From: a virus
IMG/VR virus record: IMGVR_UViG_3300010160_002125
Coordinates: 3,352-67,351 of that record
Reading direction: 5' to 3' (one strand)
Length of the DNA: 64,000 nt
The notes under the pieces were generated by a model. That model searched no databases. It was not told the origin of the DNA and saw nothing but the letters and a program-made list of their open reading frames with translations. The position numbers and the translations under genes are program-made. This document shows, piece after piece, positions 1 through 64,000 of the stretch. Position 1 is the first letter of the stretch; each line of letters begins with the position of its first letter.

Positions 1-66
1 TTCGTCCAAATGGCTAAACCACATGTCCTGGAGCCATACTCTGAATGTTTTATCCTTGGTTGGCAT
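1..66 (-). CDS. hypothetical protein, partial (runs off window start)
   Basis: ATG at 66, open frame MPTKDKTFRVWLQDMWFSHLDE to base 1; overlaps the end of 50..244. Confidence 0.5.
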   Translation of the reverse strand, partial: MPTKDKTFRVWLQDMWFSHLDE

Positions 67-244
67 CTAGTGAAAACCTTGCTAAAAAGCTGTCTTTGAA
101 ACAGCTATATTCACGGGGACTTTCGTGAGCTGATTCTTCACGATAGTAGACCCAAACTCCGTCATCCAATTCAATTTCATCGGATATGGCTATAAACTTT
201 TTATGCTCATGGCTTAACCAGCGTGAGCCTTGTGTGATCTTCAT
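50..244 (-). CDS. hypothetical protein
   Basis: 64-aa ORF, ATGA-coupled to 241..630. Confidence 0.7.
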   Translation of the reverse strand: MKITQGSRWLSHEHKKFIAISDEIELDDGVWVYYREESAHESPREYSCFKDSFLARFSLDANQG

Positions 245-630
245 TTGATATTCATCCTTTTGGCTAATTCTTCTAATGCTGACACCATCTGACTCCTCTC
301 CGTGTCAGTTAATTCTGTATTCTTTTGTATGTTAAAACTCTGCAGGGGAAAACGTGCATGGAATCGATCAAATAGCTCGCTAAATGAACGGCCCTGTGCT
401 AGAAAGTCTCCGTCTAGTGCATAGGCAAAATACATGTTTTCATGACGTTCTAATCGAATTTTCATTTCATCTGGGTCATCGTCATCATCTATAATATTTG
501 TAATATCAATACGGCCCGCGGCAATTTCACGACGAATACCTCTAACAATAGGTATAACCACTGACCATTGCCCTAGTTTATAACTGGCATAGCACAAGGC
601 CACTAAACTGACTAGTTCCCAAATATCCAT
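241..630 (-). CDS. hypothetical protein with N-terminal TM helix
   Basis: 129-aa ORF, hydrophobic N-terminus, GGAG upstream. Confidence 0.75.
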   Translation of the reverse strand: MDIWELVSLVALCYASYKLGQWSVVIPIVRGIRREIAAGRIDITNIIDDDDDPDEMKIRLERHENMYFAYALDGDFLAQGRSFSELFDRFHARFPLQSFNIQKNTELTDTERSQMVSALEELAKRMNIK

Positions 631-660
631 ATTCTGCTCCGTTTCAATATTTATGAGCCA

Positions 661-957
661 TTAGGTCCAACGTAGGATAAACCAATCACGTTTGGCTTCC
701 TTGCGAAAGCTCCAAAGTTTATCACTCATTTTCTGTCCACCATTGGCCGAACCCCAGACCTCCATTTCGGTAATCTCTTCGGCTGTGTACTGATTATAGT
801 CCACAATCAATCCGGGAAGATTAAACGGGCCCACCTTACAGGTGATCATTTTGGGCTCGTTGTTGGGGTTGCCACTCATGGGCGTGTTGATATTGGCTAG
901 TACACTATTGATACCTGCTTGGGTACTGGTAATGTCGTCATCGTCTTCTTCAATCAT
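661..957 (-). CDS. hypothetical protein, WFxLRW family
   Basis: C-terminal DWFILRWT shared with neighbouring genes. Confidence 0.75.
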   Translation of the reverse strand: MIEEDDDDITSTQAGINSVLANINTPMSGNPNNEPKMITCKVGPFNLPGLIVDYNQYTAEEITEMEVWGSANGGQKMSDKLWSFRKEAKRDWFILRWT

Positions 958-986
958 GGTCTTGCCTAGAAGTTAATTATGTGTTA

Positions 987-1015
987 ATTGTAACACAGAT
1001 TACAGACTCTGTCAA
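987..1015 (-). promoter_or_regulatory. sigma70-like promoter TTGACA-N17-TACAAT
   Basis: consensus -35 and near-consensus -10 with 17-nt spacer, upstream of 661..957. Confidence 0.7.
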
Positions 1016-1407
1016 CCTTCTCGACATAATTCCAACAGCATTAGGTACTTTTGGTAGGCCTTTTCTACTGCTGGATTCTTATTTCTTACTAGGCTATCTC
1101 TGCGTTCATGTTCCCAGCACTTTTTGCCATATTCAGCATCTGCACTAAGCTGTTGCATGTGTTCCTGCTCTGCCACTAACTTTGCTAGATTGTCCGAAGT
1201 CAAGTGTATGGCTTTCATGGGTATGATCTTGGTTTCCATTCGCCAATCGTCACTGGAGCAAACATCACGGTAGTAAGGTGCTGGTCTCACATATTGATTG
1301 TACTCGCGGCTGTCTTCCACGCGGCATTCAAACTTGGAGATAAAATACTCAAAGTCTTCATCACTGTATCTTTGTTTGACATGGCGGTAATCATAGTTAT
1401 TTTTCAT
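1012..1407 (-). CDS. hypothetical phage protein
   Basis: likely start MKNNYDY at 1407, ATGA-coupled to 1404..1718. Confidence 0.7.
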   Translation of the reverse strand: MKNNYDYRHVKQRYSDEDFEYFISKFECRVEDSREYNQYVRPAPYYRDVCSSDDWRMETKIIPMKAIHLTSDNLAKLVAEQEHMQQLSADAEYGKKCWEHERRDSLVRNKNPAVEKAYQKYLMLLELCREG

Positions 1408-1718
1408 GAGCTCCACCTTAACACAAACCAGTTGCGGTCCTGTTCTGTACTGAACCAAAACTTGCGATTGTTAGCGTACCAACGCATGGCTGGTTCAGGT
1501 GCCTTTTCTCCCCAAATAGGTCCTGTATCTTTGAATGTTTCATAGCACCATAGTTCCATTTCGGGCCAGTTGCCTCCAATAGGCTCTACGGTGTAATATC
1601 TAGCACCGTAGACTGTGCCTTCACTGAACACTAGGTCTTCTATAGGTCTAGAAACAATATCATCGAATGTACGTTTGAATGCCTGACTATTTGTCTGCCC
1701 TGCATTTAGACTGGTCAT
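1404..1718 (-). CDS. hypothetical protein, WFxLRW family
   Basis: C-terminal NWFVLRWSS. Confidence 0.75.
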   Translation of the reverse strand: MTSLNAGQTNSQAFKRTFDDIVSRPIEDLVFSEGTVYGARYYTVEPIGGNWPEMELWCYETFKDTGPIWGEKAPEPAMRWYANNRKFWFSTEQDRNWFVLRWSS

Positions 1719-2578
1719 TTTTTAAATACTTTCTGATATACTTGATCTTCTACTGCTAGAAATTTGGTAAACTCTTGATCGTTTAAATAGACCATCTCCA
1801 TATTGAGTTTCTTTAATGCATCTTGGAACTCTGGATCTTTGATCACAAGAGCAATGGATGTTCGTAATCGATCAACTAGTTCAGGCGCCAGGTCTTTTGG
1901 AGCAACAATACCTCTGTAGATCTTTCGATCAGTTATGGTATGTAATATCTTTATTTTACCTGCGGCAACAAAAGCCGATACTTCTGCGGTAGTGGTAACT
2001 CCAGCATCAATTTGTCCGCCTAGTACTGCTACTATCTCAGGAGCAGTTCCTGGATACGGAATACGATTAAACTTGATGTTAGTTTTGTTTTCAAATGTGC
2101 TGGTATTCAACTCACCCATCAGTCCCGATGTACCAATAGATATAACTCCTGGATTCTTTTTAGCACTGGCCACTAGATCATCAACTGTATTGAACGCACC
2201 GTCTGCACGAACAAAGATAACCATAGGATCTGCATTGATCATGGCTAATGGTGTTACATCTCTGTAGGTATGTGTAGTAGTACCCACATGTGGCCCTAAC
2301 ACTAGATCAGTGCCTACCACCAACAATGTATACCCGTCTGGCTTCTGGCTGATTAGATAGTTTAATCCAATAGTACCTTGCGCTCCTGTCTTGTTGACTA
2401 CAAGTATGCCTTTGGTCAGTTGTTTTTGCAGATTCTTTGCAAATGTTCTGGCCAATACATCTGTGCCACCACCTGCTGGATAAGGCACAATTAGTTCAAT
2501 TGGTTTGTCGGGATATGCTTGTGCAAATACCGACGTTGATAATGCGACTGCTATCGCAACAAGTGTTTTCTTAATCAT
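1715..2578 (-). CDS. Bug/TctC tripartite tricarboxylate transporter substrate-binding protein
   Basis: signal peptide, YPDKPIELIVPYPAGGGTD, NKTGAQGTIG, PDGYTLL, IPYPG motifs. Confidence 0.9.
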   Translation of the reverse strand: MIKKTLVAIAVALSTSVFAQAYPDKPIELIVPYPAGGGTDVLARTFAKNLQKQLTKGILVVNKTGAQGTIGLNYLISQKPDGYTLLVVGTDLVLGPHVGTTTHTYRDVTPLAMINADPMVIFVRADGAFNTVDDLVASAKKNPGVISIGTSGLMGELNTSTFENKTNIKFNRIPYPGTAPEIVAVLGGQIDAGVTTTAEVSAFVAAGKIKILHTITDRKIYRGIVAPKDLAPELVDRLRTSIALVIKDPEFQDALKKLNMEMVYLNDQEFTKFLAVEDQVYQKVFKK

Positions 2579-2838
2579 ACAGTTCCCCATCTTAAAATAA
2601 ACCAGTTAGCATCTCTGCTATCTTCAAATATAAAATCACGGCCATTACGTTCGTAGGCTTTCTTGCAGTTGTCTTCTAGCCATGTAATAATATCCACAGC
2701 CTTATAAGCATCTCCCATAGTGGGTATCATAACACGACACCACCCCATGCCTTCAAGCATACCCCATAGTACTTCACGGTCGATATCCTGTGCCATTTGA
2801 TTGCCGGCCCGATTGATCATTTCCTCTTCTATATTCAT
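2575..2838 (-). CDS. hypothetical protein, WFxLRW family
   Basis: C-terminal FEDSRDANWFILRW. Confidence 0.75.
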   Translation of the reverse strand: MNIEEEMINRAGNQMAQDIDREVLWGMLEGMGWCRVMIPTMGDAYKAVDIITWLEDNCKKAYERNGRDFIFEDSRDANWFILRWGTV

Positions 2839-3098
2839 TTCATATACTTTATTCGAAAGAGTAGAAATCGTTTGGGATTGCTGACTGAATATTCTTGTGT
2901 GTAGTTACCAGCGCCATCTAAGCCCATCTTGATTCCGTATTTGTCTTCCATCCAATGAGGAAATGTAGATTTAACCATACCTGCATTATCTCCTACATCT
3001 AACGTGTATTCTTTACGAACAGCATGAAGCGCCCCCCAGTATTGTTTGCGTTGTTCTGTTGCCATAATATCTTCTGGTAGTATAGTCAAGAACTCCAC
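2835..3098 (-). CDS. hypothetical protein
   Basis: ORF in a coupled run; ends FLLFRIKY. Confidence 0.65.
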   Translation of the reverse strand: MEFLTILPEDIMATEQRKQYWGALHAVRKEYTLDVGDNAGMVKSTFPHWMEDKYGIKMGLDGAGNYTQEYSVSNPKRFLLFRIKYMK

Positions 3099-3385
3099 CT
3101 AATTAAAAACATAGTGATCTGCTTTTCATTCTTAAACTTCCACACATTAAAACTCATGCGTGTTCCACAATTACATTCGGTAGTCCATGCTTGTACAGGA
3201 TCCATATCTGACTCGTTGATTCCACGTTCAAGGTCGCCACGGGCAGATATTTCATCTGTATAGGCTTGTAGTTTGAGTCCAGGTAGGCGTTGCCATTTGA
3301 TTTTAGGTTTTAATCCCATTCTGTCGTAGAAGGATTTAAGTATATCAGCAACGTGTGATTTACCCATCTGTCTCCCATGCATCAT
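3086..3385 (-). CDS. hypothetical protein, WFxLRW family
   Basis: C-terminal FKNEKQITMFLIRWSS. Confidence 0.7.
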   Translation of the reverse strand: MMHGRQMGKSHVADILKSFYDRMGLKPKIKWQRLPGLKLQAYTDEISARGDLERGINESDMDPVQAWTTECNCGTRMSFNVWKFKNEKQITMFLIRWSS

Positions 3386-3700
3386 TTAATTAATAACAGT
3401 TTCGGGCTTGTGCGTCTTAAAAACATTCTGACCACAATTACGTATAGCATCGGCTAACACCTGTGGATTTTCTCTAGCATATTCTTCTAGCTCGTCTCGC
3501 GATATGTCACTTTCAAATGCCCATATCTCCGGAAAGCGTTGCGGATTAGCCTGTGCTCGTAGTATAGCATAACGAGGGATAGGCATGTCAACTTTATCAT
3601 TGCCTTTCAATGCCGCCCAGAACTTTTTCTTTTCGTAGTCGGTAATATCAAAGATCCATTCAAATCCCAGTGTATCAAAATAAGCCATGTATGCTGACAT
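3386..3700 (-). CDS. hypothetical phage protein
   Basis: 104-aa ORF with GAGG RBS. Confidence 0.75.
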   Translation of the reverse strand: MSAYMAYFDTLGFEWIFDITDYEKKKFWAALKGNDKVDMPIPRYAILRAQANPQRFPEIWAFESDISRDELEEYARENPQVLADAIRNCGQNVFKTHKPETVIN

Positions 3701-3701
3701 G

Positions 3702-3878
3702 TTATTCCTCTATGTTAAATTCTTCTTTAATTGCTTTTGCTGTTGCCGTATCACCTTTGAACACGGCAATCTTTACGCACTCAAACACAATCATCCTAGC
3801 TAGCTTTTGAGCACGTAAAGCAATCTCTGGTGCAGGATAGTCTGCTTGTTTCATCAACAAGTTTATCTTGTCATTCAT
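3702..3878 (-). CDS. small hypothetical protein (not in ORF track)
   Basis: 58 aa, MNDKINLLMKQADYPAPE...EEFNIEE; fills the gap between neighbours. Confidence 0.65.
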   Translation of the reverse strand: MNDKINLLMKQADYPAPEIALRAQKLARMIVFECVKIAVFKGDTATAKAIKEEFNIEE

Positions 3879-4053
3879 CTGTTAATTCCCTTCGTAAACA
3901 ATCAACTGCATCGTCGTATCCATTAAGATATAGAATACGCAAACATTCTTCTACAATTGAAGTGGTCAGCTGTTCAGCAAATTCATCAGATAGTGCATAA
4001 CGGTCCCCGTGAAAGGTAGCTTGATCAACAAATTGTTTTAATCTTTGGTGCAT
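3871..4053 (-). CDS. hypothetical protein
   Basis: 60 aa, FAExxxxxIVEEC pattern resembling 3702..3878. Confidence 0.65.
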   Translation of the reverse strand: MHQRLKQFVDQATFHGDRYALSDEFAEQLTTSIVEECLRILYLNGYDDAVDCLRRELTDE

Positions 4054-4292
4054 GTTCTAACTCCCTTGATATCTTTATACTTGACCCGTATATAGTTCAA
4101 ATATTCTGTGCCAACTTTCATAGGCAAATCCAAATGTATACTTACCATAGAGCCTTCTAGTTCATTACGCTGATTGTCAGTGTAAGCAGACCCCACAAAT
4201 GGAATACCTTTGTATGTGCCTTCGACTCTATCACCAAACGCATACTTGGGTTTAGGACGGTGTAGTGCAAAGTATTCTGCTAGGCTACTCAT
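4038..4292 (-). CDS. hypothetical protein
   Basis: 84-aa ORF in the minus-strand run. Confidence 0.7.
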   Translation of the reverse strand: MSSLAEYFALHRPKPKYAFGDRVEGTYKGIPFVGSAYTDNQRNELEGSMVSIHLDLPMKVGTEYLNYIRVKYKDIKGVRTCTKD

Positions 4293-4443
4293 CCTTTACC
4301 TCTGACCAAAATGCATAAGAATCATTTTCGTTAAAATCTTTTTCTAATATTGCATGTTCCTTGCAATATGGATGATCTCCAGCAAACTGGGTGCAACGAA
4401 CCCAGTCGGCAGGTTTGTCACACACTATACATTTTTCAGTCAT
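4285..4443 (-). CDS. small Zn-binding-like protein (not in ORF track)
   Basis: 52 aa, MTEKCIVCDKPA...YCKEH (CxxC...CxxH); coupled at both ends. Confidence 0.65.
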   Translation of the reverse strand: MTEKCIVCDKPADWVRCTQFAGDHPYCKEHAILEKDFNENDSYAFWSEVKDE

Positions 4444-4694
4444 TTGATTTCGTCCGATGTTTCTGGAAAGTGGCTGATGATTAAATCCAATGCCGCAATG
4501 GTCTGTATGTTGAGACCCACATCTTCAGGATGCATCCAATAACCGTCTGGATTGCTTTCACTCTTGGGATTCTTCTTCCACTGTTTAAGTTCTTTCTTGA
4601 GATACGCACGATAGTCTTTTAAGTTAAGACTGGTAATACGATCCGCAGTTTCGCCGTCAATCCATTGATAGGGTTTATGTTTAGCTTTGCTCAT
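4440..4694 (-). CDS. hypothetical phage protein
   Basis: likely start MSKAKHKPY at 4694. Confidence 0.7.
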   Translation of the reverse strand: MSKAKHKPYQWIDGETADRITSLNLKDYRAYLKKELKQWKKNPKSESNPDGYWMHPEDVGLNIQTIAALDLIISHFPETSDEIK

Positions 4695-4950
4695 CTTCTT
4701 CCTCTTTTGGTAGTTGGTCTGCAAATACTTCAAGTTGTTCAATTAGATTTCGAATACCTTTTTCATTCATAGTCAACATAGAATAGCCTATTCTAATATT
4801 GATACGATTATCGCTAGTCACACCGATACTATAATAAGTTTCTGGTTCCTTGGTTGGCGGCTCAACATACGGCATACTAGGAACTTTTATCTGTTCTGTA
4901 AACTTAACTACGTTGGAGTAGTCGGGCTTTTTAAACCAATCGAATATCAT
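4681..4950 (-). CDS. hypothetical protein
   Basis: 89-aa coupled ORF. Confidence 0.7.
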   Translation of the reverse strand: MIFDWFKKPDYSNVVKFTEQIKVPSMPYVEPPTKEPETYYSIGVTSDNRINIRIGYSMLTMNEKGIRNLIEQLEVFADQLPKEEEDEQS

Positions 4951-5171
4951 ATAATCTTTCCTAGTCCTGCGTAGATAAGTTGATCTAACTCAGTTTGATA
5001 ATCAGTGCGACCCACTCGACGCTTTAACCAAATAGCTTCTAACAGCTCTTTAGAGTTGCCGCCTTCAGTTGGAAGTTCTCCTCGTGACTCTAGTTCTTCT
5101 AACAGATCATCTGTGTCAAAGTCGCTAAGGTCCACATCCACTTCAACTTCAGTATAAATCGTTTTGTACAT
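4947..5171 (-). CDS. acidic hypothetical protein
   Basis: VEVDVDLSDFDTDDLLEELE. Confidence 0.7.
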   Translation of the reverse strand: MYKTIYTEVEVDVDLSDFDTDDLLEELESRGELPTEGGNSKELLEAIWLKRRVGRTDYQTELDQLIYAGLGKII

Positions 5172-5622
5172 TGTTTTCTTTCGTTAATTGTGCAATCAAG
5201 ATAAACCGTTCGTAGGCTTTACGAACACTAGGATTGGCTAACAACTTGTCAGCTTCTTCCATCATAGCTTTGACTCCAGCTTCGGCACAGTCATGTACAC
5301 TAAGTCCATGTAGAGTGCAAAGATCATCGCCAAACTCTTTGGCTAGTTTTTCCCAAGCCTTCTTTTGTCCTGGAGTAATAGGTGTACTCTTAGGACGTAG
5401 TTCGCTGGCTTTACTAATAGCCCGGCAGATAGCATCTTCAGCAACACGACCTGCGGCGATCATAGCCGCATAGTTGGGATCGATATTGAACCTACGACTA
5501 GTGCCACCAGGGTAACTCATAACCAAATGATTACCCTTGGGAAAACTATCTAAAAAATCGTTGTCGTACTCTGCTACAGGTACGTACCTACGACCCTTCT
5601 TCTCATAGAAAATCTTCTTCAT
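5149..5622 (-). CDS. hypothetical phage protein
   Basis: likely start MKKIFYEKKGRRY. Confidence 0.75.
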   Translation of the reverse strand: MKKIFYEKKGRRYVPVAEYDNDFLDSFPKGNHLVMSYPGGTSRRFNIDPNYAAMIAAGRVAEDAICRAISKASELRPKSTPITPGQKKAWEKLAKEFGDDLCTLHGLSVHDCAEAGVKAMMEEADKLLANPSVRKAYERFILIAQLTKENNVQNDLY

Positions 5623-6145
5623 CAAGCTCACCGCTTTCTGTTTGTGCAATTACTTGTTTAAGTATTTCTTCAACCATTTGATTGAGAGTAATGTCACGCT
5701 CGTGCGCCATTCTCATCATTTCAAACATCATATCGTTAGGCAAATCTAATGGCACTTGCACACGAGTATCATAGGTGTCACCATCTTTAATAGCCAAACA
5801 CTTTTGAATAAAGTCGTCATCAACTTCCAAATCCACATAGTCCACGTCATCCCATGCCTCGTTCATATTAACTGCATGAGCTTCTGCTTCTTTACGATGC
5901 TTGTCTAGTTTATTTTCTGCAATCATACGATAAGCACGACGATTGGTGTAGTCGCATACTGTTACTTCGTAGACCTTGTGCGTCTTAGTTGAGAACACAA
6001 TATTAAAACTCCAGCCGCCTTTGTCGTGAAGCCCATTCCAACTACTCAACTGGTAAGCATTAGGGCCGTAACATTGCCAACCATAAGAGTCACCTTCGGT
6101 GATCTTATAGTCAACCAATTCCATCCATTCTTTCATTGTAATCAT
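5603..6145 (-). CDS. hypothetical protein with possible C-terminal ribbon-helix-helix domain
   Basis: C-terminal VPLDLP...AHERDITLNQMVEEIL resembles RHH. Confidence 0.7.
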   Translation of the reverse strand: MITMKEWMELVDYKITEGDSYGWQCYGPNAYQLSSWNGLHDKGGWSFNIVFSTKTHKVYEVTVCDYTNRRAYRMIAENKLDKHRKEAEAHAVNMNEAWDDVDYVDLEVDDDFIQKCLAIKDGDTYDTRVQVPLDLPNDMMFEMMRMAHERDITLNQMVEEILKQVIAQTESGELDEEDFL

Positions 6146-6303
6146 TGTACTAATCCTTCTTTATGTTGATAAAAAGTAACTTCAATCCAGCCAATCAAGG
6201 CCACTAACCATCCTGCATTTGCAGAAGTTTCCCAAGTAGCAAATACTTGAAAAATGCACATCACTAAAATTGCTATTGATAAAATTTGTTTAAGTTTAAT
6301 CAT
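6142..6303 (-). CDS. small membrane protein (not in ORF track)
   Basis: 53 aa with two hydrophobic segments; ATGA-coupled at both ends. Confidence 0.6.
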   Translation of the reverse strand: MIKLKQILSIAILVMCIFQVFATWETSANAGWLVALIGWIEVTFYQHKEGLVQ

Positions 6304-6542
6304 TGTAGATTCCTTTTGGTTTCTTCGTCATTAAGAGACTGCATTAACCGTAATGCATACTCGGGTTCTTCTTTAATCAACTCGTCAATATCAACCGGCG
6401 TTGCATTCGCTTCCATCTCACCGGAGTCAAACATACGTTGTATCTCACTCATGAGATCGTCTAGTTCTTCTTGTGTGCCTTCAAAGCCGTCAAAACAGCC
6501 CGGAGCAAACTCAAGTTTAAGTGCTTTCTTTTCTTCGTTCAT
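6300..6542 (-). CDS. acidic hypothetical protein
   Basis: 80 aa, FAPGCFDGFEGTQEELD. Confidence 0.7.
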   Translation of the reverse strand: MNEEKKALKLEFAPGCFDGFEGTQEELDDLMSEIQRMFDSGEMEANATPVDIDELIKEEPEYALRLMQSLNDEETKRNLQ

Positions 6543-6895
6543 TGTTCAGTTCCTGTGATCATTTTGCCTTCTTTGATAGACTGCATGAGATTTCTGTTGC
6601 GTTGTTTTTGTTCAGCCTTATTGCGTTTGTCATCGTCACTGAGACGCAACAACATATCGTACTCACGTGCCCAGCGTACACCAGCCAACCAATCTTCAAG
6701 ACGTTCTAAGCTACCAACAAACAGTTCAGCATCGCGACTGTAGATTGGCAAGCTATCAACATCCTTTGGCACTAGGCTCAGGGCACCGTGATCGTCTGTC
6801 CAATCACCGTGCTTGCTCTTAGCAAACTTGAAACCAAGTTTATCTATTTGAGCTTCAATGTTTCGAAGTCGCTGTATAGTATTCCATCCGCTCAT
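6539..6895 (-). CDS. hypothetical phage protein
   Basis: 118 aa, directly downstream of a consensus promoter. Confidence 0.75.
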   Translation of the reverse strand: MSGWNTIQRLRNIEAQIDKLGFKFAKSKHGDWTDDHGALSLVPKDVDSLPIYSRDAELFVGSLERLEDWLAGVRWAREYDMLLRLSDDDKRNKAEQKQRNRNLMQSIKEGKMITGTEQ

Positions 6896-6924
6896 AGTAG
6901 GTTTTCTATGTTGATAATAGTGCT

Positions 6925-6953
6925 ATTATAATGTCGTTAGACTTTCTTGTCAA
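6925..6953 (-). promoter_or_regulatory. sigma70 consensus promoter TTGACA-N17-TATAAT
   Basis: perfect match on the minus strand. Confidence 0.85.
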
Positions 6954-7167
6954 CGTTTTTTGGGTCATTCATTTGGTTGATTTCATCGGCAGTCACATAC
7001 CGACTTGGTGCATTCAACATCCAACTATCCGATGTAAAAATACGTACAGGTTTCCAATATTTGTGCAAAATATTATTGATTGCAACAACAGCCGCAATCA
7101 CTACAATGAAACCCAATGCTGTCAAAATGCTTCCGGCCAAAAATACCGCCGCTTGATCCATATCCAT
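6937..7167 (-). CDS. membrane protein
   Basis: N-terminal TM helix. Confidence 0.7.
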   Translation of the reverse strand: MDMDQAAVFLAGSILTALGFIVVIAAVVAINNILHKYWKPVRIFTSDSWMLNAPSRYVTADEINQMNDPKNVDKKV

Positions 7168-7168
7168 A

Positions 7169-7366
7169 TTAGTCCTTATCTATAGGCACACAATATGTGG
7201 GCCACAGTCCTTGTTGCACATACATGTCTCCACCTTTGTCCGGCACCATTACAATACCTAATAGACATTGTTTGGCAGGCGGTGTAGTAGTCGCCAAGAC
7301 ATATATCTGTGTGGCAATCATTAAGCCTAACACAGACATCAATATTCTGTATACCCATTTATTCAT
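7169..7366 (-). CDS. small membrane/secreted protein
   Basis: hydrophobic N-terminus, coupled to 7363..7695. Confidence 0.6.
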   Translation of the reverse strand: MNKWVYRILMSVLGLMIATQIYVLATTTPPAKQCLLGIVMVPDKGGDMYVQQGLWPTYCVPIDKD

Positions 7367-7695
7367 GCTAACTCCTTTATGTGTTTACAACTACCTCTAA
7401 ATGTATAACCAGGACATGTACAGGTGTTTGTGTCAGTGTCTACTTCGTAGACTGCACCTTTACTGCCGGTTACTCGAACGATTGAGCTCTTAACTTCAAA
7501 TGTTTTAAACGGATTTGATTTAAGTGTATCAAACTTACGACCACGTTTATCAAAACCTTTAATTGGATTCTTGAAATAGAACGGCTTAGACTCGCCTTGC
7601 TTGATATAAGCAATCAAATTGTTGCCGTCTAATAGGTATGTGTGATTGGGAGCCTTAGCGTTGCCCCAATCTGTAGTTTCTTTAAGAGCTATCAC
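7363..7695 (-). CDS. SWIM zinc-finger protein
   Basis: CTCPGYTFRGSCKHI = CxCx(n)CxH. Confidence 0.8.
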   Translation of the reverse strand: MIALKETTDWGNAKAPNHTYLLDGNNLIAYIKQGESKPFYFKNPIKGFDKRGRKFDTLKSNPFKTFEVKSSIVRVTGSKGAVYEVDTDTNTCTCPGYTFRGSCKHIKELA

Positions 7696-7880
7696 CAGCG
7701 TTCTCCTCTAGCATAACGGATTTGAGCATCAAAGCGTTGCGGAGGAATCTGTTCCCATTTCTCTCCGCATTTGAAACAAGGATCGTAATCCATATAACCA
7801 CTTCGTGCAGTCTTACCTAGCCATTCTGTGTTAGCACAGCCAGATATCAAAAGTACTGCTATAATTAATATTGGACGCAT
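7692..7880 (-). CDS. small lipoprotein
   Basis: start MRPILIIAVLLISGC (lipobox), downstream of promoter 7914-7942. Confidence 0.7.
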   Translation of the reverse strand: MRPILIIAVLLISGCANTEWLGKTARSGYMDYDPCFKCGEKWEQIPPQRFDAQIRYARGERW

Positions 7881-7913
7881 TGTAGGTAGCTCTAAGTTGT
7901 TGTCGATGTTAGT

Positions 7914-7942
7914 ATTATACAGTCTACGCAGTGTTTTGTCAA
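7914..7942 (-). promoter_or_regulatory. sigma70 consensus promoter TTGACA-N17-TATAAT
   Basis: perfect match; heads the leftward gene block. Confidence 0.85.
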
Positions 7943-7960
7943 CCAGATCCAATCCAAAAA

Positions 7961-7966
7961 TAAATA
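7961..7966 (+). promoter_or_regulatory. late-promoter-like TAAATA motif
   Basis: same core recurs shortly before many + strand genes (8203, 11226, 35971, 43286, 46320, 49742, 50332, 50862, 54425, 55868, 56390, 58130, 60128, 62270); resembles T4 late TATAAATA. Confidence 0.7.
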
Positions 7967-7999
7967 CAGTTGTAGTCAACTTATCCAAAGGAGAAGATC

Positions 8000-8215
8000 A
8001 TGACCCTGCGTAGCGTATCCATTAATTTGGAATTAGGGCAGGAAATTGTAGTTGGACCGCATGACGATCTAGCTAAAATTACCAAAATTGAGTTTCATGA
8101 AAAAAGTGGAGAGGTTGTTATAAACACAACCAAAGGTACTAGAAAGGCACTGACATTTAAGTTAGGACCCGATTATGCCGAAGATAACATTAACCCCGCG
8201 GATAAATATAGATAG
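8000..8215 (+). CDS. hypothetical protein
   Basis: AAGGAG RBS and TAAATA upstream. Confidence 0.75.
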   Translation: MTLRSVSINLELGQEIVVGPHDDLAKITKIEFHEKSGEVVINTTKGTRKALTFKLGPDYAEDNINPADKYR

Positions 8216-8216
8216 T

Positions 8217-8462
8217 ATGAAAATAAAAGATCTAATAGAAAACTTTGATGCAGACCTAGACGAAAAGGCATCCAGAGCTTTGTGCGTGAGCCAACGTTCC
8301 GATGACGATCTAGGTGCTAGCAATTTAGCCAGCTGTAAAAGCCAAGGTCTAAGAGCCCGCGACGGTAAGAAAAGCCATAAGATTGGCAAGCACCGCGAAA
8401 CAGTTGGCGGCAAGAAGATCAAAGGCAAACGCTACGGTGGGCCATTGCCCGATTGGAGTTAA
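8217..8462 (+). CDS. basic hypothetical protein
   Basis: start MKIKDLIE just after TAAATA at 8203. Confidence 0.7.
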   Translation: MKIKDLIENFDADLDEKASRALCVSQRSDDDLGASNLASCKSQGLRARDGKKSHKIGKHRETVGGKKIKGKRYGGPLPDWS

Positions 8463-8463
8463 C

Positions 8464-9015
8464 ATGATCGGTACACTTCTCGTCGCACCTCCGGCACAAG
8501 AAGATGAATTTTGGGGAAAGACGGTAGTTTTTCTATACGAACAGAACCCAAATGCCATTGTTGGCCTTGTGCTAAACAAACCTTCAGACCGCGCTCTCAG
8601 TGAGCTTGCTAGCCATCATGACCTAGAGTTTCTTGGCCCGGATGTCTTGTTCACAGGTGGTCCAGTCAATCCGGCCGCACTCGTTATGCTACACACCGAT
8701 GATTGGGCATGTGGCAACACTATGCAAATTGGTAGTGGTTATCGAGTCAGTTCAGATCGAACCATGCTTAATAGAATATGTTCCGGTGATCGTCCTAGAC
8801 GTTGGCGCTTGTATTTGGGCATGAGTGTTTGGACCCCAGCACAGCTTGAAGGGGAGATTACCGGCAAAGCACCCTGGAACAAAAAGAACTCCTGGCTGAC
8901 AGCAGACACCGCAGACGAATCCATTGTATTTGGCAAGGATCCAGAAACAATTTGGAAACGATCAATAGACTCAGCCGCGGCCACTATGGTCCAAAGCTAC
9001 TTCACAATATCCTAA
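8464..9015 (+). CDS. yqgE: YqgE/AlgH (DUF179) family protein
   Basis: LLVAPP, GLVLNKP, GGPV, WxxxQLEGEI, SW motifs. Confidence 0.85.
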   Translation: MIGTLLVAPPAQEDEFWGKTVVFLYEQNPNAIVGLVLNKPSDRALSELASHHDLEFLGPDVLFTGGPVNPAALVMLHTDDWACGNTMQIGSGYRVSSDRTMLNRICSGDRPRRWRLYLGMSVWTPAQLEGEITGKAPWNKKNSWLTADTADESIVFGKDPETIWKRSIDSAAATMVQSYFTIS

Positions 9016-9022
9016 ATATCAC

Positions 9023-9051
9023 TTGACTGTTACAGGGTTTGAGTGTATACT
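9023..9051 (+). promoter_or_regulatory. sigma70-like promoter TTGACT-N17-TATACT
   Basis: near-consensus, upstream of the HNH gene. Confidence 0.65.
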
Positions 9052-9086
9052 AGTTAAATATAGTATAACTTAATTTGAGTTTTAAC

Positions 9087-9599
9087 ATGGCAGATACTTT
9101 ACTATTAAATTCCGACGCACAACCTGTTTCTTGGTTACCTTTGAGTACGCTAACATGGCAGGATGCAATCAAATACATGGTACTTGACAAGGCTCGAGTA
9201 CTGGAGTGGCACGACAATTGGATAGTCCATTCAGCCACTTGGGAAACACCAGTACCTAGTATTATGATGCTGACTGACTACATGAAGCCAAAGACTTCTA
9301 TTCGTTTCTCCAAGAGTAACGTATTCCTTCGTGACGGTTATGTATGTCAGTACTGCGGCGACAACTTAGAAAAGAAGCACTGCACACTTGACCATGTGCT
9401 ACCGGTTAGCCACGGCGGTAAGAGTACTTTTGAAAACTGTACCACAGCCTGCGGTCCATGTAATGCAGGCAAAGGTGCTAACAAGAAGATCAAACCAAAA
9501 ACACGACCTCACAAGCCAGAATACTGGGAACTTGTGAACAAGCGTAAGCACATGCCTTTCCAAATCCGACACGAAGCATGGATGCCATACATTAAATAG
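9087..9599 (+). CDS. HNH endonuclease
   Basis: RDGYVCQYCG...TLDHVLP...N...AC..CN. Confidence 0.92.
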   Translation: MADTLLLNSDAQPVSWLPLSTLTWQDAIKYMVLDKARVLEWHDNWIVHSATWETPVPSIMMLTDYMKPKTSIRFSKSNVFLRDGYVCQYCGDNLEKKHCTLDHVLPVSHGGKSTFENCTTACGPCNAGKGANKKIKPKTRPHKPEYWELVNKRKHMPFQIRHEAWMPYIK

Positions 9600-9602
9600 T
9601 GT

Positions 9603-10022
9603 ATGAAAAAACTCTTTTGGAACGTACTTGGATTTTTAAGTTTGGGAATGGCGTATGTCGGGCTTATCACACCCGGCATACCCTATAGCTGTTTTGTTGT
9701 ATTCGCCGCCTATTGCTTTAGCAAGGGCAACGAACGTATGCATCGATGGCTATACAATCACAAGATTTTTGGACCTTTCCTAACCAACTGGAACGAGAAA
9801 CGTGTGTTCCCTACTAAAATGAAGTTCTTTATGTTAGCTATGATGTCAAGTAGCCTTGGCATTATGTTCTTTACCAATGTACCTACTCGCGGTATTCTTT
9901 ACACAGGCATATTCATGTTCTTTGTTGCAGTATGGGCATGGCGTTGGCCAGGTAGCATAGAAGCCTACAACAAAAGAATAGCCGACGGTAAAAAGGTCGG
10001 CTGGTTCAATAACAGTTTTTAA
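9603..10022 (+). CDS. ybaN: YbaN/DUF454 inner-membrane protein
   Basis: GLITPGIP...F...AAYCF, HRWL, FGP motifs. Confidence 0.85.
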
Positions 10023-11209
10023 AACAGAGTTTTAAGAGCTTCGATTAAGTCTTCAATCATTCCATCATCATGTAACGGAGTAGGTGCAAAGCGCAACCGC
10101 TCCGTTCCCACATCTACTGTAGGATAATTGATTGGCTGTACATAGATGTTGTAGTCATTTAGCAAAGCATCGCTAATGGCCTTGCACTTTTTAGCATCAC
10201 CGACTAGCACAGGCACAATATGAGTGGTACTACACGACATCACAGGCAAGCCTACTTTGTCCAATCGATATTTTAATTTACGAGCACGGTCTTGATGCTC
10301 TACACGTAGTTCATTGTGATCTTTAAGATACTTGACGGCGGCTAATGCTCCTGCACAAGTAACAGGCGACATCGATGTAGTAAAGATAAAGCCGGCTGCA
10401 ACGCTACGAATAGCATCAACAACATCTGCATCAGCGGCAATGTATCCGCCCTGCACTCCAAACGCCTTTCCCAGGGTACCGTTAACTATGTCAACTCGAT
10501 GTTGTAAGCCCATCTGTTCTAGCTTGCCTCCTCCATGATCTCCGTACAGGCCAACTGCATGTACTTCATCAATGTAGGTCATTGCTTCATATTTGTCTGC
10601 TAGATCACAGATCTCTTTGATCAATCCCACATCACCATCCATTGAATAAACTGATTCAAAAGCAATGCAAGGCATGTGACCCAATGCTACTGCTTCTTTT
10701 AGTTTATCTTCTAGATCTTCCATATCATTATGACGGAATACACTCTTAGCCGCACGGCTATGTTGTATCCCTACAATCATTGAGTTATGATTGTTAGCAT
10801 CACTGATGTAATGTATGTTTGGAATAATCTTTGCTAGAGCAATAAATGTCCATTCGTTAGCAACATAGGCACTTGAGAATAACAAGGCAGAGGCCTTGTT
10901 ATGTAGTTTGGCCAATTCCATTTCTAATGCTACGTGATAATGACTGGTTCCGGCAATGTTACGAGTACCGCCTGATCCTGCACCAGTCATGTCCAGGGCA
11001 GTATGCATAGCATCTAGTACAACTTTATGTTGTCCCATGCCTAGATAGTCATTAGAACACCAATTGGTTATTGTTTTAATATTATATGGTCCATACCAAA
11101 TGGCCTGAGGGAACTTACCGTTCTCTCTTAGGATATCGTTGAATACACGATATTTGCCGCTGGTCTTGAGTGTTGTAAGTAATTCTGTAAATGGTTGTTT
11201 ATTAATCAT
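10019..11209 (-). CDS. hemA: 5-aminolevulinate synthase (PLP-dependent, Shemin pathway)
   Basis: [56 protein letters not shown]. Confidence 0.93.
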
Positions 11210-11249
11210 AGTAGTTTATTTACACTAAATATTCGCCTAGTCAAAATAT

Positions 11250-11278
11250 TTGACAACCTTCTAAATTTACTGTAGACT
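11250..11278 (+). promoter_or_regulatory. sigma70-like promoter TTGACA-N17-TAGACT at the island start
   Basis: consensus -35; TAAATA also present at 11226. Confidence 0.6.
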
Positions 11279-11299
11279 TACACATAGGATAAAAATAAT

Positions 11300-12043
11300 A
11301 TGATCGGAATTATAGGATACGGCATGGTGGGCAAGGCCGTAGAATACGGGTTCTCTAAAACAACCTGTATTATTTCAGACCCACAGTACAACACAACTAC
11401 AGTTAAAGACGTAGTAGCCGCAAATCCAGAAGCTATCTTTGTATGTGTACCTACACCAACAGATGAAACAAACTATGCTGTACTTAAACAAGTTCTTACC
11501 AATATTAAAAATGCACAGTATACAGGTATAACTGTAGTCAAAAGCACAATATTACCGCAATACTTAGAAGTATTTGATGTAGTATACAATCCTGAGTTTC
11601 TTTCTAGGGCTACCAGCCTAGAGGACTTTGTAAACCCGCCCTATGTTGTTATAGGCGGAAATAAAGCACCACAGGTCTTAGACATTTATCGCAAATACTC
11701 TACAGTAGACACTACTAATGCTTTTTTAGTTGACATCCCCACGGCCTGTATGGTTAAATACACTATGAATAGCTTTTATGCTTTGAAGGTGATATTTATG
11801 AACGGTATGTACGATGTTGCTGAACAAATGGGTGCAGATTGGACAAATGCAACTGCAATATTAGCCAAACACCCGTGGATGGGGTCGAATCATTATCAAG
11901 TACCCGGCACAGACGGAGAAAGAGGATTCGGCGGACCGTGTTTACCAAAAGATACCAAAGCACTGGCTAGCACATACGAGCTACCACTTTTAACCAAAGT
12001 GATAGAGTTGAATAACAAATATAGAAACATTAAGGAAAGATAA
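11300..12043 (+). CDS. UDP-glucose/GDP-mannose dehydrogenase family protein (no C-terminal domain)
   Basis: GYGMVG, VCVPTP, KST, NPEFL, GFGGPCLPKD. Confidence 0.88.
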   Translation: MIGIIGYGMVGKAVEYGFSKTTCIISDPQYNTTTVKDVVAANPEAIFVCVPTPTDETNYAVLKQVLTNIKNAQYTGITVVKSTILPQYLEVFDVVYNPEFLSRATSLEDFVNPPYVVIGGNKAPQVLDIYRKYSTVDTTNAFLVDIPTACMVKYTMNSFYALKVIFMNGMYDVAEQMGADWTNATAILAKHPWMGSNHYQVPGTDGERGFGGPCLPKDTKALASTYELPLLTKVIELNNKYRNIKER

Positions 12044-13149
12044 TGGTAATTGACCTAAACGTAACTAGTACTTGCAATCTAGCATGTACCTATTGCTCAG
12101 AAGGATTTGAATGCGGACTCAGTACGCAATTTGAAGAAAACACTTCCGTGACTCTAGAAAATATTGAAGAGTTTATGAGCAAGTTTAGTGACCCTAAACG
12201 AGACATTTACTTTTGGGGTGGCGAACCTTTTGTTAATTGGGAATTCTGTCGCGGTGTGATGGAAAAGTATATTGACAATCCTAACTATAACTTTTTCTTT
12301 TATACCAACGGTGTTTATCTAAAGAAGTATATGAAAGAGCTAGTACGTTTCCATCAATCCATGCCAGGCAGACTTAAAATACAGGTTAGCTATGACGGCA
12401 AACCAGTTAACGATATCACACGCATTGACAAGACAGGCAACCCAAGTAGCAGTTTGGTTAAATCAAATTATCTTGCAGCCAAGCAAGCTGGTCTAGCAGT
12501 TAAAATGAAATCAGTATTAACTGCTGAACACTTTCATCTAATCTACGAAGCTTTCTTAGATGTTATTACCCTAGACGAAAACTATTTTCCAACACCAGAT
12601 ATGTACAGTCATTTGACTGAGGAAGAGTTCATGCCTAGACTGGCAGTGCTCAACGAAGGGCTAGCCAAGATTGCCAAGTACATTTATCTAAACAAACTGC
12701 CTCCAGAAAAGTTTGGTTGGTTCACACAAAGTCGTGCCCTATGTGCTAGTGGTATTAACTATGTGTCAGTGGACCTCAACGGCGACATTAGTCCATGCCA
12801 TGGTTGTATGTACAAAGAAAGTCATGCACACGTAATGGGTAATATTCTTAAGGCGCCGGACATTGATGCGTTGATTGCAGAGAAAACAGCAATGTATAGA
12901 GATGCACTAAAGAATCAACCACTTGATTGTATGAGTTGTGATGCACAGTTCTGTATGAAGTGTAATGCGGCTACATATGAAAAATCAGAGAAAGACACTT
13001 ACTTAGAAAAGTGGAGTGATCATACTGCTAACTGGCAAGTGTGTAAGGTATTCAAGTCTAACGAGATTGTACACCATGCATTACGTACAGCTCTAAAGTC
13101 ATACAAGAAGCCAACTATTATTATCAAAGCGGAGCAATGTACAGTCTAA
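12043..13149 (+). CDS. radical SAM/SPASM protein
   Basis: CNLACTYC, WGGEP, SPASM CASG...PC and CxxC...C..C. Confidence 0.92.
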   Translation: MVIDLNVTSTCNLACTYCSEGFECGLSTQFEENTSVTLENIEEFMSKFSDPKRDIYFWGGEPFVNWEFCRGVMEKYIDNPNYNFFFYTNGVYLKKYMKELVRFHQSMPGRLKIQVSYDGKPVNDITRIDKTGNPSSSLVKSNYLAAKQAGLAVKMKSVLTAEHFHLIYEAFLDVITLDENYFPTPDMYSHLTEEEFMPRLAVLNEGLAKIAKYIYLNKLPPEKFGWFTQSRALCASGINYVSVDLNGDISPCHGCMYKESHAHVMGNILKAPDIDALIAEKTAMYRDALKNQPLDCMSCDAQFCMKCNAATYEKSEKDTYLEKWSDHTANWQVCKVFKSNEIVHHALRTALKSYKKPTIIIKAEQCTV

Positions 13150-13150
13150 T

Positions 13151-14275
13151 ATGTTTACACTAGAGATATCAGTAACAGAAAAATGTAACCTTGGGTGTCC
13201 ATATTGTTACGTGGCCAACCGTCCCACATGGATGGAACCTGAGACTTTTGATAATGCGATGCCCGAGCTTTATAATCTAATGAAGCGTAGCAACGACAGC
13301 GAGTTTCACGTTAGCTTCTTTGGTGGAGAGCCGTTACTTAATTGGGATTTAATCACCTACGCTGTACCAAAGCTAACAGCAGACCCTAAGTGCAAAGGCA
13401 TTAACATTATTACTAATCTAACAATGATTGATGCTGATAAAGCCAAATATCTAAAAGAACACGGAGTCGGAGTCAGTTGGTCATTTGACGGCATGAGTTC
13501 TAATACTACTCGTCCGTTATTACCTTTGTTAGAAAACACTAACCCAGAAACTGGAGAATTGTTTGACGGCATCCTTGACATGTATAATCACAAGAAGGAT
13601 ATCATTACAGATTTAACTAACGGTTGTAAGGTAATGATATGGCCCGGCAATACCAAAGACATGACAGAGAACTTTGAGTTCTTGTTAAGTTGGGGAATTG
13701 AACATCCAGACTTTTCTATTGTACGTGATGATGTATGGACAGAAGATGACCTGCATGAGTATCGTAGAGAACTAATTAGACTAACCGATTGTTATATTGC
13801 TAAACTAAAAGCAGGAATACCTTGTTCAGTTGGATTCCTACGTTTATCTATCTTAGACATCTTGTACGGATTGGTCAAAGGTAAACGCCCGTTTGGTTGC
13901 TTTGCCGGAACGCACGGCGGAGTATTAATGAGCAGTGGTGAGTTTTATCCTTGTGCTCGATTTGCATCTAAGAAGATTATGAAGATGGACAGTGACTATG
14001 ACTTCAAGTACTATCAAGACATATTCAACCCACAGAACTTTGACAAGTGCGAGCCTTGCCAATTAAAACAAGTTTGTAATGCAGGATGTACATACAGTCA
14101 AGTTACCAACGGCAACAAGCCCTTAGACAGTATCTGCGAAATCTTTCATATCACTAATGAGCAGGCCATGCGTGTTGTAGAAGAATGTAAAGATGTCCCA
14201 GTATTCCAAGATTTAATACTACACTACTTACAAAATGTTGGTGTAGAGAATGAAGGCGTGGAGTGTAGAAACTAA
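13151..14275 (+). CDS. radical SAM/SPASM protein
   Basis: CNLGCPYC, FFGGEPLL, CFAG...YPC...CEPC...CNAGC...C. Confidence 0.93.
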   Translation: MFTLEISVTEKCNLGCPYCYVANRPTWMEPETFDNAMPELYNLMKRSNDSEFHVSFFGGEPLLNWDLITYAVPKLTADPKCKGINIITNLTMIDADKAKYLKEHGVGVSWSFDGMSSNTTRPLLPLLENTNPETGELFDGILDMYNHKKDIITDLTNGCKVMIWPGNTKDMTENFEFLLSWGIEHPDFSIVRDDVWTEDDLHEYRRELIRLTDCYIAKLKAGIPCSVGFLRLSILDILYGLVKGKRPFGCFAGTHGGVLMSSGEFYPCARFASKKIMKMDSDYDFKYYQDIFNPQNFDKCEPCQLKQVCNAGCTYSQVTNGNKPLDSICEIFHITNEQAMRVVEECKDVPVFQDLILHYLQNVGVENEGVECRN

Positions 14276-14568
14276 TGAAAAGCATATTAAAGATCCCAGT
14301 TAAAGTTGAAATGGCTCCGGTAGAGCATGTTTCAGACCGTGTATTATCTGTAGACGAATTATCATTGCAAATTGAAGAAGCTCGCAAGGGCAAAGCTAAA
14401 GTTGATAGTCAGTATGTTGGATACGATGATCTTAATAGAGGTCACCTCTATGACTATAAGTTTGACTACGGACAATTTCTATCTAGTATGAGTCATATTA
14501 TTAGAGAAGCCAAGAGTCGTCCGCAAGACAACCGATATAAAAATTCACATGAGATGATTATCCAATGA
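14275..14568 (+). CDS. hypothetical protein
   Basis: 97 aa, translationally coupled between two rSAM genes. Confidence 0.7.
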   Translation: MKSILKIPVKVEMAPVEHVSDRVLSVDELSLQIEEARKGKAKVDSQYVGYDDLNRGHLYDYKFDYGQFLSSMSHIIREAKSRPQDNRYKNSHEMIIQ

Positions 14569-15437
14569 TACCTATTGTTAGTGAATTTTATGTAGGAGAT
14601 AAAACAGACAAACCTGCACCTGCAGGATCGGCTGTTAATGTTCTATATTTTACTAACAAGTGTAATTTGGCCTGTACCTATTGCTATGAAGACTTGCCAG
14701 GCCGACCGCCACAAATATTAACCAAAGAAGACATTGTCAAACACGTTGATGCTATCCTTGCTCGAGAAGATCCTAAAAGCCAAACACTAATTGTATTATT
14801 TGGCGGCGAGCCTACACTTGAATGGGAGAATGTTTGCTTTGCTATGGACTATGCTTTTAGTAAAAAACGTAATGTACATTTTAACATGACCACTAACGGT
14901 ATCAAATACCTAAGTCAAAACTTCATAGATGAAACTATGAACAACTTCTTTTATAAAAAAGGGCTGTTATCTATCGACGTTAGTTTTGACGGAGTTGGTA
15001 ACAAAGATCGAGTGTTTCATAATGGTACAGATAGTACAAAGAGCATGATTGAAGTGTTTACTAATTTAGTAAAAAATAAGTTTAGATATCGTATGCGTTA
15101 TACTATTCATAAGTTTAACATAAACTATGTGTATAAGGATATGACTAAGTTAATCAAAACGTTTAATCCAGAGCGTATGATTACTAGTGTAGCTTGGGAT
15201 ACCCTATCACCTAAGGATATTGAGAAGCTATCTGAGATTAAAAATCAGCTAAGAAATGACTGGATAAATAAAGCAGTATCTGTGCCTGTATGCGAATTAT
15301 TTTGCGACATGTGCAGTGGATGCGGTGAACGCAAAGAGTTAAAGACATATTTTACTAACGAGGGTAACGTAACAACCTATGGAAATTACGAAAACTCTCC
15401 AAAATTTCATGATTTTAAGGACAAAGAAATAAAATGA
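14565..15437 (+). CDS. radical SAM protein (short Cys-rich tail)
   Basis: CNLACTYC, FGGEP, TTNG, SFDG, C-terminal CELFCDMCSGC. Confidence 0.92.
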   Translation: MIPIVSEFYVGDKTDKPAPAGSAVNVLYFTNKCNLACTYCYEDLPGRPPQILTKEDIVKHVDAILAREDPKSQTLIVLFGGEPTLEWENVCFAMDYAFSKKRNVHFNMTTNGIKYLSQNFIDETMNNFFYKKGLLSIDVSFDGVGNKDRVFHNGTDSTKSMIEVFTNLVKNKFRYRMRYTIHKFNINYVYKDMTKLIKTFNPERMITSVAWDTLSPKDIEKLSEIKNQLRNDWINKAVSVPVCELFCDMCSGCGERKELKTYFTNEGNVTTYGNYENSPKFHDFKDKEIK

Positions 15438-15832
15438 CACAGATGACTATAAATGAAAAATTAGAAAAGATTCTAGAGATTATCAAACTTATGGAAGTTG
15501 AGGATGATCCGGGCGTTTCTACAATTATGTTAGATGGCTTCATCCTATCTATGAACATTATTAAAGAATTATCTGAACAGACTGAACCTGCTAACACTCT
15601 TGATATTTCTAAACAGATAGAAATGGTTACGTCAATTTTAGGTATTTCATTACATGATCTAGTTATGCAAATTATCAAAGAAATGAATGAGAATCAAGAG
15701 ATGCCTGATAAAGAAGTTGATAAAAACACTTTAGATTTTATTACATCGGCGGAGAATCTTGACGACTATGATAAGTTTCTAGCACAAGCTAAAGCCAAAG
15801 AAGATTTAGACTTTTTGTCAAAAGCAATTTAA
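15434..15832 (+). CDS. acidic helical hypothetical protein
   Basis: 132-aa coupled ORF. Confidence 0.7.
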   Translation: MTQMTINEKLEKILEIIKLMEVEDDPGVSTIMLDGFILSMNIIKELSEQTEPANTLDISKQIEMVTSILGISLHDLVMQIIKEMNENQEMPDKEVDKNTLDFITSAENLDDYDKFLAQAKAKEDLDFLSKAI

Positions 15833-15845
15833 GGAGATAGGAGCG

Positions 15846-16418
15846 ATGACGTTACCAACATTAGCGGCGGGCATAGTAAAAGACATATATGGCACGGATG
15901 CTTCTGATGCTGTAACACACGGGCTTACACCTGTTAATAATACTAACAAAACATCTGGTGCTATATTTTATAATATAGCACTAAAAGCCAATGCAGAAAG
16001 AGTGAGACGTGGTAAGTCGTCAGTTAATATCCCAACAGATTATTTTACTGGAAAGTTATATGCTAGTAAAATTCAAGAAATAAAAACAAATGTAGAAGTT
16101 ACAGGCCCTGCAGAAACTCAAGCATACAATACCAACTATGGCGGCGGATCCAATAGCGGCAATCCGCCAGCAGTGACCACATTCAGTCAACTGCCTGCAC
16201 CAAGCGGAGCATCTGATTTTGTAAAAGGTGCAAAAATAACCAGTGCTATTGTTAATGCATTGATTAATGAAATTAATGCCGCTGGTAACACATGTACTTG
16301 TAACTGCAACTATTGCACCTGCAACTGCAACTATTGCACCTGCAACTGCAACTACTCATGTACTTGTAATTGCAACTACAGTGATGAACAACTTAAAAGT
16401 CAAGTGGAGTACATATAA
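15846..16418 (+). CDS. Cys-rich (CTCNCNY)4 protein 1 with S74-like SDxxxK tail
   Basis: AAGGAG RBS; ERxRRG and QAYN motifs; ends ...CNYSDEQLKSQVEYI. Confidence 0.85.
   Translation: MTLPTLAAGIVKDIYGTDASDAVTHGLTPVNNTNKTSGAIFYNIALKANAERVRRGKSSVNIPTDYFTGKLYASKIQEIKTNVEVTGPAETQAYNTNYGGGSNSGNPPAVTTFSQLPAPSGASDFVKGAKITSAIVNALINEINAAGNTCTCNCNYCTCNCNYCTCNCNYSCTCNCNYSDEQLKSQVEYI
16293..16379 (+). repeat. degenerate 21-nt coding tandem repeat TGYACYTGYAAYTGYAAYTAY x4
   Basis: equivalent arrays at 17007-17093, 17652-17738 and 18285-18371; one extra codon before the 4th unit in each. Confidence 0.95.
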
Positions 16419-17132
16419 ATGGCATTACCAAGTTTTCCAATTAGGGCATTCGCCTCGGGCGGTAGTCATGCTCCTAACGGAAATCCAGCGTACCGAGCGC
16501 AAAATGGAATTATGTCATCTGTATACGGCACTACTACCGGTAAAACAGTCAGTTATAATATAGCCGAAGTAGCATCTACTGATTTGATGCGAGAAAACAA
16601 ATTACTAGATATAGCAAACAAGGCAGTATTGGAACGAACACGCCGAGGCGGATCAGCAATACAGATACCAGGTGGATATTTTAGTGGACAAATTTATGGT
16701 TCAAGAGTTCAAGATATTGTTAATGTATTACAAGTATCCGGACCCGATAATGAACAAGCATATAACGGTACAGGGCAGGGAACTAATTCTCCCTGGGGAT
16801 ATTATCAAACTGGTAATAATGTAACATATGATAATTATGGAAATCCTATTAACAATCCAGTATATTCAGCAGTAGCCGATCCAACCGCAGTAACTTACCC
16901 AAAAGCAGCCGCACCATCGGTTGGGGTATCATTCTCTAAGGGTGATCAAATATCATCGTTGAATATCAATACATTAATTAGAACAATTAATAATGCTGGC
17001 AATGTATGTACTTGTAACTGCAACTACTGCACTTGCAACTGCAACTATTGCACCTGTAATTGTAACTATGGCTGTACCTGTAACTGCAATTACAGTGACG
17101 AAAGAGTTAAGGCAGAAGTGGAGTACATGTAA
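16419..17132 (+). CDS. Cys-rich (CTCNCNY)4 protein 2
   Basis: paralogue; ends ...CNYSDERVKAEVEYM. Confidence 0.85.
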   Translation: MALPSFPIRAFASGGSHAPNGNPAYRAQNGIMSSVYGTTTGKTVSYNIAEVASTDLMRENKLLDIANKAVLERTRRGGSAIQIPGGYFSGQIYGSRVQDIVNVLQVSGPDNEQAYNGTGQGTNSPWGYYQTGNNVTYDNYGNPINNPVYSAVADPTAVTYPKAAAPSVGVSFSKGDQISSLNINTLIRTINNAGNVCTCNCNYCTCNCNYCTCNCNYGCTCNCNYSDERVKAEVEYM

Positions 17133-17777
17133 ATGGCATCCTTAACAGCAAGCCCATACGGATATAATGCATCAAACGCTGTATCGCCTATTGGCGGCTA
17201 TGTTGGTGCTGGAATGTTAATAAGTGGATCGCACATCCGTGTTATAGCAGAAGAGGCAATCGCTGAGCGAGTTCGTAGAGGCCAAGCCAATATTACTATT
17301 CCTCCAGGATATTATTCAGGAACAATTTCAGCTTCACGTCTTCAAGACGTTATTACAGTAGCATCAGTAGCAGGACCTGCTCAAACACAAGCATATAACG
17401 GAGCATGGCAAGGATATAACAGCTCTAACGGCTATTACGATACTGGAGGTCGTACACCAGTATATGACAATTATGGTAATCTGATTAGATACGATGTAGT
17501 CTATGCGTCATTACCGGCTCCAGAAATTGTTTACTACTATCAGCAAGGCGCACCAAATTTTTATGTATCATTTTCGAGTTTAGTTGGATCAACTATTAGT
17601 GCTAGTCATATAAACGAATTAATTAGTGGAATTAATGCGGCTAAAGCCGTTTGTACTTGTAACTGTAACTATTGCACCTGTAACTGTAACTATTGCACCT
17701 GTAACTGTAACTATGGCTGTACCTGTAACTGCAACTATAGTGATGAAAGAGTGAAGGCAGAGGTGGAGTACATGTAA
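17133..17777 (+). CDS. Cys-rich (CTCNCNY)4 protein 3
   Basis: paralogue; ends ...CNYSDERVKAEVEYM. Confidence 0.85.
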   Translation: MASLTASPYGYNASNAVSPIGGYVGAGMLISGSHIRVIAEEAIAERVRRGQANITIPPGYYSGTISASRLQDVITVASVAGPAQTQAYNGAWQGYNSSNGYYDTGGRTPVYDNYGNLIRYDVVYASLPAPEIVYYYQQGAPNFYVSFSSLVGSTISASHINELISGINAAKAVCTCNCNYCTCNCNYCTCNCNYGCTCNCNYSDERVKAEVEYM

Positions 17778-18410
17778 ATGTCGTTACCTACGATATCAGG
17801 ACTAACTACATCAGTATACGGCACTAATTCTAGTAACGCTGTAGGTTATAATATAGCCGAAGTAGCATCCACTGATTTGATGCGAGAAAACAAATTAATA
17901 GAGATTGCCAATAATGCTGTATCGGAACGAACACGGCGCGGTCAATCGGCAATACAGATACCAGGTGGATATTTTAGCGGAAGAATTTATGGCTCACGGG
18001 TACAAGATATTATTAATGTAGTACAAGTAGCTGGACCGGCGGCAACACAAGCATATAATGGCGCAGGACAGGGAACTAACAGTAGCGATGGAAGAGGCCC
18101 AATCATTGGATATACGCCCGGCCGCTTTAGACTCCCTATATACGGTCCTTTGGTACAACCAGAAGTAGTAACTTACCCACAAACTGCGGCGCCATCATTT
18201 GGGGTATCATTCTCTAAGGGAGATCAAATATCATCGTTGAATATTAACACATTAATTAGAACAATTAATAATGCTGGTGCAGCCTGCACCTGTAACTGCA
18301 ACTACTGCACCTGTAACTGCAACTACTGCACCTGTAATTGTAACTATGCATGTACCTGTAACTGCAATTATAGTGATGAACAAGTTAAAACTAACATAGA
18401 ATACATATAA
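17778..18410 (+). CDS. Cys-rich (CTCNCNY)4 protein 4
   Basis: paralogue; ends ...CNYSDEQVKTNIEYI. Confidence 0.85.
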   Translation: MSLPTISGLTTSVYGTNSSNAVGYNIAEVASTDLMRENKLIEIANNAVSERTRRGQSAIQIPGGYFSGRIYGSRVQDIINVVQVAGPAATQAYNGAGQGTNSSDGRGPIIGYTPGRFRLPIYGPLVQPEVVTYPQTAAPSFGVSFSKGDQISSLNINTLIRTINNAGAACTCNCNYCTCNCNYCTCNCNYACTCNCNYSDEQVKTNIEYI

Positions 18411-18676
18411 TGAGTTTAGAAAAAATAAAACAGCTTCGACCCGCAGAGCATATATACACAGACAGCACAAAAGGTGATACTGTACGTAAAACTATGAGCT
18501 GTATGGCACAGAATATAAACGAGATTTGGCCAATAGAAAAATACACTATTTTGGAAAAAGACAAGGACGGTTACTTTATTGTTGCCAATCCGCATCAGTT
18601 AATTTTTCCATTGATCAAAGCAGTACAAGAATTATCTGAGGAAATTGAAAGGTTAAAAAATGAAAGAACTAAGTGA
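18410..18676 (+). CDS. stand-alone C-terminal part of a peptidase S74 / intramolecular chaperone domain
   Basis: LEKIKQLRP...MAQNINEIWP...DGY...LIFPLIKAVQELSEEIERLK matches the S74 body and its terminal coiled coil. Confidence 0.8.
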   Translation: MSLEKIKQLRPAEHIYTDSTKGDTVRKTMSCMAQNINEIWPIEKYTILEKDKDGYFIVANPHQLIFPLIKAVQELSEEIERLKNERTK

Positions 18677-19070
18677 ATATAAAGAAGTTGAAGGTATTCC
18701 AGCTAGCACTTATGCGGGCAAAGCAGCCAAGGCAGTTAAAACTAAAGCTCGCGGAATCCTAGGAGACGATTTATTAATTTTTAAATTAATAGATTTTGTT
18801 TCTTTTATGTTGCTTAATAATAAGTTTGCCAACAAAGGGATTTTTATCACCGATGATAACAAAGAAGAGTGTTATATCAAAATAATTGAAGCAGGCGACG
18901 AATCTTTAATTACAGACCTTGAAAGATATATTTCTTTAAAAGATGATATTAAAGCTATCGAGGCTAATAAAGCAGAGTACCAGGAAATTATCAAAAAATT
19001 GCAATTACTGCCTGATCAAAACGACGAAAATGCTGTAAATAAGATAGTAGAAGACTATCTAAGGAGATAA
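18660..19070 (+). CDS. hypothetical protein (possible assembly accessory)
   Basis: 136-aa helical ORF overlapping the chaperone gene. Confidence 0.7.
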   Translation: MKELSEYKEVEGIPASTYAGKAAKAVKTKARGILGDDLLIFKLIDFVSFMLLNNKFANKGIFITDDNKEECYIKIIEAGDESLITDLERYISLKDDIKAIEANKAEYQEIIKKLQLLPDQNDENAVNKIVEDYLRR

Positions 19071-19071
19071 T

Positions 19072-20130
19072 ATGTTAGTAATTTTAAGTGGTGTAGAAAC
19101 CATACACAAGAAATTTTTTGCAAGGAAAATAGTTTCGACTTTAAATAAGTTCACTATTGACGGGTACGATGTTGATTTCAGCGTTGAACCATTTAAAGTT
19201 ACAGATGCTAACGGGAAAATAGTTTACTGCATGGCTCACGGCGAGCAGCCAGCAACTAACGAGTTATTAGTTGATCTAGATAATGACGGAGTAATTGACC
19301 CAGAAGGCAATGCAACGTTTGAAAAAATTATAGAGTTAAGCGATAAATTATTTTTAGATGGGGGCCGAGATAATCACTTTTACGGTATGTTTATTAATAT
19401 AGCCTATGATCTTGGTCTAAGAGACACTTTGACTTTTTTAGAAACTGCTGATCCAAATATCCCAACACTTCTACATCCCCATACCTACAACGATGTTTTA
19501 GAAAACTATAGAAATAGAATAGGTTCTACACATGTTATCACTGGCATTTTTTCTAAAGGATTTATTGACAGAATTAAAAATGACATTGGCGCAGAAAATG
19601 TAATTGCATTAAACATAATACGTAATCCGTCTGTATGCTGTTTACTACATGAAAAAAGTGCAGATTATTATGCAAATCCTGAGAAAGACATAACTCCTGA
19701 AATAGATGCAACAAAATTAAGACAGTCGTTAGTTAACGCTGTCATTTTATCAAAATCTTCAGATGTTATTACCCTTAAATTTGAAGACATTATTCGCGAA
19801 GGAAAATTTAGACTTAACGGAGTTGACATTGAAGTGCCGTTTGGGTATACACCATATCTTGATTGGTTGACAGCATGGGAAAAAGACAACGTAATTCCTC
19901 TAAAAATTGTATCAGAAGAAACATTAGATGCGTTCAATGCAGAGTTTCAAAACTTTGCGTCTGGAAAAAGTGCTGAACTGACTGAAGAAGATGCAAGTTT
20001 AAATAATGCTTTTAGAGCTGACCCAATATCTTTGGATGAGCTTAAAACACTATATGTTGAAAAAATGCCAGAAAATCTGTTTGATGCATTAGGTTATGAT
20101 TCATTGACTATTGAAGAGATAACAGAATAA
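19072..20130 (+). CDS. sulfotransferase-like P-loop protein
   Basis: IIRNP and LKFED motifs; paralogue of the next gene. Confidence 0.55.
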   Translation: MLVILSGVETIHKKFFARKIVSTLNKFTIDGYDVDFSVEPFKVTDANGKIVYCMAHGEQPATNELLVDLDNDGVIDPEGNATFEKIIELSDKLFLDGGRDNHFYGMFINIAYDLGLRDTLTFLETADPNIPTLLHPHTYNDVLENYRNRIGSTHVITGIFSKGFIDRIKNDIGAENVIALNIIRNPSVCCLLHEKSADYYANPEKDITPEIDATKLRQSLVNAVILSKSSDVITLKFEDIIREGKFRLNGVDIEVPFGYTPYLDWLTAWEKDNVIPLKIVSEETLDAFNAEFQNFASGKSAELTEEDASLNNAFRADPISLDELKTLYVEKMPENLFDALGYDSLTIEEITE

Positions 20131-20136
20131 AACATA

Positions 20137-20949
20137 ATGCTTGTTATTTTAAGTTGTGCTGAAACTTTTAAAAAAACAAACTTATCGGCCATAATACATT
20201 CAGCACTAAACAATCTAACTAGTGATCAACTCACCTTAGATTCTTTTTATCAAAATCAATTAGATCTTGCTGAACAATTTAATTATAGAATGTTGTTCAG
20301 AGCATTACCATTTGATTTTGGTGTAGAAAGTCAAGTGCGATTTCCTGAAGGCGGTAATTACGCTAAGTTTTTAAAAGACTATCATAACAGAAGTCATCCA
20401 TACCATGTAATTTGCGGAAGTTTTTCTAAGATATTTTGTGATATGGCTAGGAACGATATACCCAATACCGAAGTAGTTAACATAACTAGACACCCATCTA
20501 CAGCATATGTTTTAGATACAATAGCATATGATTCTTTAGCCCCTTATAATACTAATATGGGATTAAAGTTGTTTAAGAAACGATTCAATTCGTCTATACT
20601 ACAACAAATTAATTTAAAGAACTATGTTCGAACTATCAAGTTTGAAGATATGATAGCCTCTCAATCAATTAGAGTATTTGGTCAATTGATTAATCTAACA
20701 GATTTTTATAAATCATACAACCAATGGTTAACTGTGAAAGAGTACACAGAACTAATCCCACAATATAAATTAACCGATGAAGATCTTGATAAATTTAATC
20801 AAGCATACTTGCGATTTAATGAAACATGGCCAAACGGTCGTGATGATATGATAGCAGAAATAATACCAAAACTACCTCAAAATATTTTTAGTGAGTTAGG
20901 CTACACTAGTCTAACTTACGAGGAAATTTTAAATGACAACCATACTTAA
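20137..20949 (+). CDS. sulfotransferase-like P-loop protein (paralogue)
   Basis: MLVILS.. start, ITRHP, IKFED and LGY..LT.EEI shared with 19072..20130. Confidence 0.55.
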   Translation: MLVILSCAETFKKTNLSAIIHSALNNLTSDQLTLDSFYQNQLDLAEQFNYRMLFRALPFDFGVESQVRFPEGGNYAKFLKDYHNRSHPYHVICGSFSKIFCDMARNDIPNTEVVNITRHPSTAYVLDTIAYDSLAPYNTNMGLKLFKKRFNSSILQQINLKNYVRTIKFEDMIASQSIRVFGQLINLTDFYKSYNQWLTVKEYTELIPQYKLTDEDLDKFNQAYLRFNETWPNGRDDMIAEIIPKLPQNIFSELGYTSLTYEEILNDNHT

Positions 20950-21856
20950 TACCAAACAATACGATCTAGTGTTTGCCACATCATTTGAAACAGTACACGG
21001 AGTCACCGGCCATGTATTTGAAATGATTGAATACTGTTTTATGTGTAGACGCAACGGTATTAATGCGGCTATAGCTTTATTAGACGGTACAGATATTAGT
21101 CTAGTAATAGGACTACTAACTTCAAAGTATAATTTTAATCAAGAAGAAGTTGCAGACCTAACAGCAAATATAATAGTGTTTACACACCCTAAAATTATAT
21201 TAGCCAACAATTTTTGCATAGTTGACGGTTCACCTCGAGTCAATGGCTGTACCATTTACGCAGACAATGTATTTTTATTAAGATGCTACGACGGAGAACT
21301 AGATTTCTTTTCTAACAATAAGTCTATTAAACGTACTCATCTACTTCAAGATTTTTCAATGTACCCTGAACGATACGAGCATTTAAACATTGAAGTAATC
21401 GACTATAATAAAAAATTACTATGGGATAGGTATCATAAACCTAAGACAGTTAAAACTAATACAGCTATGTTTTATATGATGAATAGATGTAAAGCAAGAC
21501 CTGTTGATGAAGTTGCAGGGTATATTGCTAAACACACATTTGACCATTATCTTATAATAACAGATATTCCAGAACGATATCAAAGTTTAAAATCTAATCA
21601 AGTATCAATTGAAGTTGTGCCAGTTGACAATTTATTTGAAAAGTTTGACACATACATTTATACTCCAGTGACCAAAGTAGATTGCAGTCCTAGATTTATG
21701 GTTGAGTGTGCGGCATTTGGTAAAGATATCATTTACGAAATTGACTATTTAGATCCTGGAATTTTAGCAAGACAACGAGGAATAGAAGCCGGAGTAGAAA
21801 CGCTGTTGTTAAAAGATAATGACCCCTTCATCAAATACGTAAATAGATGTCTATGA
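20933..21856 (+). CDS. hypothetical protein, glycosyltransferase-like
   Basis: C-terminal FDTYIYTP...SPRFMVECAAFGK resembles the GT-B donor-binding region. Confidence 0.5.
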   Translation: MTTILNTKQYDLVFATSFETVHGVTGHVFEMIEYCFMCRRNGINAAIALLDGTDISLVIGLLTSKYNFNQEEVADLTANIIVFTHPKIILANNFCIVDGSPRVNGCTIYADNVFLLRCYDGELDFFSNNKSIKRTHLLQDFSMYPERYEHLNIEVIDYNKKLLWDRYHKPKTVKTNTAMFYMMNRCKARPVDEVAGYIAKHTFDHYLIITDIPERYQSLKSNQVSIEVVPVDNLFEKFDTYIYTPVTKVDCSPRFMVECAAFGKDIIYEIDYLDPGILARQRGIEAGVETLLLKDNDPFIKYVNRCL

Positions 21857-22929
21857 GTCAAACAATAATTCCCCGTCCAAGAAATAACGCCCTTAATGAA
21901 ATGAGCGTTCAGGGCATCGTGATGGATACAATTACACCGCAATGTAATCGAGCCAAACTTAACACAGGTACATTTTGCAACTATGACTGTGAGTTTTGCT
22001 ATTATACAGATCTTCTGGATGTAAAAACTCCGTTTGAAGTAGTCAAAGAGCGAGCAGACTATCTTAGAGATTACGGCATTACCGAAGTAGATCTAAGCGG
22101 CGGCGAAAGCTCTGTTAGTCCAGATTGGTTTAGAATATTAGACTATTGCAATGAAAACTTTGAGCATGTTAGTTGTCTTAGCCACGGCGGCCGTTTTAGT
22201 AATATAGAATTTTTAAAAGAAAGTCAAGACCACGGCTTGAAAGAAATACTGTTTAGTCTGCACGGTGCTACTAGTGAAGCGCACGACACAATCACACGCC
22301 GCAAGGGATCTTTTAACAGAATAGTCCAAGCTATTAAAAATGCCAAAGAATTAGGCATCGTTGTTAGAATTAATTCTACTGTCTATTACAAAAATTATTT
22401 CCAGTTGGCCAATGAATATGCTGATCTAATCAATGAACTTAATCCCTTAGAAGTAAACTTTATCACACTAAATTATTGGGAAGGCGTCAGGATTGAAAAA
22501 GAAAATGTCACCTATGCAGACATGACTGAACAAATAAAACGGTGTATAGATCGTTTGAATAAAAAAATAGTGATTAATGTTCGATTTGTGCCTTACTGTT
22601 ATATGGAAGGCTATGAGAAGTATGTGTGCGATCAGTATCAGCACATTTATGATCCGTGGGACTGGAATAGGGCAATGTTAACAGACGAGTTTGATCCCGA
22701 CATAGACACTACAAAAACTTATTCAGAAGAAGAAAAACTAGCGTTTGCTCATAAACAATGTGCCAGTCATAGGAATAGATTTTATAGAAAAGAGTTGAGT
22801 TGTTTAAAATGCAAGTATTTTTATATATGCGATGGCATTGAAAATGAAATAGCAGGTACTCCAGTTTATCCAGTTGACGGAGAAAAGATCAAAGAAGTTA
22901 CTTTCTTTAGAAAAGATCATTTCAAATGA
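21847..22929 (+). CDS. radical SAM protein with C-terminal CxxC...C cluster
   Basis: CNYDCEFC, LSGGE, PYC, CLKCKYFYICDG. Confidence 0.92.
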   Translation: MSMSQTIIPRPRNNALNEMSVQGIVMDTITPQCNRAKLNTGTFCNYDCEFCYYTDLLDVKTPFEVVKERADYLRDYGITEVDLSGGESSVSPDWFRILDYCNENFEHVSCLSHGGRFSNIEFLKESQDHGLKEILFSLHGATSEAHDTITRRKGSFNRIVQAIKNAKELGIVVRINSTVYYKNYFQLANEYADLINELNPLEVNFITLNYWEGVRIEKENVTYADMTEQIKRCIDRLNKKIVINVRFVPYCYMEGYEKYVCDQYQHIYDPWDWNRAMLTDEFDPDIDTTKTYSEEEKLAFAHKQCASHRNRFYRKELSCLKCKYFYICDGIENEIAGTPVYPVDGEKIKEVTFFRKDHFK

Positions 22930-23615
22930 AACTGTCTATACTAATACTAACACACAATCGTCCAAAATTATTTAACCGTTGCTTAGAAAGTGTATTAGAT
23001 CAAATAACTCCAGACATAGAAATTCTTGTCAACAATGACAGTTGTGATATTGAAGAAATTGTTCATCCACAGGTAAAATACTATTACCATAATCCAAACA
23101 GTCTATGTGAAATATATAAATTTTTATTAGAGTTAGCACAAGGAGAATATGTTTATTATCTAGAAGATGATGACTATTTGACTAAAGATTTCCTATCAAT
23201 CAATTTGGATGCAGATTTAATTACAGGTAACTATTACCCTACTTATAAAACAACTGATATACTAATCAGCATGACCATGTACAAAGATGCACACATGAAT
23301 AGCCAACAGTTTATAGCTAATCTTAACACTGAAAATCTACAACTATCTCAGCACATATACAAACGTAGTCATATAGAAGATTTTGATTTTCCAATGGATA
23401 GTAACATACACAATGATATTAGATTAACACTACACGCGGCCTCAAAAGCTAAAACTATACATACTTTGAATAAAGTATTCTTTTATCAAACTACTGACGG
23501 TAGAGACAATATTTCTTTTCCTGAGTCAATCAGCAGGGTAAATATAACGAAATCCCTAAACTTTTTGGAAAACTATGAAATATTCGGTACAACACCACGT
23601 ACAACAAGATCCTGA
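22926..23615 (+). CDS. glycosyltransferase family 2
   Basis: SILILTHNR, ILVNND, GEYVYYLEDDD. Confidence 0.88.
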   Translation: MKLSILILTHNRPKLFNRCLESVLDQITPDIEILVNNDSCDIEEIVHPQVKYYYHNPNSLCEIYKFLLELAQGEYVYYLEDDDYLTKDFLSINLDADLITGNYYPTYKTTDILISMTMYKDAHMNSQQFIANLNTENLQLSQHIYKRSHIEDFDFPMDSNIHNDIRLTLHAASKAKTIHTLNKVFFYQTTDGRDNISFPESISRVNITKSLNFLENYEIFGTTPRTTRS

Positions 23616-24474
23616 TCACATCAATGTGCATTGGGATACTCTTACCATTTGTCAGCTTAACTGTACCTATTGTTATGCTAGGAATACCTACGGTAAAGAA
23701 TGGGGTAAACTATCAAGCAAAGAAACTATTGACGGAGTAATTGAAGCACTTAATAGAAGTAGCTTGCCGTTCAATTTGGGACTGTTAGGTGGCGAACCCA
23801 CCCTTGGCCCGCACTATTATTATGTGCTTGATGAAATATCTAAATTAGAAAAGTTTAAATGGGTATATGTTGTTACCAATGCCGAGAAAGACTTTACTAG
23901 CCATCCTCACTACGATAAAGTAGCATTTCTTTTTAGTTATCATCCGGCAGATTGCACAAACAGAGATCGATTTGTTGACAATATGAAACTGATGATCAGT
24001 CGAGGATACCCTTGCAAAATAAATGTAATACTGCACCACGGCAAACAGTATTGGCCGCTGATCAAAGAAATGTTTGATATTTGTGCCAACATACCAGGAC
24101 TGAAAGTACATCCGCATTTCTTATACGGCAACAAAATGGACAAGTTGTTTAACTACCGAAAAGACTTTTGGGAATATTTTAGCTTCCTAAAAGACTTTGA
24201 AAGAGATCTTCAGTACGATGACGATGTGTTCAATGACTATGAAGTCTACAGCCAAAAGCTAACTGACTTTTACGGTTGGGATTGTTATAACAATAACTAC
24301 GAAGTTGATGTTCGTGGCAATGTAGTACAGTTCTGCATGAATGAACTAGGCGGCATAAGTTTATTAAAAGATCCTGATTTCTTTAAACGATTAGAAAAAA
24401 CTGTCCCTATTACTTGTCCTCATAAACAATGTAACTGCGACGGGCTATTAAAACAGTTAAAGGTTAAAAAATGA
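23575..24474 (+). CDS. radical SAM protein
   Basis: CQLNCTYC, LGGEPT, C-terminal C...C...CPHKQCNC. Confidence 0.9.
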   Translation: MKYSVQHHVQQDPDHINVHWDTLTICQLNCTYCYARNTYGKEWGKLSSKETIDGVIEALNRSSLPFNLGLLGGEPTLGPHYYYVLDEISKLEKFKWVYVVTNAEKDFTSHPHYDKVAFLFSYHPADCTNRDRFVDNMKLMISRGYPCKINVILHHGKQYWPLIKEMFDICANIPGLKVHPHFLYGNKMDKLFNYRKDFWEYFSFLKDFERDLQYDDDVFNDYEVYSQKLTDFYGWDCYNNNYEVDVRGNVVQFCMNELGGISLLKDPDFFKRLEKTVPITCPHKQCNCDGLLKQLKVKK

Positions 24475-25220
24475 AAGTAGAATGGGAAATAACTTTAAAA
24501 TGTAATTACAGTTGTTTCTATTGTACTAACCTTGACCAGACTTTGAATGTAGTTATGGACAAAGATATTATTAGGGCGTTTATTAAAGATTTAGGAGAAA
24601 CATACCCCGGAGTTGAAATATTTGTATTTGGTGGAGAACCATTTATACATCCGCACATCGAATTTATTATTGAATGCTTTAATGAATTTTCAGTACCGTT
24701 TGTAATACAAACAAACTTTAGTAAAAAATCAGTAGCTGTAATGAAAAGAATCACTGAAAAATTTACCATACAAATATCTATACATCCTACAGAAGTTAGA
24801 TTAGACCAGTTAGATGAGTTATTTAAAACACAAGCAAATATACGAGTAATTGATGTAATGTATACAGGCAAAGAAGCTATACAATATTATTTTAAAGTCA
24901 AAGAACTTGTAGAGTGTGATCATTTGTTCCTAACACCAATTACTGACTTTGGTGATGGCAAGTCAAATGATATACTAAAAGAATATACTAACCTACGATT
25001 AAATTCTCCCTATTCTAAATTTATTAACTTTGAAGATATTGTAAGACAAGGCGAACAAAGGTCTATTGTTTGGTTAAATGATAAGTTTAGCCCTAGAGGC
25101 AAACCTTGTTTGTACAATGGAACTTATTTTTTATATGGGCCAAACTTAGAACTTTATAACTGTTGCTATAGAGTAAAACATAATGGCATATGCGAGCACG
25201 ATAAATGTTTCCTGATGTAG
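24471..25220 (+). CDS. radical SAM protein
   Basis: CNYSCFYC, FGGEP, C-terminal C..CC..C..C. Confidence 0.9.
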   Translation: MKVEWEITLKCNYSCFYCTNLDQTLNVVMDKDIIRAFIKDLGETYPGVEIFVFGGEPFIHPHIEFIIECFNEFSVPFVIQTNFSKKSVAVMKRITEKFTIQISIHPTEVRLDQLDELFKTQANIRVIDVMYTGKEAIQYYFKVKELVECDHLFLTPITDFGDGKSNDILKEYTNLRLNSPYSKFINFEDIVRQGEQRSIVWLNDKFSPRGKPCLYNGTYFLYGPNLELYNCCYRVKHNGICEHDKCFLM

Positions 25221-25657
25221 ACATACAAAAACGTTTGATAGCATATTATCAAACAACTACCAATCAATCTGCTAACACAGTATTGGCATATATCAAGCTG
25301 AATAGACGTGTAGTAGACATGCATTTAGGTAGGCATACATTAAAAGAAATGATGTTAAATTATAGAACATTATATAATCCAAAAAAGAAAGATAAGATTG
25401 TATCAGATTTTAAAAAATATATAATAGACAAAGAAACACATCATAAAAGTGATTTAGCAATAGCTTTTAACATTATTAAACATGTGAATCTTACCGCTAA
25501 TGAAGAAGAACAAATTATTAATTTTATGTTTGATCGATTGCAATCAAGTTTAAAAAATACTAATTTATCAAAAGCAGAAAGCGTTTATTTTTTTAAAAAA
25601 CAATTGATTATGGAGTACGTTGAAACAAACGTTATAACTAGGAAAATTAAAACATGA
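25205..25657 (+). CDS. hypothetical protein
   Basis: 150-aa coupled ORF. Confidence 0.65.
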   Translation: MFPDVDIQKRLIAYYQTTTNQSANTVLAYIKLNRRVVDMHLGRHTLKEMMLNYRTLYNPKKKDKIVSDFKKYIIDKETHHKSDLAIAFNIIKHVNLTANEEEQIINFMFDRLQSSLKNTNLSKAESVYFFKKQLIMEYVETNVITRKIKT

Positions 25658-26460
25658 GATACTTACTAGCAGGTGCATTTTCTAGATCAATAGCACTGAT
25701 AAAATTTTTAGGTCAATATAACGGAACAGCCGAGCTTGTTGTCTATGACGGTATAAACAAATGTAGATGGAATGGCGGACGAATTAATAGAGACATCGGA
25801 TACACTGATGGCCTAATTAATTATTATTACAGTAAGGGAATAAAAATTGCCCTTACTATGACCAATCATAAGATTAACTTAGATGATGAAACAGGTAATC
25901 ACCTCCTTGAGAAATTTCATAAAGAAGGAAACTGTATCATATTAATTAATGACGAACTTAGAGCTTATATTCGAAAAAACTTTCCCAAGTACAAATTAAT
26001 ATTCAGTATTACAGGAATGGGTCTATTAAACATTCCCTTACAAGACAGCGATATTGCTTTTTATAAAGATTTAGAAAGCAAGTATGATTGGATAGTTCCT
26101 AGATTTGAACACATTTTTGATCCTCGAGCAGTTGAACTTGATCGAACCAAATGGGAAGTAATGGTCAACGATACTTGCGTATGGGGATGTAAATATTTTG
26201 ACGAACATTTTAAAGCTATCGCAGATGAAAATACCGCGGGCAGGCCGTATAGTGTAGAAGTAGAAGAATGTTGGCTTCCAAAATTCAATCCGGATATTCC
26301 TAGCAAATATAACTGTATGGATATTGATGAAGAGCATCTTAATAAACTAATGGGCCTTGGTGTACAAAGTTTTAAAATCACTGGCAGAGAGATGAAAGAC
26401 GATCAATATTTTGTAGAATTATTTAGATATGTAAAAGAACGCCATCATGCAGTTGTATAA
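25654..26460 (+). CDS. peptidase U32-like (Fe-S) protein
   Basis: EVMVNDTCVWGC...H...C and FKITGR motifs. Confidence 0.65.
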   Translation: MRYLLAGAFSRSIALIKFLGQYNGTAELVVYDGINKCRWNGGRINRDIGYTDGLINYYYSKGIKIALTMTNHKINLDDETGNHLLEKFHKEGNCIILINDELRAYIRKNFPKYKLIFSITGMGLLNIPLQDSDIAFYKDLESKYDWIVPRFEHIFDPRAVELDRTKWEVMVNDTCVWGCKYFDEHFKAIADENTAGRPYSVEVEECWLPKFNPDIPSKYNCMDIDEEHLNKLMGLGVQSFKITGREMKDDQYFVELFRYVKERHHAVV

Positions 26461-27286
26461 CGTTAACACAGTAGAGTATCTACAGAGTACAGAATTTAAA
26501 AATATTGTAACTTTTATAAACAATATTAGGAACCAGCGTGAAATTAATTTATTAACTAGGCATCCAAGTTTTCAAGTCAACCCTCGTTGCCAAAAGGATC
26601 AAGACATCAGTTTTTCTTTTGTTGAAAGAAATACTCCGTTTTTTGACATGCCCTGCGAAACTCTACTGCATAAAGACGGCAATGGTTGGATTGATATTAT
26701 TGAATGGCATTACCATCTCAACTGTTTTCATAAAGGCATGTATCATAGATTAGAATGGAGTAAACTTCCTAATCATAATCTGGATAAGTTCCTACATGAA
26801 ATCTATCAAGATTGGATCTCTAATACAGACTTTCAACAATTAATGATACAATCAGAAGAAGCATTTAACTTATATGATTTATTAGATTATCATAAGAATT
26901 TTATATACAATGAAAATTTTGAACCTATCAGTTTAGATGATGTTAGAGAATTGTTTGATGCATTGGTTGCTGAGGGTGTATTTTTAAATAAAGACGGCGA
27001 CCTTTATCAAATCTATGAAAATTTAACGATTGAACAAGCTAACACCAATGTCAAGCGCAAATACTATAATGGACAAATAAACAAAATTGACGAGCTACAT
27101 ATCCGCTCAACTTTTACAGTTAAAACTTTACCAATTCTACAAAAATTAACAACTAAACTTAACTTTGTTCCAAACAACATCAACGGATTTAGTGGTATTT
27201 GGCTAGTACAAAAACTTGCAGGACAGATTTGTTTTGTACCTCAAAATCTTGTATTTTATAATAAAAGAGTGTATAATCAACTATGA
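26447..27286 (+). CDS. hypothetical protein
   Basis: 279-aa ORF within the operon. Confidence 0.7.
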   Translation: MQLYNVNTVEYLQSTEFKNIVTFINNIRNQREINLLTRHPSFQVNPRCQKDQDISFSFVERNTPFFDMPCETLLHKDGNGWIDIIEWHYHLNCFHKGMYHRLEWSKLPNHNLDKFLHEIYQDWISNTDFQQLMIQSEEAFNLYDLLDYHKNFIYNENFEPISLDDVRELFDALVAEGVFLNKDGDLYQIYENLTIEQANTNVKRKYYNGQINKIDELHIRSTFTVKTLPILQKLTTKLNFVPNNINGFSGIWLVQKLAGQICFVPQNLVFYNKRVYNQL

Positions 27287-28329
27287 TCCCAATTAAGATT
27301 ATAGGTAACACTTACTTACAAACAGCAGGCAGTATACAACCAACAGATGTATACGAAGCTATCAATTTGAATAAAAGTGGCGGCAAAGATGTCAATTACC
27401 AAGTGACATTTAGAATCACCGAAGCCTGCGATCTTCATTGCAGTTACTGCCACTGGAACGGAGGAAAACATTATTCCTATTCAGATATTACAGCAAGCCT
27501 CGATCGATTATTTGAATTTTTTCAAAAACATAGATTTAAAAGTGTAGTTTTTTATTATCACGGCGGCGAAGCAACTCGTCACCCTAGAGTTGTAGATGTA
27601 CTAAAGTATATTAAAGAAAAAAGCAAAGAAACTGGTATAATTGCCTACAACGAGATGCAGACTAATTTAACTGTATCAGTTGATAGATTAAAAGCAATCT
27701 TAGAGTATTGTGACCAGTTGGATGTTACTTTTCATTATTTAGAATTAAGAAATCGAAGCTATAAACTAAAAGCCTTTTTAAAAAATTGGAAACATTTAGT
27801 AGACACTAACTATCAAATACACAATTTTGATGTAATGCTTGAGTTTATCCCTCAAGAGTATCTACCGGAGTTTTATAATCACGTAGAAGAGTTTTTGACA
27901 TATAACAATATCATCAATTCGGAAATGGTCTATCGCTTTGGATATGCCTATGCATATAATGAAGAAACTGACAAACAACATTTAGAGTTTTATAAAAAAC
28001 ATAATAAGACAGAACAGTCTTATAATATAGATGGCAAAATCTACAGTACAAATGATCTATTCAAAGACGGGGTAAATTGTTTAAACTGGCAGTGCGCGGC
28101 AGGAACAGAAACTATAACTATTAACGGCGACGGTAATGTGTTTAATTGCGGAATACATATGACAGGATACATAAGAAAGTTCCCAGAAATTCCATATACT
28201 AATCTAATAACTGATCCAATAGCACTTAGTAAAATGTCAGTGCTATATAAAACTGGAACACGATGCAAGTGGGATTATTGTGGCGGCGACTTTTATCTTT
28301 CAAGGACTAAACCAAATGACAATAATTAA
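27283..28329 (+). CDS. radical SAM protein with twitch/SPASM-like tail
   Basis: CDLHCSYC, HGGE, CAAG...GNVFNC...CKWDYC. Confidence 0.9.
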   Translation: MIPIKIIGNTYLQTAGSIQPTDVYEAINLNKSGGKDVNYQVTFRITEACDLHCSYCHWNGGKHYSYSDITASLDRLFEFFQKHRFKSVVFYYHGGEATRHPRVVDVLKYIKEKSKETGIIAYNEMQTNLTVSVDRLKAILEYCDQLDVTFHYLELRNRSYKLKAFLKNWKHLVDTNYQIHNFDVMLEFIPQEYLPEFYNHVEEFLTYNNIINSEMVYRFGYAYAYNEETDKQHLEFYKKHNKTEQSYNIDGKIYSTNDLFKDGVNCLNWQCAAGTETITINGDGNVFNCGIHMTGYIRKFPEIPYTNLITDPIALSKMSVLYKTGTRCKWDYCGGDFYLSRTKPNDNN

Positions 28330-28942
28330 TCTATTTCCAACACAGTTGTATAAGACAACTATTAGTGGCGATTATAATAGGGACGCTATATTAGCTCGTA
28401 CCACAGAATATCTTGCAAAATACCCGGAGTACAAAAAAGGCAACTTGGAAAATGGTGCAAGAGGAATACATGATGCTGTTAGTGATCTGCACAAAGACCC
28501 TGTGTTTAAACCAGTTGTAGATTTTATAAATCAATCAATTGAAGAATATTGGAAACAACTTGATTACTCTACTGAATGGCGACCTGGAATATGTCACTTA
28601 TGGGCTAACCAGTATCCAAAAGGAGGTTATGCCTCTATACATAACCATTCTCCAATGTGGTTAACAGGAGTATTTTATCTACAAATGGAACCTGGCATGG
28701 GGGACATTTATTTTGTAGATCCTAACACTGACTTAATTGAAATGCAACCAATAAGTGATAATCGTAGATACGATAACAAGTATCAATCTGTAGCAGTACA
28801 ATCTGGAGACCTTATTATTTTTCCTGCTTGGCTAAATCACGGAACCTATCCTAACACTACAGATACACTAAGAATTGTATTGCCGTTTGAAGTATCATTT
28901 AAAGGTGCAGATGTTTACCACAAATTATCTAGTAAATTATGA
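28316..28942 (+). CDS. 2OG-Fe(II) oxygenase-like protein (TIGR02466-type)
   Basis: LFPT, WAN, HNH...GVFYL, FPAWLNH, RIV. Confidence 0.85.
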   Translation: MTIINLFPTQLYKTTISGDYNRDAILARTTEYLAKYPEYKKGNLENGARGIHDAVSDLHKDPVFKPVVDFINQSIEEYWKQLDYSTEWRPGICHLWANQYPKGGYASIHNHSPMWLTGVFYLQMEPGMGDIYFVDPNTDLIEMQPISDNRRYDNKYQSVAVQSGDLIIFPAWLNHGTYPNTTDTLRIVLPFEVSFKGADVYHKLSSKL

Positions 28943-29652
28943 AACAAGAATTATTAGCTTATTCTTTTAAACAAGGACTTTCTCATATTCCAAGTGCAAT
29001 GAGTATGCTTGACTATGTTGATGTGTTATTCAGTGAACAGATTGTTACACCCAATGACAAAATAGTATTAGGTAAACCTTTTGGTAGCCAAGCATATTAT
29101 CTTATATGGCGTAAGTTGGGTTATCTTAAAACTATTGAAGGACTTAACATTGGAGTCAAGCATGACGAGATTGAGTTTGTAGACTATAGTGAAGAAACAA
29201 TGGGCAATGCTTTGGGAGTTGCTATTGGTATTGCAATGACTACCAACAAGCGAGTATGGGTTAATATCAGCGATGCCGCACTACAGATGGGTAATACATT
29301 AGAAGCAATCCAATTTATTGGACATCATAATATTAAAAATATATTTTTAACTATTGACTACAATAATGCACAGGTCACTGGCTCTATTAGTGATGTGTTA
29401 AAAATTAAACCTACAATACAATTTTTTAAAGAATATAGCTGGTTTGTTCAAGAAGTAGATGGGCATGATAAAATGAAAATTAAGACTGCATATAAAAATG
29501 CAGTTACTACAGTTCCTAATGTATTTGTTTTTCATACACAAAAAGGACACGGAGTTAGCAGTATAGAAAAGGATATTAAAAAATGGCATTACCGGAAAAT
29601 ACAGGACGAAAAAGAATTACAGTCGTTGGTGGCGGAACTTCAGGCTATCTGA
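28939..29652 (+). CDS. transketolase N-terminal (ThDP-binding) subunit
   Basis: HIPSAMS, SDAALQMG...EA (divergent GDGE), IDYN, VDGHD, TQKGHG, WH. Confidence 0.8.
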   Translation: MKQELLAYSFKQGLSHIPSAMSMLDYVDVLFSEQIVTPNDKIVLGKPFGSQAYYLIWRKLGYLKTIEGLNIGVKHDEIEFVDYSEETMGNALGVAIGIAMTTNKRVWVNISDAALQMGNTLEAIQFIGHHNIKNIFLTIDYNNAQVTGSISDVLKIKPTIQFFKEYSWFVQEVDGHDKMKIKTAYKNAVTTVPNVFVFHTQKGHGVSSIEKDIKKWHYRKIQDEKELQSLVAELQAI

Positions 29653-30866
29653 CAGTCTTATATTTCTGCAAGAAACACCCTGAGATTGATATTACATGGA
29701 TCTATCCACAAGACAATAAACCTATTGGCGTAGGCGAAGCAACGGTACCAGATGTTACTAATTTTTTAGCTGACCTAGGTGTAAGTGTAAAAGATATTCT
29801 ACAGGATATTAACGGCAGTTTAAAGATTGGCGCACGTTTTGAAGGTTGGGCAGACACTGGCCAATACTTCTATCACCCTTTTGGACTAACTGACAAAGAG
29901 TCAGTTGAGATAGAATGGATGATGCAGAATGACAAACTTGATCCTAACATATTGAATAACTATAGTGATCTTGCTGTTAACTTTGATGTTCGAGAATTAG
30001 CCGCTTGGTTAGATGTAAAATTTAGAGAGTTTGCTAATCTCACAATACAACGTACATCGATTAGTGACGCAAGTGAAATAGCGGATGATCATATTGTAGA
30101 TTGTACAGGTTTTGCCAAAGTGTTAATTAACAAAGGTCAACCTGATAACTTTAAGAGTATTAAACATATAATACCTAACAATCGTGCCTTTGTCTATCGA
30201 GCACAGTACAGTGACATCGACACACAACAGGTTGCTTATACTACACTAACTGCCGCAAGCCACGGATGGATATGGAACACTCCATTAAAAAATGTAGTTA
30301 CATTTGGTTACATACATGACGATCAATATGATGTTCGACAAGAATTTATCGACTTTGTAGAAAGCAAAGTTAATTATAAGATCGATCAAAACAAGATCGG
30401 TAACGTGCCTATGATAACAGGGCGTAACATTAACCACATTAGACATCAAGATAACAAAACAATATATTCCGTTGGGCTCAGCAGTTTCTTTATTGAGCCT
30501 TTAGAAGCAACAGGACTATACCTAACATCGTTTGGTATTAAACTATTAGACAGATTAATACATAATGAAATCACTGAAGAATATTACAACTCAGAATACA
30601 ATAGAGAGTTTGATGCTGTAACTGATTTCATTGCCGCATATTATCGGTTTTCTAACAAGACTAATGAATACTGGGACTCTTTTAAACAACTAGAAATAGA
30701 AAAACACAGAAAGAATCATATTTTTCCTGCACGTAGTTGGCACTACATTCTAAGCGGATTAGGTGCAGAAGATCGAGAATTAAAAATAACAGCTGAGTCA
30801 ATCCTTAAGGTAAGGAAAGGCATCACATACAGAGAATGGTTAAAAAATGCGGGCTACTCTACATAA
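29583..30866 (+). CDS. tryptophan-halogenase-family flavoprotein
   Basis: VVGGGTSG, IGVGEAT, DCTGF, GWIWNTP, FIEPLEATG. Confidence 0.88.
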   Translation: MALPENTGRKRITVVGGGTSGYLTVLYFCKKHPEIDITWIYPQDNKPIGVGEATVPDVTNFLADLGVSVKDILQDINGSLKIGARFEGWADTGQYFYHPFGLTDKESVEIEWMMQNDKLDPNILNNYSDLAVNFDVRELAAWLDVKFREFANLTIQRTSISDASEIADDHIVDCTGFAKVLINKGQPDNFKSIKHIIPNNRAFVYRAQYSDIDTQQVAYTTLTAASHGWIWNTPLKNVVTFGYIHDDQYDVRQEFIDFVESKVNYKIDQNKIGNVPMITGRNINHIRHQDNKTIYSVGLSSFFIEPLEATGLYLTSFGIKLLDRLIHNEITEEYYNSEYNREFDAVTDFIAAYYRFSNKTNEYWDSFKQLEIEKHRKNHIFPARSWHYILSGLGAEDRELKITAESILKVRKGITYREWLKNAGYST

Positions 30867-31323
30867 ATTCCTAGAAGACTCTTCCAAAGAAATTTACTTT
30901 TTACATGCTGACATGTGGAAGTGGACAGAGGGCAACTACAAAATAATCAACTGTGGCGTACAAGAACCTAACATGGTTAATATTGCCGCAGGATTAGCAA
31001 GCCAAGGCAAAAAAGTAATTATCTACGGAGTAGCTGGTTTCGTAATTTACAAAGCCTACGAACAAATTAAACTTAATATCAAAGGTTGGGCAGAGAACTA
31101 CGGCAGTATCATATTTGTCAATGCAGGCCATAACGGATGTTACAGCATCTGTGGTAGAGGACATTTAGTTAACGATGATTGGCAGTTAATGCAGGCATTA
31201 GATATTCCGCTAATTGATCCTCCTGACTGTAGTACGTTTATAGAGTCTATTGCTACAGCATTAAGTAAACCTGGGGCGACATTTGTTCGATTGGGCTGGG
31301 ACGGTGAAGTATGGAAAAAATAG
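30847..31323 (+). CDS. transketolase pyrimidine-binding subunit (short)
   Basis: NCGVQEPNMVNIAAGLA, AYEQIK, FVRL. Confidence 0.82.
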   Translation: MRATLHKFLEDSSKEIYFLHADMWKWTEGNYKIINCGVQEPNMVNIAAGLASQGKKVIIYGVAGFVIYKAYEQIKLNIKGWAENYGSIIFVNAGHNGCYSICGRGHLVNDDWQLMQALDIPLIDPPDCSTFIESIATALSKPGATFVRLGWDGEVWKK

Positions 31324-31928
31324 CAGTCACTGGTTACTCGGGATTTATTGGGCAACATCTAGTTGAAGCCCTAACTCGCTGTGGACATGTGGTTTATCCA
31401 ATAGGCCGTGACTTTAGGCAAGTGGACTGTGATAGAGTATATCATTTGGCTTGCCCAAGCAGGTCTGAAATAATAACAGCAGACCCAATTTTAGTTATGG
31501 ATACTATAATAGATGCTACTCGACAGGCTTTGGCAATATGTCCTAGTGCTTTGTTTGTCAATTCTTCCACAAAAGGTGCAACGGATCTTGTATCTACAGC
31601 TCAAGGATGTTATAATATAGCAAAACGCTGTATGGAAACATATATTGAATTCAGCGGACATGATTATAAAAACTACAGAATACCTAGTGTATATGGTCCA
31701 GGGATGCATGATGACATGTTTATTAAGAGATGTATAGACGGTCGTGCATACAAACCTACAGATCCTAACAAGATGCATTATATAGCACACATAGATGACG
31801 TAGTTGAAGCATTAATCAATCTCACAGAGATAAACACAGAAGAAATAACATTAGGGGAAATTTATGAACATTTTAATTCTGGGCGGCGCGGGCTTCATAG
31901 GCCAGAATCTAGTACACGCTCTACTTAA
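31311..31928 (+). CDS. NAD-dependent epimerase/dehydratase (short)
   Basis: VTGYSGFIG, HLA, YNIAK, VYGPG. Confidence 0.85.
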   Translation: MEKIAVTGYSGFIGQHLVEALTRCGHVVYPIGRDFRQVDCDRVYHLACPSRSEIITADPILVMDTIIDATRQALAICPSALFVNSSTKGATDLVSTAQGCYNIAKRCMETYIEFSGHDYKNYRIPSVYGPGMHDDMFIKRCIDGRAYKPTDPNKMHYIAHIDDVVEALINLTEINTEEITLGEIYEHFNSGRRGLHRPESSTRST

Positions 31929-32790
31929 AACAAGACAGAACCGTGTCACTATTATTGATAACCTTAAGACTGCTAGAATTAATTTAGAAGACTTTGCTGA
32001 ATACAAAAACCTATTTGAATTTATAGAAGCAGACCTAAGCACTATAGATGACAACGAGTTTTTAAAAATTTGTGCAAGACAACATAGAATCTATCATCTG
32101 GCCAGTTCAGTTGGTGTAGAATACGGAGATAAAGAACCTAAGTTAACTGTCTACAACAATGTTGCTCTAGTGAATAAAATTATTCCTCTGTTAGACCGTG
32201 CCAAGAAGCCTGTAATTTTTAGCAGTACATCCGAAGTCTACGGTAACGGCCCTACATTTAAAGAAGATGATGCTAGTGGAATTGGACCATCAAGTAAACT
32301 AAGATGGGCTTATGCTACTAGTAAACTAATGAGTGAGTTTATGATACGTGCTAGCTCATTTCCTTATACTATTGTTCGATTCTTTAATGTTACTGGACCA
32401 GGACAATTAGCAGACTACGGCATGGTCTTACCAAAAATGATTCATAGTGCAAAGAACGGTGAAGACATTGTAGTTCACGGTACTGGAGAACAGGTTAGAA
32501 GTTTTTGCCATATCAACGATGCTATCACTGCCTTGGTCAAAGTAAGTGAAGTAACAGGAGAATTGTTTAACATCGGCAATGACAGTCCTGTTACTATGAA
32601 TCAATTGGCCGCTCGAGTGATTGCACTAACTGGATCTACATCTATAATTAAACATGTTGCCTATGATCAGGCATTTTCAAAAGAATATGAAGATGTTATG
32701 TATAGAGTACCTAATTTAGATAAAATTAGAAATGCTGTTAACTATCAGCCAAAACATTCACTTGATGATATTATCAAAGATATGTTATGA
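31864..32790 (+). CDS. NAD-dependent epimerase/decarboxylase family protein
   Basis: GGAGFIG, STSEVYG, YATSK, RFFNVTGP. Confidence 0.9.
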   Translation: MNILILGGAGFIGQNLVHALLKTRQNRVTIIDNLKTARINLEDFAEYKNLFEFIEADLSTIDDNEFLKICARQHRIYHLASSVGVEYGDKEPKLTVYNNVALVNKIIPLLDRAKKPVIFSSTSEVYGNGPTFKEDDASGIGPSSKLRWAYATSKLMSEFMIRASSFPYTIVRFFNVTGPGQLADYGMVLPKMIHSAKNGEDIVVHGTGEQVRSFCHINDAITALVKVSEVTGELFNIGNDSPVTMNQLAARVIALTGSTSIIKHVAYDQAFSKEYEDVMYRVPNLDKIRNAVNYQPKHSLDDIIKDML

Positions 32791-33479
32791 TTTACATATA
32801 CAATGCAGAAGTACTTGCAAGTTTACGTAATAGGTCATTAGGATGGTATAACGAATATACATTACTATCTCATTTTATGAACCCTAGTAATGTATACAAA
32901 ACTTTGTCCTGGGCAGGACTAAACGGAATATTTTATTTTTATATACACGAAATGTATGATCCGTTGTTTTTATGGAACATTGAAGAAACAAAACAATTAA
33001 AAATTGAATTAGGAAATCACCGATATTTGGGCAGAGCTATACGAGCACAACAAACTTCAAAAGAAATGTGGTTACCTACTAAAATAGTATCACCCATTCC
33101 CTGGGAGTATGTGTTGGCAGATATTCGTGTGCAGGGATTAGATAAAACAATTGATATAGAATTTCCTAGTGCTGAACTATTTAAAAACAACGTACAACAT
33201 ATTATTGTAGAGGGTAAATTTTACGATAGAGTTGTAAAACCCTATCTTAAATTTCCAAATATTGTTGATAAAATGTTTGGTAGATTAGATCTCGCTTACG
33301 GAATTTATGTTGATAAACATTTATCTAATAGTTATGTTTTAAAAAATAAAGATATGGTTATTGGAATACTAGGAAACAAAAATTATCTAAACGCTAAAGA
33401 ATATGATATTAATGATTATGGTGGTTTTATGGACACTGTATCTGCAATGTTTATGGATGCAGAAAAGGAAATAAAATGA
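32787..33479 (+). CDS. hypothetical protein
   Basis: 230-aa coupled ORF. Confidence 0.7.
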   Translation: MIYIYNAEVLASLRNRSLGWYNEYTLLSHFMNPSNVYKTLSWAGLNGIFYFYIHEMYDPLFLWNIEETKQLKIELGNHRYLGRAIRAQQTSKEMWLPTKIVSPIPWEYVLADIRVQGLDKTIDIEFPSAELFKNNVQHIIVEGKFYDRVVKPYLKFPNIVDKMFGRLDLAYGIYVDKHLSNSYVLKNKDMVIGILGNKNYLNAKEYDINDYGGFMDTVSAMFMDAEKEIK

Positions 33480-34144
33480 ATATTATTGCAATGGTGCCCG
33501 TAAGAAAAGGATCTAAACGAGTACCTTCAAAAAACTCAAAACCGTTTGCTGACACTACTCTATTGGATATTAGACTAACCATGTTAAAACAGCTAAAAGG
33601 ATTAGCTGATATTATCGTTAGTACTGATTGTGAACGATGTATTGAGATTGCAGAGTCACACGGAGTACGGATACATCATAGAGATCCTTATTACGCAGGA
33701 GAAATATCTAACGATTTATTTTATAAAAATTTAGCAGAGGCATGTCCTGCTGAGTTTATGATAAACTCAGAAGTTGTTCAGCCACTATTAAAATTATCAA
33801 CCCTACAGGCGGCTGTTGACAAGATTAAAACAGACTATCCTAATATAGATAGTGTTGTGTCAGTCAGTCCTGAAAAGAAGTTTTTATGGCAAGAGGGCAA
33901 GTCCCTCAACTATGACCGTAATAAAACTCCTCGCAGTCAAGAACTACCTAACATTGTATCATTAAACTGGGCTGTGGGTATTATTAAGACTGCAACCCTA
34001 GCCGCTACAGGTAACATAGTAGGCGATAAACCTTATTTCACTGTGTTAAACAAGATTGAAAGCATAGACATTGACGACGAAGAAGATTTTATGGTTGCTG
34101 AGTTGCTGTATAAAAAATTAGGAATGGACTGGGTATTGGCATGA
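33476..34144 (+). CDS. acylneuraminate cytidylyltransferase family (NeuA/KdsB-like)
   Basis: PVRKGSKRVPSKN, VSTD, RSQEL, IDIDDEEDF. Confidence 0.88.
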   Translation: MNIIAMVPVRKGSKRVPSKNSKPFADTTLLDIRLTMLKQLKGLADIIVSTDCERCIEIAESHGVRIHHRDPYYAGEISNDLFYKNLAEACPAEFMINSEVVQPLLKLSTLQAAVDKIKTDYPNIDSVVSVSPEKKFLWQEGKSLNYDRNKTPRSQELPNIVSLNWAVGIIKTATLAATGNIVGDKPYFTVLNKIESIDIDDEEDFMVAELLYKKLGMDWVLA

Positions 34145-34791
34145 AAGTAGTTTTTCTAATAGCACATCCAGACGACGAAGCCTACGGTCCTTACGGCACA
34201 ATAGTTAAACTTGCCCGTGAAGGACACGATGTTCATGTATTCTGCATGTGTAATGGAGAACGCCCTGGCGCAGAAGATGTAGGCAATGCCCGATGTGATC
34301 GTTTTATATTCAACTGTGAAGCGGCAGGAGCCAAATGGCGGATATGGTCTAATGCTGATCTAACATTGGACATTAAGGAAACATCTGAGTTTGTAACACG
34401 GCTATTTGATTTAGAAAAACCCGATGCTGTGTATACACATAATATCAGTGATATGAATAGAGATCATAGGATTCTAGCAGAAGCGGCTCTAGTTGCTTGT
34501 AGACCCAAACCCAATAGCACAGTAAAGGAATTATACTTCTTTGAAGTTCCATCTAGCACAGATTGGACTTTCTCACAAATACAACCTTCGTTTGAACCAA
34601 ATATATTTGTTGAACTAGCTGATGACATTGTTAAACTTAAAACAGGTGCTCTAAGCGGATATGCTACAGAAACATATGAGTTTCCTGATGCTCGTAGCGT
34701 AGAAGCAATGCTTACACTATTGAAATATAGAGGATATCAAGTTGGATACAATAATGCAGAAGCATTAAAACTTGTATTCAAACGCGGCTAA
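34141..34791 (+). CDS. PIG-L family deacetylase
   Basis: AHPDDE, HxxxDxxxDH. Confidence 0.9.
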   Translation: MKVVFLIAHPDDEAYGPYGTIVKLAREGHDVHVFCMCNGERPGAEDVGNARCDRFIFNCEAAGAKWRIWSNADLTLDIKETSEFVTRLFDLEKPDAVYTHNISDMNRDHRILAEAALVACRPKPNSTVKELYFFEVPSSTDWTFSQIQPSFEPNIFVELADDIVKLKTGALSGYATETYEFPDARSVEAMLTLLKYRGYQVGYNNAEALKLVFKRG

Positions 34792-35493
34792 GTCTTCCTG
34801 ATAGACAGCTTCTACCAGCTGCCTAGTCTTAGTAGAATAATATTCTCTGTAATCCAAGTGCCTGCTAACATTATCAACAGGCAGCGGCACATTACATTTG
34901 AGCAACTGTTGTATAGCATCAAACTGTTCCCCAAGCTGTTCTGTTTTGATCACAATATTGGGTAATTGGCCGTTGAACCAACTCAGCTGTGTTTCACCCC
35001 GCCAAAAGTGATCAATGATGTGTCTAGTTCCCTGTCCTGTTTTATCATATATGTCTCGCCTATTGTAAAATACATGATTGATCCAATAGTTGAATCCTAG
35101 ATTGTAATATTCAACTAGACGCATATCGTCGTGTATTGCAGTTATAAAATTATCACTTTGATAGGGAAATGTTTTAACAAAAGGAACTCTTGCGGCTAGT
35201 TTTTGTTTATTTTCTGTTAATCGATTTTCGGCCCATTGTCCCATATAATGATAAAGACTAATTAAACGGTCAAAAGGATTCCTAACAAATGTAAAAACTG
35301 TTCCTAAATTTGGATGCAGTTGATTAATATAGTTGCGATCAGGTGCAACATTAACATTTTGCGGTTCCCATGCAGGCTGTGCTACTGTTCGATGATCAAT
35401 ATTATTAGTCACTAGCCAATTTTTAAAACTAGTACCGCCGGTTCTCGGCACATGTATAAAAGTAGCGGGCGTATTAGGAAAGTAGATGCTCAC
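34765..35493 (-). CDS. sulfotransferase family 2 protein
   Basis: FIHVPRTGGTS, FVRNPFDRLIS, YQED...FEY. Confidence 0.88.
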   Translation of the reverse strand: MSIYFPNTPATFIHVPRTGGTSFKNWLVTNNIDHRTVAQPAWEPQNVNVAPDRNYINQLHPNLGTVFTFVRNPFDRLISLYHYMGQWAENRLTENKQKLAARVPFVKTFPYQSDNFITAIHDDMRLVEYYNLGFNYWINHVFYNRRDIYDKTGQGTRHIIDHFWRGETQLSWFNGQLPNIVIKTEQLGEQFDAIQQLLKCNVPLPVDNVSRHLDYREYYSTKTRQLVEAVYQEDLAAFEYKF

Positions 35494-35956
35494 ACACTAT
35501 CCTTTCACCTGCATAGATCTTGCTGATCCCTTTACTTCGAAGCCAAATAGCATACACATCGCCAACATCTTCGTTATAGGGCAAACAAAATGCATTGGGT
35601 GTGTGCCCTAGATATTCTTTAAACCAAACTAGGGCACTTTCAGTATCTTGTTTAATATGTGCTAGTTTTTCAGCTAGTGTATCAAATGAGTTTAACCTAA
35701 TGTGATTGTGACTATGTCCACCAACGGTAACCATAGGGTCTAAACTCATCTGTTTAATCTGTTCTAGGCTAAGATAACCTTCTGTGCCAATGCGATTAGT
35801 AATAATAAAATAAATCTTTTCTGTAGGAACAGCCTGCACTTGCTTAAAATACTGCCAGTGATCTTGAGTCCCATCGTCAAAAGTCAGCAGATAATCAGCT
35901 AAGGGCAAGTTAAAAATTGCATCTGTAATCTCATGTATCATCAATACAGGTTTCAT
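35474..35956 (-). CDS. polysaccharide deacetylase (CE4)
   Basis: LTFDDG, GHSHNH, LPY. Confidence 0.85.
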   Translation of the reverse strand: MKPVLMIHEITDAIFNLPLADYLLTFDDGTQDHWQYFKQVQAVPTEKIYFIITNRIGTEGYLSLEQIKQMSLDPMVTVGGHSHNHIRLNSFDTLAEKLAHIKQDTESALVWFKEYLGHTPNAFCLPYNEDVGDVYAIWLRSKGISKIYAGERIVCEHLLS

Positions 35957-35995
35957 AAAGATATTTAAGCTAAATATTGACAGAGGATTAAAATA

Positions 35996-37321
35996 ATGGC
36001 AGCTAACGGCATATCAACACTGGCAACTAAAGAACTACGACAAGTTGCTAAACTAGAATTAGCACAGACTAAGCGTCAGCTAGTTGGAACACAAGGTTAT
36101 CGTGACTTACGTTACTACGATCTAGACTTACTACCTACAAAGTACAGTGGCGATGGCATTGTTAACAATCCTAACGTGGGTGGGCTAGTGCAAGGCCGTC
36201 CTTGGAAGGCTACTCCTAATATATTAAGTGGATTATGGCGTTCACAATACAACGGATACTTTGGGGATGTTGAATTTGCTGGCGGAAACGGCCAACAGAC
36301 TAACTCACCTAACTGGTTCGACACTCAAACACCAGTTGAAAGCATACAGGTAACAGATTTTTCTAAACCAGACATAGGTGTGGACTTGGTTAGCTTCCAA
36401 TGGATAGGATACTTTAGAGCACCGCATACTGCTAACTATACATTTTATATTACCAGCGATGACGAAAGTTATTTCTGGATTGGCAATAAAGCTATAACAA
36501 ATTACACAACAGTCAATGCCGACATATGGACTTGGAGTGGGTTAGGCGAAACAGCAAGTGATCCAATATCATTAACAGCAGGTCAATACTATCCTATTCG
36601 TGTACAATATGGTAATGCTACTGGCCTAAATTCATTTAGTATTAGTTGGAGTGATGATTACACTCCGCCTCCTAGTTTATCTATTCTTTTTGAATTAGAT
36701 GCCAGTACTTACACATCGGGTACTACCTGGTCAGATAGTTCAACTCACGCCCGTAACGCTACTTTGCATGGTGGAATTAATTGGAGCAGTGACGCTGGGG
36801 GATGTTTTGTATTTCCTGGAGACGACACAAAGTTTATTGATATAGCTGGCAGTGAAAGTGGCTTTGGCATTAGGGATTTGGCACCTAACGCTACTTTTAG
36901 TATTTGGGTCAATCTTGATTCTCAAGGAGGATTTATCCAACAAGTAGGTGGTTGGAGAGGTAATGACTTTAATTTCTACTTTGTAGTGATACAAGGCGGG
37001 ACAGAAGCCAGAGTAGACAGCGGCACAACCTATGATATAGAAGTAAGTTACGGTTCTTATTTCAACAACTGGACACTTGTAACATTTGCTACAAACTCTA
37101 CAACTTCTTCATTGTATCTAAACGGCGCCTTAGTGGGAACCAATACCAACATAACAGGAACACAATGGTCAGGAGATGCTATATTTGAATTAGGTCACTC
37201 TCGCGACTATCAATTTCCTATTACTGGTAAAATAGGCGGAGCTATAGCCTATGATAGAGAACTTACACAATTAGAAGTTACTGCTGAATACAATAGAACT
37301 AAAACAAGGTACGGACTATGA
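35996..37321 (+). CDS. virion protein with PA14 and LamG/concanavalin domains
   Basis: QWIGYF...SDDES...YYPIRVQYG (PA14); LYLNG...IGG..AYDREL (LamG). Confidence 0.8.
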   Translation: MAANGISTLATKELRQVAKLELAQTKRQLVGTQGYRDLRYYDLDLLPTKYSGDGIVNNPNVGGLVQGRPWKATPNILSGLWRSQYNGYFGDVEFAGGNGQQTNSPNWFDTQTPVESIQVTDFSKPDIGVDLVSFQWIGYFRAPHTANYTFYITSDDESYFWIGNKAITNYTTVNADIWTWSGLGETASDPISLTAGQYYPIRVQYGNATGLNSFSISWSDDYTPPPSLSILFELDASTYTSGTTWSDSSTHARNATLHGGINWSSDAGGCFVFPGDDTKFIDIAGSESGFGIRDLAPNATFSIWVNLDSQGGFIQQVGGWRGNDFNFYFVVIQGGTEARVDSGTTYDIEVSYGSYFNNWTLVTFATNSTTSSLYLNGALVGTNTNITGTQWSGDAIFELGHSRDYQFPITGKIGGAIAYDRELTQLEVTAEYNRTKTRYGL

Positions 37322-38313
37322 CAGCAAAGACTTCAGACTTCAGCGGCTTACTATTCTACAATCCAGCTGGCCCGGGATTTAATCCTGTAGAGTCGGCGAC
37401 TATCACAGGTCCAACTAGCATTGACGAAGGTGCCACAGCAACATTCAATGTAGTGACTTGGGGTATACCTGACGGTACAACATTATATTGGCAAGCAAGG
37501 AATCGTTTTAATATAGACATTGGAAGATTTACTGCCGTTGGTGGGACTTTTACTATTGTAAAAAATCGAGGATCTTTTACTATTACTGTTGATGCTAATA
37601 ATACTACACAAAATGCTCAACAAACTTATGGCGCCTGTGTTAGCAAAGTTAGTACAACTAGCAACGACATTTTAGCAGTATTCCCTGGGGTTGTAGTCAA
37701 CGATACAAGTCAAACCCCACCCGTACCGTCAAGCAACAAAGTTATTAGTTTGAATCCAAACTACATTGCTACTAACGGCGGCACCAGTATTCCAAACGAT
37801 ACAGACGAGGGTAGTACCTCGGCCACCGTAGTGGGAGCATTTACCAGTTCACTAGCACAGGGTGGAACAATAACTCTTATTGACACCCAAACCTCTGCGG
37901 TGTATCTACCTGTTAAGCATGTAAAGACTATTGGCATGTGGATTAAAATAATAGACGTGCAGAACAATTCTCGGTATTTGCTTGATTCTCGTGAGAGAGT
38001 TGGCCCTAATTTTGGTTTAGGTACCGGATATTTCTATAGCGGCGGATATGAAGGATGGACATTGATGTCCATTAACGGAGCTCCAGCAGACACCAGCGAC
38101 TGGTACACTGTAGCAAACAACACTAATGTTTGGCAGTATGTGACTTTGATAAATCAAACAGATACACCTCTTAGTATAACCTTGTTTAATCGCTATACTT
38201 TAGCAGAAGGTCTTGCTACAATTCAAGTAGGCAGGATAGAAGCATGGGATTATATACAAATTGATAGTCAAATAGCCACTGCCTATGCATCACACTCATC
38301 GAACTATGTATGA
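37318..38313 (+). CDS. putative virion protein (Ig/Calx-beta-like plus lectin-like)
   Basis: SIDEG..TFNV.T..PDGTTLYW; beta-rich composition. Confidence 0.65.
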   Translation: MTAKTSDFSGLLFYNPAGPGFNPVESATITGPTSIDEGATATFNVVTWGIPDGTTLYWQARNRFNIDIGRFTAVGGTFTIVKNRGSFTITVDANNTTQNAQQTYGACVSKVSTTSNDILAVFPGVVVNDTSQTPPVPSSNKVISLNPNYIATNGGTSIPNDTDEGSTSATVVGAFTSSLAQGGTITLIDTQTSAVYLPVKHVKTIGMWIKIIDVQNNSRYLLDSRERVGPNFGLGTGYFYSGGYEGWTLMSINGAPADTSDWYTVANNTNVWQYVTLINQTDTPLSITLFNRYTLAEGLATIQVGRIEAWDYIQIDSQIATAYASHSSNYV

Positions 38314-38332
38314 TAACAAGTAGGAGCATATA

Positions 38333-39409
<1,077 letters not shown>

Positions 39410-39426
39410 CAAACGGAGCGGTCTAA

Positions 39427-42400
39427 ATGGCTAATGATGCAAATATTATAAAGATTAAACGATCAGGTACTAGTGGCGCACCAGCATCGTTAAAACTGGG
39501 TGAGTTAGCCTATAGCTATTTGACTGCTAGCGGTAACCCAACTAGCAATGGTGGCGACAGGTTATTCATCGGTGCTAACGGTGTTAACGGCGGCACGGGT
39601 AATGCCAATGACGTTATTGTTATTGGTGGTAAGTATTTTACAGACCTACTAGATCACGAACGTGGTATACTTACAGCTAGCTCTGCATTAATAGTTGACG
39701 GTAATAAAAAGTTAGACGAACTTCTAGTTGATGATTTATCACTAAACGGTAATACTCTAAGTACTACTAGTGGTGACTTAAATGTAATATTATCAGCTAA
39801 CGGTACTGGTAAGGTACAGATTAATACAGGTGCTAGTAGTTTTACACTACCTGCTTCAAGAACAGGCACAACGGGTTATGTACTCACAGCCAACACAGAT
39901 GGCTCAACAAGCTGGGCGGCAGCGGCAAGCACACTAAGTTTAAAAGCAGGAACACATACAGGTGATACTGGTACTGATGCTACTCTCAACTTATTAACAG
40001 ATGATATAGAATTCCGCGGCGATGCTGGTGCAATCACAACAGCACTATCAAAATCTAGCACACATTATGTAGTAGAAACTAAAGCACGTTTTGCTACTAC
40101 TAGCGTAACTGGTGTTGCAACATTTGATAGTGATACATTTAGTGTTGGTATTATTGGTGATGTTGATGTTAAATCTGGTGGTATTTCAAATACTCAACTG
40201 GCAAACTCAACTACATATCTTGGAAGTACACTTCTAACATTAGGCGATGCTAGCGGAGACAATGACACACTAGCAGGCTTATTAAGCGTAACATTTGATG
40301 GATCTACAAGTGGAACATCAGTATTACAGGCCCAAGCCGTTGCTGGAACAACTACATTCACCCTACCAACAACTACTGGTACATTAGTTGGCACAGGCGA
40401 CTCAGGGTCTGTCACTAACACTATGTTGGCTAACAGTACTATCAGTAATATCAGCTTAGGCGACAATCTAGCAGACTTAACTGTAGGTACTAACTTAAAT
40501 CTAAGCAGTGCAGGTACAACTTACAACGGCGGCACAGCACAAACTATTAACTTAGATTCAGCACTAACTGGTATTACAAGCATTAGTGCAAGTGGTGGAA
40601 CAGGCAACGTTACACTTAACAACGGTACTGACAACTTGGTATTTGATGCTACGGGACAGCTGGTATTACCTAAGTTTACAATACCAAATACAAGCGGTAC
40701 AGCAGGACAAGTATTATCGTGGGTCGGTAACGCTGCCAGTTCAGTACTAGCATGGACCACAGTTAGCACATCATTATCTATCAGTGACGGTACTGCAACA
40801 GATACAGTAGCATTATTAACTGATACCTTAACATTTGCAGGCTCTGGTGCGATTAGCACAGCAGTTACAAATAACCAAGTAGCAATCAGTGTAGCCACAG
40901 CAACTAGTTCAGTGCTTGGTGTTGCTAGTTTTGACTCAACAGACTTTACAGTTACCACTGGTGCTGTTACAGTTAAAGAAGAAAGAATACAAGATATCAT
41001 TGGAGCAATGGTTAGCTCCAACAGTGAAAGTAACATCAGCGTTACCTATGACGATCCAAACGGCAAGTTAGACTTTAGCGTAGCCACTGCAACAAGTTCA
41101 ACACTGGGTGTTGCGTCATTTAACACAGCTAGCTTCACAGTAACAGCTGGTGATGTAACTATCAAGTCAGCTGGTGTTAGTAATGCACAGTTAGCTAATA
41201 GCACTATCTACATTGGTACTACACAAGTTACACTAGGTGATGCTAGTGGTACTACATCTAGCCTAGCAGTTAACATTAGTGGTAAGGCTAGCACAGCAGG
41301 TACAGCAGATCAAGTTGCTAACTCGCTAACATTTAGTGATAGTGGTGGCGTAGCACTAAATGCCACATATAACGGATCAGCCGCAAAGACTATCGACTAC
41401 AGTTCAGTAGGTGCGGCACCAAAAGCTGGTTCGAGTGACATTGTTACTGTTGGCACATTAACAAGCGGTAGTATTGGCGCTGGCTTTACTGCCATTGCCA
41501 ACGCTAGATTGGCCAACAGCAAAGTAACAGTTGGTACAACTGACATTAGCCTAGGTTCAAGTTCAACTACACTTGCAGGGCTAACACAAGTCGATGTTAA
41601 TAATATTCGTGTAACTGGCAATACAATCAGCAGTACTAACACAGATGGTGATATTGTATTTGATCCAAATGGTACTGGTACGATTAATGTTAGCAGTGCT
41701 AGAATTACCAACCTGGCTGATCCAACTAGCGCACAAGACGCGGCAACTAAAGCCTATGTCGATGCTACTCGTTCAGGATTAGATGTTAAAGATTCAGTAC
41801 GTGCGGCAACAACAGGCAATATTACCCTAACTAATACACAAACAGTTGACGGTGTTGCACTGGCAGTTGGTAATCGTGTTCTAGTTAAGAATCAAGATAC
41901 TGCAAGCGAAAACGGTATTTACGTTGTTGCCAGCGGTGCATGGACCAGAGCAACTGATGCAGATAATAGTCCAGCAGGCGAAGTCACTAGCGGCATGTTT
42001 GCATTTGTTGAACAAGGTACAGTTAACGCTGACAGCGGATGGGTATTAACCACAGACGGTGCTATTACACTAGATACAACTGCATTAACATTTGTACAGT
42101 TCAGTGGTGCAGGACAGATTACAGCAGGCGATGGGTTAGCTAAAACTGGTAACACATTATCAGTTAACGTTGCTAACGGTATTGAAATCTCCGGGGATAA
42201 CGTACAGCTAGCAAGTTCAGTAGCAGGTAATGGTTTAACATACACCAGTGGTGTACTTGATGTAGTTGGTACTACTGATAGGATTAGCGTAAGTGCTAAC
42301 GCTATTGACATTAGCACAAACTATGTTGGACAAAACACAATCACTACACTAGGTACTATTGGAACTGGTACTTGGCAGGGCAATGTAGTAACTTACGCTT

Positions 42401-42558
42401 ACGGTGGTACTGGACAATCTACTTATGCTAAAGGTGACTTGTTATACGCAAGTGCCTCAAACACACTGAGCAAACTAACTGCTGGTACTAACGGGCAGAC
42501 GCTACAGTTGCAGGATGGTTTACCAGTTTGGGCTGACTTGGACGGCGGTACATACTAA
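39427..42558 (+). CDS. long tail fibre / fibre-like virion protein
   Basis: IKIKRSG..P..L..GELAY N-terminus, G/T/S-rich repeats, DAATKAYVD, RVLVKNQ..ENGIY, DGGTY end. Confidence 0.85.
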   Translation: MANDANIIKIKRSGTSGAPASLKLGELAYSYLTASGNPTSNGGDRLFIGANGVNGGTGNANDVIVIGGKYFTDLLDHERGILTASSALIVDGNKKLDELLVDDLSLNGNTLSTTSGDLNVILSANGTGKVQINTGASSFTLPASRTGTTGYVLTANTDGSTSWAAAASTLSLKAGTHTGDTGTDATLNLLTDDIEFRGDAGAITTALSKSSTHYVVETKARFATTSVTGVATFDSDTFSVGIIGDVDVKSGGISNTQLANSTTYLGSTLLTLGDASGDNDTLAGLLSVTFDGSTSGTSVLQAQAVAGTTTFTLPTTTGTLVGTGDSGSVTNTMLANSTISNISLGDNLADLTVGTNLNLSSAGTTYNGGTAQTINLDSALTGITSISASGGTGNVTLNNGTDNLVFDATGQLVLPKFTIPNTSGTAGQVLSWVGNAASSVLAWTTVSTSLSISDGTATDTVALLTDTLTFAGSGAISTAVTNNQVAISVATATSSVLGVASFDSTDFTVTTGAVTVKEERIQDIIGAMVSSNSESNISVTYDDPNGKLDFSVATATSSTLGVASFNTASFTVTAGDVTIKSAGVSNAQLANSTIYIGTTQVTLGDASGTTSSLAVNISGKASTAGTADQVANSLTFSDSGGVALNATYNGSAAKTIDYSSVGAAPKAGSSDIVTVGTLTSGSIGAGFTAIANARLANSKVTVGTTDISLGSSSTTLAGLTQVDVNNIRVTGNTISSTNTDGDIVFDPNGTGTINVSSARITNLADPTSAQDAATKAYVDATRSGLDVKDSVRAATTGNITLTNTQTVDGVALAVGNRVLVKNQDTASENGIYVVASGAWTRATDADNSPAGEVTSGMFAFVEQGTVNADSGWVLTTDGAITLDTTALTFVQFSGAGQITAGDGLAKTGNTLSVNVANGIEISGDNVQLASSVAGNGLTYTSGVLDVVGTTDRISVSANAIDISTNYVGQNTITTLGTIGTGTWQGNVVTYAYGGTGQSTYAKGDLLYASASNTLSKLTAGTNGQTLQLQDGLPVWADLDGGTY

Positions 42559-43271
42559 TGACGGGACTAGTAATAAACGCAGGCGTAACTATAAACGCCG
42601 GAGTAACCTTGAACGGGTTTGCATCTGGCGGTGGTCCAGTAACACTAACGTCTGGAACTAGTCTTGGATTCGATGGCACCGGAAGTTTTGTTCAAGTAAC
42701 CGGTACGACTACAGATTGGATTCTAGTGGATGATTGGTGCATTGAATGGTGGGAAAAACTTCCAGATGCCGGCAATAATGCGTACCGCGGAGTTATAGCA
42801 CAAAGTGTTTTTAGTGGTTTAGATATATGGCACAATGCTGGTTTTATAAATGTAAGTAATGCACAAATACAATTTTATCAACCAACACCAGGCGCATGGC
42901 ATCATGTGGCTGTACAAAAAGACGGATCTACCGTTACGGCCTATATCGATGGAGTTTCCCAGACATTAACACGTAATGATGGTGGTAGTAGCACATTTAC
43001 TAATAGTTCACAAAATATAATTATTGGTGATAGAACATTTGACGGTACTAGCCCAATTAGCCAAAATTTTGTTGGGCAACTTGCCAACATTAGAATTAGT
43101 AAAATACACCGTTACTCAGCAACATTCACTCCACCGACCACAGTAGTAACAGATTCTAACACTGTATTAGCACTAGATAGCTCTGTAGGATCAAGTGGTA
43201 TGCTAGACGATGTAAGTCCAAGCAATCATACCATTGCCAATATCGGCGTTGCATTAACAACAATAACCTAA
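42558..43271 (+). CDS. LamG/concanavalin-like virion protein
   Basis: IEWW, WHHVAV, YIDG, IRIS...RY..FTPP. Confidence 0.8.
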   Translation: MTGLVINAGVTINAGVTLNGFASGGGPVTLTSGTSLGFDGTGSFVQVTGTTTDWILVDDWCIEWWEKLPDAGNNAYRGVIAQSVFSGLDIWHNAGFINVSNAQIQFYQPTPGAWHHVAVQKDGSTVTAYIDGVSQTLTRNDGGSSTFTNSSQNIIIGDRTFDGTSPISQNFVGQLANIRISKIHRYSATFTPPTTVVTDSNTVLALDSSVGSSGMLDDVSPSNHTIANIGVALTTIT

Positions 43272-43354
43272 TCCCTTTAAAACAATAAATACAGTGAGAG
43301 TATATACTCTTGTAATAAAACCTCGCTATATAGCGGATTATAAAGGGATGCCAC

Positions 43355-44296
43355 ATGGCTACAGCGGCAAATGTCGTTAAACTCAAACGAAGTGCAGTTG
43401 CGGGCAGAGTACCAGCAACTACAGACTTAGCACTAGGTGAAATAGCCTTAAACACCTATGACGGCAGAGTATACCTTAAGAAATCCGTTTCATCAGTAGA
43501 AAGTATAGTAACTCTGCAAGCGTTCCCTGCGGGCGGAACTAACGGACAAATTTTAACCATTGATAACAATGGAAACTTAATATGGTCAACTAGTAATTAC
43601 GTAACATCAACTAGTTTAACTAGTACCCTAAGTTCATATGTAACAAATGCAAGCCTAGGTTCAACATTAAGTAGTTACAATTACATAACTCTTACATCGT
43701 TGAGCATGGATACTCCTGGCGCCGCCAGTGGTAATGGTAGTGTAGCATACGATAATGCAACAGGTAAGTTTAAGTATACACCTCCCAATTTAAGCAGTTT
43801 TATCACAGCCAGTGTAGCCACTTTAAGCAGTTTAACATCAATTGGCTCAACAGGGGTAGATACTACAGCCAAAGGCAATTTAATAGTTAATGGGAACTTA
43901 AGAGTTGACGGTAACACAACAACGCCCGGAGACATTTTGGTTAATAATATCAGTGTAGCTGAAAGTCTAACCAAGGCTGTTTTTTTGTATCAAGACGGAG
44001 ATTTAACAATCTACACAGGAACTGTAAGATGGTATGCAAGTCAACCGGTTACTGTAACCAAAATTATAGCAAGATTAGCACGAGCAAGTGATATTGGGGT
44101 TACTTTACAAGTTCGCAAAAATGGAACAGTGGTTAAGACTATCAATATAGACGGAAACTCGCTAAAAACCACTATATCAACTGGATTATTTAATATGGCA
44201 GTAGACGATTATCTCACTGTAGATACTACTGCCATTGGCAATGCCAACAACACCGGATCAGGATTAAGTGTACAATTCAGCTATTACTATAGCTAA
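43355..44296 (+). CDS. tail-fibre-like protein
   Basis: LKRSAVAGRVP...GEIALNTYDG N-terminal fibre module. Confidence 0.75.
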   Translation: MATAANVVKLKRSAVAGRVPATTDLALGEIALNTYDGRVYLKKSVSSVESIVTLQAFPAGGTNGQILTIDNNGNLIWSTSNYVTSTSLTSTLSSYVTNASLGSTLSSYNYITLTSLSMDTPGAASGNGSVAYDNATGKFKYTPPNLSSFITASVATLSSLTSIGSTGVDTTAKGNLIVNGNLRVDGNTTTPGDILVNNISVAESLTKAVFLYQDGDLTIYTGTVRWYASQPVTVTKIIARLARASDIGVTLQVRKNGTVVKTINIDGNSLKTTISTGLFNMAVDDYLTVDTTAIGNANNTGSGLSVQFSYYYS

Positions 44297-44335
44297 ATAT
44301 GTAAGCAATAAATATTCAATATTTAAGGAACGAAC

Positions 44336-44740
44336 ATGTCAGTATTATTCACACAACGAGGGGAAAAAATAGCTCTTCAAAATCTAGTAAATCAGTCAGC
44401 ACCTCAAACATTAATTTTGAGACTGTATTCAAATAATAAAACTCCTACAGAAACGGACGTTGCCAACGACTATACTGAAGTAGTTGGATATGGATATACT
44501 AGCACTACGCTAACTCCCAATAACTTTACGTTCGTAGAAGCTATACCAACTACTGCAACATATCCCACCATTACCTATACATTTACAGGAGCTGTAGGAT
44601 ACATTTATGGATATTTTGTTACACAAGCAAGTTCAGGAAATTTGATATTTGCTAATAGATTTACCAATGCTCCAATTCAGATTGCCAATGATGGTGACCA
44701 AATTCGCGTTACACTGACCATACAATTACAGAACGCTTAA
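44336..44740 (+). CDS. putative virion structural protein
   Basis: beta-rich; late motif upstream. Confidence 0.6.
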   Translation: MSVLFTQRGEKIALQNLVNQSAPQTLILRLYSNNKTPTETDVANDYTEVVGYGYTSTTLTPNNFTFVEAIPTTATYPTITYTFTGAVGYIYGYFVTQASSGNLIFANRFTNAPIQIANDGDQIRVTLTIQLQNA

Positions 44741-44744
44741 TAAC

Positions 44745-45110
44745 ATGACACAAGTATCTTCCATACTGCGGGTTGATAGGGTTAGAGAAACATGTACGGC
44801 AAGTTCGCCTGGTACATATACTCTAACTGGGGCTACCCTTGGTTATGGAACATTTAGTGCAAACGTACCTGATGGTAGTATCATAGAATACGGTGTAACT
44901 CAAACAGCTGGAGCTAGTTGGGAAAACGGTGAAGGCGTTTATCATTCAGCTACTAATACAGTCACTGTCACTACTGTTACCAGTAGTTCAAATGCAGGTA
45001 GTCCTATTACATGGACTGGACAAAGCATAACAATTTTTGTGTCATTAAATGCTGCCAGCGTGACAGAACTTCAAAATATTTCGTTGGTATATAGTATTAT
45101 TCTTGGATAA
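44745..45110 (+). CDS. putative virion structural protein
   Basis: DRVRET..G..TL.GA..G, WE.G.G.Y, SSN pattern. Confidence 0.65.
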   Translation: MTQVSSILRVDRVRETCTASSPGTYTLTGATLGYGTFSANVPDGSIIEYGVTQTAGASWENGEGVYHSATNTVTVTTVTSSSNAGSPITWTGQSITIFVSLNAASVTELQNISLVYSIILG

Positions 45111-45113
45111 GAT

Positions 45114-45650
45114 ATGATATTAGGAACAGAAGCCATTGGCGTACTTAATATTGGATCGGATCAAGACACCGTTTATGGTCCTGCAAGCTACGACTTTGAC
45201 GAGAAGGGCAATCTTAAAATCAGTGTTGCTTCAGTATACAACAATGTATATAATGAAACAACTGAATACAACCAAGTAACCAGTGCTAATTTAAAAATAA
45301 GCGGTCAATCACAGTGGGGCTTTATCTACACCCAAGAAAGCCTACCAAAATTCACAATTTCTGGTACAGGTATTGTTGGTTTCGTATACAACAGGGTCGA
45401 CACTGCATCACTAAACATATATGCAGATTCTGGGTATACAGCCCTGTATAATGATTTCCAACCTACTAGTTTAAAATTATCAGCGCAGAGTTTAATGAAT
45501 GGTTATACATTCAATGTGCAAGAGTATGATCAACAACCAGTTAAATTAAAAATATCAGGCACAAGTGTAGATTTCTATCTAAGCGTAGCAGATAGAGGAA
45601 CAGGTACAGGTACAGGTACTTTGGGTCCTGTACAAATTTGGATAGGGTAA
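45114..45650 (+). CDS. putative structural protein with LKIS repeats
   Basis: repeated LKIS(G)-like units. Confidence 0.6.
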   Translation: MILGTEAIGVLNIGSDQDTVYGPASYDFDEKGNLKISVASVYNNVYNETTEYNQVTSANLKISGQSQWGFIYTQESLPKFTISGTGIVGFVYNRVDTASLNIYADSGYTALYNDFQPTSLKLSAQSLMNGYTFNVQEYDQQPVKLKISGTSVDFYLSVADRGTGTGTGTLGPVQIWIG

Positions 45651-45686
45651 TTGATACAGTTGTATACTCACTAATAATAGAATAAA

Positions 45687-46322
45687 ATGTTATCAATAAG
45701 TGATAATAAGTTTGATGCAAACGGTTATTGGGACAAGCCAATAGAAAAACTGCTTTACCAACCCACAATAGAAGACCTTGATCTATTTGATCAAAACGGT
45801 TACGATCTAACACAGCTGGAACAACACTTTGCCTACGGCAATAGAACTAAACCTAAAAAGCACAGAGATCATTTGCGAGCCCTTAAACAGGATTGGTTTA
45901 CGCATCTACCAAGAACAGAAGGCGCACATCTTAATCACAGTCTCTTATTTGAGCGCAAGGGCTATACAGGGGCGGCACTAGAAGAACTTGAGTTCTGGGC
46001 TCGTACACTTCCCCTAATCAATAAGGTCATAGCCTTACGTCCCAAGTGGGGATTAGACTTTTCTATGGACTATGCTGATCGTGAGGGTAATGCTTTTGAA
46101 GTCTTACACTGGGAATGGGACAGCTTTGTCTACGAAGAAACTGAGTGTATTCGTAAACTTGTAGAACCTGTACTAGCACAAATAGACTGGCACGATGCGG
46201 CACAGAATATCCTAGCTAAGAAAGATCAGTGGCATCACTTAGATTTCTTTGCACAGAGCCGTTGGAAGTGCCGTTACTTTGGCATTCCAGAGGAGCGATT
46301 TAAAATGGTTTCTTGGCAATAA
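45687..46322 (+). CDS. hypothetical phage protein
   Basis: 211 aa, FDQNGYDLT, PKWGLDFSMDY. Confidence 0.8.
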   Translation: MLSISDNKFDANGYWDKPIEKLLYQPTIEDLDLFDQNGYDLTQLEQHFAYGNRTKPKKHRDHLRALKQDWFTHLPRTEGAHLNHSLLFERKGYTGAALEELEFWARTLPLINKVIALRPKWGLDFSMDYADREGNAFEVLHWEWDSFVYEETECIRKLVEPVLAQIDWHDAAQNILAKKDQWHHLDFFAQSRWKCRYFGIPEERFKMVSWQ

Positions 46323-46349
46323 ATAGTAGTACTTAAAAGAGGTACTACA

Positions 46350-47168
46350 ATGAAAAGATTATTAGCCTTAGTTCTGCTATTAACAGCAGGACTAGCACAA
46401 GCCTGGGAGCAACGAGCTCCACTACCGCCACAAGCCTGCGCCGTTCACAGCCCATACGGCTTTGCACAAACACAGCGTCCTGCGGCTCCTATTTGCCGTG
46501 AAGCATATCTAGTAGCGTATGATGCTCCTGTAAAGATTCCAGTGTACGTAGCATACACACTACTACCACAGAACGCCTTAGGTTGCTTTCCCCGTACTAA
46601 CGCTTTTGTTGCTGACCAAAGCCTAGGTGGTACAGGCGCTCGTCCAGATGATTATGCTGGCACAGGTTACGACAAAGGTCATGCGGCACCAGACGGAGAC
46701 CTTAGCTGGTCAGCTATTGTGGAGTATGAAAGTTTTTTAATGACAAACATGTATCCACAACACGGTTCTTTAAACAGGGGAATATGGAAGTTGTTAGAGA
46801 CATCAGTCCGCGGGTGGGCCGTGCAACTGAACCAACCCTTTACTATATACGTTGGCGCATTGTATGGCGCTGGTGATGGCGTTATCGGTAATGGAGTTAT
46901 TGTTCCACATGGTTACTACAAGATTGTAATCAACAATCAAACTAAGCAGATTGCTGGTTGGGTATTTCCACATACTAAGCCATATGTTAATCTTGGTAAT
47001 GACTTAACTGTGTTCCGTAAGCCTGTTGCTGACATTATGAAAGTTGCTGGTGTGCAATACAAGTTCCCACAAGGCGCTATAGAACTAGCACCTGGACAAG
47101 AATGGCCAGTTAACTACGGTGATCTAACCAAAGCCAAACGTGCCAAGTGTGGCGCCAACGCTGAATAA
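46350..47168 (+). CDS. secreted DNA/RNA non-specific endonuclease (NucA-like)
   Basis: signal peptide, YDKGH, NMYPQ..LNRG.W, VP..YYKIV. Confidence 0.92.
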   Translation: MKRLLALVLLLTAGLAQAWEQRAPLPPQACAVHSPYGFAQTQRPAAPICREAYLVAYDAPVKIPVYVAYTLLPQNALGCFPRTNAFVADQSLGGTGARPDDYAGTGYDKGHAAPDGDLSWSAIVEYESFLMTNMYPQHGSLNRGIWKLLETSVRGWAVQLNQPFTIYVGALYGAGDGVIGNGVIVPHGYYKIVINNQTKQIAGWVFPHTKPYVNLGNDLTVFRKPVADIMKVAGVQYKFPQGAIELAPGQEWPVNYGDLTKAKRAKCGANAE

Positions 47169-47169
47169 G

Positions 47170-47478
47170 TTATTGTGAACAGGTACGTGTTCTAGTAATA
47201 GAACCGTCCGAATGTTGTGTTTCAGTCCACGGTGTACACGTTTGATTCTGCCCATATACCGGAGACGAGTATATGATATTAGGCGGTTGTTGAACAACTA
47301 CTGTGGGCTGATTTGTACGAGCTAACTCATATCCAATGATAGCTCCACCGACTACAATGGGAACTGACCAACCCCATCCGTATCCTGGATGATGATTGAA
47401 CCCGCCTCGATGTCCGTGATGTTGTGCCATTGCACTGGCGCTTAGAGTTAATAATACTACAGCTAATAATCTTTTCAT
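47170..47478 (-). CDS. small secreted/membrane protein
   Basis: signal peptide, His/Gly-rich segment, C-terminal Cys pair. Confidence 0.75.
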   Translation of the reverse strand: MKRLLAVVLLTLSASAMAQHHGHRGGFNHHPGYGWGWSVPIVVGGAIIGYELARTNQPTVVVQQPPNIIYSSPVYGQNQTCTPWTETQHSDGSITRTRTCSQ

Positions 47479-47710
47479 AGCAGTCTCCTAATATAATATT
47501 TAATAAAAAAGCCCATAGCACTTTTATGCTTGGGCTTTTCTATATGCTTCCATTGCTAGTTCCCTAGCCTTTGCCAATCTAGCCATAACATAGTCACTTA
47601 ATGGTTCATCATCTTCGTGTACTATTCTTCCAAAGTTTTCAGCTCGTCTATTACGACCAAATGTGACCTCATCGTCTATTATGAGGTCATCGTTGTCATC
47701 TAAACTACGA

Positions 47711-47920
47711 TTACTTAGCGGCTGGTGCTGGGGTAGCGGCCTTTGCGTCTTTCTTTGCAGGCTCACTTTTGGTAGGCTTCTTTTCGTCCTTCTTAACTTC
47801 GGCTTTTGCAGGGGCACTTGCTGTTGCGGCTGCTGGTGCAGGAGTTGCTGGCTTAGCTGGCTCAGCGGCGAATACAGTTGCGGCAAACATTGTTGCGATT
47901 AGAGTTGCGATCAATTTCAT
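47711..47920 (-). CDS. secreted Ala/Lys/Pro-rich low-complexity protein
   Basis: signal peptide MKLIATLIATMFAATVFA, AAAGGA RBS. Confidence 0.8.
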   Translation of the reverse strand: MKLIATLIATMFAATVFAAEPAKPATPAPAAATASAPAKAEVKKDEKKPTKSEPAKKDAKAATPAPAAK

Positions 47921-48005
47921 GATATTTCCTTTTTGGTTAAGTAGGAATTTCTACCCCTACATATATATATAACGCGGTAGCCCATAAATAAGTTTACACA
48001 TAGCC

Positions 48006-48037
48006 AAAGAAAAAGCACCCGAAGGTGCTTTTCTTTT
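48006..48037. terminator. intrinsic terminator (bidirectional-type)
   Basis: AAAAAGCACC-CGAA-GGTGCTTTT hairpin flanked by A and T runs. Confidence 0.85.
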
Positions 48038-48070
48038 ATAGTAAGGCTATGCCCGTATTGTTATTTTATA

Positions 48071-48337
48071 TTATTTCTTTGTGCTTTGATTAACAAAGCC
48101 GTACATTTTCTCAGCGGCTTCTAGAACCTTGTCGATTCCTGGAAACTCTGGCATACCAACTGTGGTAACCAACTTGCCTGTCTTTTCATCTTTGGCAGTT
48201 GACATTTCCCAACCTTGGAACTTGTAGCTGTACTCAGCTTGGACAGCATCTTTAGCTAATGCTAGGATGTCTGCACGGATTTCGTATCCGTTTTTATTGA
48301 ACTTAACTTCTGGTAGTTTTGGTGTTTCGAATGACAT
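48071..48337 (-). CDS. hypothetical phage protein
   Basis: NGYEIRADIL...AEKMYGFV; AGGAG RBS. Confidence 0.8.
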   Translation of the reverse strand: MSFETPKLPEVKFNKNGYEIRADILALAKDAVQAEYSYKFQGWEMSTAKDEKTGKLVTTVGMPEFPGIDKVLEAAEKMYGFVNQSTKK

Positions 48338-48426
48338 AATAATCTCCTGTGTGTAATGTCTGTATTAACATAGATACTTCTTTTTCTCTATGTTACTATT
48401 ATATATGCTTTTACGAATAAAAGCAA

Positions 48427-49002
48427 CTACTTTCCGAACTTTTTTACTCGTTCTTTAATGATTTTAATCACTGGCTCAGCTAGAACAACTTCATAGTGAT
48501 TGTAATCCACTTCTACTAGTTCCATATCCTCATGATGCTTCTGACTGGCAATGGTTACCACGCCGTCATTGGGCTCATGCATAAAAGGACTTTGTCCTTT
48601 CACTGTCACAATGTTGGTCCACGGATGCTGTATTTTAATCTTACTGGCCTGTTTCATAACCCACGAACTGGGCCCAATATCACGCATCAATCTACTAAAC
48701 GGTAAGAAGTATTGAGCATAGTCGGCTACTTCAGCACCACCATATGGAGTGCTCAATGTTACAGCACCCTTAACACTCATGGGCATTGAGTTGGCTAGAT
48801 GCAGACTGTAAATGCCGCCTAGACTATGAGCAATAAACACTATATCAGTGTGGCTACTCAAAGTTGTCTGCATGTCTTTTAGGTTATTTTCAAAACCGTT
48901 TCGACTGTCGTAGTTAAGGTCCAGCCCACCGCCCAGTTTACTTTTAATATAGTTGAAGCTTTCGCTAGTGGCATTAGCCCCGTGAATGTACACCAAGTTC
49001 AT
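48427..49002 (-). CDS. alpha/beta hydrolase
   Basis: IHG, AHSLGG nucleophile elbow, NDGVV, NH. Confidence 0.88.
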   Translation of the reverse strand: MNLVYIHGANATSESFNYIKSKLGGGLDLNYDSRNGFENNLKDMQTTLSSHTDIVFIAHSLGGIYSLHLANSMPMSVKGAVTLSTPYGGAEVADYAQYFLPFSRLMRDIGPSSWVMKQASKIKIQHPWTNIVTVKGQSPFMHEPNDGVVTIASQKHHEDMELVEVDYNHYEVVLAEPVIKIIKERVKKFGK

Positions 49003-49013
49003 GCCAATATTTA

Positions 49014-49133
49014 TTAAGATCCGTAGACAGCTTTAGCTTCAGTGATTCTGCCTTGACGAACAAGACTAGCCGCATAACGTGCTTGTCCAAATGCTTCTAA
49101 AAATGACCAGATTGAGTTTAAGACGGTTTTCAT
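49014..49133 (-). CDS. small hypothetical protein (not in ORF track)
   Basis: 39 aa, MKTVLNSIWSFLEAFGQARYAA...; ATGA-coupled, AAGGA RBS. Confidence 0.6.
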   Translation of the reverse strand: MKTVLNSIWSFLEAFGQARYAASLVRQGRITEAKAVYGS

Positions 49134-49306
49134 AGATATTGTTCCTTTTTGTAGTTAAACTGACGGATATAGTTTTCCAACTGTGCGGCATCGGTAATGC
49201 CTTTGGTGCTCAGATATGCATCTAAGCGGCTTTGGTAACTGCTACCTGGAAACATTTCGGTTAAACGTTCTAGTATAGACAGCATCTTGTTTGATAAGTA
49301 TTTCAT
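49130..49306 (-). CDS. DUF3563-like small protein
   Basis: RLDAYLS...TDAAQLE..IR. Confidence 0.6.
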   Translation of the reverse strand: MKYLSNKMLSILERLTEMFPGSSYQSRLDAYLSTKGITDAAQLENYIRQFNYKKEQYL

Positions 49307-49392
49307 TTTGTGTATCCTCTGTATGTGTGTAGTCACTCATGGTTTCTACTGAGTATTTAGTATACTATTGATTACAATAAGATGCAACTGAT

Positions 49393-49421
49393 TTGACTTT
49401 TGCCAAACAGTATTGTATAAT
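49393..49421 (+). promoter_or_regulatory. sigma70-like promoter TTGACT-N17-TATAAT
   Basis: near-consensus, upstream of 49458. Confidence 0.7.
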
Positions 49422-49457
49422 AGACTTAGGGTAAATAATACTACAGGAAACACTAAT

Positions 49458-49727
49458 ATGAAAAGAAGAACACGTTCGATCCTAGAGGAACTCAATAGTT
49501 TAGGCAACAGCCGAAACACTGAGCTACTGATAGAAAACCGTGGTGCCAATATCATAGAGAGCGCAATCAATCTTATGGCTTTGATTAAACAGCAGTTTAA
49601 CGAAGAAGAAGCCGCTGAACTAGAGCGCCGTTTCCTAAATGCTATTCGTACGGGCGATGCACGTAAGTTTAAGCGTGGCGTACATAAAGTACAAGAAAGC
49701 CGCAAAACTCCCCCAGTAGAAGAATAA
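49458..49727 (+). CDS. hypothetical phage protein
   Basis: start MKRRTRSILEELN. Confidence 0.75.
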   Translation: MKRRTRSILEELNSLGNSRNTELLIENRGANIIESAINLMALIKQQFNEEEAAELERRFLNAIRTGDARKFKRGVHKVQESRKTPPVEE

Positions 49728-49797
49728 AATAGTCATTTGACTAAATAATATTACAAGATCCGCAGAGTGCGGGTTAAGCCTAAAGAGGAAAAATATT

Positions 49798-50262
49798 ATG
49801 GCACAAATGATCGATGTAAGCCCTAACTGGCAAAAAGCCGAAACACCTTATTCACGTTTTGGTACACGTAAAGTTCAATGGTATACTATTGGACACGTTG
49901 GAACACGTACACCACCTAGCTACGCAGTTGACCCTGCTAAAATGGCTAGCCTAATACAGTTGATCCAAACACAAATGGAAGTTATCATGGTAGGTCACCC
50001 ACGTGCTGGTCAAGATTGGGGTAGATTTATGATTGCAGTTGCGGCTGACACAGCTAACGACGGCGGAAATACAGATAGCTACTACTACAATAACAAGAGC
50101 AGATCGTTAGAAGAAATTCTAGAGCAGTTCGAAGACGACACAATCGGTGACGGTAACGTACAAGTTCAAAAGCGTTATATTTGGTCCGACGAGTTCGTTA
50201 CTGACTCAGACTACGCAGAAGCTGATCTTAAAGCTGATATCGTACCACACGACGCTGACTAA
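49798..50262 (+). CDS. late protein, NW...(G)TR family paralogue 1
   Basis: late motif, GAGG RBS, terminator downstream. Confidence 0.8.
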   Translation: MAQMIDVSPNWQKAETPYSRFGTRKVQWYTIGHVGTRTPPSYAVDPAKMASLIQLIQTQMEVIMVGHPRAGQDWGRFMIAVAADTANDGGNTDSYYYNNKSRSLEEILEQFEDDTIGDGNVQVQKRYIWSDEFVTDSDYAEADLKADIVPHDAD

Positions 50263-50295
50263 TCAGTTATTTTTCCACTCGGGATGGGAAGCATT

Positions 50296-50320
50296 AAAGG
50301 ACTTTTAGGAGTCCTTTTTT
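50296..50320 (+). terminator. intrinsic terminator
   Basis: AAAGGACT-TTTAGG-AGTCCTTT followed by T run. Confidence 0.8.
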
Positions 50321-50386
50321 GTTGACCGAACTAAATACAATACAAGTTTCGCAAAGGGCGAAACGCCCATAAAGAGGAGATATATT

Positions 50387-50809
50387 ATGGCACAGATGTT
50401 AGATACAAGTCCAAACTGGACACAAACAAAGCCAACAACTCGTGTAAGCACACGTCAGTTAGGCTTTTTCAACGTAGCATTAGCAAACGTACATGTTAAC
50501 CCATACGCGGCAGACAGCTTGTTTTCTAAAGCAGTTCGTGGCGCACAAGTGCAATCAGAAATGTTTGCAGTAGGTGAGCCAGCAAGTGGCAACTTTATCA
50601 TTGTTGTTGCAAGCGACACAGCCAATGATGGTTCAATCACAGAAACTGCAGAACTAGACAGTAGTTACAATGACATGGCTAAGACTCTAGAGTTAGCTAT
50701 CGAAGCTTCTACTGGAACTGGTTGCACTGTTACACGTAAGCATTTGAGTGGTAATGGTTTTGCCGCTGGATTCACAGTATACAGCGACGAGTCACAGAAC
50801 GATGCATAA
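50387..50809 (+). CDS. late protein, NW...(G)TR family paralogue 2
   Basis: MAQM.D.SPNW and DTANDG shared with paralogue 1. Confidence 0.8.
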   Translation: MAQMLDTSPNWTQTKPTTRVSTRQLGFFNVALANVHVNPYAADSLFSKAVRGAQVQSEMFAVGEPASGNFIIVVASDTANDGSITETAELDSSYNDMAKTLELAIEASTGTGCTVTRKHLSGNGFAAGFTVYSDESQNDA

Positions 50810-50828
50810 TCTTAACTGATTATACACT

Positions 50829-50851
50829 AAAGGACCTTAGGGTCCTTTTTT
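50829..50851 (+). terminator. intrinsic terminator
   Basis: AAAGGACC-TTAG-GGTCCTTT followed by T run. Confidence 0.85.
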
Positions 50852-50907
50852 GTTGGCTGTATAAATACAATATGAGCTCACAGAGCAAACAATGAGGAAT
50901 TTTTATT

Positions 50908-51306
50908 ATGGCAATCCCACAAGACCTAGTAGACGGAACAATAGGTAGAATTAACGGCTCCAACACCCGTGTTGGTACACTATACAACTCAAACTGCAAT
51001 CTATACAACATTTATGTTAGCTACGAAGGTGCAGTTGATCTAAGAACAGAAGACAGCTACGGCGGCGACGCCACTATTGACGGTGTGATCGAAAGCATTG
51101 TTAAAGAACTTAATCCTCTGGCTTGGTTTGCCCCTAACAACAATGACGGCATTATCAGTGTGGTAATGGACAAGTCTATCAATGATGCGGCTGACATACA
51201 AAAACGTATTCGTGACCTAAGCCCAGTCGGACCAAATCAAACTAATATCAGCGGAACAACAGTATGGCCCGCAACGTCAATACCACCGTTTGGCGACAAC
51301 TCTTAA
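50908..51306 (+). CDS. late protein, likely virion component
   Basis: full TATAAATA at 50860 and GAGG RBS. Confidence 0.75.
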   Translation: MAIPQDLVDGTIGRINGSNTRVGTLYNSNCNLYNIYVSYEGAVDLRTEDSYGGDATIDGVIESIVKELNPLAWFAPNNNDGIISVVMDKSINDAADIQKRIRDLSPVGPNQTNISGTTVWPATSIPPFGDNS

Positions 51307-51321
51307 TCAAGGACTATCAAC

Positions 51322-52137
51322 ATGGCATACACAAACGACCCACAAATACTATCAAACTGGACAAGAACCTTTGATACATCAAACCTTGGCACACGCAAAC
51401 TAGCTTTCTATCAAGTATCATTAGATGGCGATGTTGGCATGGCCGCAGACTATCAAGACAACGACAGCGTTTACTATAGAATGGTTCGCGCTATTCAAGA
51501 AGCCGCAGGCGGCGAACTATATTATCTAGGAGAGCCGCAACACCAATACGGCACACCGGGTACTGACTATTTTATCATTGGCGTAGCTGATGATGCACAA
51601 CCTGACTATGCTTACCTAGAAGACACTGATACATATACTGTTGTAGAAACTGACGTCGATGGTTGGATTTTGATTGACCAGAATCAACTTTATATAGGAG
51701 CCGGTATTCCGTTACAGTTTAACAGCGGAGTATTTGGTGGTATTGTACCAGGCAAGAAATACTATGCTAGAGATTTTGATTGGGAGGGTAGTCAAACTTG
51801 GGTACAACTAAGCGATACCATTGAAGCAAAATCAGCAGACGGCACAGGTGACTATCCCCCTAACAGTTATGGTATACCTGGCGCACCAACTCAAGATTTC
51901 ACATCAGCCACTGGCGAAGAAGATATAACATCCTACTTATATGACATTCACTGGACCGGACGAGCAGGTGATGTGCAGTGGTCATGTTGCTCGGATGTTA
52001 TTTTTAAATCAATCTTTGCCGATCGTTTCATAGGTGCAATACAAGATGCATACATACCCGAGATAGGCAGTGCTTACTGGAGTGTTTTCAGATGTCAAGT
52101 AACCGACGGAGTTTATCCGTGGTACTGCTGTTGCTAA
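51322..52137 (+). CDS. late protein, NW...GTR family paralogue with insertion
   Basis: NWTRT...GTRKL, ELYYLG, GVADD; ends WYCCC. Confidence 0.8.
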   Translation: MAYTNDPQILSNWTRTFDTSNLGTRKLAFYQVSLDGDVGMAADYQDNDSVYYRMVRAIQEAAGGELYYLGEPQHQYGTPGTDYFIIGVADDAQPDYAYLEDTDTYTVVETDVDGWILIDQNQLYIGAGIPLQFNSGVFGGIVPGKKYYARDFDWEGSQTWVQLSDTIEAKSADGTGDYPPNSYGIPGAPTQDFTSATGEEDITSYLYDIHWTGRAGDVQWSCCSDVIFKSIFADRFIGAIQDAYIPEIGSAYWSVFRCQVTDGVYPWYCCC

Positions 52138-52154
52138 TATAAGGAAAAATAATC

Positions 52155-52601
52155 ATGGCACAATCACAAGAATCAATCATCACAACCAACTGGAAGCGCA
52201 CACAACCTTCCAGCCACTTTGGCACACGTAACCTACAGTGGTATTATTTTTCAGTAGACTATAACTTATACAGCGACGACTCAAATGACTTCGACGGTTA
52301 TACTACCGTAGGACAGTTGGCTGCCGGCTACACTAATCCGGGTAGCTTATATTCAGCAGTAGTTAAAGTTATACAAGAAGTTGCCGGCGCGGAACTATAC
52401 TATCTAGGTGCTCCAACATTCCAACAAGTAAGTGAGTTTGTATTTGCAGTAGCAGACGATGACGGACAAGGTCTTACTGAAGACGGTCCATTTGTTATAC
52501 TTAATCAAATAGGTAATGCAATATTTGACAATCTTCTAGGACCCGGCCCATGGAATGTACTTCCTCTGTTTGACGCCGGCGAAGGCATTTACACACCATA
52601 A
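52155..52601 (+). CDS. late protein, NW...GTR family paralogue
   Basis: NWKRT...GTRNL, ELYYLG, AVADD. Confidence 0.8.
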   Translation: MAQSQESIITTNWKRTQPSSHFGTRNLQWYYFSVDYNLYSDDSNDFDGYTTVGQLAAGYTNPGSLYSAVVKVIQEVAGAELYYLGAPTFQQVSEFVFAVADDDGQGLTEDGPFVILNQIGNAIFDNLLGPGPWNVLPLFDAGEGIYTP

Positions 52602-52613
52602 AGGAAAAATAAC

Positions 52614-52874
52614 ATGAATCCACATTTTAAAGCACAAGGCATGACTCCAACAGCCGCCTTGGCCGCAAGAGCCAAAGCACAAGCAACAGCCGCAAGAGTA
52701 AGCGCAGTCGTTAAAGCACAAAGAGAAGCTGCCGGACAACCCTCAACTAGACAAGCAAAGATGGAAGCCGCAAAGGCACGTAGAGCCAGTATTCGCACAA
52801 TGAAACCAAATGACTTTCGTGCAAAGCTAGCTGGTGATTGGGCAAACGCAAAACTTAACTGGCCTAAAAAATGA
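52614..52874 (+). CDS. small basic Ala/Arg/Lys-rich protein
   Basis: AAGGA RBS, coupled to the subtilase gene. Confidence 0.7.
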   Translation: MNPHFKAQGMTPTAALAARAKAQATAARVSAVVKAQREAAGQPSTRQAKMEAAKARRASIRTMKPNDFRAKLAGDWANAKLNWPKK

Positions 52875-54424
52875 AAGAGTACGTGGTCGTTGCCAATAAT
52901 GAAACAGATATTGACAGCGTTCATGAGGACTTAACTGCTCCTCATGGCAGCGACACGATTCCTAATAGACCAGTTGATATAGCAGATGCCAAGCCACTCA
53001 ACGAACGTATTACCAACTATGTACTCACAGATGAGGAAGCTAAGAAACTAGCAGACGATCCTCGTGTAGAAGCAGTACACTTAAAACCTGATCCGAGAAC
53101 CATGCGACCTTTTACGGTCCAAACTCCGCGCACCTGGGATAATCGCCCGGGCAACTTTAATCGCGATGGTACACTTGATAATCGCAACGTAAACTGGGGT
53201 CTAAGACGTACCAGTGTTGCCGCACCTGAAAAGACTGTGGGCACTACTTATGAGTACGAAGCAGACGGTACAGGTGTTGATGTCGTCATCATGGATGACG
53301 GCGTACAGACTAATCATCCTGAGTTTCTAAATGCACAGGGACAAAGTCGTGTAAAAGAAATCAACTGGTTCACAGCCGCAGGTGTAAGTGGCACAATGCC
53401 CACAGGCTTTTATGACTATACTACATTTGGTGATGGCGAACACGGCACACACGTAGCAGGCATTGCCTGTGGTAAAACATACGGCTATGCTAAAAATGCT
53501 GACATCTACAGTATGCGTATATTTGATGATGTCAACGGTGCGGCCAGTTTTAGTTCAGACATGGCATTTGACTTAATCAAACTATGGCACCAACGTAAAG
53601 GCAATGGCCGTCCAACTGTGGTAAACATGAGTTGGGGCTATGCTTGGTACTATACAGGCGATCCTAATCGTCCTGCACTTCGATGCATTACTGCCGTCAA
53701 CTATAGAAGCAAGCTGACCAGCTATGCCAACAAACCAACTGCGCCATTACGAGCCAATGGCATGGTTGGACCAGAACATGGATTCCGTGTGCCCAGTATT
53801 GATGCACAGGTAACTGACGGTGAAGCCGCAGGCATTATCTATTGTGCTGCCGCAGGCAACTATGGACACAAGGTAGATGTGCCAGGCGGAGCTGACTACA
53901 ACAACTATTACAAGTTATCATTTGAAAACATTGAACCAGCTAATACTCCTGTTTACTATCACAGAGGATCTAGCCCACGTGGTACTATACAGGTAACTGC
54001 CGCTGAGGTAACTGTTGCCAAAACAGGCAATACACTAAACGAACTATTGGCTAGTTACAGTGAACGTGGCCCAGGCTGTGATGTTGTGGCTCCGGGAACT
54101 AACATTGCCAGCTCAACTAGCTTACAAAGCGGCTTTGGTCCTTATGCTTATCAGTTTGGTACACAAGCACAGACCTCAAACAAGGCAGTTTCTATCAGCG
54201 GTACTAGTATGGCAACTCCACAGGTAACAGGTGTATGCGCTCTGTACCTACAACGAAATCCAACCAAAACACCTGCACAGGTCAAAGCATGGATAGCCGC
54301 CAAGTCAAAGACCAATCAAGTCAAGACCTCAACTAAAACAGACGATTGGACTAACAGTCAAGCACTGTTAGGTGGTCCAAATCGTTACTTGTTCAACCCA
54401 TACCGCAACGGCTATACTGACTGA
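52871..54424 (+). CDS. subtilisin-like serine peptidase (S8)
   Basis: VVIMDDG (Asp), HGTHVAG (His), AAGN, GTSMATP (Ser). Confidence 0.95.
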   Translation: MKEYVVVANNETDIDSVHEDLTAPHGSDTIPNRPVDIADAKPLNERITNYVLTDEEAKKLADDPRVEAVHLKPDPRTMRPFTVQTPRTWDNRPGNFNRDGTLDNRNVNWGLRRTSVAAPEKTVGTTYEYEADGTGVDVVIMDDGVQTNHPEFLNAQGQSRVKEINWFTAAGVSGTMPTGFYDYTTFGDGEHGTHVAGIACGKTYGYAKNADIYSMRIFDDVNGAASFSSDMAFDLIKLWHQRKGNGRPTVVNMSWGYAWYYTGDPNRPALRCITAVNYRSKLTSYANKPTAPLRANGMVGPEHGFRVPSIDAQVTDGEAAGIIYCAAAGNYGHKVDVPGGADYNNYYKLSFENIEPANTPVYYHRGSSPRGTIQVTAAEVTVAKTGNTLNELLASYSERGPGCDVVAPGTNIASSTSLQSGFGPYAYQFGTQAQTSNKAVSISGTSMATPQVTGVCALYLQRNPTKTPAQVKAWIAAKSKTNQVKTSTKTDDWTNSQALLGGPNRYLFNPYRNGYTD

Positions 54425-54435
54425 TAAATAAGGGT

Positions 54436-55215
54436 ATGTTTACATCATACCAACTACGTCAAGACTGGAGCCAAGACTTACCCAAGTACTGGTGCGACAA
54501 TAATCCATTCCGTACACATTTTTTAAATGCTATGAGCGCAATCTTCCCTGAAGGTGAAAAATTCTTCATTGACAGCGTAAAACCATTTAAAGACAGCATA
54601 ACTGATCCCAAGTTAAAAGCAGAGATTGATGAGTTTATCAAACAAGAAAACTGGCACGGCTATGCCCACAAACAATATAACGAATGGTTAGAACAACAAG
54701 GGCTACCTGCTGACCATGCCGCACAGGAGCACATACAAAGACTCAGTTGGATCAAAAGACATTTTAGTCCAGAAATGTGTCTAGCAATCACAGTTGGGTT
54801 GGAACACATTACTGCACTAACTGGTGGATATAATCTACGCAAACGATCTTTTATGAAACGTATGCATCCACATTTTGAAACACTATGGCGCTGGCACAGC
54901 GTAGAAGAAGTAGAACACAAAGCAGTATGCTTTGATCTTTGGCGCAGTATAAATGGTAAAGAAAGTACTAGACAATGGGCTATGATATTTGCTACAATGT
55001 TTTATTGGTGGACAGTGGGCAAGTCAACTGTTCAGTTTTTACATGCAGATCAACAACTGTTTAAATGGGCTACTCTAAAAGATGCCTGGCAGTTTTTATT
55101 TGCAAAAGAAGGAATGGTTAGAGAAAATACTCAAAAATACTTTAGTTATTGTAGAAAAGATTTTCATCCCAATGACCACGACGATTCACTCTTATTAAGA
55201 TTTAGAAAAACATGA
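54436..55215 (+). CDS. predicted metal-dependent hydrolase (ferritin-like di-metal family)
   Basis: FPEGE.FF, QE..H, LEH.TA, WH..EE.EHK. Confidence 0.88.
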   Translation: MFTSYQLRQDWSQDLPKYWCDNNPFRTHFLNAMSAIFPEGEKFFIDSVKPFKDSITDPKLKAEIDEFIKQENWHGYAHKQYNEWLEQQGLPADHAAQEHIQRLSWIKRHFSPEMCLAITVGLEHITALTGGYNLRKRSFMKRMHPHFETLWRWHSVEEVEHKAVCFDLWRSINGKESTRQWAMIFATMFYWWTVGKSTVQFLHADQQLFKWATLKDAWQFLFAKEGMVRENTQKYFSYCRKDFHPNDHDDSLLLRFRKT

Positions 55216-55445
55216 CAATATCAGAACAAGTAATAGCACTTATAACAGACGAACTGCGCCTTAATGATGGTGCTGTTCAGTTGACCATGAATCTAAAAGA
55301 AGACCTGGATGTGCAGAGCCTAGATGCTGTAGAAATGCTTATGGCACTAGAAGACAAGTTTAACATTGAGTTTGACGAGAAAGATCATGAGAAAGTAACA
55401 ACAGTACAAGATGTTGTAGACCTTGTGGCTAGTCTTGTTAAATAG
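55212..55445 (+). CDS. acpP: acyl carrier protein
   Basis: EDLDVQSLDAVE..MALE..F.I, TVQD. Confidence 0.88.
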   Translation: MTISEQVIALITDELRLNDGAVQLTMNLKEDLDVQSLDAVEMLMALEDKFNIEFDEKDHEKVTTVQDVVDLVASLVK

Positions 55446-55865
55446 TTGATGCAGAGATTTAAAGTACTCACCTTACTAGACATTACAGAAACACAACAGC
55501 ACAGGAAAGAACCTGGACGCGAGCTTGAGTGGCAACAACAGCAAAACTTTCAGATGCTGTTACAGGTAATAGGTCTACGTGTAAACCCCTTATATAGAAC
55601 GGGTCCAACAGTTGAAGAAGTCAACCTAAAAGACTATCAGTTTGGCAATGAATACAAAGGCCAACATTTGATGTGGGATTTTACTTTTGAAATAGAGTAC
55701 GATGGCGGCTTTACAGACACACTGGGACGTGAAGAAGGCCTGCTAGTAGAACTACTGCACTTTGTACCCATGATTACTGGCCTTAAAGAAACAGCTGATC
55801 TGTCAATACCCATGTTTGACACACAGGCCGGTCAGTACCGAAACACCATAGTTTACCTTGATTGA
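55446..55865 (+). CDS. hypothetical phage protein
   Basis: TLLDIT, QQQNF..LLQ..GLR motifs. Confidence 0.75.
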   Translation: MMQRFKVLTLLDITETQQHRKEPGRELEWQQQQNFQMLLQVIGLRVNPLYRTGPTVEEVNLKDYQFGNEYKGQHLMWDFTFEIEYDGGFTDTLGREEGLLVELLHFVPMITGLKETADLSIPMFDTQAGQYRNTIVYLD

Positions 55866-55962
55866 CATAAATAATAGCATAGGCAACTATCAATCACACA
55901 CCACTAGGCCGCAGTAATATACACAGTTCTGAGCGAACTTAACTTATTGGAGACGCCTAACA

Positions 55963-56364
55963 ATGGCCACGAAAGAAGCACAAGCACAACTAGCCACACT
56001 ACCAGAGCGAGTAAGTGTACTAGAAACAAAAGTTGAAAACGTAAACGAAAAACTAGTTGAACTCAAAGCAGACGTCAAAGACATGCACGACTGTCTCGAT
56101 AACACACGTGACGCAGTGATGGCACAACTAGATAAGATGACAGACGAATATCGCACTAATGCTGAAAAGTATTATGAACATGCTAATCACCTAAACGAAC
56201 AACAATCAGCACAGCATAACGAACTAGCTGATAAAATTGGCGAACTAGAAAAAGTCAAAAGCAAGATTACGATGTATGTCATGGCTGCACTGGCATTTGC
56301 CGCAGGCACAGGTTGGATCAATGCTGTCAACTTCCCACACATCATAAAGTTCTTGGGACTTTAA
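55963..56364 (+). CDS. coiled-coil protein with C-terminal TM helix
   Basis: heptad pattern followed by a hydrophobic end. Confidence 0.75.
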   Translation: MATKEAQAQLATLPERVSVLETKVENVNEKLVELKADVKDMHDCLDNTRDAVMAQLDKMTDEYRTNAEKYYEHANHLNEQQSAQHNELADKIGELEKVKSKITMYVMAALAFAAGTGWINAVNFPHIIKFLGL

Positions 56365-56399
56365 AAACTCCTCTAGCCTTTTAACACGCTAAATACAGT

Positions 56400-57122
56400 A
56401 TGCTTATAAAAGAGTTTACTGATATTTTGCGCGAGTTCAGCATTGATAATGCTGTGACATTTCACGACGAACTAAATCCCAAACTATTTGCCAACGAACA
56501 GTTAATTCCAGAGATTAGACAGGGTCTACTCAAAATAGCTGAGCACTTTGAAGAGTTTATCGGTGTTGAACTAGATGTAGTTGACATCACTATCAGTGGC
56601 AGTAATGCGGCCTATAGTTATACTACCCACAGTGACGTTGATCTGCACATTATAGTTCAAGTTCCCAATACTGATGAATACAAGCAGTTACTCGATGCTA
56701 AGAAAAATGACTACAATGCTCGTCATGATATCACAGTTAGAGGTATTCCTGTAGAACTATATGCACAGGATGTGGGACAAGATCATCACAGCGTGGGCAT
56801 TTACAGTGTGCTAAATGATGAATGGGTATCACAAGCAGAACGTACAGATATAGATATTGACAGCGAAGATGTACAGCGTAAATACACTAACTATAGAGAT
56901 AGAGTTAAACTAGTTTTAAAACAAGATGATCACGATATTGCCCAACACATGTGGGATGATATCAAACGTATGCGTAAAGCAGGATTAGAAAGTGCGGCCA
57001 GTGAGTTTAGTACAGAAAACCTAGTATACAAGATGCTACGCAATAAAAAGTGGATTGAAAGACTACAGGACCATATGAACACAATAGTGGATAAAGATTT
57101 GAGTATAGAGGGCAGACAATGA
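56400..57122 (+). CDS. Pol-beta-superfamily nucleotidyltransferase
   Basis: SGSN...SDVDLH motif, VELY. Confidence 0.82.
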   Translation: MLIKEFTDILREFSIDNAVTFHDELNPKLFANEQLIPEIRQGLLKIAEHFEEFIGVELDVVDITISGSNAAYSYTTHSDVDLHIIVQVPNTDEYKQLLDAKKNDYNARHDITVRGIPVELYAQDVGQDHHSVGIYSVLNDEWVSQAERTDIDIDSEDVQRKYTNYRDRVKLVLKQDDHDIAQHMWDDIKRMRKAGLESAASEFSTENLVYKMLRNKKWIERLQDHMNTIVDKDLSIEGRQ

Positions 57123-57505
57123 GACTACAAGACATAGTAAACGAAGATGATCAGCAACTGAATGAATTCCTGCCAGCTTTAGCCGCAGGTGCGGCAGGCA
57201 TAGCCAGGGTAGGCTCAGCAGTAGGAGGAGCTCTTGCAAAAGGTGCTCAAGCAGTGGGTGGTGCTGTTAGCAAAGGTGCTCAAGCAGTGGGTGGTGCTGT
57301 TAGCAAAGTTGGAACAGGTGCTTTAAAAACTGCTGCCGAGATAGCGGCTACTATGCCGGCAACATCAAATGATCCAAAAATACAAAGTGCCATGATGGCA
57401 CAGCAACAAAAACAAACACAAGAACAACGTAAAGCTATTCAAGATCAAATCACTGCTGTTACCAAACAGTTAACTGATCTACGCAGACAACTATCACAAC
57501 TATGA
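57119..57505 (+). CDS. Gly/Ala-rich putative head protein
   Basis: MRLQDIVNE start, LNEF, C-terminal coiled coil. Confidence 0.7.
   Translation: MRLQDIVNEDDQQLNEFLPALAAGAAGIARVGSAVGGALAKGAQAVGGAVSKGAQAVGGAVSKVGTGALKTAAEIAATMPATSNDPKIQSAMMAQQQKQTQEQRKAIQDQITAVTKQLTDLRRQLSQL
57239..57304 (+). repeat. exact 33-nt coding tandem duplication (KGAQAVGGAVS x2)
   Basis: aaaggtgctcaagcagtgggtggtgctgttagc twice. Confidence 0.95.
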
Positions 57506-57705
57506 AACTAAACGAGCTAGTTAGAAGCCTAGATACTTGGACCAGCCGTGAAGAACGTGCAGTCCTAGAAGGTCTCAAAGGTTTAATTTCTATAAAAACA
57601 TTTGACGAACACGAGCGTTTCATAATCGAGAGCCTAATCAGGAAAAGTCTTGTAATTAAAGTACAGGGCAACAATAATGAAACCTACATCTACCCCAACA
57701 CCTAA
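57502..57705 (+). CDS. hypothetical protein
   Basis: 67 aa, ATGA-coupled. Confidence 0.7.
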   Translation: MKLNELVRSLDTWTSREERAVLEGLKGLISIKTFDEHERFIIESLIRKSLVIKVQGNNNETYIYPNT

Positions 57706-57706
57706 T

Positions 57707-58132
57707 ATGGATTCGGAAAAGCTAGAAGCACAAATATACGACATGGCGGTAAGAAGCGGTATGTTTGTGCCTATTAATGCTAGATCTACCAAATATAAAA
57801 ACTATATGATTGTTAGAGGCCCTGACGACATGTGGAATGTATTCCTAATGCCCAGAAAAATACTTATATCTACTACTTACTTAAAAGTATCAGCGTTTGC
57901 CATAGCAAAACTGCATGATAAGAAAGCAGTTACCCGTATTGACGACATTGAAAAAGAAGACAAACGTTTTCAAAAAAACTACACTGATTCAGTATTTTAC
58001 AAAAATACCATGAAAGTAAGCAAAGATTATGTTACTAAAGACACAGCACTTTGGCGCTGGGAATTAGTTACAGAGCAGGTCAAGGATGCTAAGAGCCGAA
58101 TAGACGGCATCTTCTATGCATCACTGAGATAA
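57707..58132 (+). CDS. hypothetical protein
   Basis: likely start MDSEKLE. Confidence 0.7.
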   Translation: MDSEKLEAQIYDMAVRSGMFVPINARSTKYKNYMIVRGPDDMWNVFLMPRKILISTTYLKVSAFAIAKLHDKKAVTRIDDIEKEDKRFQKNYTDSVFYKNTMKVSKDYVTKDTALWRWELVTEQVKDAKSRIDGIFYASLR

Positions 58133-58166
58133 ATAAACTTAACAATACCATTTAGGAAGAACTAAT

Positions 58167-59051
58167 ATGCGAATCACAGAATTTCACCAAAAACCTACAG
58201 CAAAGGCTTTGAATGAAAGCGCGGCTCAAATGTTTGGCCAGAAGCTAAACTTAGACAGTTTCACGCTAGAGCAGATGCTTGATGCCCGCAACAAGCTAAG
58301 AACAAAGGTTAGCCAGTTTGAAAGTGCATCAAGCTATGATGCAGTTATCAATAACGAAAGTTTCACTAAGAACAAAATGTTCCTAGACGTACTAAACACA
58401 GCCATTGAAGAGCGTGAAGCAAGTGCTCCACAACTAACACAAATGGAATCATTAGTATTAGCTAAGGTAGAAGAAGGTCTAATCGCATTTGAAGATATTC
58501 CTCAAGAGCTTCAAGAGAAGGCAGAGATCCGTGCCAAGATGGCAGGCTTAAAAGAAGATGTAATTACAGAAGGCGAAGAAGAAAAAGCCGAATTGATCAT
58601 GGCCGCTCGTGACATGGTTGACCGCATCACAGGCTGGATGGAAGATACAGCAAACATGCAGGCCGAATCAATGTTAGAACTAGTAGACTCTATAAGAGAC
58701 GAAATGGGCTCAGATTTAGCTATGGAATTTGAATCAGTGGTTAAACCATCTCTAGCTACAATCTACACAGCATTAGAATCAAGCAGACAACAACTAACGC
58801 AAAGCGTAGGCCTACTAACAGGTGAAAATGGCGGTGACATGATGGGTGCAGAACCCAACATGGGCGGCGAAGAAGATATGGCCAGTCCAGATGATGCAAT
58901 GCCAGGCGAAGGTACAGGCGAAGAACCAACTGACGAGTTTGGCGCTGACGCAACTGCCGCAGGTGGTGAAGAGGCTGCAGGACGTATGACACGTGAAAGC
59001 GTAGAGTACGGCCGCAAACTAGCAACTTTATTAGCACCAAAAAAAAAGTAA
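58167..59051 (+). CDS. acidic putative prohead core/scaffold-like protein
   Basis: late motif, helical body, acidic G/E/P tail, ends PKKK at an A9G run. Confidence 0.7.
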   Translation: MRITEFHQKPTAKALNESAAQMFGQKLNLDSFTLEQMLDARNKLRTKVSQFESASSYDAVINNESFTKNKMFLDVLNTAIEEREASAPQLTQMESLVLAKVEEGLIAFEDIPQELQEKAEIRAKMAGLKEDVITEGEEEKAELIMAARDMVDRITGWMEDTANMQAESMLELVDSIRDEMGSDLAMEFESVVKPSLATIYTALESSRQQLTQSVGLLTGENGGDMMGAEPNMGGEEDMASPDDAMPGEGTGEEPTDEFGADATAAGGEEAAGRMTRESVEYGRKLATLLAPKKK

Positions 59052-59155
59052 ACGAAGATAACAATCAACTTAATCTAGTATTAAAGCAACTCATCGGCAG
59101 GGCAGATCAAAAAGGTCGTCCTGCCGTTCTTACCTGGGATGAAGTAAATCGTTAT

Positions 59156-59374
59156 ATGCAAAATGTAGGTGATGAAGAGTTCACATACGATTCATTCAAA
59201 CAGGCCTACGACAGTGATCCGCTTACACAAGGTCTTACTCAACGCTTTGATCAAAATGGTGTAGAACTAAAAACCAAAGTATCCAATACTGACGTTGCAC
59301 CGAGTGATGCCAAATTAGACGGTTCGGGTGTAAAACAAATGGCCAAACATGCTTTGAACAAAGCCAGGGGTTGA
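59156..59374 (+). CDS. hypothetical protein (frame open from 58997; possible frameshift extension of the previous gene)
   Basis: -1 frame relative to 58167..59051; no ATG/GTG/TTG between 58997 and 59155. Confidence 0.65.
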   Translation: MQNVGDEEFTYDSFKQAYDSDPLTQGLTQRFDQNGVELKTKVSNTDVAPSDAKLDGSGVKQMAKHALNKARG

Positions 59375-59399
59375 CACAGCCAGTTCTAGATGTTATTAT
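59371..59399 (+). promoter_or_regulatory. sigma70-like promoter TTGACA-N17-TATTAT
   Basis: TGn-extended -10, only 5 nt before the ATG (leaderless-like). Confidence 0.7.
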
Positions 59400-59404
59400 A
59401 ACGT

Positions 59405-60121
59405 ATGACATTATTACAAGAACGATATACCTACACCAAACTGACAAGAGACGAATCATCGGGCAAGCGTTTATATGCAACGCCCGATGGACATAAGGTT
59501 CCGTCAGTAACCACGATCCTAGACAAGACTAAACCAGCAGAAAGCCGTATTGCTCTTGCAAACTGGCGCAAAGCTGTTGGCGAAGCAAAAGCACAACAAA
59601 TTACCACTGAAGCTGCCAATCGCGGTACTAGGATGCATACTTACTTGGAAAACTATATTAAAGGTGAAACTTTAAAAGAAACAGTAAGTAACCCCTATGC
59701 ACAGCAAAGTCTAGTAATGGCCAAAAAAGTCATTGCAGAAGGTATGATACACGTTGACGAAGTATGGGGCAGTGAAGTACCTTTATACTTTCCCGAACTG
59801 TATGCGGGTACTACTGACTGTGTGGGCATACACAAGGGTGATCAAAGTATTTTAGACTTTAAACAGACAAACAAGCCTAAAAAGCGTGAGTTTATTGATG
59901 ACTACTTTATACAGCTAACAGCCTATGCTATGGCTCATAACGAAGTACATGGAACTAACATACGTAAAGGTGTTATTTTGATGTGCGTTAAACCCGAGGA
60001 GATTTCACCGGGAGTATGGGCAGAACCGCAGTACCAAGAATTCGTCCTAGAACCTGCAGACTTTGACTATTGGCAAGAACGCTGGTGTACAAGAGTATCA
60101 GAGTACTATCGCCTAGCATAA
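59405..60121 (+). CDS. PD-(D/E)XK exonuclease
   Basis: PSVTTIL, RGT.MH, E..L, YAGTTD, LDFK, QL.AY. Confidence 0.88.
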   Translation: MTLLQERYTYTKLTRDESSGKRLYATPDGHKVPSVTTILDKTKPAESRIALANWRKAVGEAKAQQITTEAANRGTRMHTYLENYIKGETLKETVSNPYAQQSLVMAKKVIAEGMIHVDEVWGSEVPLYFPELYAGTTDCVGIHKGDQSILDFKQTNKPKKREFIDDYFIQLTAYAMAHNEVHGTNIRKGVILMCVKPEEISPGVWAEPQYQEFVLEPADFDYWQERWCTRVSEYYRLA

Positions 60122-60154
60122 ATGGCATAAATACTCTATAATGGAGTGTTTACA

Positions 60155-61843
60155 ATGGCTGTAGTCCAAATATCACGAGTACAAGTACGCAGAGGGCGTA
60201 AAAATTCAGGAACTAGTGTTCCACAGTTAGCCAGCGGAGAAGTGGGTTGGGCTATCGACAGTCAAGAACTGTTCATTGGTAATGGGTCAATCCAAGAAGG
60301 TGCGCCCTATGTAGGCAATACCAAAATTCTTACTGAGCATGATAACATTCTTGACCTAGCACTACAGTATGAGTACAAGCGTACACTAGGCACTATACAA
60401 ACTGGTCCAACTGCCGGTACTCCTGTACAACGTACATTCCAACAGCGTCTTGACGATACAGTTAGCACTAGAAGTTTTGGAGCAATTGGGGACGGTTCTT
60501 ACAATGTGTCAACAGACGCATATACATTTACCACTGATGATACTGTAGCATTACAACGTGCCATTGATCAATTATATCTTAACGGTGTACCTGCAGGTGA
60601 ACATGTTTCTGAATCAAATAGAATTATCTTAAACATTGAACCTGGAATTTACAAGATCAGTGCAAGTATAAAAGTTCCGCCGTACGCTGTATTAAGAGGC
60701 GCAGGCAAGGATAAAACAGTTATTGTACAAACTACTAATGCTCCGGTGTTTCAAACAGTTGGCAGTCCAACTGTTGGTGTTATAGGATATGTTACACTGG
60801 TCAACATGACCACTTCTAATCAGCCAAAGTTTATAGATGTTAGTGGTATGACATTGAGAAGCACCACTTCAATGGCGCCAGTGGCAATTTTAGATTCTAC
60901 AACAAATTCTAATTTTAGTAATGTTAAATTTCAAAGTTCATTTGATTTGATTGAAAGTACTAAACATGAATATGACTCATGTGTTCAGTTACGTGCAACC
61001 AGCGGAGTAATTACTAGTAAAGATAATATGTTTATCAACTGTGATTTTGTCAACGCTAGTTATGCAGTTAATAGTACTTTTGATATTGTAGCAAATACTT
61101 TTGACAATTGTCTATTTTATAATCTAGGTGAAGGCGTAATATTTGGTCAATCAATTGATCCTTATACGCCTGGTCAACAAGAAGGGCCGAGAAGTAATTC
61201 ATTTTTAAATTCGCATTTTGATCTAATTAATGAACATGGTATTAATATCCTTGCTGGAAGAAATAACTTGTCACAAGGTAACAAATATTTTAAAGTGGGC
61301 AACGATGGTGGCAATAGTTCAACAGCCGCATATAGTGTGATAAACTTTGGTCAAGGCAGTAATGTTAGTGATAACGACTATTTCCAACGCAGTGAAGAAT
61401 TAACTAACAAAACTGGATTTCGTGACTATAGATATATTAGCGAAGTAAGTGGTGTTGCTCATAGCAATCACAAATATAATTTACAAGTGCTAGTACAAGC
61501 CAGTGCCATCAACAGCACATTTGCTCGTTTACCAGGCAATGCAAGTTCAAGAATTAATTTACACTATATCTATCGTAGTCAAAGCACTATGGTAGTGCGC
61601 CAAGGAACAATGTATATTACTGTTGATAAATTTAATAATGCTGTTAAATTAACTGATGAGTATGATATTACTGGTAATCCTGCAAGGTTTGAAAGTTTAT
61701 CATTTACTGCAACACTACAAGATCAACCAGTATTACCAGCTACTATTGGTGACGGTAATGCTGAAACTGTTTATATAAAATATACAAACAATACCGGCAT
61801 CGAATCTGGTTACATTAACTATTGGTACGAAATATTAAGTTAA
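60155..61843 (+). CDS. virion protein with pectin-lyase-like beta-helix
   Basis: MAVVQISRVQVRRG...QLASGE.GW, FGAIGDG, DDT.ALQRAID, PG.Y, LRGAG. Confidence 0.8.
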   Translation: MAVVQISRVQVRRGRKNSGTSVPQLASGEVGWAIDSQELFIGNGSIQEGAPYVGNTKILTEHDNILDLALQYEYKRTLGTIQTGPTAGTPVQRTFQQRLDDTVSTRSFGAIGDGSYNVSTDAYTFTTDDTVALQRAIDQLYLNGVPAGEHVSESNRIILNIEPGIYKISASIKVPPYAVLRGAGKDKTVIVQTTNAPVFQTVGSPTVGVIGYVTLVNMTTSNQPKFIDVSGMTLRSTTSMAPVAILDSTTNSNFSNVKFQSSFDLIESTKHEYDSCVQLRATSGVITSKDNMFINCDFVNASYAVNSTFDIVANTFDNCLFYNLGEGVIFGQSIDPYTPGQQEGPRSNSFLNSHFDLINEHGINILAGRNNLSQGNKYFKVGNDGGNSSTAAYSVINFGQGSNVSDNDYFQRSEELTNKTGFRDYRYISEVSGVAHSNHKYNLQVLVQASAINSTFARLPGNASSRINLHYIYRSQSTMVVRQGTMYITVDKFNNAVKLTDEYDITGNPARFESLSFTATLQDQPVLPATIGDGNAETVYIKYTNNTGIESGYINYWYEILS

Positions 61844-61846
61844 CTA

Positions 61847-62272
61847 ATGTTTGATAAAAAGTTTGAGGATCGTCTCAGAGCATGGCACGACTTTAGAGTA
61901 ACACTGTCTAACGATCCCAATCCAATACAGTCTACAATTGACTTTTGGAACCAAGCGCCTCAGGCAACTCGAAACATCGATCCATATGATTCTGCTTCGT
62001 GGCCTGACCCCTGGCAGATGATTGAAGAAAATTCATATTGCGAATATACTCGAACACTAGCCATTGTATACACTTTACAATTGACTGATCGATTTATGGA
62101 TTGGCAACCTGTTTTTAAAGTTGGCATTGACAAAAACGAGTCAAGACTGTATTATATGTGTATTATCAATGATAGTGTGTTAGGTGTTGACTTAGAAAAA
62201 AGTGTGCATATAACCCAGGTTCCAAAAGGTATACATATACAAAAGATCATCGAGCTTCCGGTAACTCACTAA
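61847..62272 (+). CDS. hypothetical phage protein
   Basis: WPDPWQMI..N.YC. Confidence 0.75.
   Translation: MFDKKFEDRLRAWHDFRVTLSNDPNPIQSTIDFWNQAPQATRNIDPYDSASWPDPWQMIEENSYCEYTRTLAIVYTLQLTDRFMDWQPVFKVGIDKNESRLYYMCIINDSVLGVDLEKSVHITQVPKGIHIQKIIELPVTH
62127..62155 (+). promoter_or_regulatory. internal sigma70-like promoter TTGACA-N17-TATTAT, probably for nrdA
   Basis: near-consensus, inside the preceding CDS. Confidence 0.55.
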
Positions 62273-62299
62273 ATATTCAACACTTTGCAAGAGAGAACA

Positions 62300-64000
62300 A
62301 TGACAACAATAACAGTAACAAAAAGAAGTGGTTTGAAAGAGCCATTAACGATCGACAAATGGCAGACACAGATTGCAAAGGTTTGTAGCGGTATAGCTGA
62401 CGTAAGTCAGTCAATGATTGAAATCAAAGCCCAACCACATTTTTATGATGGTATCACAACACAAGAGATTGATGAAATAACTCTACGTGCTATTGTGGAC
62501 CTAATCGACGTAGAATCAAATCCCGATATTGGACACACTAACTATCAATATGTAGCAGGCAAACAACGCCTAAGTATGCTACGTAAGGATGTATATGGCT
62601 CCTACGAGCCTCCCCACCTTTACGAAATAGTTAAGAAGAATGTCTCAACCGGGTTGTATACTCAAGAACTATTAACTTGGTATACAGAAGAAGATTGGAA
62701 TAAGATGAATGACATGCTGGATCATGAGAAAGATGAAGAGTATGGATACGCAAGCATCGAACAACTGATCGAAAAGTACCTAGTGCGTAATCGCGCCACA
62801 AAGGAAATTTATGAAACACCTCAAGTACGTTACATTGTCGCAGCCGCTACAGTCTTCCACAAAGAAGAACCTAACACAGCTCGTATGCGATTTATCAAAG
62901 AATATTACCAGGCAGCTAGTGACGGCCTATTCACTTTGGCTACTCCTGTTCTTGCTGGTCTGGGGACTCCTACCAAGCAGTTCAGCAGTTGCGTCCTCAT
63001 CAGATCAGACGACGACCTAGACAGCATTTTTGCCTCTGGCGAGATGATGGCCAAGTATGCCAGTAAACGTGCGGGGATCGGATTGGAAATCGGTCGACTA
63101 CGCCCATTGGGCTCCCCGATTCGCGGTGGCGAAATCATGCATACTGGTATGATCCCATTCCTAAAGAAATGGTTTGGCGATTTAAGAAGTTGTTCACAAG
63201 GAGGCATTCGCAATGCTAGTGCTACTGTGTTTTATCCTATTTGGCATCATCAGTTTGATGATCTTATTGTACTTAAAAACAATCAAGGTACTGAAGAAAC
63301 TCGAGTCCGACATATGGATTATGGGGTTGTCCTATCCGCCTTCTTCTGGAGAAGATTCAAGAACAAAGAAAATATAACTTTCTTTGATCCTAATCAAGTG
63401 CCGGACTTGTACGAAGCATTTTATAAAAACACTGAACTGTTTGAAGAACTATATGTCAAGTACGAAAAGCGCAAGGATCTACGTACTAAGACTATGAGTG
63501 CTGAAGAAGTATTCAAGAGTGGCATCTTAAAAGAGCGCACCGATACAGGGCGAATCTATCTAGTGTTTATTGACAACGTGATGAATCAAGGTCCATTTGA
63601 TCCTGAATACCACACAATTTATCAAAGTAACTTATGTTGTGAAATCCTATTACCTACTAAATCTTTTAAACGTCTTGATGATGTGGACGGCCGCATTGCT
63701 CTTTGTACGCTCGGTAGTATCAACTGGGGAGCATTCCGTAATCCAGAAGATATGCGCCGTGCTTGCCGCATTTTACAGCGTAGTCTATGCAACATACTTG
63801 ACTATCAAGACTTTTTAAGCATACAAAGCAAACTAAGTAATGACGAGATCCAACCCCTAGGAATTGGTGTTACCAACTTGGCTTATTGGCATGCCAAGCG
63901 TGGACTCAAGTATGGCGAGCGAGATGCACTACAAGATGTTAAAACCTGGATGGAGCATCAAGCCTACTATCTAACAGAAGCCACAGTAGAACTTGCTAAA
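62300..64000 (+). CDS. nrdA: class Ia ribonucleoside-diphosphate reductase alpha subunit, partial (not in ORF track)
   Basis: ATP-cone start MTTITVTKRSG, YETPQ, QFSSCVL, SCSQGGIR, QSNLCCEI, LCTL, PLGIGV; open to the window end. Confidence 0.95.
   Translation, partial: MTTITVTKRSGLKEPLTIDKWQTQIAKVCSGIADVSQSMIEIKAQPHFYDGITTQEIDEITLRAIVDLIDVESNPDIGHTNYQYVAGKQRLSMLRKDVYGSYEPPHLYEIVKKNVSTGLYTQELLTWYTEEDWNKMNDMLDHEKDEEYGYASIEQLIEKYLVRNRATKEIYETPQVRYIVAAATVFHKEEPNTARMRFIKEYYQAASDGLFTLATPVLAGLGTPTKQFSSCVLIRSDDDLDSIFASGEMMAKYASKRAGIGLEIGRLRPLGSPIRGGEIMHTGMIPFLKKWFGDLRSCSQGGIRNASATVFYPIWHHQFDDLIVLKNNQGTEETRVRHMDYGVVLSAFFWRRFKNKENITFFDPNQVPDLYEAFYKNTELFEELYVKYEKRKDLRTKTMSAEEVFKSGILKERTDTGRIYLVFIDNVMNQGPFDPEYHTIYQSNLCCEILLPTKSFKRLDDVDGRIALCTLGSINWGAFRNPEDMRRACRILQRSLCNILDYQDFLSIQSKLSNDEIQPLGIGVTNLAYWHAKRGLKYGERDALQDVKTWMEHQAYYLTEATVELAK

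Follow-up and report, generated by a model that had tools for sequence, protein, structure and literature searches.

A conserved phage module of three radical-SAM enzymes, cysteine-heptad fibre-like proteins and a split S74 chaperone

The window analysed here is a 64,000-nucleotide stretch of a large phage (positions 3,352 to 67,351 of IMG/VR record IMGVR_UViG_3300010160_002125). Its ORF list contains three radical-SAM genes (12043-15437) followed by four tandem paralogues (15846-18410), which confirms the layout proposed in an earlier, sequence-only reading, namely three radical-SAM genes upstream of four repeat proteins of ~200 aa. The features discussed below are as follows:

rS1, 12043-13149, + strand: 368 aa; radical-SAM enzyme whose C-terminal Cys pattern is of the SPASM type, without an N-terminal recognition domain
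rS2, 13151-14275, + strand: 374 aa; radical-SAM enzyme bearing CX2CX5CX3C, with the highest conservation among rS1-rS3
o97, 14275-14568, + strand: small, Cys-free protein between rS2 and rS3; no assigned function
rS3, 14565-15437, + strand: 290 aa; shorter radical-SAM enzyme with a single C-terminal four-Cys cluster
o132, 15434-15832, + strand: acidic helical protein immediately upstream of the repeat genes; no assigned function
p1 repeat protein, 15846-16418, + strand: 190 aa; array 16293-16379, then a 12-aa S74 stub; matches phrog_26958 (E 8.4e-12)
p2 repeat protein, 16419-17132, + strand: 237 aa; array 17007-17093, then a 12-aa S74 stub; matches phrog_26958 (E 4e-11)
p3 repeat protein, 17133-17777, + strand: 214 aa; array 17652-17738, then a 12-aa S74 stub; matches phrog_26958 (E 1.1e-12)
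p4 repeat protein, 17778-18410, + strand: 210 aa; array 18285-18371; S74 stub 18372-18407
o88, 18410-18676, + strand: 88 aa; stand-alone remainder of a Peptidase_S74 (endosialidase-type) chaperone domain
o136, 18660-19070, + strand: helical protein located, in each of the two locus types, behind the repeat or chaperone genes; no assigned function

Each of the four repeat proteins contains exactly 12 Cys, every one of which lies inside an array of three contiguous CTCNCNY heptads, one spacer residue (S, G, G and A in p1 to p4, respectively) and a fourth CTCNCNY. The sequence-only reading had described this array as an invariant run of four CTCNCNY units with 12 Cys per protein; its invariance and Cys count stand, but the four units are not strictly contiguous. 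The same reading held that the arrays vary almost only at synonymous positions, and this proved correct, as the 19 variable nucleotides among the four 87-nt arrays comprise 16 synonymous third positions and 3 positions in the spacer codon. All 16 of the 16 heptads in the window are the same at the protein level, the 28 heptad codons differing only at synonymous third positions. As whole proteins, p2-p4 are only 50-53% identical to p1. In an AlphaFold2 monomer of p4, blocks covering residues 21-170 had mean pLDDT values of 72-98, while array residues 175-204 fell below 50 and yielded no confident structure. The number of Cys per heptad, three, is also the number of radical-SAM enzymes.

A search with p4 matched 658 proteins at E<=0.001, and the family has 287 representatives at 50% identity. 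Among 790 heptads taken from the best 150 of these 287 representatives, position 2 was T in 76%, position 4 was N, D or Q in 96%, position 6 was N in 93% and position 7 was Y in 93%, with the Cys residues of the CxCxC pattern absolutely conserved. Every heptad position is thus under strong purifying selection. Spacing between units was more permissive: in the same best 150 of 287, gaps were 0 residues at 363 junctions, 1 residue at 251 and more at 26, and this variability agrees more closely with units that are self-contained than with a fixed structural period. Most family members also possess an E-x-x-R-R-G helix upstream of the array, whose E50 and R53 never vary and whose R51 and R54 hardly do; a looser form of the pattern is present in 122 of the best 150 of 287 representatives. 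Arrays were found within proteins of 400-850 aa as well.

All three enzymes belong to the radical-SAM superfamily, as rS1, rS2 and rS3 scored 45.5, 50.4 and 52.4 bits against Pfam Radical_SAM (PF04055; cut-off 29.5; E-values of 1.2e-11, 3.7e-13 and 9.1e-14, respectively), and the CxxxCxxC cluster motif is visible in each sequence. Against Pfam SPASM (PF13186), a subfamily marked by seven C-terminal Cys that hold two auxiliary clusters, rS1 scored 21.2 bits (cut-off 21.5), while rS2 had no match at E<=0.01; CX2CX5CX3C is nonetheless present in rS2, which aligns across the whole PapB- and CteB-type C-terminus. The C-terminus of rS3 has only a short CX3CX2CX2C cluster. For all three, the best NCBIfam match was the PapB model (NF047865; 66.8, 130.2 and 88.0 bits for rS1, rS2 and rS3), which rS2 covers almost end to end (4-316 to 5-319 of 330). 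Membership of the PapB family was rejected, since these scores lie far below the curated equivalog cut-off of 340; the enzymes resemble PapB but are not members of its family. The top NCBIfam models for the trio were PapB, the SCIFF maturase, QhpD and nif11-type maturases, and none of the curated cut-offs of the named maturase families was reached by rS1, rS2 or rS3, all scores falling far below. The PapB, SCIFF maturase and QhpD families form thioethers. The closest solved structure was 5wgg, which we take to be CteB (rS1, E 2.8e-10; rS2, E 3.4e-13, with rS2 residues 6-329 on chain residues 101-431). The N-terminal ~100 residues of 5wgg are absent from rS1-rS3, which begin straight at the cluster motif. 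Likewise, profile searches of rS1-rS3, o97, o132 and o136, together with a fold search for o136, revealed no RiPP recognition element (RRE/PqqD-like).

The sequence-only reading had proposed that co-occurrence of the heptads with these enzymes be checked across phage genomes, and the two proved to be linked whichever was used as the query. A scan of viral sequences with the Cys motif alone gave 37 loci, corresponding to 26 distinct repeat-protein sets. A radical-SAM gene lay within 2.4 kb in 23 of the 26 and within 523 bp in 20. All three clades defined below lay within 5 kb in 17 (a count that takes in L013/L016, where rS3 is split in L013 and intact in L016), two clades in 2 more and one clade in 4. 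The enzyme-seeded search gave 76 loci with 61 distinct rS2 homologues; a protein with at least three heptads was encoded within 8 kb of 31 of the 39 homologues that were at least 35% identical to rS2, compared to 2 of the 22 below 35%. There is, then, a two-way genomic linkage across distant phages, and the linked loci span enzymes that are just 36-57% identical. Such linkage corresponds to the arrangement typical of RiPP pathways, a precursor gene next to its modifying enzymes that is conserved across genomes.

The linked loci display two gene orders built from the same parts, rS1-rS2-o97-rS3-o132-REP, as in the window, and rS2-x-rS3-rS1-REP, in which REP is the repeat protein; in the latter, divergent loci, 0-15 bp separate rS1 from the repeat gene that follows it. 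A tree resolved an rS1 clade of 18 rows (SH-like support 99), an rS2 clade of 18 rows (99) and an rS3 clade of 15 rows (95). Both locus types are represented in each clade, and the other radical-SAM genes of the phage fall outside them. Hence rS1, rS2 and rS3 are three old paralogue clades that have stayed with the repeat protein despite changed gene order. The small ORFs are less uniform. Homologues of o97, which had no Pfam, NCBIfam or PHROG match, occupy the same position in window-type loci, and divergent loci carry other small helical ORFs after rS2. Conservation of o132, for which these three collections likewise returned no family match, is limited to window-type loci. Homologues of o136 are present in most loci and match phrog_25260 (E 1.5e-14), a family of unknown function; its AlphaFold2 model is all-helical (pLDDT 88.1) and had no informative match in a fold search.

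Three of the 26 repeat-protein sets (L014/L015, L030 and L026) lacked a nearby radical-SAM gene. The L014/L015 and L030 records, estimated to be 9-23% complete, carry no radical-SAM gene anywhere, and in L026 the repeat protein lies at the contig start, so that the upstream side is missing. In the Campylobacter phages, the nearest radical-SAM gene is 2.3 kb off and an rS2 homologue is found elsewhere in the genome. Another contig, L063, has kept all three enzymes with a repeat gene reduced to a 71-aa N-terminal remnant. One related locus has an Fe-S_biosyn (IscA/HesB-type) gene inside the module.

The tail that follows each array had been read from sequence as a tail-fibre chaperone signal, and this signal is real: SDExxKxx(V/I)EY(I/M) is strand one of a Peptidase_S74 domain that is completed by a separate 88-aa gene, o88, the ATG of which overlaps the p4 stop (TAATG). 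All 7 of 7 members of the o88 family matched PF13884 at E<=1 (best 2.6e-9) from about profile position 16, the window copy itself scoring 15.9 bits against a cut-off of 22. The fibre and chaperone assignment is further strengthened by the o88 family profile, which matches PDB entries 3gud, 7dc3, 8jov and 3gw6, by matches of o88 to the C-terminal ends of PHROG tail-fibre families, and by a fused homologue (P0014) that scored 31.7 bits against PF13884, above the cut-off. On these profile matches, the tail plus the 88-aa ORF is homologous to S74. The S-D-x-x-x-K cleavage signature is present in all four paralogues, with S199, D200 and K204 at least 90% conserved among 79 sequences, and an S74 signature was found in 102 of the best 150 of 287 representatives. 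In one other relative (P0147), a Hint_2 match follows the array (27.2 bits, cut-off 28.4).

A model of the o88-p4 complex, in which o88 contacts p4 residues 195-210, scored 0.68 compared to 0.02 for the best control; 58 of 80 solved complexes attain this mark, as do 2 of 110 mismatched pairs. Contact agreement between runs was at least 63% and partner pLDDT at least 81. Solved structures exist for the domain of which this is a split version, so the pass may stem from resemblance alone; the model supports the prediction that o88 sits on p4 residues 195-210. With the domain split and o88 encoded by a single separate gene, the 'intramolecular' chaperone would serve the four paralogues jointly, in trans. 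In CPt10, tail sheath and tube genes are close to the homologue, whose immediate neighbour carries the annotation 'RNA ligase and tail fiber protein attachment catalyst'.

Taken together, rS1, rS2 and rS3, at least one small fibre-like protein with C-terminal heptads, and an endosialidase-type S74 chaperone, here split, form a conserved phage module. Judged from gene content and motifs, the linkage of these enzymes with the heptad proteins suggests that crosslinking chemistry of the peptide-antibiotic type is applied to a phage structural protein. We put at about even the chances that rS1-rS3 introduce covalent modifications into the Cys heptads of a fibre protein that is trimeric and folded by S74. 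We infer the following course, in which the array would serve as the substrate, and the protein would trimerize, be cleaved and be carried in the virion. The enzymes would act on the Cys heptads in the infected cell, most likely producing thioether crosslinks between Cys and side chains within each heptad; the Cys residues could be joined to the Asn, Asp or Gln of position 4, to the Asn of position 6 or to the Tyr of position 7. The 12-residue tail, SDExxKxxxEY, would pair with the separately encoded 88-aa S74 remainder, and the two would drive trimer folding, followed by cleavage before Ser, leaving a mature trimer with a crosslinked Cys array at its C-terminal end. A bolder form of this proposal, which we regard as possible but doubtful, is that a three-enzyme pathway puts up to three RiPP-type crosslinks into each heptad, making the fibre C-terminus a covalently laddered, redox-proof needle, with one trans-acting split S74 copy serving four paralogous fibres; it would be the first use of peptide-natural-product chemistry in building a virus particle.

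Unlikely, though the best placed of the alternatives, is that the heptads are never covalently modified and instead form the metal-thiolate or Fe-S binding core of a fibre trimer in which each layer has nine Cys, or that they store or donate clusters for the phage's many radical-SAM enzymes; the linkage would then arise from co-regulation or from a common source of Fe-S or metal. A metal or Fe-S binding tip had also been raised by the sequence-only reading. In the T4 long-tail-fibre tip, repeated His motifs hold metal ions within the core, which provides a precedent. Absolute conservation of the CxCxC Cys residues, the Fe-S_biosyn gene in one related module and the many radical-SAM genes (seven in the window and, according to PMC2853527, 11-12 in CP220 and CPt10) fit this explanation as well. 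However, metal binding alone leaves the near-invariant Asn at position 6, Tyr at position 7 and N/D/Q at position 4 unexplained, nor does it account for the direct adjacency that three clades, and not other radical-SAM genes, have kept through rearrangement, and the S74 chaperone indicates a fibre instead of a metabolic carrier.

We consider it improbable that p1-p4 are true, non-virion RiPP precursors, with a ~170-aa N-terminal leader and the 29-aa array as the core, from which a crosslinked peptide is freed to act as a metallophore, toxin or signal in infection. Nif11-type and other long-leader maturase models were among the better matches, the E-x-x-R-R-G helix could be a recognition site, and a self-cleaving domain follows the array in some relatives (the S74 signature and near-cut-off Hint_2 match described above). 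Yet the conserved module contains neither a leader protease nor an exporter, S74 domains usually belong to fibres and spikes that are trimeric, and the confidently modelled N-terminal domain diversifies among tandem paralogues like that of receptor-binding proteins. Whereas RiPP precursors are short and have a removable leader, p1-p4 are 190-237 aa with a predicted folded N-terminal domain and a sole cleavage signal, that of S74, at the C-terminus; the arrays within 400-850-aa proteins argue in the same direction. Finally, modification enzymes abound in the 16 kb that hold the seven radical-SAM genes of the window, which makes a degree of closeness unsurprising there, and positions 19-34 kb encode further radical-SAM genes, a GT2 glycosyltransferase, a 2OG-Fe(II) oxygenase, a halogenase-like enzyme, epimerases and a cytidylyltransferase. 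That the adjacency is functionally meaningless, the array being a disulfide-rich or simply Cys-rich structural repeat and the radical-SAM genes a part of the adjoining sugar and small-molecule modification island, is favoured by these genes and by a UDP-glucose dehydrogenase-like gene immediately before rS1 but is very improbable given two-way co-occurrence across two gene orders at such enzyme divergence, with the repeat gene following rS1 so closely in divergent loci.

The reading of the module as a fibre-modifying system has partial parallels. As in PapB/freyrasin, CteB with SCIFF, and other ranthipeptide or sactipeptide maturases, a radical-SAM enzyme with a SPASM-like C-terminus lies beside a Cys-rich repeated target, here a candidate one, and enzymes of the PapB family join Cys by thioethers to side-chain carbons of their target. 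In contrast to PapB and CteB systems, the phage trio lacks an N-terminal recognition domain (alignment to 5wgg starting from about chain residue 100), comprises three enzymes instead of one, scores far under the family cut-offs, and has as its candidate target a phage-encoded, predicted folded protein of ~200 aa with a new C-x-C-x-C-N-Y unit. QhpD, of the QhpD/QhpC system for maturation of quinohemoprotein amine dehydrogenase, is a radical-SAM/SPASM enzyme that introduces several Cys thioethers into a protein subunit and not a secreted peptide. Its model, quino_hemo_SAM, was among the top matches of rS1 (E 1e-14, 54 bits) and rS2 (E 2.7e-20, 72.5 bits), both far below the cut-off of 453, and its target, repeat motif and context differ from a phage fibre with an S74 chaperone. 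Models of the CXXX-repeat, Cys-every-fifth and CcpM families, which likewise pair periodic Cys with SPASM maturases, were among the matches, all below cut-offs; their targets are short bacterial peptides, none with a CxCxCNY unit, judging by model names. In HXS, as described in PMC13128918, more than one radical-SAM enzyme (HxsB/HxsC) matures the HxS-repeat protein HxsA into a protein effector. The HxsB and HxsC models were among the matches for rS2 and rS3, and several radical-SAM enzymes accompany a short-tandem-repeat protein in both systems, but HXS, on that account, defends bacteria against phages through a periplasmic effector and has His-x-Ser repeats, whereas the window has a phage-encoded Cys repeat and a fibre-type chaperone. 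As in other endosialidase-type C-terminal intramolecular chaperones, the SD..K signature stands right after the last structural residue; unlike in these, each of the four paralogues stops after the first ~12 residues of the domain, the remainder being encoded by one separate gene.

Radical-SAM/SPASM maturases are known to act on small secreted peptides and a few enzyme subunits, and the literature searched contained no paper linking them to a structural protein of a virus or to the heptad proteins. If the heptads are modified, the repeat family, whose members range from metagenomic phages of roughly 350 kb to Campylobacter phages in culture, would define a new crosslink motif together with three enzyme clades that are likewise new. 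Such modification would also offer a compact, genetically encoded route to rigid, thioether-stapled protein rods, and would go some way to explaining why CP220-type phages have so many radical-SAM genes, an excess long noted (PMC2853527). The split S74 chaperone is of interest in its own right, as it would be a natural, trans-acting version of an 'intramolecular' chaperone.

Each of the four tandem repeat proteins of the module (p1-p4) contains 12 Cys, all of which lie inside a C-terminal array of CTCNCNY heptads. The genes encoding these proteins follow three radical-SAM genes (rS1, rS2 and rS3), and small ORFs lie on either side of them, as listed here:

12043-13149, + strand: rS1, radical-SAM gene
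13151-14275, + strand: rS2, radical-SAM gene
14275-14568, + strand: o97, small ORF
14565-15437, + strand: rS3, radical-SAM gene
15434-15832, + strand: o132, small ORF
15846-18410, + strand: p1-p4, tandem paralogues of 190, 237, 214 and 210 aa
18410-18676, + strand: o88, 88-aa ORF directly 3' of p4
18660-19070, + strand: o136, 136-aa ORF

The ATG of o88 and the stop codon of p4 overlap as TAATG, and genes are closely packed on the + strand throughout 11300-34791. A promoter and terminator scan of 11000-19500 gave a result indistinguishable from shuffles. The source IMG/VR record measures 67,351 bp and is ~19% complete by the CheckV estimate; because repeat-protein homologues occur on contigs as long as 346 and 364 kb, it probably derives from a very large phage. 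Immediately 5' of rS1 lies a short UDP-glucose/GDP-mannose dehydrogenase-like gene (11300-12043, + strand), which has the same place in the related locus L063, and further 5', on the - strand, is a gene with a class I/II aminotransferase fold (10019-11209).

The sequence-only reading had described a four-unit array that is invariant and varies almost only at synonymous positions. The number of units and of Cys proved correct, although a single spacer residue separates units 3 and 4; the tail SDExxKxx(V/I)EY(I/M) follows. Whole-protein identity of p2-p4 to p1 is merely 50-53%, and 28 of 28 heptad codons are the same at the protein level. The claim of invariance was likewise upheld: the four 87-nt arrays differ at 19 nucleotides, 16 of them synonymous third positions and the other 3 in the spacer codon. 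All seven heptad positions are thus under strong purifying selection, and the array and module are confirmed as observed. The same third-position variation rules out recent duplication as the cause of array identity.

A search with p4 returned 658 proteins at E ≤ 0.001, and a profile search returned 287 representatives (50% identity level), with E ≤ 1e-10 for 221 of them. Across the 790 heptads of the best 150 of these 287 representatives, position 2 was T in 76%, position 4 was N, D or Q in 96%, and positions 6 and 7 were N and Y, respectively, in 93% each. Proteins in this set of 150 carried 3 to 18 heptads, with 363 unit junctions lacking a spacer and 251 having one residue. The longest arrays in viral loci reached 28 units, and arrays were also present in proteins of 380-850 aa alongside other domains. 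The CP220/CPt10/CP21 group of Campylobacter phages are cultured carriers of the repeat protein; Timms et al. (2010, PMC2853527) report a 21-bp repeat in CPT_0180 / CPt10_1891 and, as a separate matter, 11-12 radical-SAM genes, drawing no connection between them. Neither a nucleotide search with 12043-18676 nor a protein search with p4 matched any of 50,697 phage records, the low-complexity filter probably masking the array; relatives were obtained from an IMG/VR motif scan and a search using a Campylobacter phage locus. Searched singly, p1-p4, o97, o132 and o88 had no Pfam or NCBIfam match at E ≤ 0.01. Divergent repeat proteins in five loci (L011, L018, L020, L023 and L040), as well as the homologues P0125 and P0126, begin with M-A-C-x-G-H-T and have further C-x-x-H motifs at the N-terminus, which may constitute a second Cys/His-rich element. 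Among 185,579 species genomes, relatives occurred at only 3 loci, all on bacterial MAG contigs (L054, L055 and L056), with rS-type genes close to the repeat-protein relative in L055 (a Chloroflexota MAG) and L056; the contigs may stem from phages and have been binned with MAGs, or they may be prophages.

Co-occurrence of the Cys motif with these radical-SAM clades, proposed earlier as a check, was found in both directions. A viral scan seeded with the motif alone recovered 37 loci with 26 distinct repeat-protein sets, and a radical-SAM gene lay within 2.4 kb in 23 of the 26 sets and within 523 bp in 20. Members of all three clades were present within 5 kb in 17 sets, of two in 2, of one in 4 and of none in 3. 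Of the sets with none, L026 has its repeat gene right where the contig begins, and eight radical-SAM matches occur further along the record; the records of L014/L015 and L030 have no radical-SAM genes and are estimated to be just 9-23% complete. As a single-sequence scan of viral contigs with rS2 recovered close relatives only, an alignment of rS2 homologues was then used as the query, yielding 76 loci with 61 distinct homologues. Of the 39 homologues with at least 35% identity, 31 have a gene for a protein of three or more heptads within 8 kb, compared to 2 of the 22 below 35%. The 8 exceptions comprise the truncated loci L068 and L108, plus L074 and L088, the three Campylobacter phages, with the repeat gene elsewhere in the genome, and L096/L101, in which the array is shorter and degenerate. 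The rS2 sequence of L063 is the same as in two repeat-bearing contigs, and its repeat gene is only an N-terminal 71-aa remnant (L063:10665-10880), with rS1, rS2, o97, rS3, o132 and o136 intact. Two gene orders recur, rS1-rS2-o97-rS3-o132-REP (REP denoting the repeat-protein gene) and a divergent rS2-x-rS3-rS1-REP, in which REP starts 0-15 bp past rS1. Across 26 loci, the enzyme clades nearby showed no pattern with the residues at heptad positions 2, 4, 6 and 7. Between the rS2 and o97 homologues of L022, a related phage module, lies an Fe-S_biosyn (IscA/HesB-type) gene (6194-6523; Pfam E 9.7e-16).

All three enzymes pass Pfam Radical_SAM. They had been read as a trio with two full SPASM patterns; rS2 has a CX2CX5CX3C pattern and its alignment spans the whole PapB model, but rS1 scores slightly under the SPASM cut-off, and rS3 is shorter with a single four-Cys cluster. 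The PapB ranthipeptide maturase was the top NCBIfam model for each enzyme, far below its curated cut-off, followed by the SCIFF maturase, QhpD, nif11-type, HxsB/HxsC and other peptide maturases, all likewise far below theirs. The closest solved structure is 5wgg, which we take to be the thioether-forming CteB; since the alignment begins near chain residue 100, the phage enzymes appear to lack its N-terminal recognition domain. By these comparisons, rS1-rS3 are candidate work-alikes of peptide maturases outside every named family. In a FastTree phylogeny of 108 radical-SAM proteins from 21 loci, near-identical loci having been excluded by hand, rS1, rS2 and rS3 formed separate clades (SH-like support 99, 99 and 95, respectively), each including both locus types, and jointly (support 90) were separated from the remaining radical-SAM genes that these phages carry; the method is a quick one, and several long branches were flagged as unsure.

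The repeat proteins also carry part of a split Peptidase_S74 domain. Precomputed annotations place PF13884 after the array in fused homologues; that of P0014 begins right behind the array at 31.7 bits (cut-off 22). This domain is cut to approximately its first 12 residues in p1-p4 and in 74 of 150 representatives, leaving an SD..K...Y stub on each repeat protein, and a separate gene of 88-100 aa supplies the remainder. The small ORFs after such stubs match PF13884 from about profile position 16 (7 of 7 members at E ≤ 1, best 2.6e-9), although o88 itself, at 15.9 bits, is below the cut-off. The same split, located at 18372-18676 in the window, was seen in L023, L026, L029, L031 and L042. The o88 family profile matched the solved chaperone domains 3gud, 7dc3, 8jov and 3gw6 and, in PHROG, the C-termini of tail-fibre families; PDB sequence searches using o88 alone or P0014 gave nothing useful. 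AlphaFold2 modeled p4 (79 sequences) with a mean pLDDT of 78.6, ten-residue blocks within 21-170 averaging 72-98 and the array (175-204) falling under 50; Foldseek found no match for the model in PDB or BFVD at E ≤ 0.001. A complex of three p4 and three o88 chains placed o88 against p4 residues 195-210 with a score of 0.68 (best control 0.02). Of 80 solved complexes, 58 attain this mark, as do 2 of 110 mismatched pairs; no less than 63% of contacts agreed between runs, and partner pLDDT was at least 81. Since the p4 stub and o88 together make up a domain, here split, for which structures have been solved, this pass may reflect only likeness to those structures. We read the arrangement, with one remainder gene after four paralogues, as an 'intramolecular' chaperone turned into a trans-acting one common to all four. 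P0147 has a putative Hint-like self-cleaving domain in place of S74 after the array (residues 104-194; Hint_2 at 27.2 bits, slightly below the 28.4 cut-off), and P0122 has one by eye only, without a Pfam match; if these are real, the array can be followed by more than one kind of autoproteolytic domain. The predicted all-helical o136 had no Foldseek PDB match at E ≤ 0.001 and no usable ESM Atlas match, and its best VIA-align Z, 7.6, is in the range for unrelated helical bundles.

Taken together, these findings partly support the proposal that the array is an enzyme substrate: the enzyme-repeat linkage is strong, while the chemistry and virion location are putative. Each of the three enzymes would modify the heptads, most likely by forming Cys thioethers to neighboring side chains. 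Three residues on from C1, and likewise from C3, lies an Asn or Asp, a candidate partner, and C5 is followed by Asn-Tyr. That spacing varies between 0 and 1 residue suggests that every heptad would be a self-contained crosslinked unit. The S74 parts would afterwards fold and cleave the trimer, leaving the array as a free C-terminal end. Alternatively, the heptads could form a metal-thiolate core; however, we prefer modification over plain metal binding because the heptads are also conserved outside Cys and because three specific enzyme clades stay with the repeat. The repeat protein might also be a true RiPP that is released. The literature searched yielded no paper linking these Cys repeats to radical-SAM enzymes, and no account of a phage structural protein matured by radical-SAM enzymes. 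Among the papers found, the closest parallel is HXS, a bacterial defence system in which a protein with His-x-Ser repeats is matured by two radical-SAM enzymes (PMC13128918).

For the repeat proteins, a place in the virion is plausible because lectin-like and tail-fibre-like genes lie at 36-44 kb of the window, and the CPt10 homologue adjoins a gene bearing the annotation 'RNA ligase and tail fiber protein attachment catalyst', with genes for the tail sheath and tube nearby. Downstream of the module, the long same-strand island at 19072-34791 contains four more radical-SAM genes (at 21847, 23575, 24471 and 27283), a GT2 glycosyltransferase, a 2OG-Fe(II) oxygenase, split transketolase-like parts, a Trp-halogenase-like flavoenzyme (E 2.8e-59), NAD epimerases/dehydratases, a cytidylyltransferase and a PIG-L deacetylase; the island resembles a cluster for modifying sugars or small molecules. 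The protein encoded at 35996-37321, before collagen-like and tail-fibre-like genes, combines PA14/GLEYA and concanavalin-like lectin domains and is probably a carbohydrate-binding virion protein.

What the first reader, a model, noticed from the sequence alone, without database searches (positions are those of the whole stretch)
15846..18676. Split, shared S74 intramolecular chaperone serving four Cys-rich paralogues
Seen: all four paralogues stop exactly 12 residues after the Cys array with SD-E-[RQ]-[VL]-K-x-x-[VI]-E-Y-[IM]. The next gene (18410..18676) reads MSLEKIKQLRP...AQ...LIKAVQELSEEIERLK. Known: peptidase-S74/ICA domains of tail spikes and fibres begin SDxRLKxNI (Ser-Lys dyad, Lys at +5, cleavage before Ser), continue ..LEKI.QL.P..AQ.. 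and end in a LI.A.QEL coiled coil, normally in one polypeptide. Inference: the domain is split at one point, so each client keeps the catalytic SDxxxK peptide and one free-standing chaperone body complements all four in trans. That would drive trimerisation and cleavage to expose the Cys array as the mature C-terminus. Four identical break points argue against a single sequencing error.
Basis: partly seen in the sequence, partly recalled or inferred. Interest (0 to 1): 0.92.

Follow-up and report, generated by a model that had tools for sequence, protein, structure and literature searches.

The report
Fibre-folding chaperone domain split in two
A self-cleaving folding domain that phage fibres normally carry in one piece is here divided, so that four cysteine-rich proteins each keep only its first 12 residues (with the cutting residues) while one small neighbouring gene encodes the rest, an arrangement that recurs in many uncultured phages.

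Summary
All four paralogues end 12 residues after the last CTCNCNY repeat with S-D-E-x-x-K-x-x-x-E-Y-[IM]. The 88-aa gene at 18410-18676 is the rest of a Peptidase_S74/ICA domain.

- **Not an error.** Contigs from three other studies cross the junctions without indels.
- **Break position.** It lies at S74 residue 12/13. In 62 of 69 fused relatives the Ser lies exactly 13 residues before the residue aligned to the body's Met.
- **Relatives.** They come in three states: fused, split and tail-less. Free-standing bodies occur in 6 of 9 tail-bearing loci and 0 of 25 others.
- **Spread.** 74 of the 150 best representatives are free-standing bodies. Three loci pair a body with non-cysteine clients that carry the same 12-aa tail.
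- **Docking model.** The tail docks into the body with score 0.61 against 0.02 for the best control. This may reflect likeness to solved ICA structures.

Trans-complementation, cleavage and sharing by four clients remain inferences. The scan noted this split before on a near relative (e1-6182800). It also noted a different S74 split in cyanophages (e1-3447529). My six paper searches found no published description.

The parts
15846..16418 (+). Client paralogue 1 (190 aa): N-terminal domain, Cys array and 12-aa S74 tail
   Evidence: ORF; aligned with 12 relatives
16419..17132 (+). Client paralogue 2 (237 aa)
17133..17777 (+). Client paralogue 3 (214 aa)
17778..18410 (+). Client paralogue 4 (210 aa). 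Its stop overlaps the body's ATG by one base.
   Evidence: Monomer model pLDDT 63.4 with no PDB fold match. PHROG phrog_26958, unknown function, over the Cys array.
16293..16379 (+). Cys array of paralogue 1: four CTCNCNY-type heptads (29 aa, 12 Cys)
   Evidence: translation; Cys columns invariant
17007..17093 (+). Cys array of paralogue 2
17652..17738 (+). Cys array of paralogue 3
18285..18371 (+). Cys array of paralogue 4
16380..16415 (+). 12-aa S74 'cable' tail of paralogue 1, holding Ser and Lys(+5)
   Evidence: raises the S74 profile score to 69.3 bits when joined to the body
17094..17129 (+). 12-aa S74 tail of paralogue 2
   Evidence: 71.0 bits. It differs from the paralogue 3 tail by 3 synonymous and 0 non-synonymous changes.
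17739..17774 (+). 12-aa S74 tail of paralogue 3
18372..18407 (+). 12-aa S74 tail of paralogue 4. It is the only part of the client at the modelled interface.
   Evidence: 71.4 bits; modelled interface is residues 195/196-210
18410..18676 (+). Free-standing S74/ICA body (88 aa): beta 'donut' plus C-terminal coiled-coil helix, without the Ser-Lys peptide
   Evidence: PF13884 E 0.016, 15.9 bits, profile 16-54/58. 15 of 16 relatives hit PF13884. 62.1 bits on the profile of fused domains. The 10 best PDB fold matches are all ICA structures. 27 homologues of 57-94 aa.
12043..15437 (+). Context: three radical-SAM genes (12043-13149 with a SPASM-like end, 13151-14275, 14565-15437) and a 97-aa ORF, upstream of the clients
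   Evidence: Pfam PF04055; PHROG phrog_1802; radical-SAM genes also precede the clients in related loci
18660..19070 (+). Context: conserved 136-aa gene that follows the body, or follows the client where there is no body
   Evidence: phrog_25260, unknown function; homologues downstream in L007, L010, L011, L018, L035, L036, L037 and L038

Best explanation
This is a naturally split Peptidase_S74 / intramolecular-chaperone-autocleavage (ICA) domain.

Each of the four Cys-array proteins keeps only the first 12 residues of the domain. This 'cable' carries the nucleophile Ser and the general-base Lys five residues later. The 88-aa gene encodes the remainder: the beta 'donut' that normally encircles the cable, and the C-terminal helix that forms the trimeric coiled coil. 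The body is translated on its own.

Proposed mechanism (inferred):
1. The body trimerises through its coiled coil.
2. Each donut captures the tail of one client chain by strand pairing. This brings three client C-termini into register and nucleates trimerisation of the Cys array.
3. The reconstituted active site cuts the bond before the Ser. This releases a mature client that ends in ...CNCNY.

The tail is almost the same on all four paralogues, and only one body gene is seen. So the body probably serves all four.

Shown here:
- the split itself;
- its exact position;
- its conservation;
- its association with free-standing bodies;
- conservation of the dyad.

Inferred:
- docking in trans;
- trimerisation;
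- cleavage;
- sharing.
For: - **Homology of the body.** PF13884 matches at profile positions 16-54. 15 of 16 family members hit PF13884, best E 1.2e-8. The profile hits GA-1 CIMCD 3gud, fibre 8jov and MyRF 7dc3. The 10 best Foldseek PDB matches of the model are all ICA structures.
- **Exact break.** In 62 of 69 fused representatives the Ser lies 13 residues before the residue aligned to the body's Met. Tail plus body covers the fused-domain profile from 1 to 98 and gains 7-9 bits. 1-3 of 200 shuffles and 0 of 200 random 12-mers reach this.
- **Ancestral state seen.** Seven fused Cys-array relatives carry PF13884 above cut-off, starting at the Ser right after the last CNCNY.
- **Association.** A free-standing body occurs in 6 of 9 tail-bearing loci and in 0 of 25 fused or tail-less loci. 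Fisher p is 6e-5, or 8e-4 after collapsing near-copies by eye. The one complete tail-less genome has no PF13884.
- **Predicted mature end exists.** Tail-less relatives end at ...CNCNY or ...CNCNYS.
- **Generality.** 74 of the 150 best representatives are short proteins that start at the body without the Ser-Lys peptide. L084-L086 pair such bodies with ~320-aa non-Cys clients ending in the same kind of 12-aa tail.
- **Selection on tails.** S, D, K(+5) and Y(+10) are invariant in 13 clients. pN/pS is about 0.25 over six tails. Paralogues 2 and 3 differ by 3 synonymous and 0 non-synonymous changes.
- **Own translation.** Bodies have their own ATG, with GGAG/AGGA-like spacers or a TAATG/TGATG overlap. 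The frame relation to the client varies among 8 junctions. In L021's contig the body lies 5 kb from the client.
- **Model.** With 3 client tails plus 3 bodies, ipSAE is 0.61 (0.58-0.68) against 0.02 for the best of 3 controls. That mark was reached by 58 of 80 solved complexes and 2 of 110 mismatched pairs. The runs agree in at least 80% of contacts and the partner pLDDT is at least 81. The client interface is residues 195/196-210. Tail residues 203-209 lie against body 10-16, and S199-E201 against body 32-34 and 55-57.
- **Structural rationale.** In the MyRF ICA crystal structure the cleavage-site 'cable' of one subunit threads the 'donut' of the neighbouring subunit. Cleavage needs the trimer, and the C-terminal coiled coil drives trimerisation (PMC8326128, abstract and passages). 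The dyad acts within one chain (PMC5436001, passages).
Against: - No experiment shows binding, trimerisation or cleavage.
- The window's own body is below Pfam's gathering score (15.9 against 22 bits).
- The complex pass may come from likeness to solved ICA structures. Halves of a split domain tend to pass for that reason. The client side has low confidence (pLDDT 45-46).
- In the monomer model the tail is a low-confidence helix (pLDDT under 50).
- Three of 9 tail-bearing loci show no body in the DNA held: L007, L012 and L033. These records are incomplete (21%, 65% and 66%), and L012 ends 23 bases after its client. In L007, however, the gene that usually follows the body comes directly after the client.
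- In the window, tail plus body is one residue shorter than the canonical domain.
- Only 19% of this genome is held, so 'one body for four clients' rests on a fragment.
- If the cut 12-mer stays bound, the body would be used once per chain and would not be a shared catalyst.
Confidence: 0.65

Rival explanations
1. Docking tag without cleavage. The 12-aa tail binds the body, but the complex is stable. The body then stays on the mature protein as a trimeric cap or adaptor, instead of acting as a released chaperone.
For: The model shows an intimate strand-paired interface. Nothing here measures cleavage. The body gene is always next to a further conserved gene of unknown function, which might bind it.
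Against: Ser and Lys(+5) are invariant in 13 tails. A pure docking strand would not need them. Relatives that lack both tail and body end exactly at the predicted cleavage site. In MyRF, S587A and K592A abolish cleavage (PMC8326128 passages).
Confidence: 0.15
2. Only the last paralogue uses the body, and the tails on paralogues 1-3 are inert copies carried along by gene duplication. Their 3' codons would be conserved mainly because they hold the ribosome-binding site of the next gene.
For: GTGGAG in the V-E-Y codons lies 8-9 bases before the next ATG in paralogues 1-3. It is absent in paralogue 4. The C-terminal 120 bases of the paralogues are 81-91% identical, which would fit gene conversion.
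Against: The 5' half of the tail (S, D, K) has no ribosome-binding role yet is invariant. Paralogues 2 and 3 differ by 3 synonymous and 0 non-synonymous changes in the tail. The near relative keeps the tail on its first paralogue although a fused-type paralogue follows it. L012 has two tailed clients in tandem.
Confidence: 0.12
3. Recoding. A -1 ribosomal frameshift near the end of paralogue 4 joins it to the body and recreates a normal one-piece S74 domain, either alongside or instead of trans action.
For: The body's frame is open for five codons before its ATG and overlaps the end of paralogue 4. A -1 shift there would restore the canonical spacing that the split form misses by one residue. 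This is my reading.
Against: There is no slippery heptamer at the junction. Paralogues 1-3 are followed by another paralogue, not by a body. Among 8 junctions the shift needed would be -1 in four, 0 in one and +1 in three. In L037 the body frame opens only after the client's stop. In L021's contig the body is 5 kb away. Spacers carry their own Shine-Dalgarno-like motifs. All 74 free-standing bodies start with Met at the same domain position.
Confidence: 0.05
4. Artefact or decay. The stops would be assembly errors or recent nonsense mutations in a dying gene family.
For: None beyond the fact that the window is a metagenomic contig.
Against: The same break occurs in four paralogues. It also occurs in 8 other contigs, in 27 body homologues of 57-94 aa and in 74 representative clusters. 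Contigs from three other studies cross the junctions without gaps.
Confidence: 0.01

Closest known systems
Peptidase_S74 / ICA (CIMCD) domain of phage fibres and spikes (K1F endosialidase, GA-1 gp12, T5 L-shaped fibre) and of MyRF
   Same: The sequence family is the same and so is the predicted fold. The S-x4-K dyad sits at the domain start, directly after the part to be trimerised. There is a C-terminal coiled-coil helix. In MyRF the cleavage-site 'cable' threads a neighbouring subunit's 'donut' (PMC8326128 passages).
   Different: The known domain is one polypeptide and acts on its own chain, being used once. Here the first 12 residues and the rest are separate gene products, and several clients face one body gene. 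In the window one residue of the linker is missing.
Intermolecular tail-fibre chaperones encoded downstream of fibre genes (T4 gp38/gp57A, Mu Tfa, Alteromonas phage V22 gp27)
   Same: A small gene directly after the fibre gene helps trimerisation from the C-terminal end and is not part of the final fibre (PMC7289586 passages; the T4 and Mu details are as cited there).
   Different: Pfam assigned the body only to PF13884, not to any such chaperone family; I did not compare them directly. As far as I recall, none of them completes a protease active site on its client or removes a tag from it.
S74 domains 'fused or adjacent' to fibre genes in polinton-like viruses (PMC12220804)
   Same: The paper notes in passing that chaperone-of-endosialidase units can be encoded next to the fibre domains, not only fused to them (passages seen).
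   Different: The passages I saw describe no break point, no retained Ser-Lys tail and no trans mechanism. Its supplementary figure S6 could not be opened and may bear on this.
Earlier notes of this scan: e1-6182800 (same split in the near relative) and e1-3447529 (35-aa tag plus 73-aa partner in cyanophages)
   Same: Both describe a split S74 whose cleavage-site part sits on the client(s) and whose remainder is a free-standing ORF.
   Different: e1-3447529 reports a different break point (35 + 73 residues, against 12 + 88 here). I did not test it. These are unchecked AI notes, not publications.
Naturally split inteins (recalled, not searched here)
   Same: This is another autoprocessing protein domain that occurs in nature as two separately encoded pieces, which reassemble and then act.
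   Different: The fold and chemistry differ. Inteins ligate their flanks. S74 only cuts, and it also templates trimerisation.

Membership tests
Peptidase_S74 / ICA domain (PF13884) | Significant sequence homology to the domain | tested here: met
   The body scores 62.1 bits on a profile of 69 fused domains. A profile of 16 bodies finds 17,106 proteins at E<=0.001, among them long fibres with the domain at their end. 15 of 16 relatives hit PF13884, best E 1.2e-8. The window's own protein alone is below the Pfam cut-off (15.9 against 22 bits).
Peptidase_S74 / ICA domain (PF13884) | Ser-Lys catalytic dyad (S-x4-K) at the start of the domain, directly after the trimerised part | tested here: met
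   It is present on all four client tails and invariant in 13 tails. It is at the same position as in 7 fused Cys-array relatives and in 69 of 74 fused representatives. The dyad residues are as in PMC5436001 and PMC8326128 (passages).
Peptidase_S74 / ICA domain (PF13884) | ICA fold: beta 'donut' plus C-terminal trimeric coiled-coil helix | tested here: inconclusive
   The model has pLDDT 71.8, strands 11-18, 24-31, 48-50 and 56-58, and helix 62-87. The 10 best Foldseek PDB matches are 7dc3, 3gud and 3gw6, but the best E is 2.6e-3 and TM 0.53.
Peptidase_S74 / ICA domain (PF13884) | Whole domain on one polypeptide with its client (intramolecular) | tested here: not met
   A stop codon follows residue 12 in all four clients, and the body has its own ATG. 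No indel appears in independent contigs. This is the feature that makes it a variant.
Peptidase_S74 / ICA domain (PF13884) | Autocleavage of the bond before the Ser after trimerisation | not testable with these tools
   Indirect only: tail-less relatives end at ...CNCNY or ...CNCNYS.
Peptidase_S74 / ICA domain (PF13884) | Drives homotrimerisation of the upstream part | not testable with these tools
   A 3+3 model was accepted by the predictor. A model does not show oligomeric state.
Programmed -1 frameshift fusion | Slippery heptamer and a conserved frame relation between the two ORFs | tested here: not met
   There is no X_XXY_YYZ at the junction. The shift needed would be -1, 0 or +1 among 8 junctions. 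In one locus the body frame opens after the client's stop, and in one the body is 5 kb away.

The most novel reading that the evidence does not exclude
The 12-residue tail plus the free-standing body is a portable, general assembly module of phages. Any protein given the tail is captured three at a time by the trimeric body and trimerised. It is then freed tracelessly by self-cleavage. The short cut peptide can leave, so the body is recycled. A single-use intramolecular chaperone has thereby become a shared, multi-turnover one. With four near-identical tails it could even build mixed trimers of the Cys-array paralogues.
Probability: 0.4. Interest if true: 0.85.

Novelty: new variant of a known kind. 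Interest (0 to 1): 0.72.

Why it matters
S74/ICA domains are the textbook case of a chaperone that works only on its own chain and is then thrown away.

A conserved natural split would show three things. The Ser-Lys 'cable' stays on the client while the rest is a separate gene, so the domain can be supplied in trans. One gene can serve several fibres. Fibre genes can gain or lose the system simply by carrying a 12-residue tail.

This would explain a large family of unannotated ~90-aa phage proteins. At least 74 clusters at 50% identity lie among the best 150 hits. It would also improve fibre-gene annotation.

It further suggests a very short natural tag for templated trimerisation with traceless removal. 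Here it also marks the rSAM-associated Cys-heptad proteins as probable trimeric fibres, which gives a handle on an otherwise uncharacterised phage system.

Tried and rejected
- **Client in phage genomes.** A tblastn of paralogue 4 against 50,697 phage records found nothing. blastn found only the Cys-repeat DNA of 15 Campylobacter phage records, covering at most 10% of the query.
- **Client fold.** The model had pLDDT 63.4. Foldseek against the PDB gave 24 matches at E<=10 and none at E<=0.001. The N-terminal domain stays unassigned.
- **Pfam on clients and neighbours.** The four clients gave 0 families. The two upstream small ORFs and the 136-aa gene gave only weak chance-level hits.
- **Body in three tail-bearing records.** PF13884 and the A1 profile found no body in the held records of L007, L012 and L033. 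These are fragments, so this shows little.
- **Wider locus search.** A search with the body profile returned almost only canonical fused fibres. 44 of 45 matches lie in open frames of 181-2,414 aa.
- **Locus scan with P0033.** It found no relative.
- **Tree of bodies.** It held 80 free-standing and 76 fused bodies. The state needs 12 changes, against a shuffled mean of 52.3, with 0 of 500 shuffles as low. Only 8 of 151 branches are well supported, so one origin is neither shown nor excluded. The sample is also biased, because it is the best hits of a profile made from free-standing bodies.
- **RNA run X20.** Its contigs cross the 1/2 and 3/4 junctions. DNA can be present in such a library, so I do not count this as expression.
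- **Literature.** Six searches and passages of eight papers gave no description of a split S74 with a retained Ser-Lys tail. PMC12220804 mentions 'adjacent' S74 units only in passing. PMC7824862 and PMC12632334 held nothing relevant in the passages seen. PMC2853527 notes a 21-bp repeat inside one CP220 gene and 11-12 radical-SAM genes, without a function.
- **Klebsiella phage hit.** The hit annotated 'chaperone of endosialidase' lies at the end of a 4.4-kb fibre gene, so it is not a free gene.


Full report
**What is there**

The window is part of a 67,351-base viral record that CheckV rates 19% complete. Contigs from freshwater and lake metagenomes hold near-identical sequence.

Between 12043 and 19070 all genes lie on the + strand, in this order:
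- three radical-SAM genes, one with a SPASM-like end;
- two small ORFs;
- four tandem paralogues at 15846-16418, 16419-17132, 17133-17777 and 17778-18410;
- an 88-aa gene at 18410-18676;
- a conserved 136-aa gene.

Each paralogue has a divergent N-terminal domain. Next comes a 29-residue array of four CTCNCNY-type heptads, and then exactly 12 more residues: SDEQLKSQVEYI, SDERVKAEVEYM (twice) and SDEQVKTNIEYI. Genes 1 to 4 abut as TAA-ATG. Gene 4 and the 88-aa gene overlap as TAATG.

**The small gene is the rest of an S74/ICA domain**

- Pfam matches it to Peptidase_S74 at E 0.016. The score is 15.9 bits, below the 22-bit cut-off. Residues 2-41 align to profile positions 16-54 of 58, so the domain's start is missing.
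- It has 27 homologues of 57-94 aa.
- Of 16 aligned family members, 15 hit PF13884, the best at 1.2e-8.
- Their profile hits the GA-1 neck-appendage chaperone 3gud (E 0.007, body 3-46 to chain 17-62). It also hits a tail fibre (8jov) and MyRF (7dc3).
- An AlphaFold model has pLDDT 71.8, four strands and a helix at 62-87. Its ten best PDB fold matches are all ICA structures (7dc3, 3gud, 3gw6). The scores are modest: best E 2.6e-3 and TM 0.53.
- PHROGs place it on the last ~85 positions of tail-fibre families.

**The break is exact**

A profile search of 1.84 billion representatives gave 17,106 hits at E<=0.001. Among the best 150, 74 are long proteins.
- In 69 of the 74, an S-x4-K lies just before the body.
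- In 62 of those 69, the Ser is exactly 13 residues before the residue aligned to the window body's Met.
- The tail therefore covers domain residues 1-12, and the window's body starts at residue 14.
- In L037 the body starts at residue 13, so there the two pieces are seamless.

On a profile of the 69 fused domains:
- the body alone scores 62.1 bits over positions 15-98;
- tail plus body, joined in the script only, scores 69.3-71.4 bits over positions 1-98;
- 1-3 of 200 shuffled tails reach these scores, and 0 of 200 random 12-mers do.

**Relatives show all three states**

A search with paralogue 4 gave 33 loci. Counting the window, the 34 loci fall as follows:
- 9 have clients with a 12-aa tail;
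- 8 have only clients with a complete fused S74 domain, which starts at the Ser right after the last heptad (7 were tested on Pfam, all above cut-off);
- 17 have clients that end at or near the last heptad, several exactly at ...CNCNY or ...CNCNYS.

A free-standing body, starting at profile position 9-20, occurs in 6 of the 9 tail-bearing loci and in none of the other 25. Fisher p is 6e-5, or 8e-4 after I collapsed obvious near-copies by eye. In one of the six the body lies 5 kb from the client. The only complete tail-less genome has no PF13884 match.

Against the model, L007, L012 and L033 have tails but no body in the DNA held. All three records are incomplete, and L012 stops 23 bases after its client. 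In L007, however, the usual downstream gene follows the client directly.

**The split is wider than this gene family**

Of the 150 best representatives, 76 are 135 aa or shorter. Of these, 74 begin with Met directly at the body and lack the Ser-Lys peptide. The other two are fragments of fused proteins.

Three loci found with one such protein (L084-L086, one of them GC-rich) carry a ~320-aa client without any Cys array. That client ends in a 12-aa S-D-x-R-x-K-x-x-I-x-Y-L tail and is followed at once by the body gene.

A tree of 80 free-standing and 76 fused bodies needs 12 changes of state, against 52 for shuffled labels. It is poorly resolved and its sampling is biased.

**Not an error and not recoding**

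- Contigs from runs of three other studies cross the gene-4/body junction with no gap. Others cross the 1/2, 2/3 and 3/4 junctions.
- The body has its own ATG in every case.
- Among eight client-body junctions, three overlap by one base. The others have 1-52 bases between the stop and the ATG (one search's printed spacers), and the longer spacers carry GGAG/AGGA-like motifs. The frame relation would require a -1, 0 or +1 shift in different loci.
- In L037 the body's frame opens only after the client's stop.
- No slippery heptamer is present.
- One oddity remains. In the window and its near relative, a -1 shift would restore the one missing linker residue. I keep it as a minor rival.

**Selection on the tails**

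S, D, K(+5) and Y(+10) are invariant in 13 tails from 9 contigs. Over six tails of the window and its near relative, pN/pS is about 0.25. The pairs are not independent and there are only 12 codons. Paralogues 2 and 3 differ by three synonymous and no non-synonymous changes.

The V-E-Y codons of paralogues 1-3 also hold a GGAG for the next gene. That could explain part of the 3' conservation, but not the conservation of the 5' half.

**How it probably works**

MyRF work shows the following:
- the Ser cleaves the bond before itself, with the Lys five residues on as base, both from one chain (PMC5436001, passages);
- the cleavage-site 'cable' of one subunit threads the beta 'donut' of the neighbouring subunit;
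- cleavage needs the trimer;
- the C-terminal coiled coil drives trimerisation (PMC8326128, abstract and passages).

The cable-donut contact is thus already intermolecular in the one-piece domain. This makes a break in the linker after the cable tolerable.

A model of three client ends (residues 150-210) with three bodies gave ipSAE 0.61 (0.58-0.68), against 0.02 for the best of three controls.
- That mark was reached by 58 of 80 solved complexes and 2 of 110 mismatched pairs.
- The runs agree in at least 80% of contacts, and the partner pLDDT is at least 81.
- The client side touches only through residues 195/196-210.
- Tail residues 203-209 lie against body 10-16. S199-E201 lie against the conserved M-A-Q (body 32-34) and body 55-57.

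Solved ICA structures exist, so this pass may be from likeness. It supports the fit and does not show binding.

I therefore read the system as follows. A trimeric body captures three tails. It brings the Cys arrays into register and completes the active site, and the clients are released ending at the last heptad. Docking, trimerisation, cleavage and sharing among four paralogues are inferences.

**Novelty**

Six literature searches and the passages read found no description of this split. One paper notes only that S74 units can be 'fused or adjacent' in polinton-like viruses (PMC12220804).

Within this scan, the same split was noted on the near relative (e1-6182800). A different S74 split (35 + 73 residues) was noted in cyanophages (e1-3447529). 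These are unchecked notes.

I class it as a new variant of a known kind: the family is S74/ICA, and the new feature is the two-gene, multi-client architecture. What the Cys-array clients themselves are remains open. They have no fold match and fall in a PHROG of unknown function. In L032 one such gene lies among fibre-like genes that carry their own S74 domains.

Noticed in passing
L002:4517-5350 (same contig as L005 and L040): The nearest relative (body 95% identical) has three paralogues. The middle one carries its own complete but short S74 domain without the coiled-coil end (PF13884, 31.7 bits). Its two neighbours have the 12-aa tail. Fused and split forms therefore coexist in one genome.
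   Followed up: partly
window 18660-19070; L007:6343-6966, L010:6815-7414, L011:6961-7380, L035:6571-7149, L037:6438-6770, L038:1799-2713: A conserved gene of unknown function (phrog_25260) follows the body, or follows the client where no body exists. It shares a motif of the type G-[YF]-x-I-T-D-x-N-R-E-E-x-Y-x-x-I-I-x-x-G-D. It is linked to the Cys-array clients and not to the S74 split.
   Followed up: partly
L084:~2990-3996, L085:~2970-3945, L086:2865-3824: Non-cysteine clients of about 320 aa end in the same kind of 12-aa S74 tail and are followed by a free-standing body. One locus has a GC-rich hairpin-like spacer with GGAGGG before the body's ATG.
   Followed up: partly
L007:5656-6312, L010:5914-6525, L012:5653-6390, L033:6253-6813, L035:5674-6231, L037:5470-6147: Distant clients begin with a Cys/His-rich N-terminus of the type M-[AG]-C-x-G-H-[TS]-N-[ST]-C-x-[AS]-H. 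They have much longer arrays, up to about 12 heptads with C-T-C-[NDQ]-C-N-Y. The window's paralogues lack this N-terminal motif.
   Followed up: no
window 16401-16418, 17115-17132, 17760-17777 versus 18393-18410: GTGGAG inside the V-E-Y codons gives paralogues 2-4 a Shine-Dalgarno site 8-9 bases before their ATG. The tail of paralogue 4 reads ATAGAA instead, so the body may depend on the TAATG overlap for its translation.
   Followed up: partly
window 16285-16381, 16964-17060, 17643-17739, 18322-18418: Metagenome contigs pile up on the Cys-array DNA and show 3-base and 1-base length differences there, around 16332, 17692 and 18313. This fits repeat-length variation or cross-mapping between paralogues and other phages.
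   Followed up: no
window 11300-12043: A 247-aa ORF matches only the end of the NAD-binding domain and the central domain of UDP-glucose/GDP-mannose dehydrogenases. It looks short for that family.
   Followed up: no
window 21847-24474: More radical-SAM genes (21847-22929, 23575-24474) flank a family-2 glycosyltransferase (22926-23615) downstream of the cluster. Earlier notes of the scan describe this block (e1-6185376).
   Followed up: no
Campylobacter phages CP220, CPt10, CP21 and others (hits H1-H15): The only named phages sharing DNA with the region do so through the Cys-heptad repeat. The CP220 paper records a 21-bp repeat inside one gene and 11-12 radical-SAM genes, without a function (PMC2853527 passages).
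   Followed up: partly
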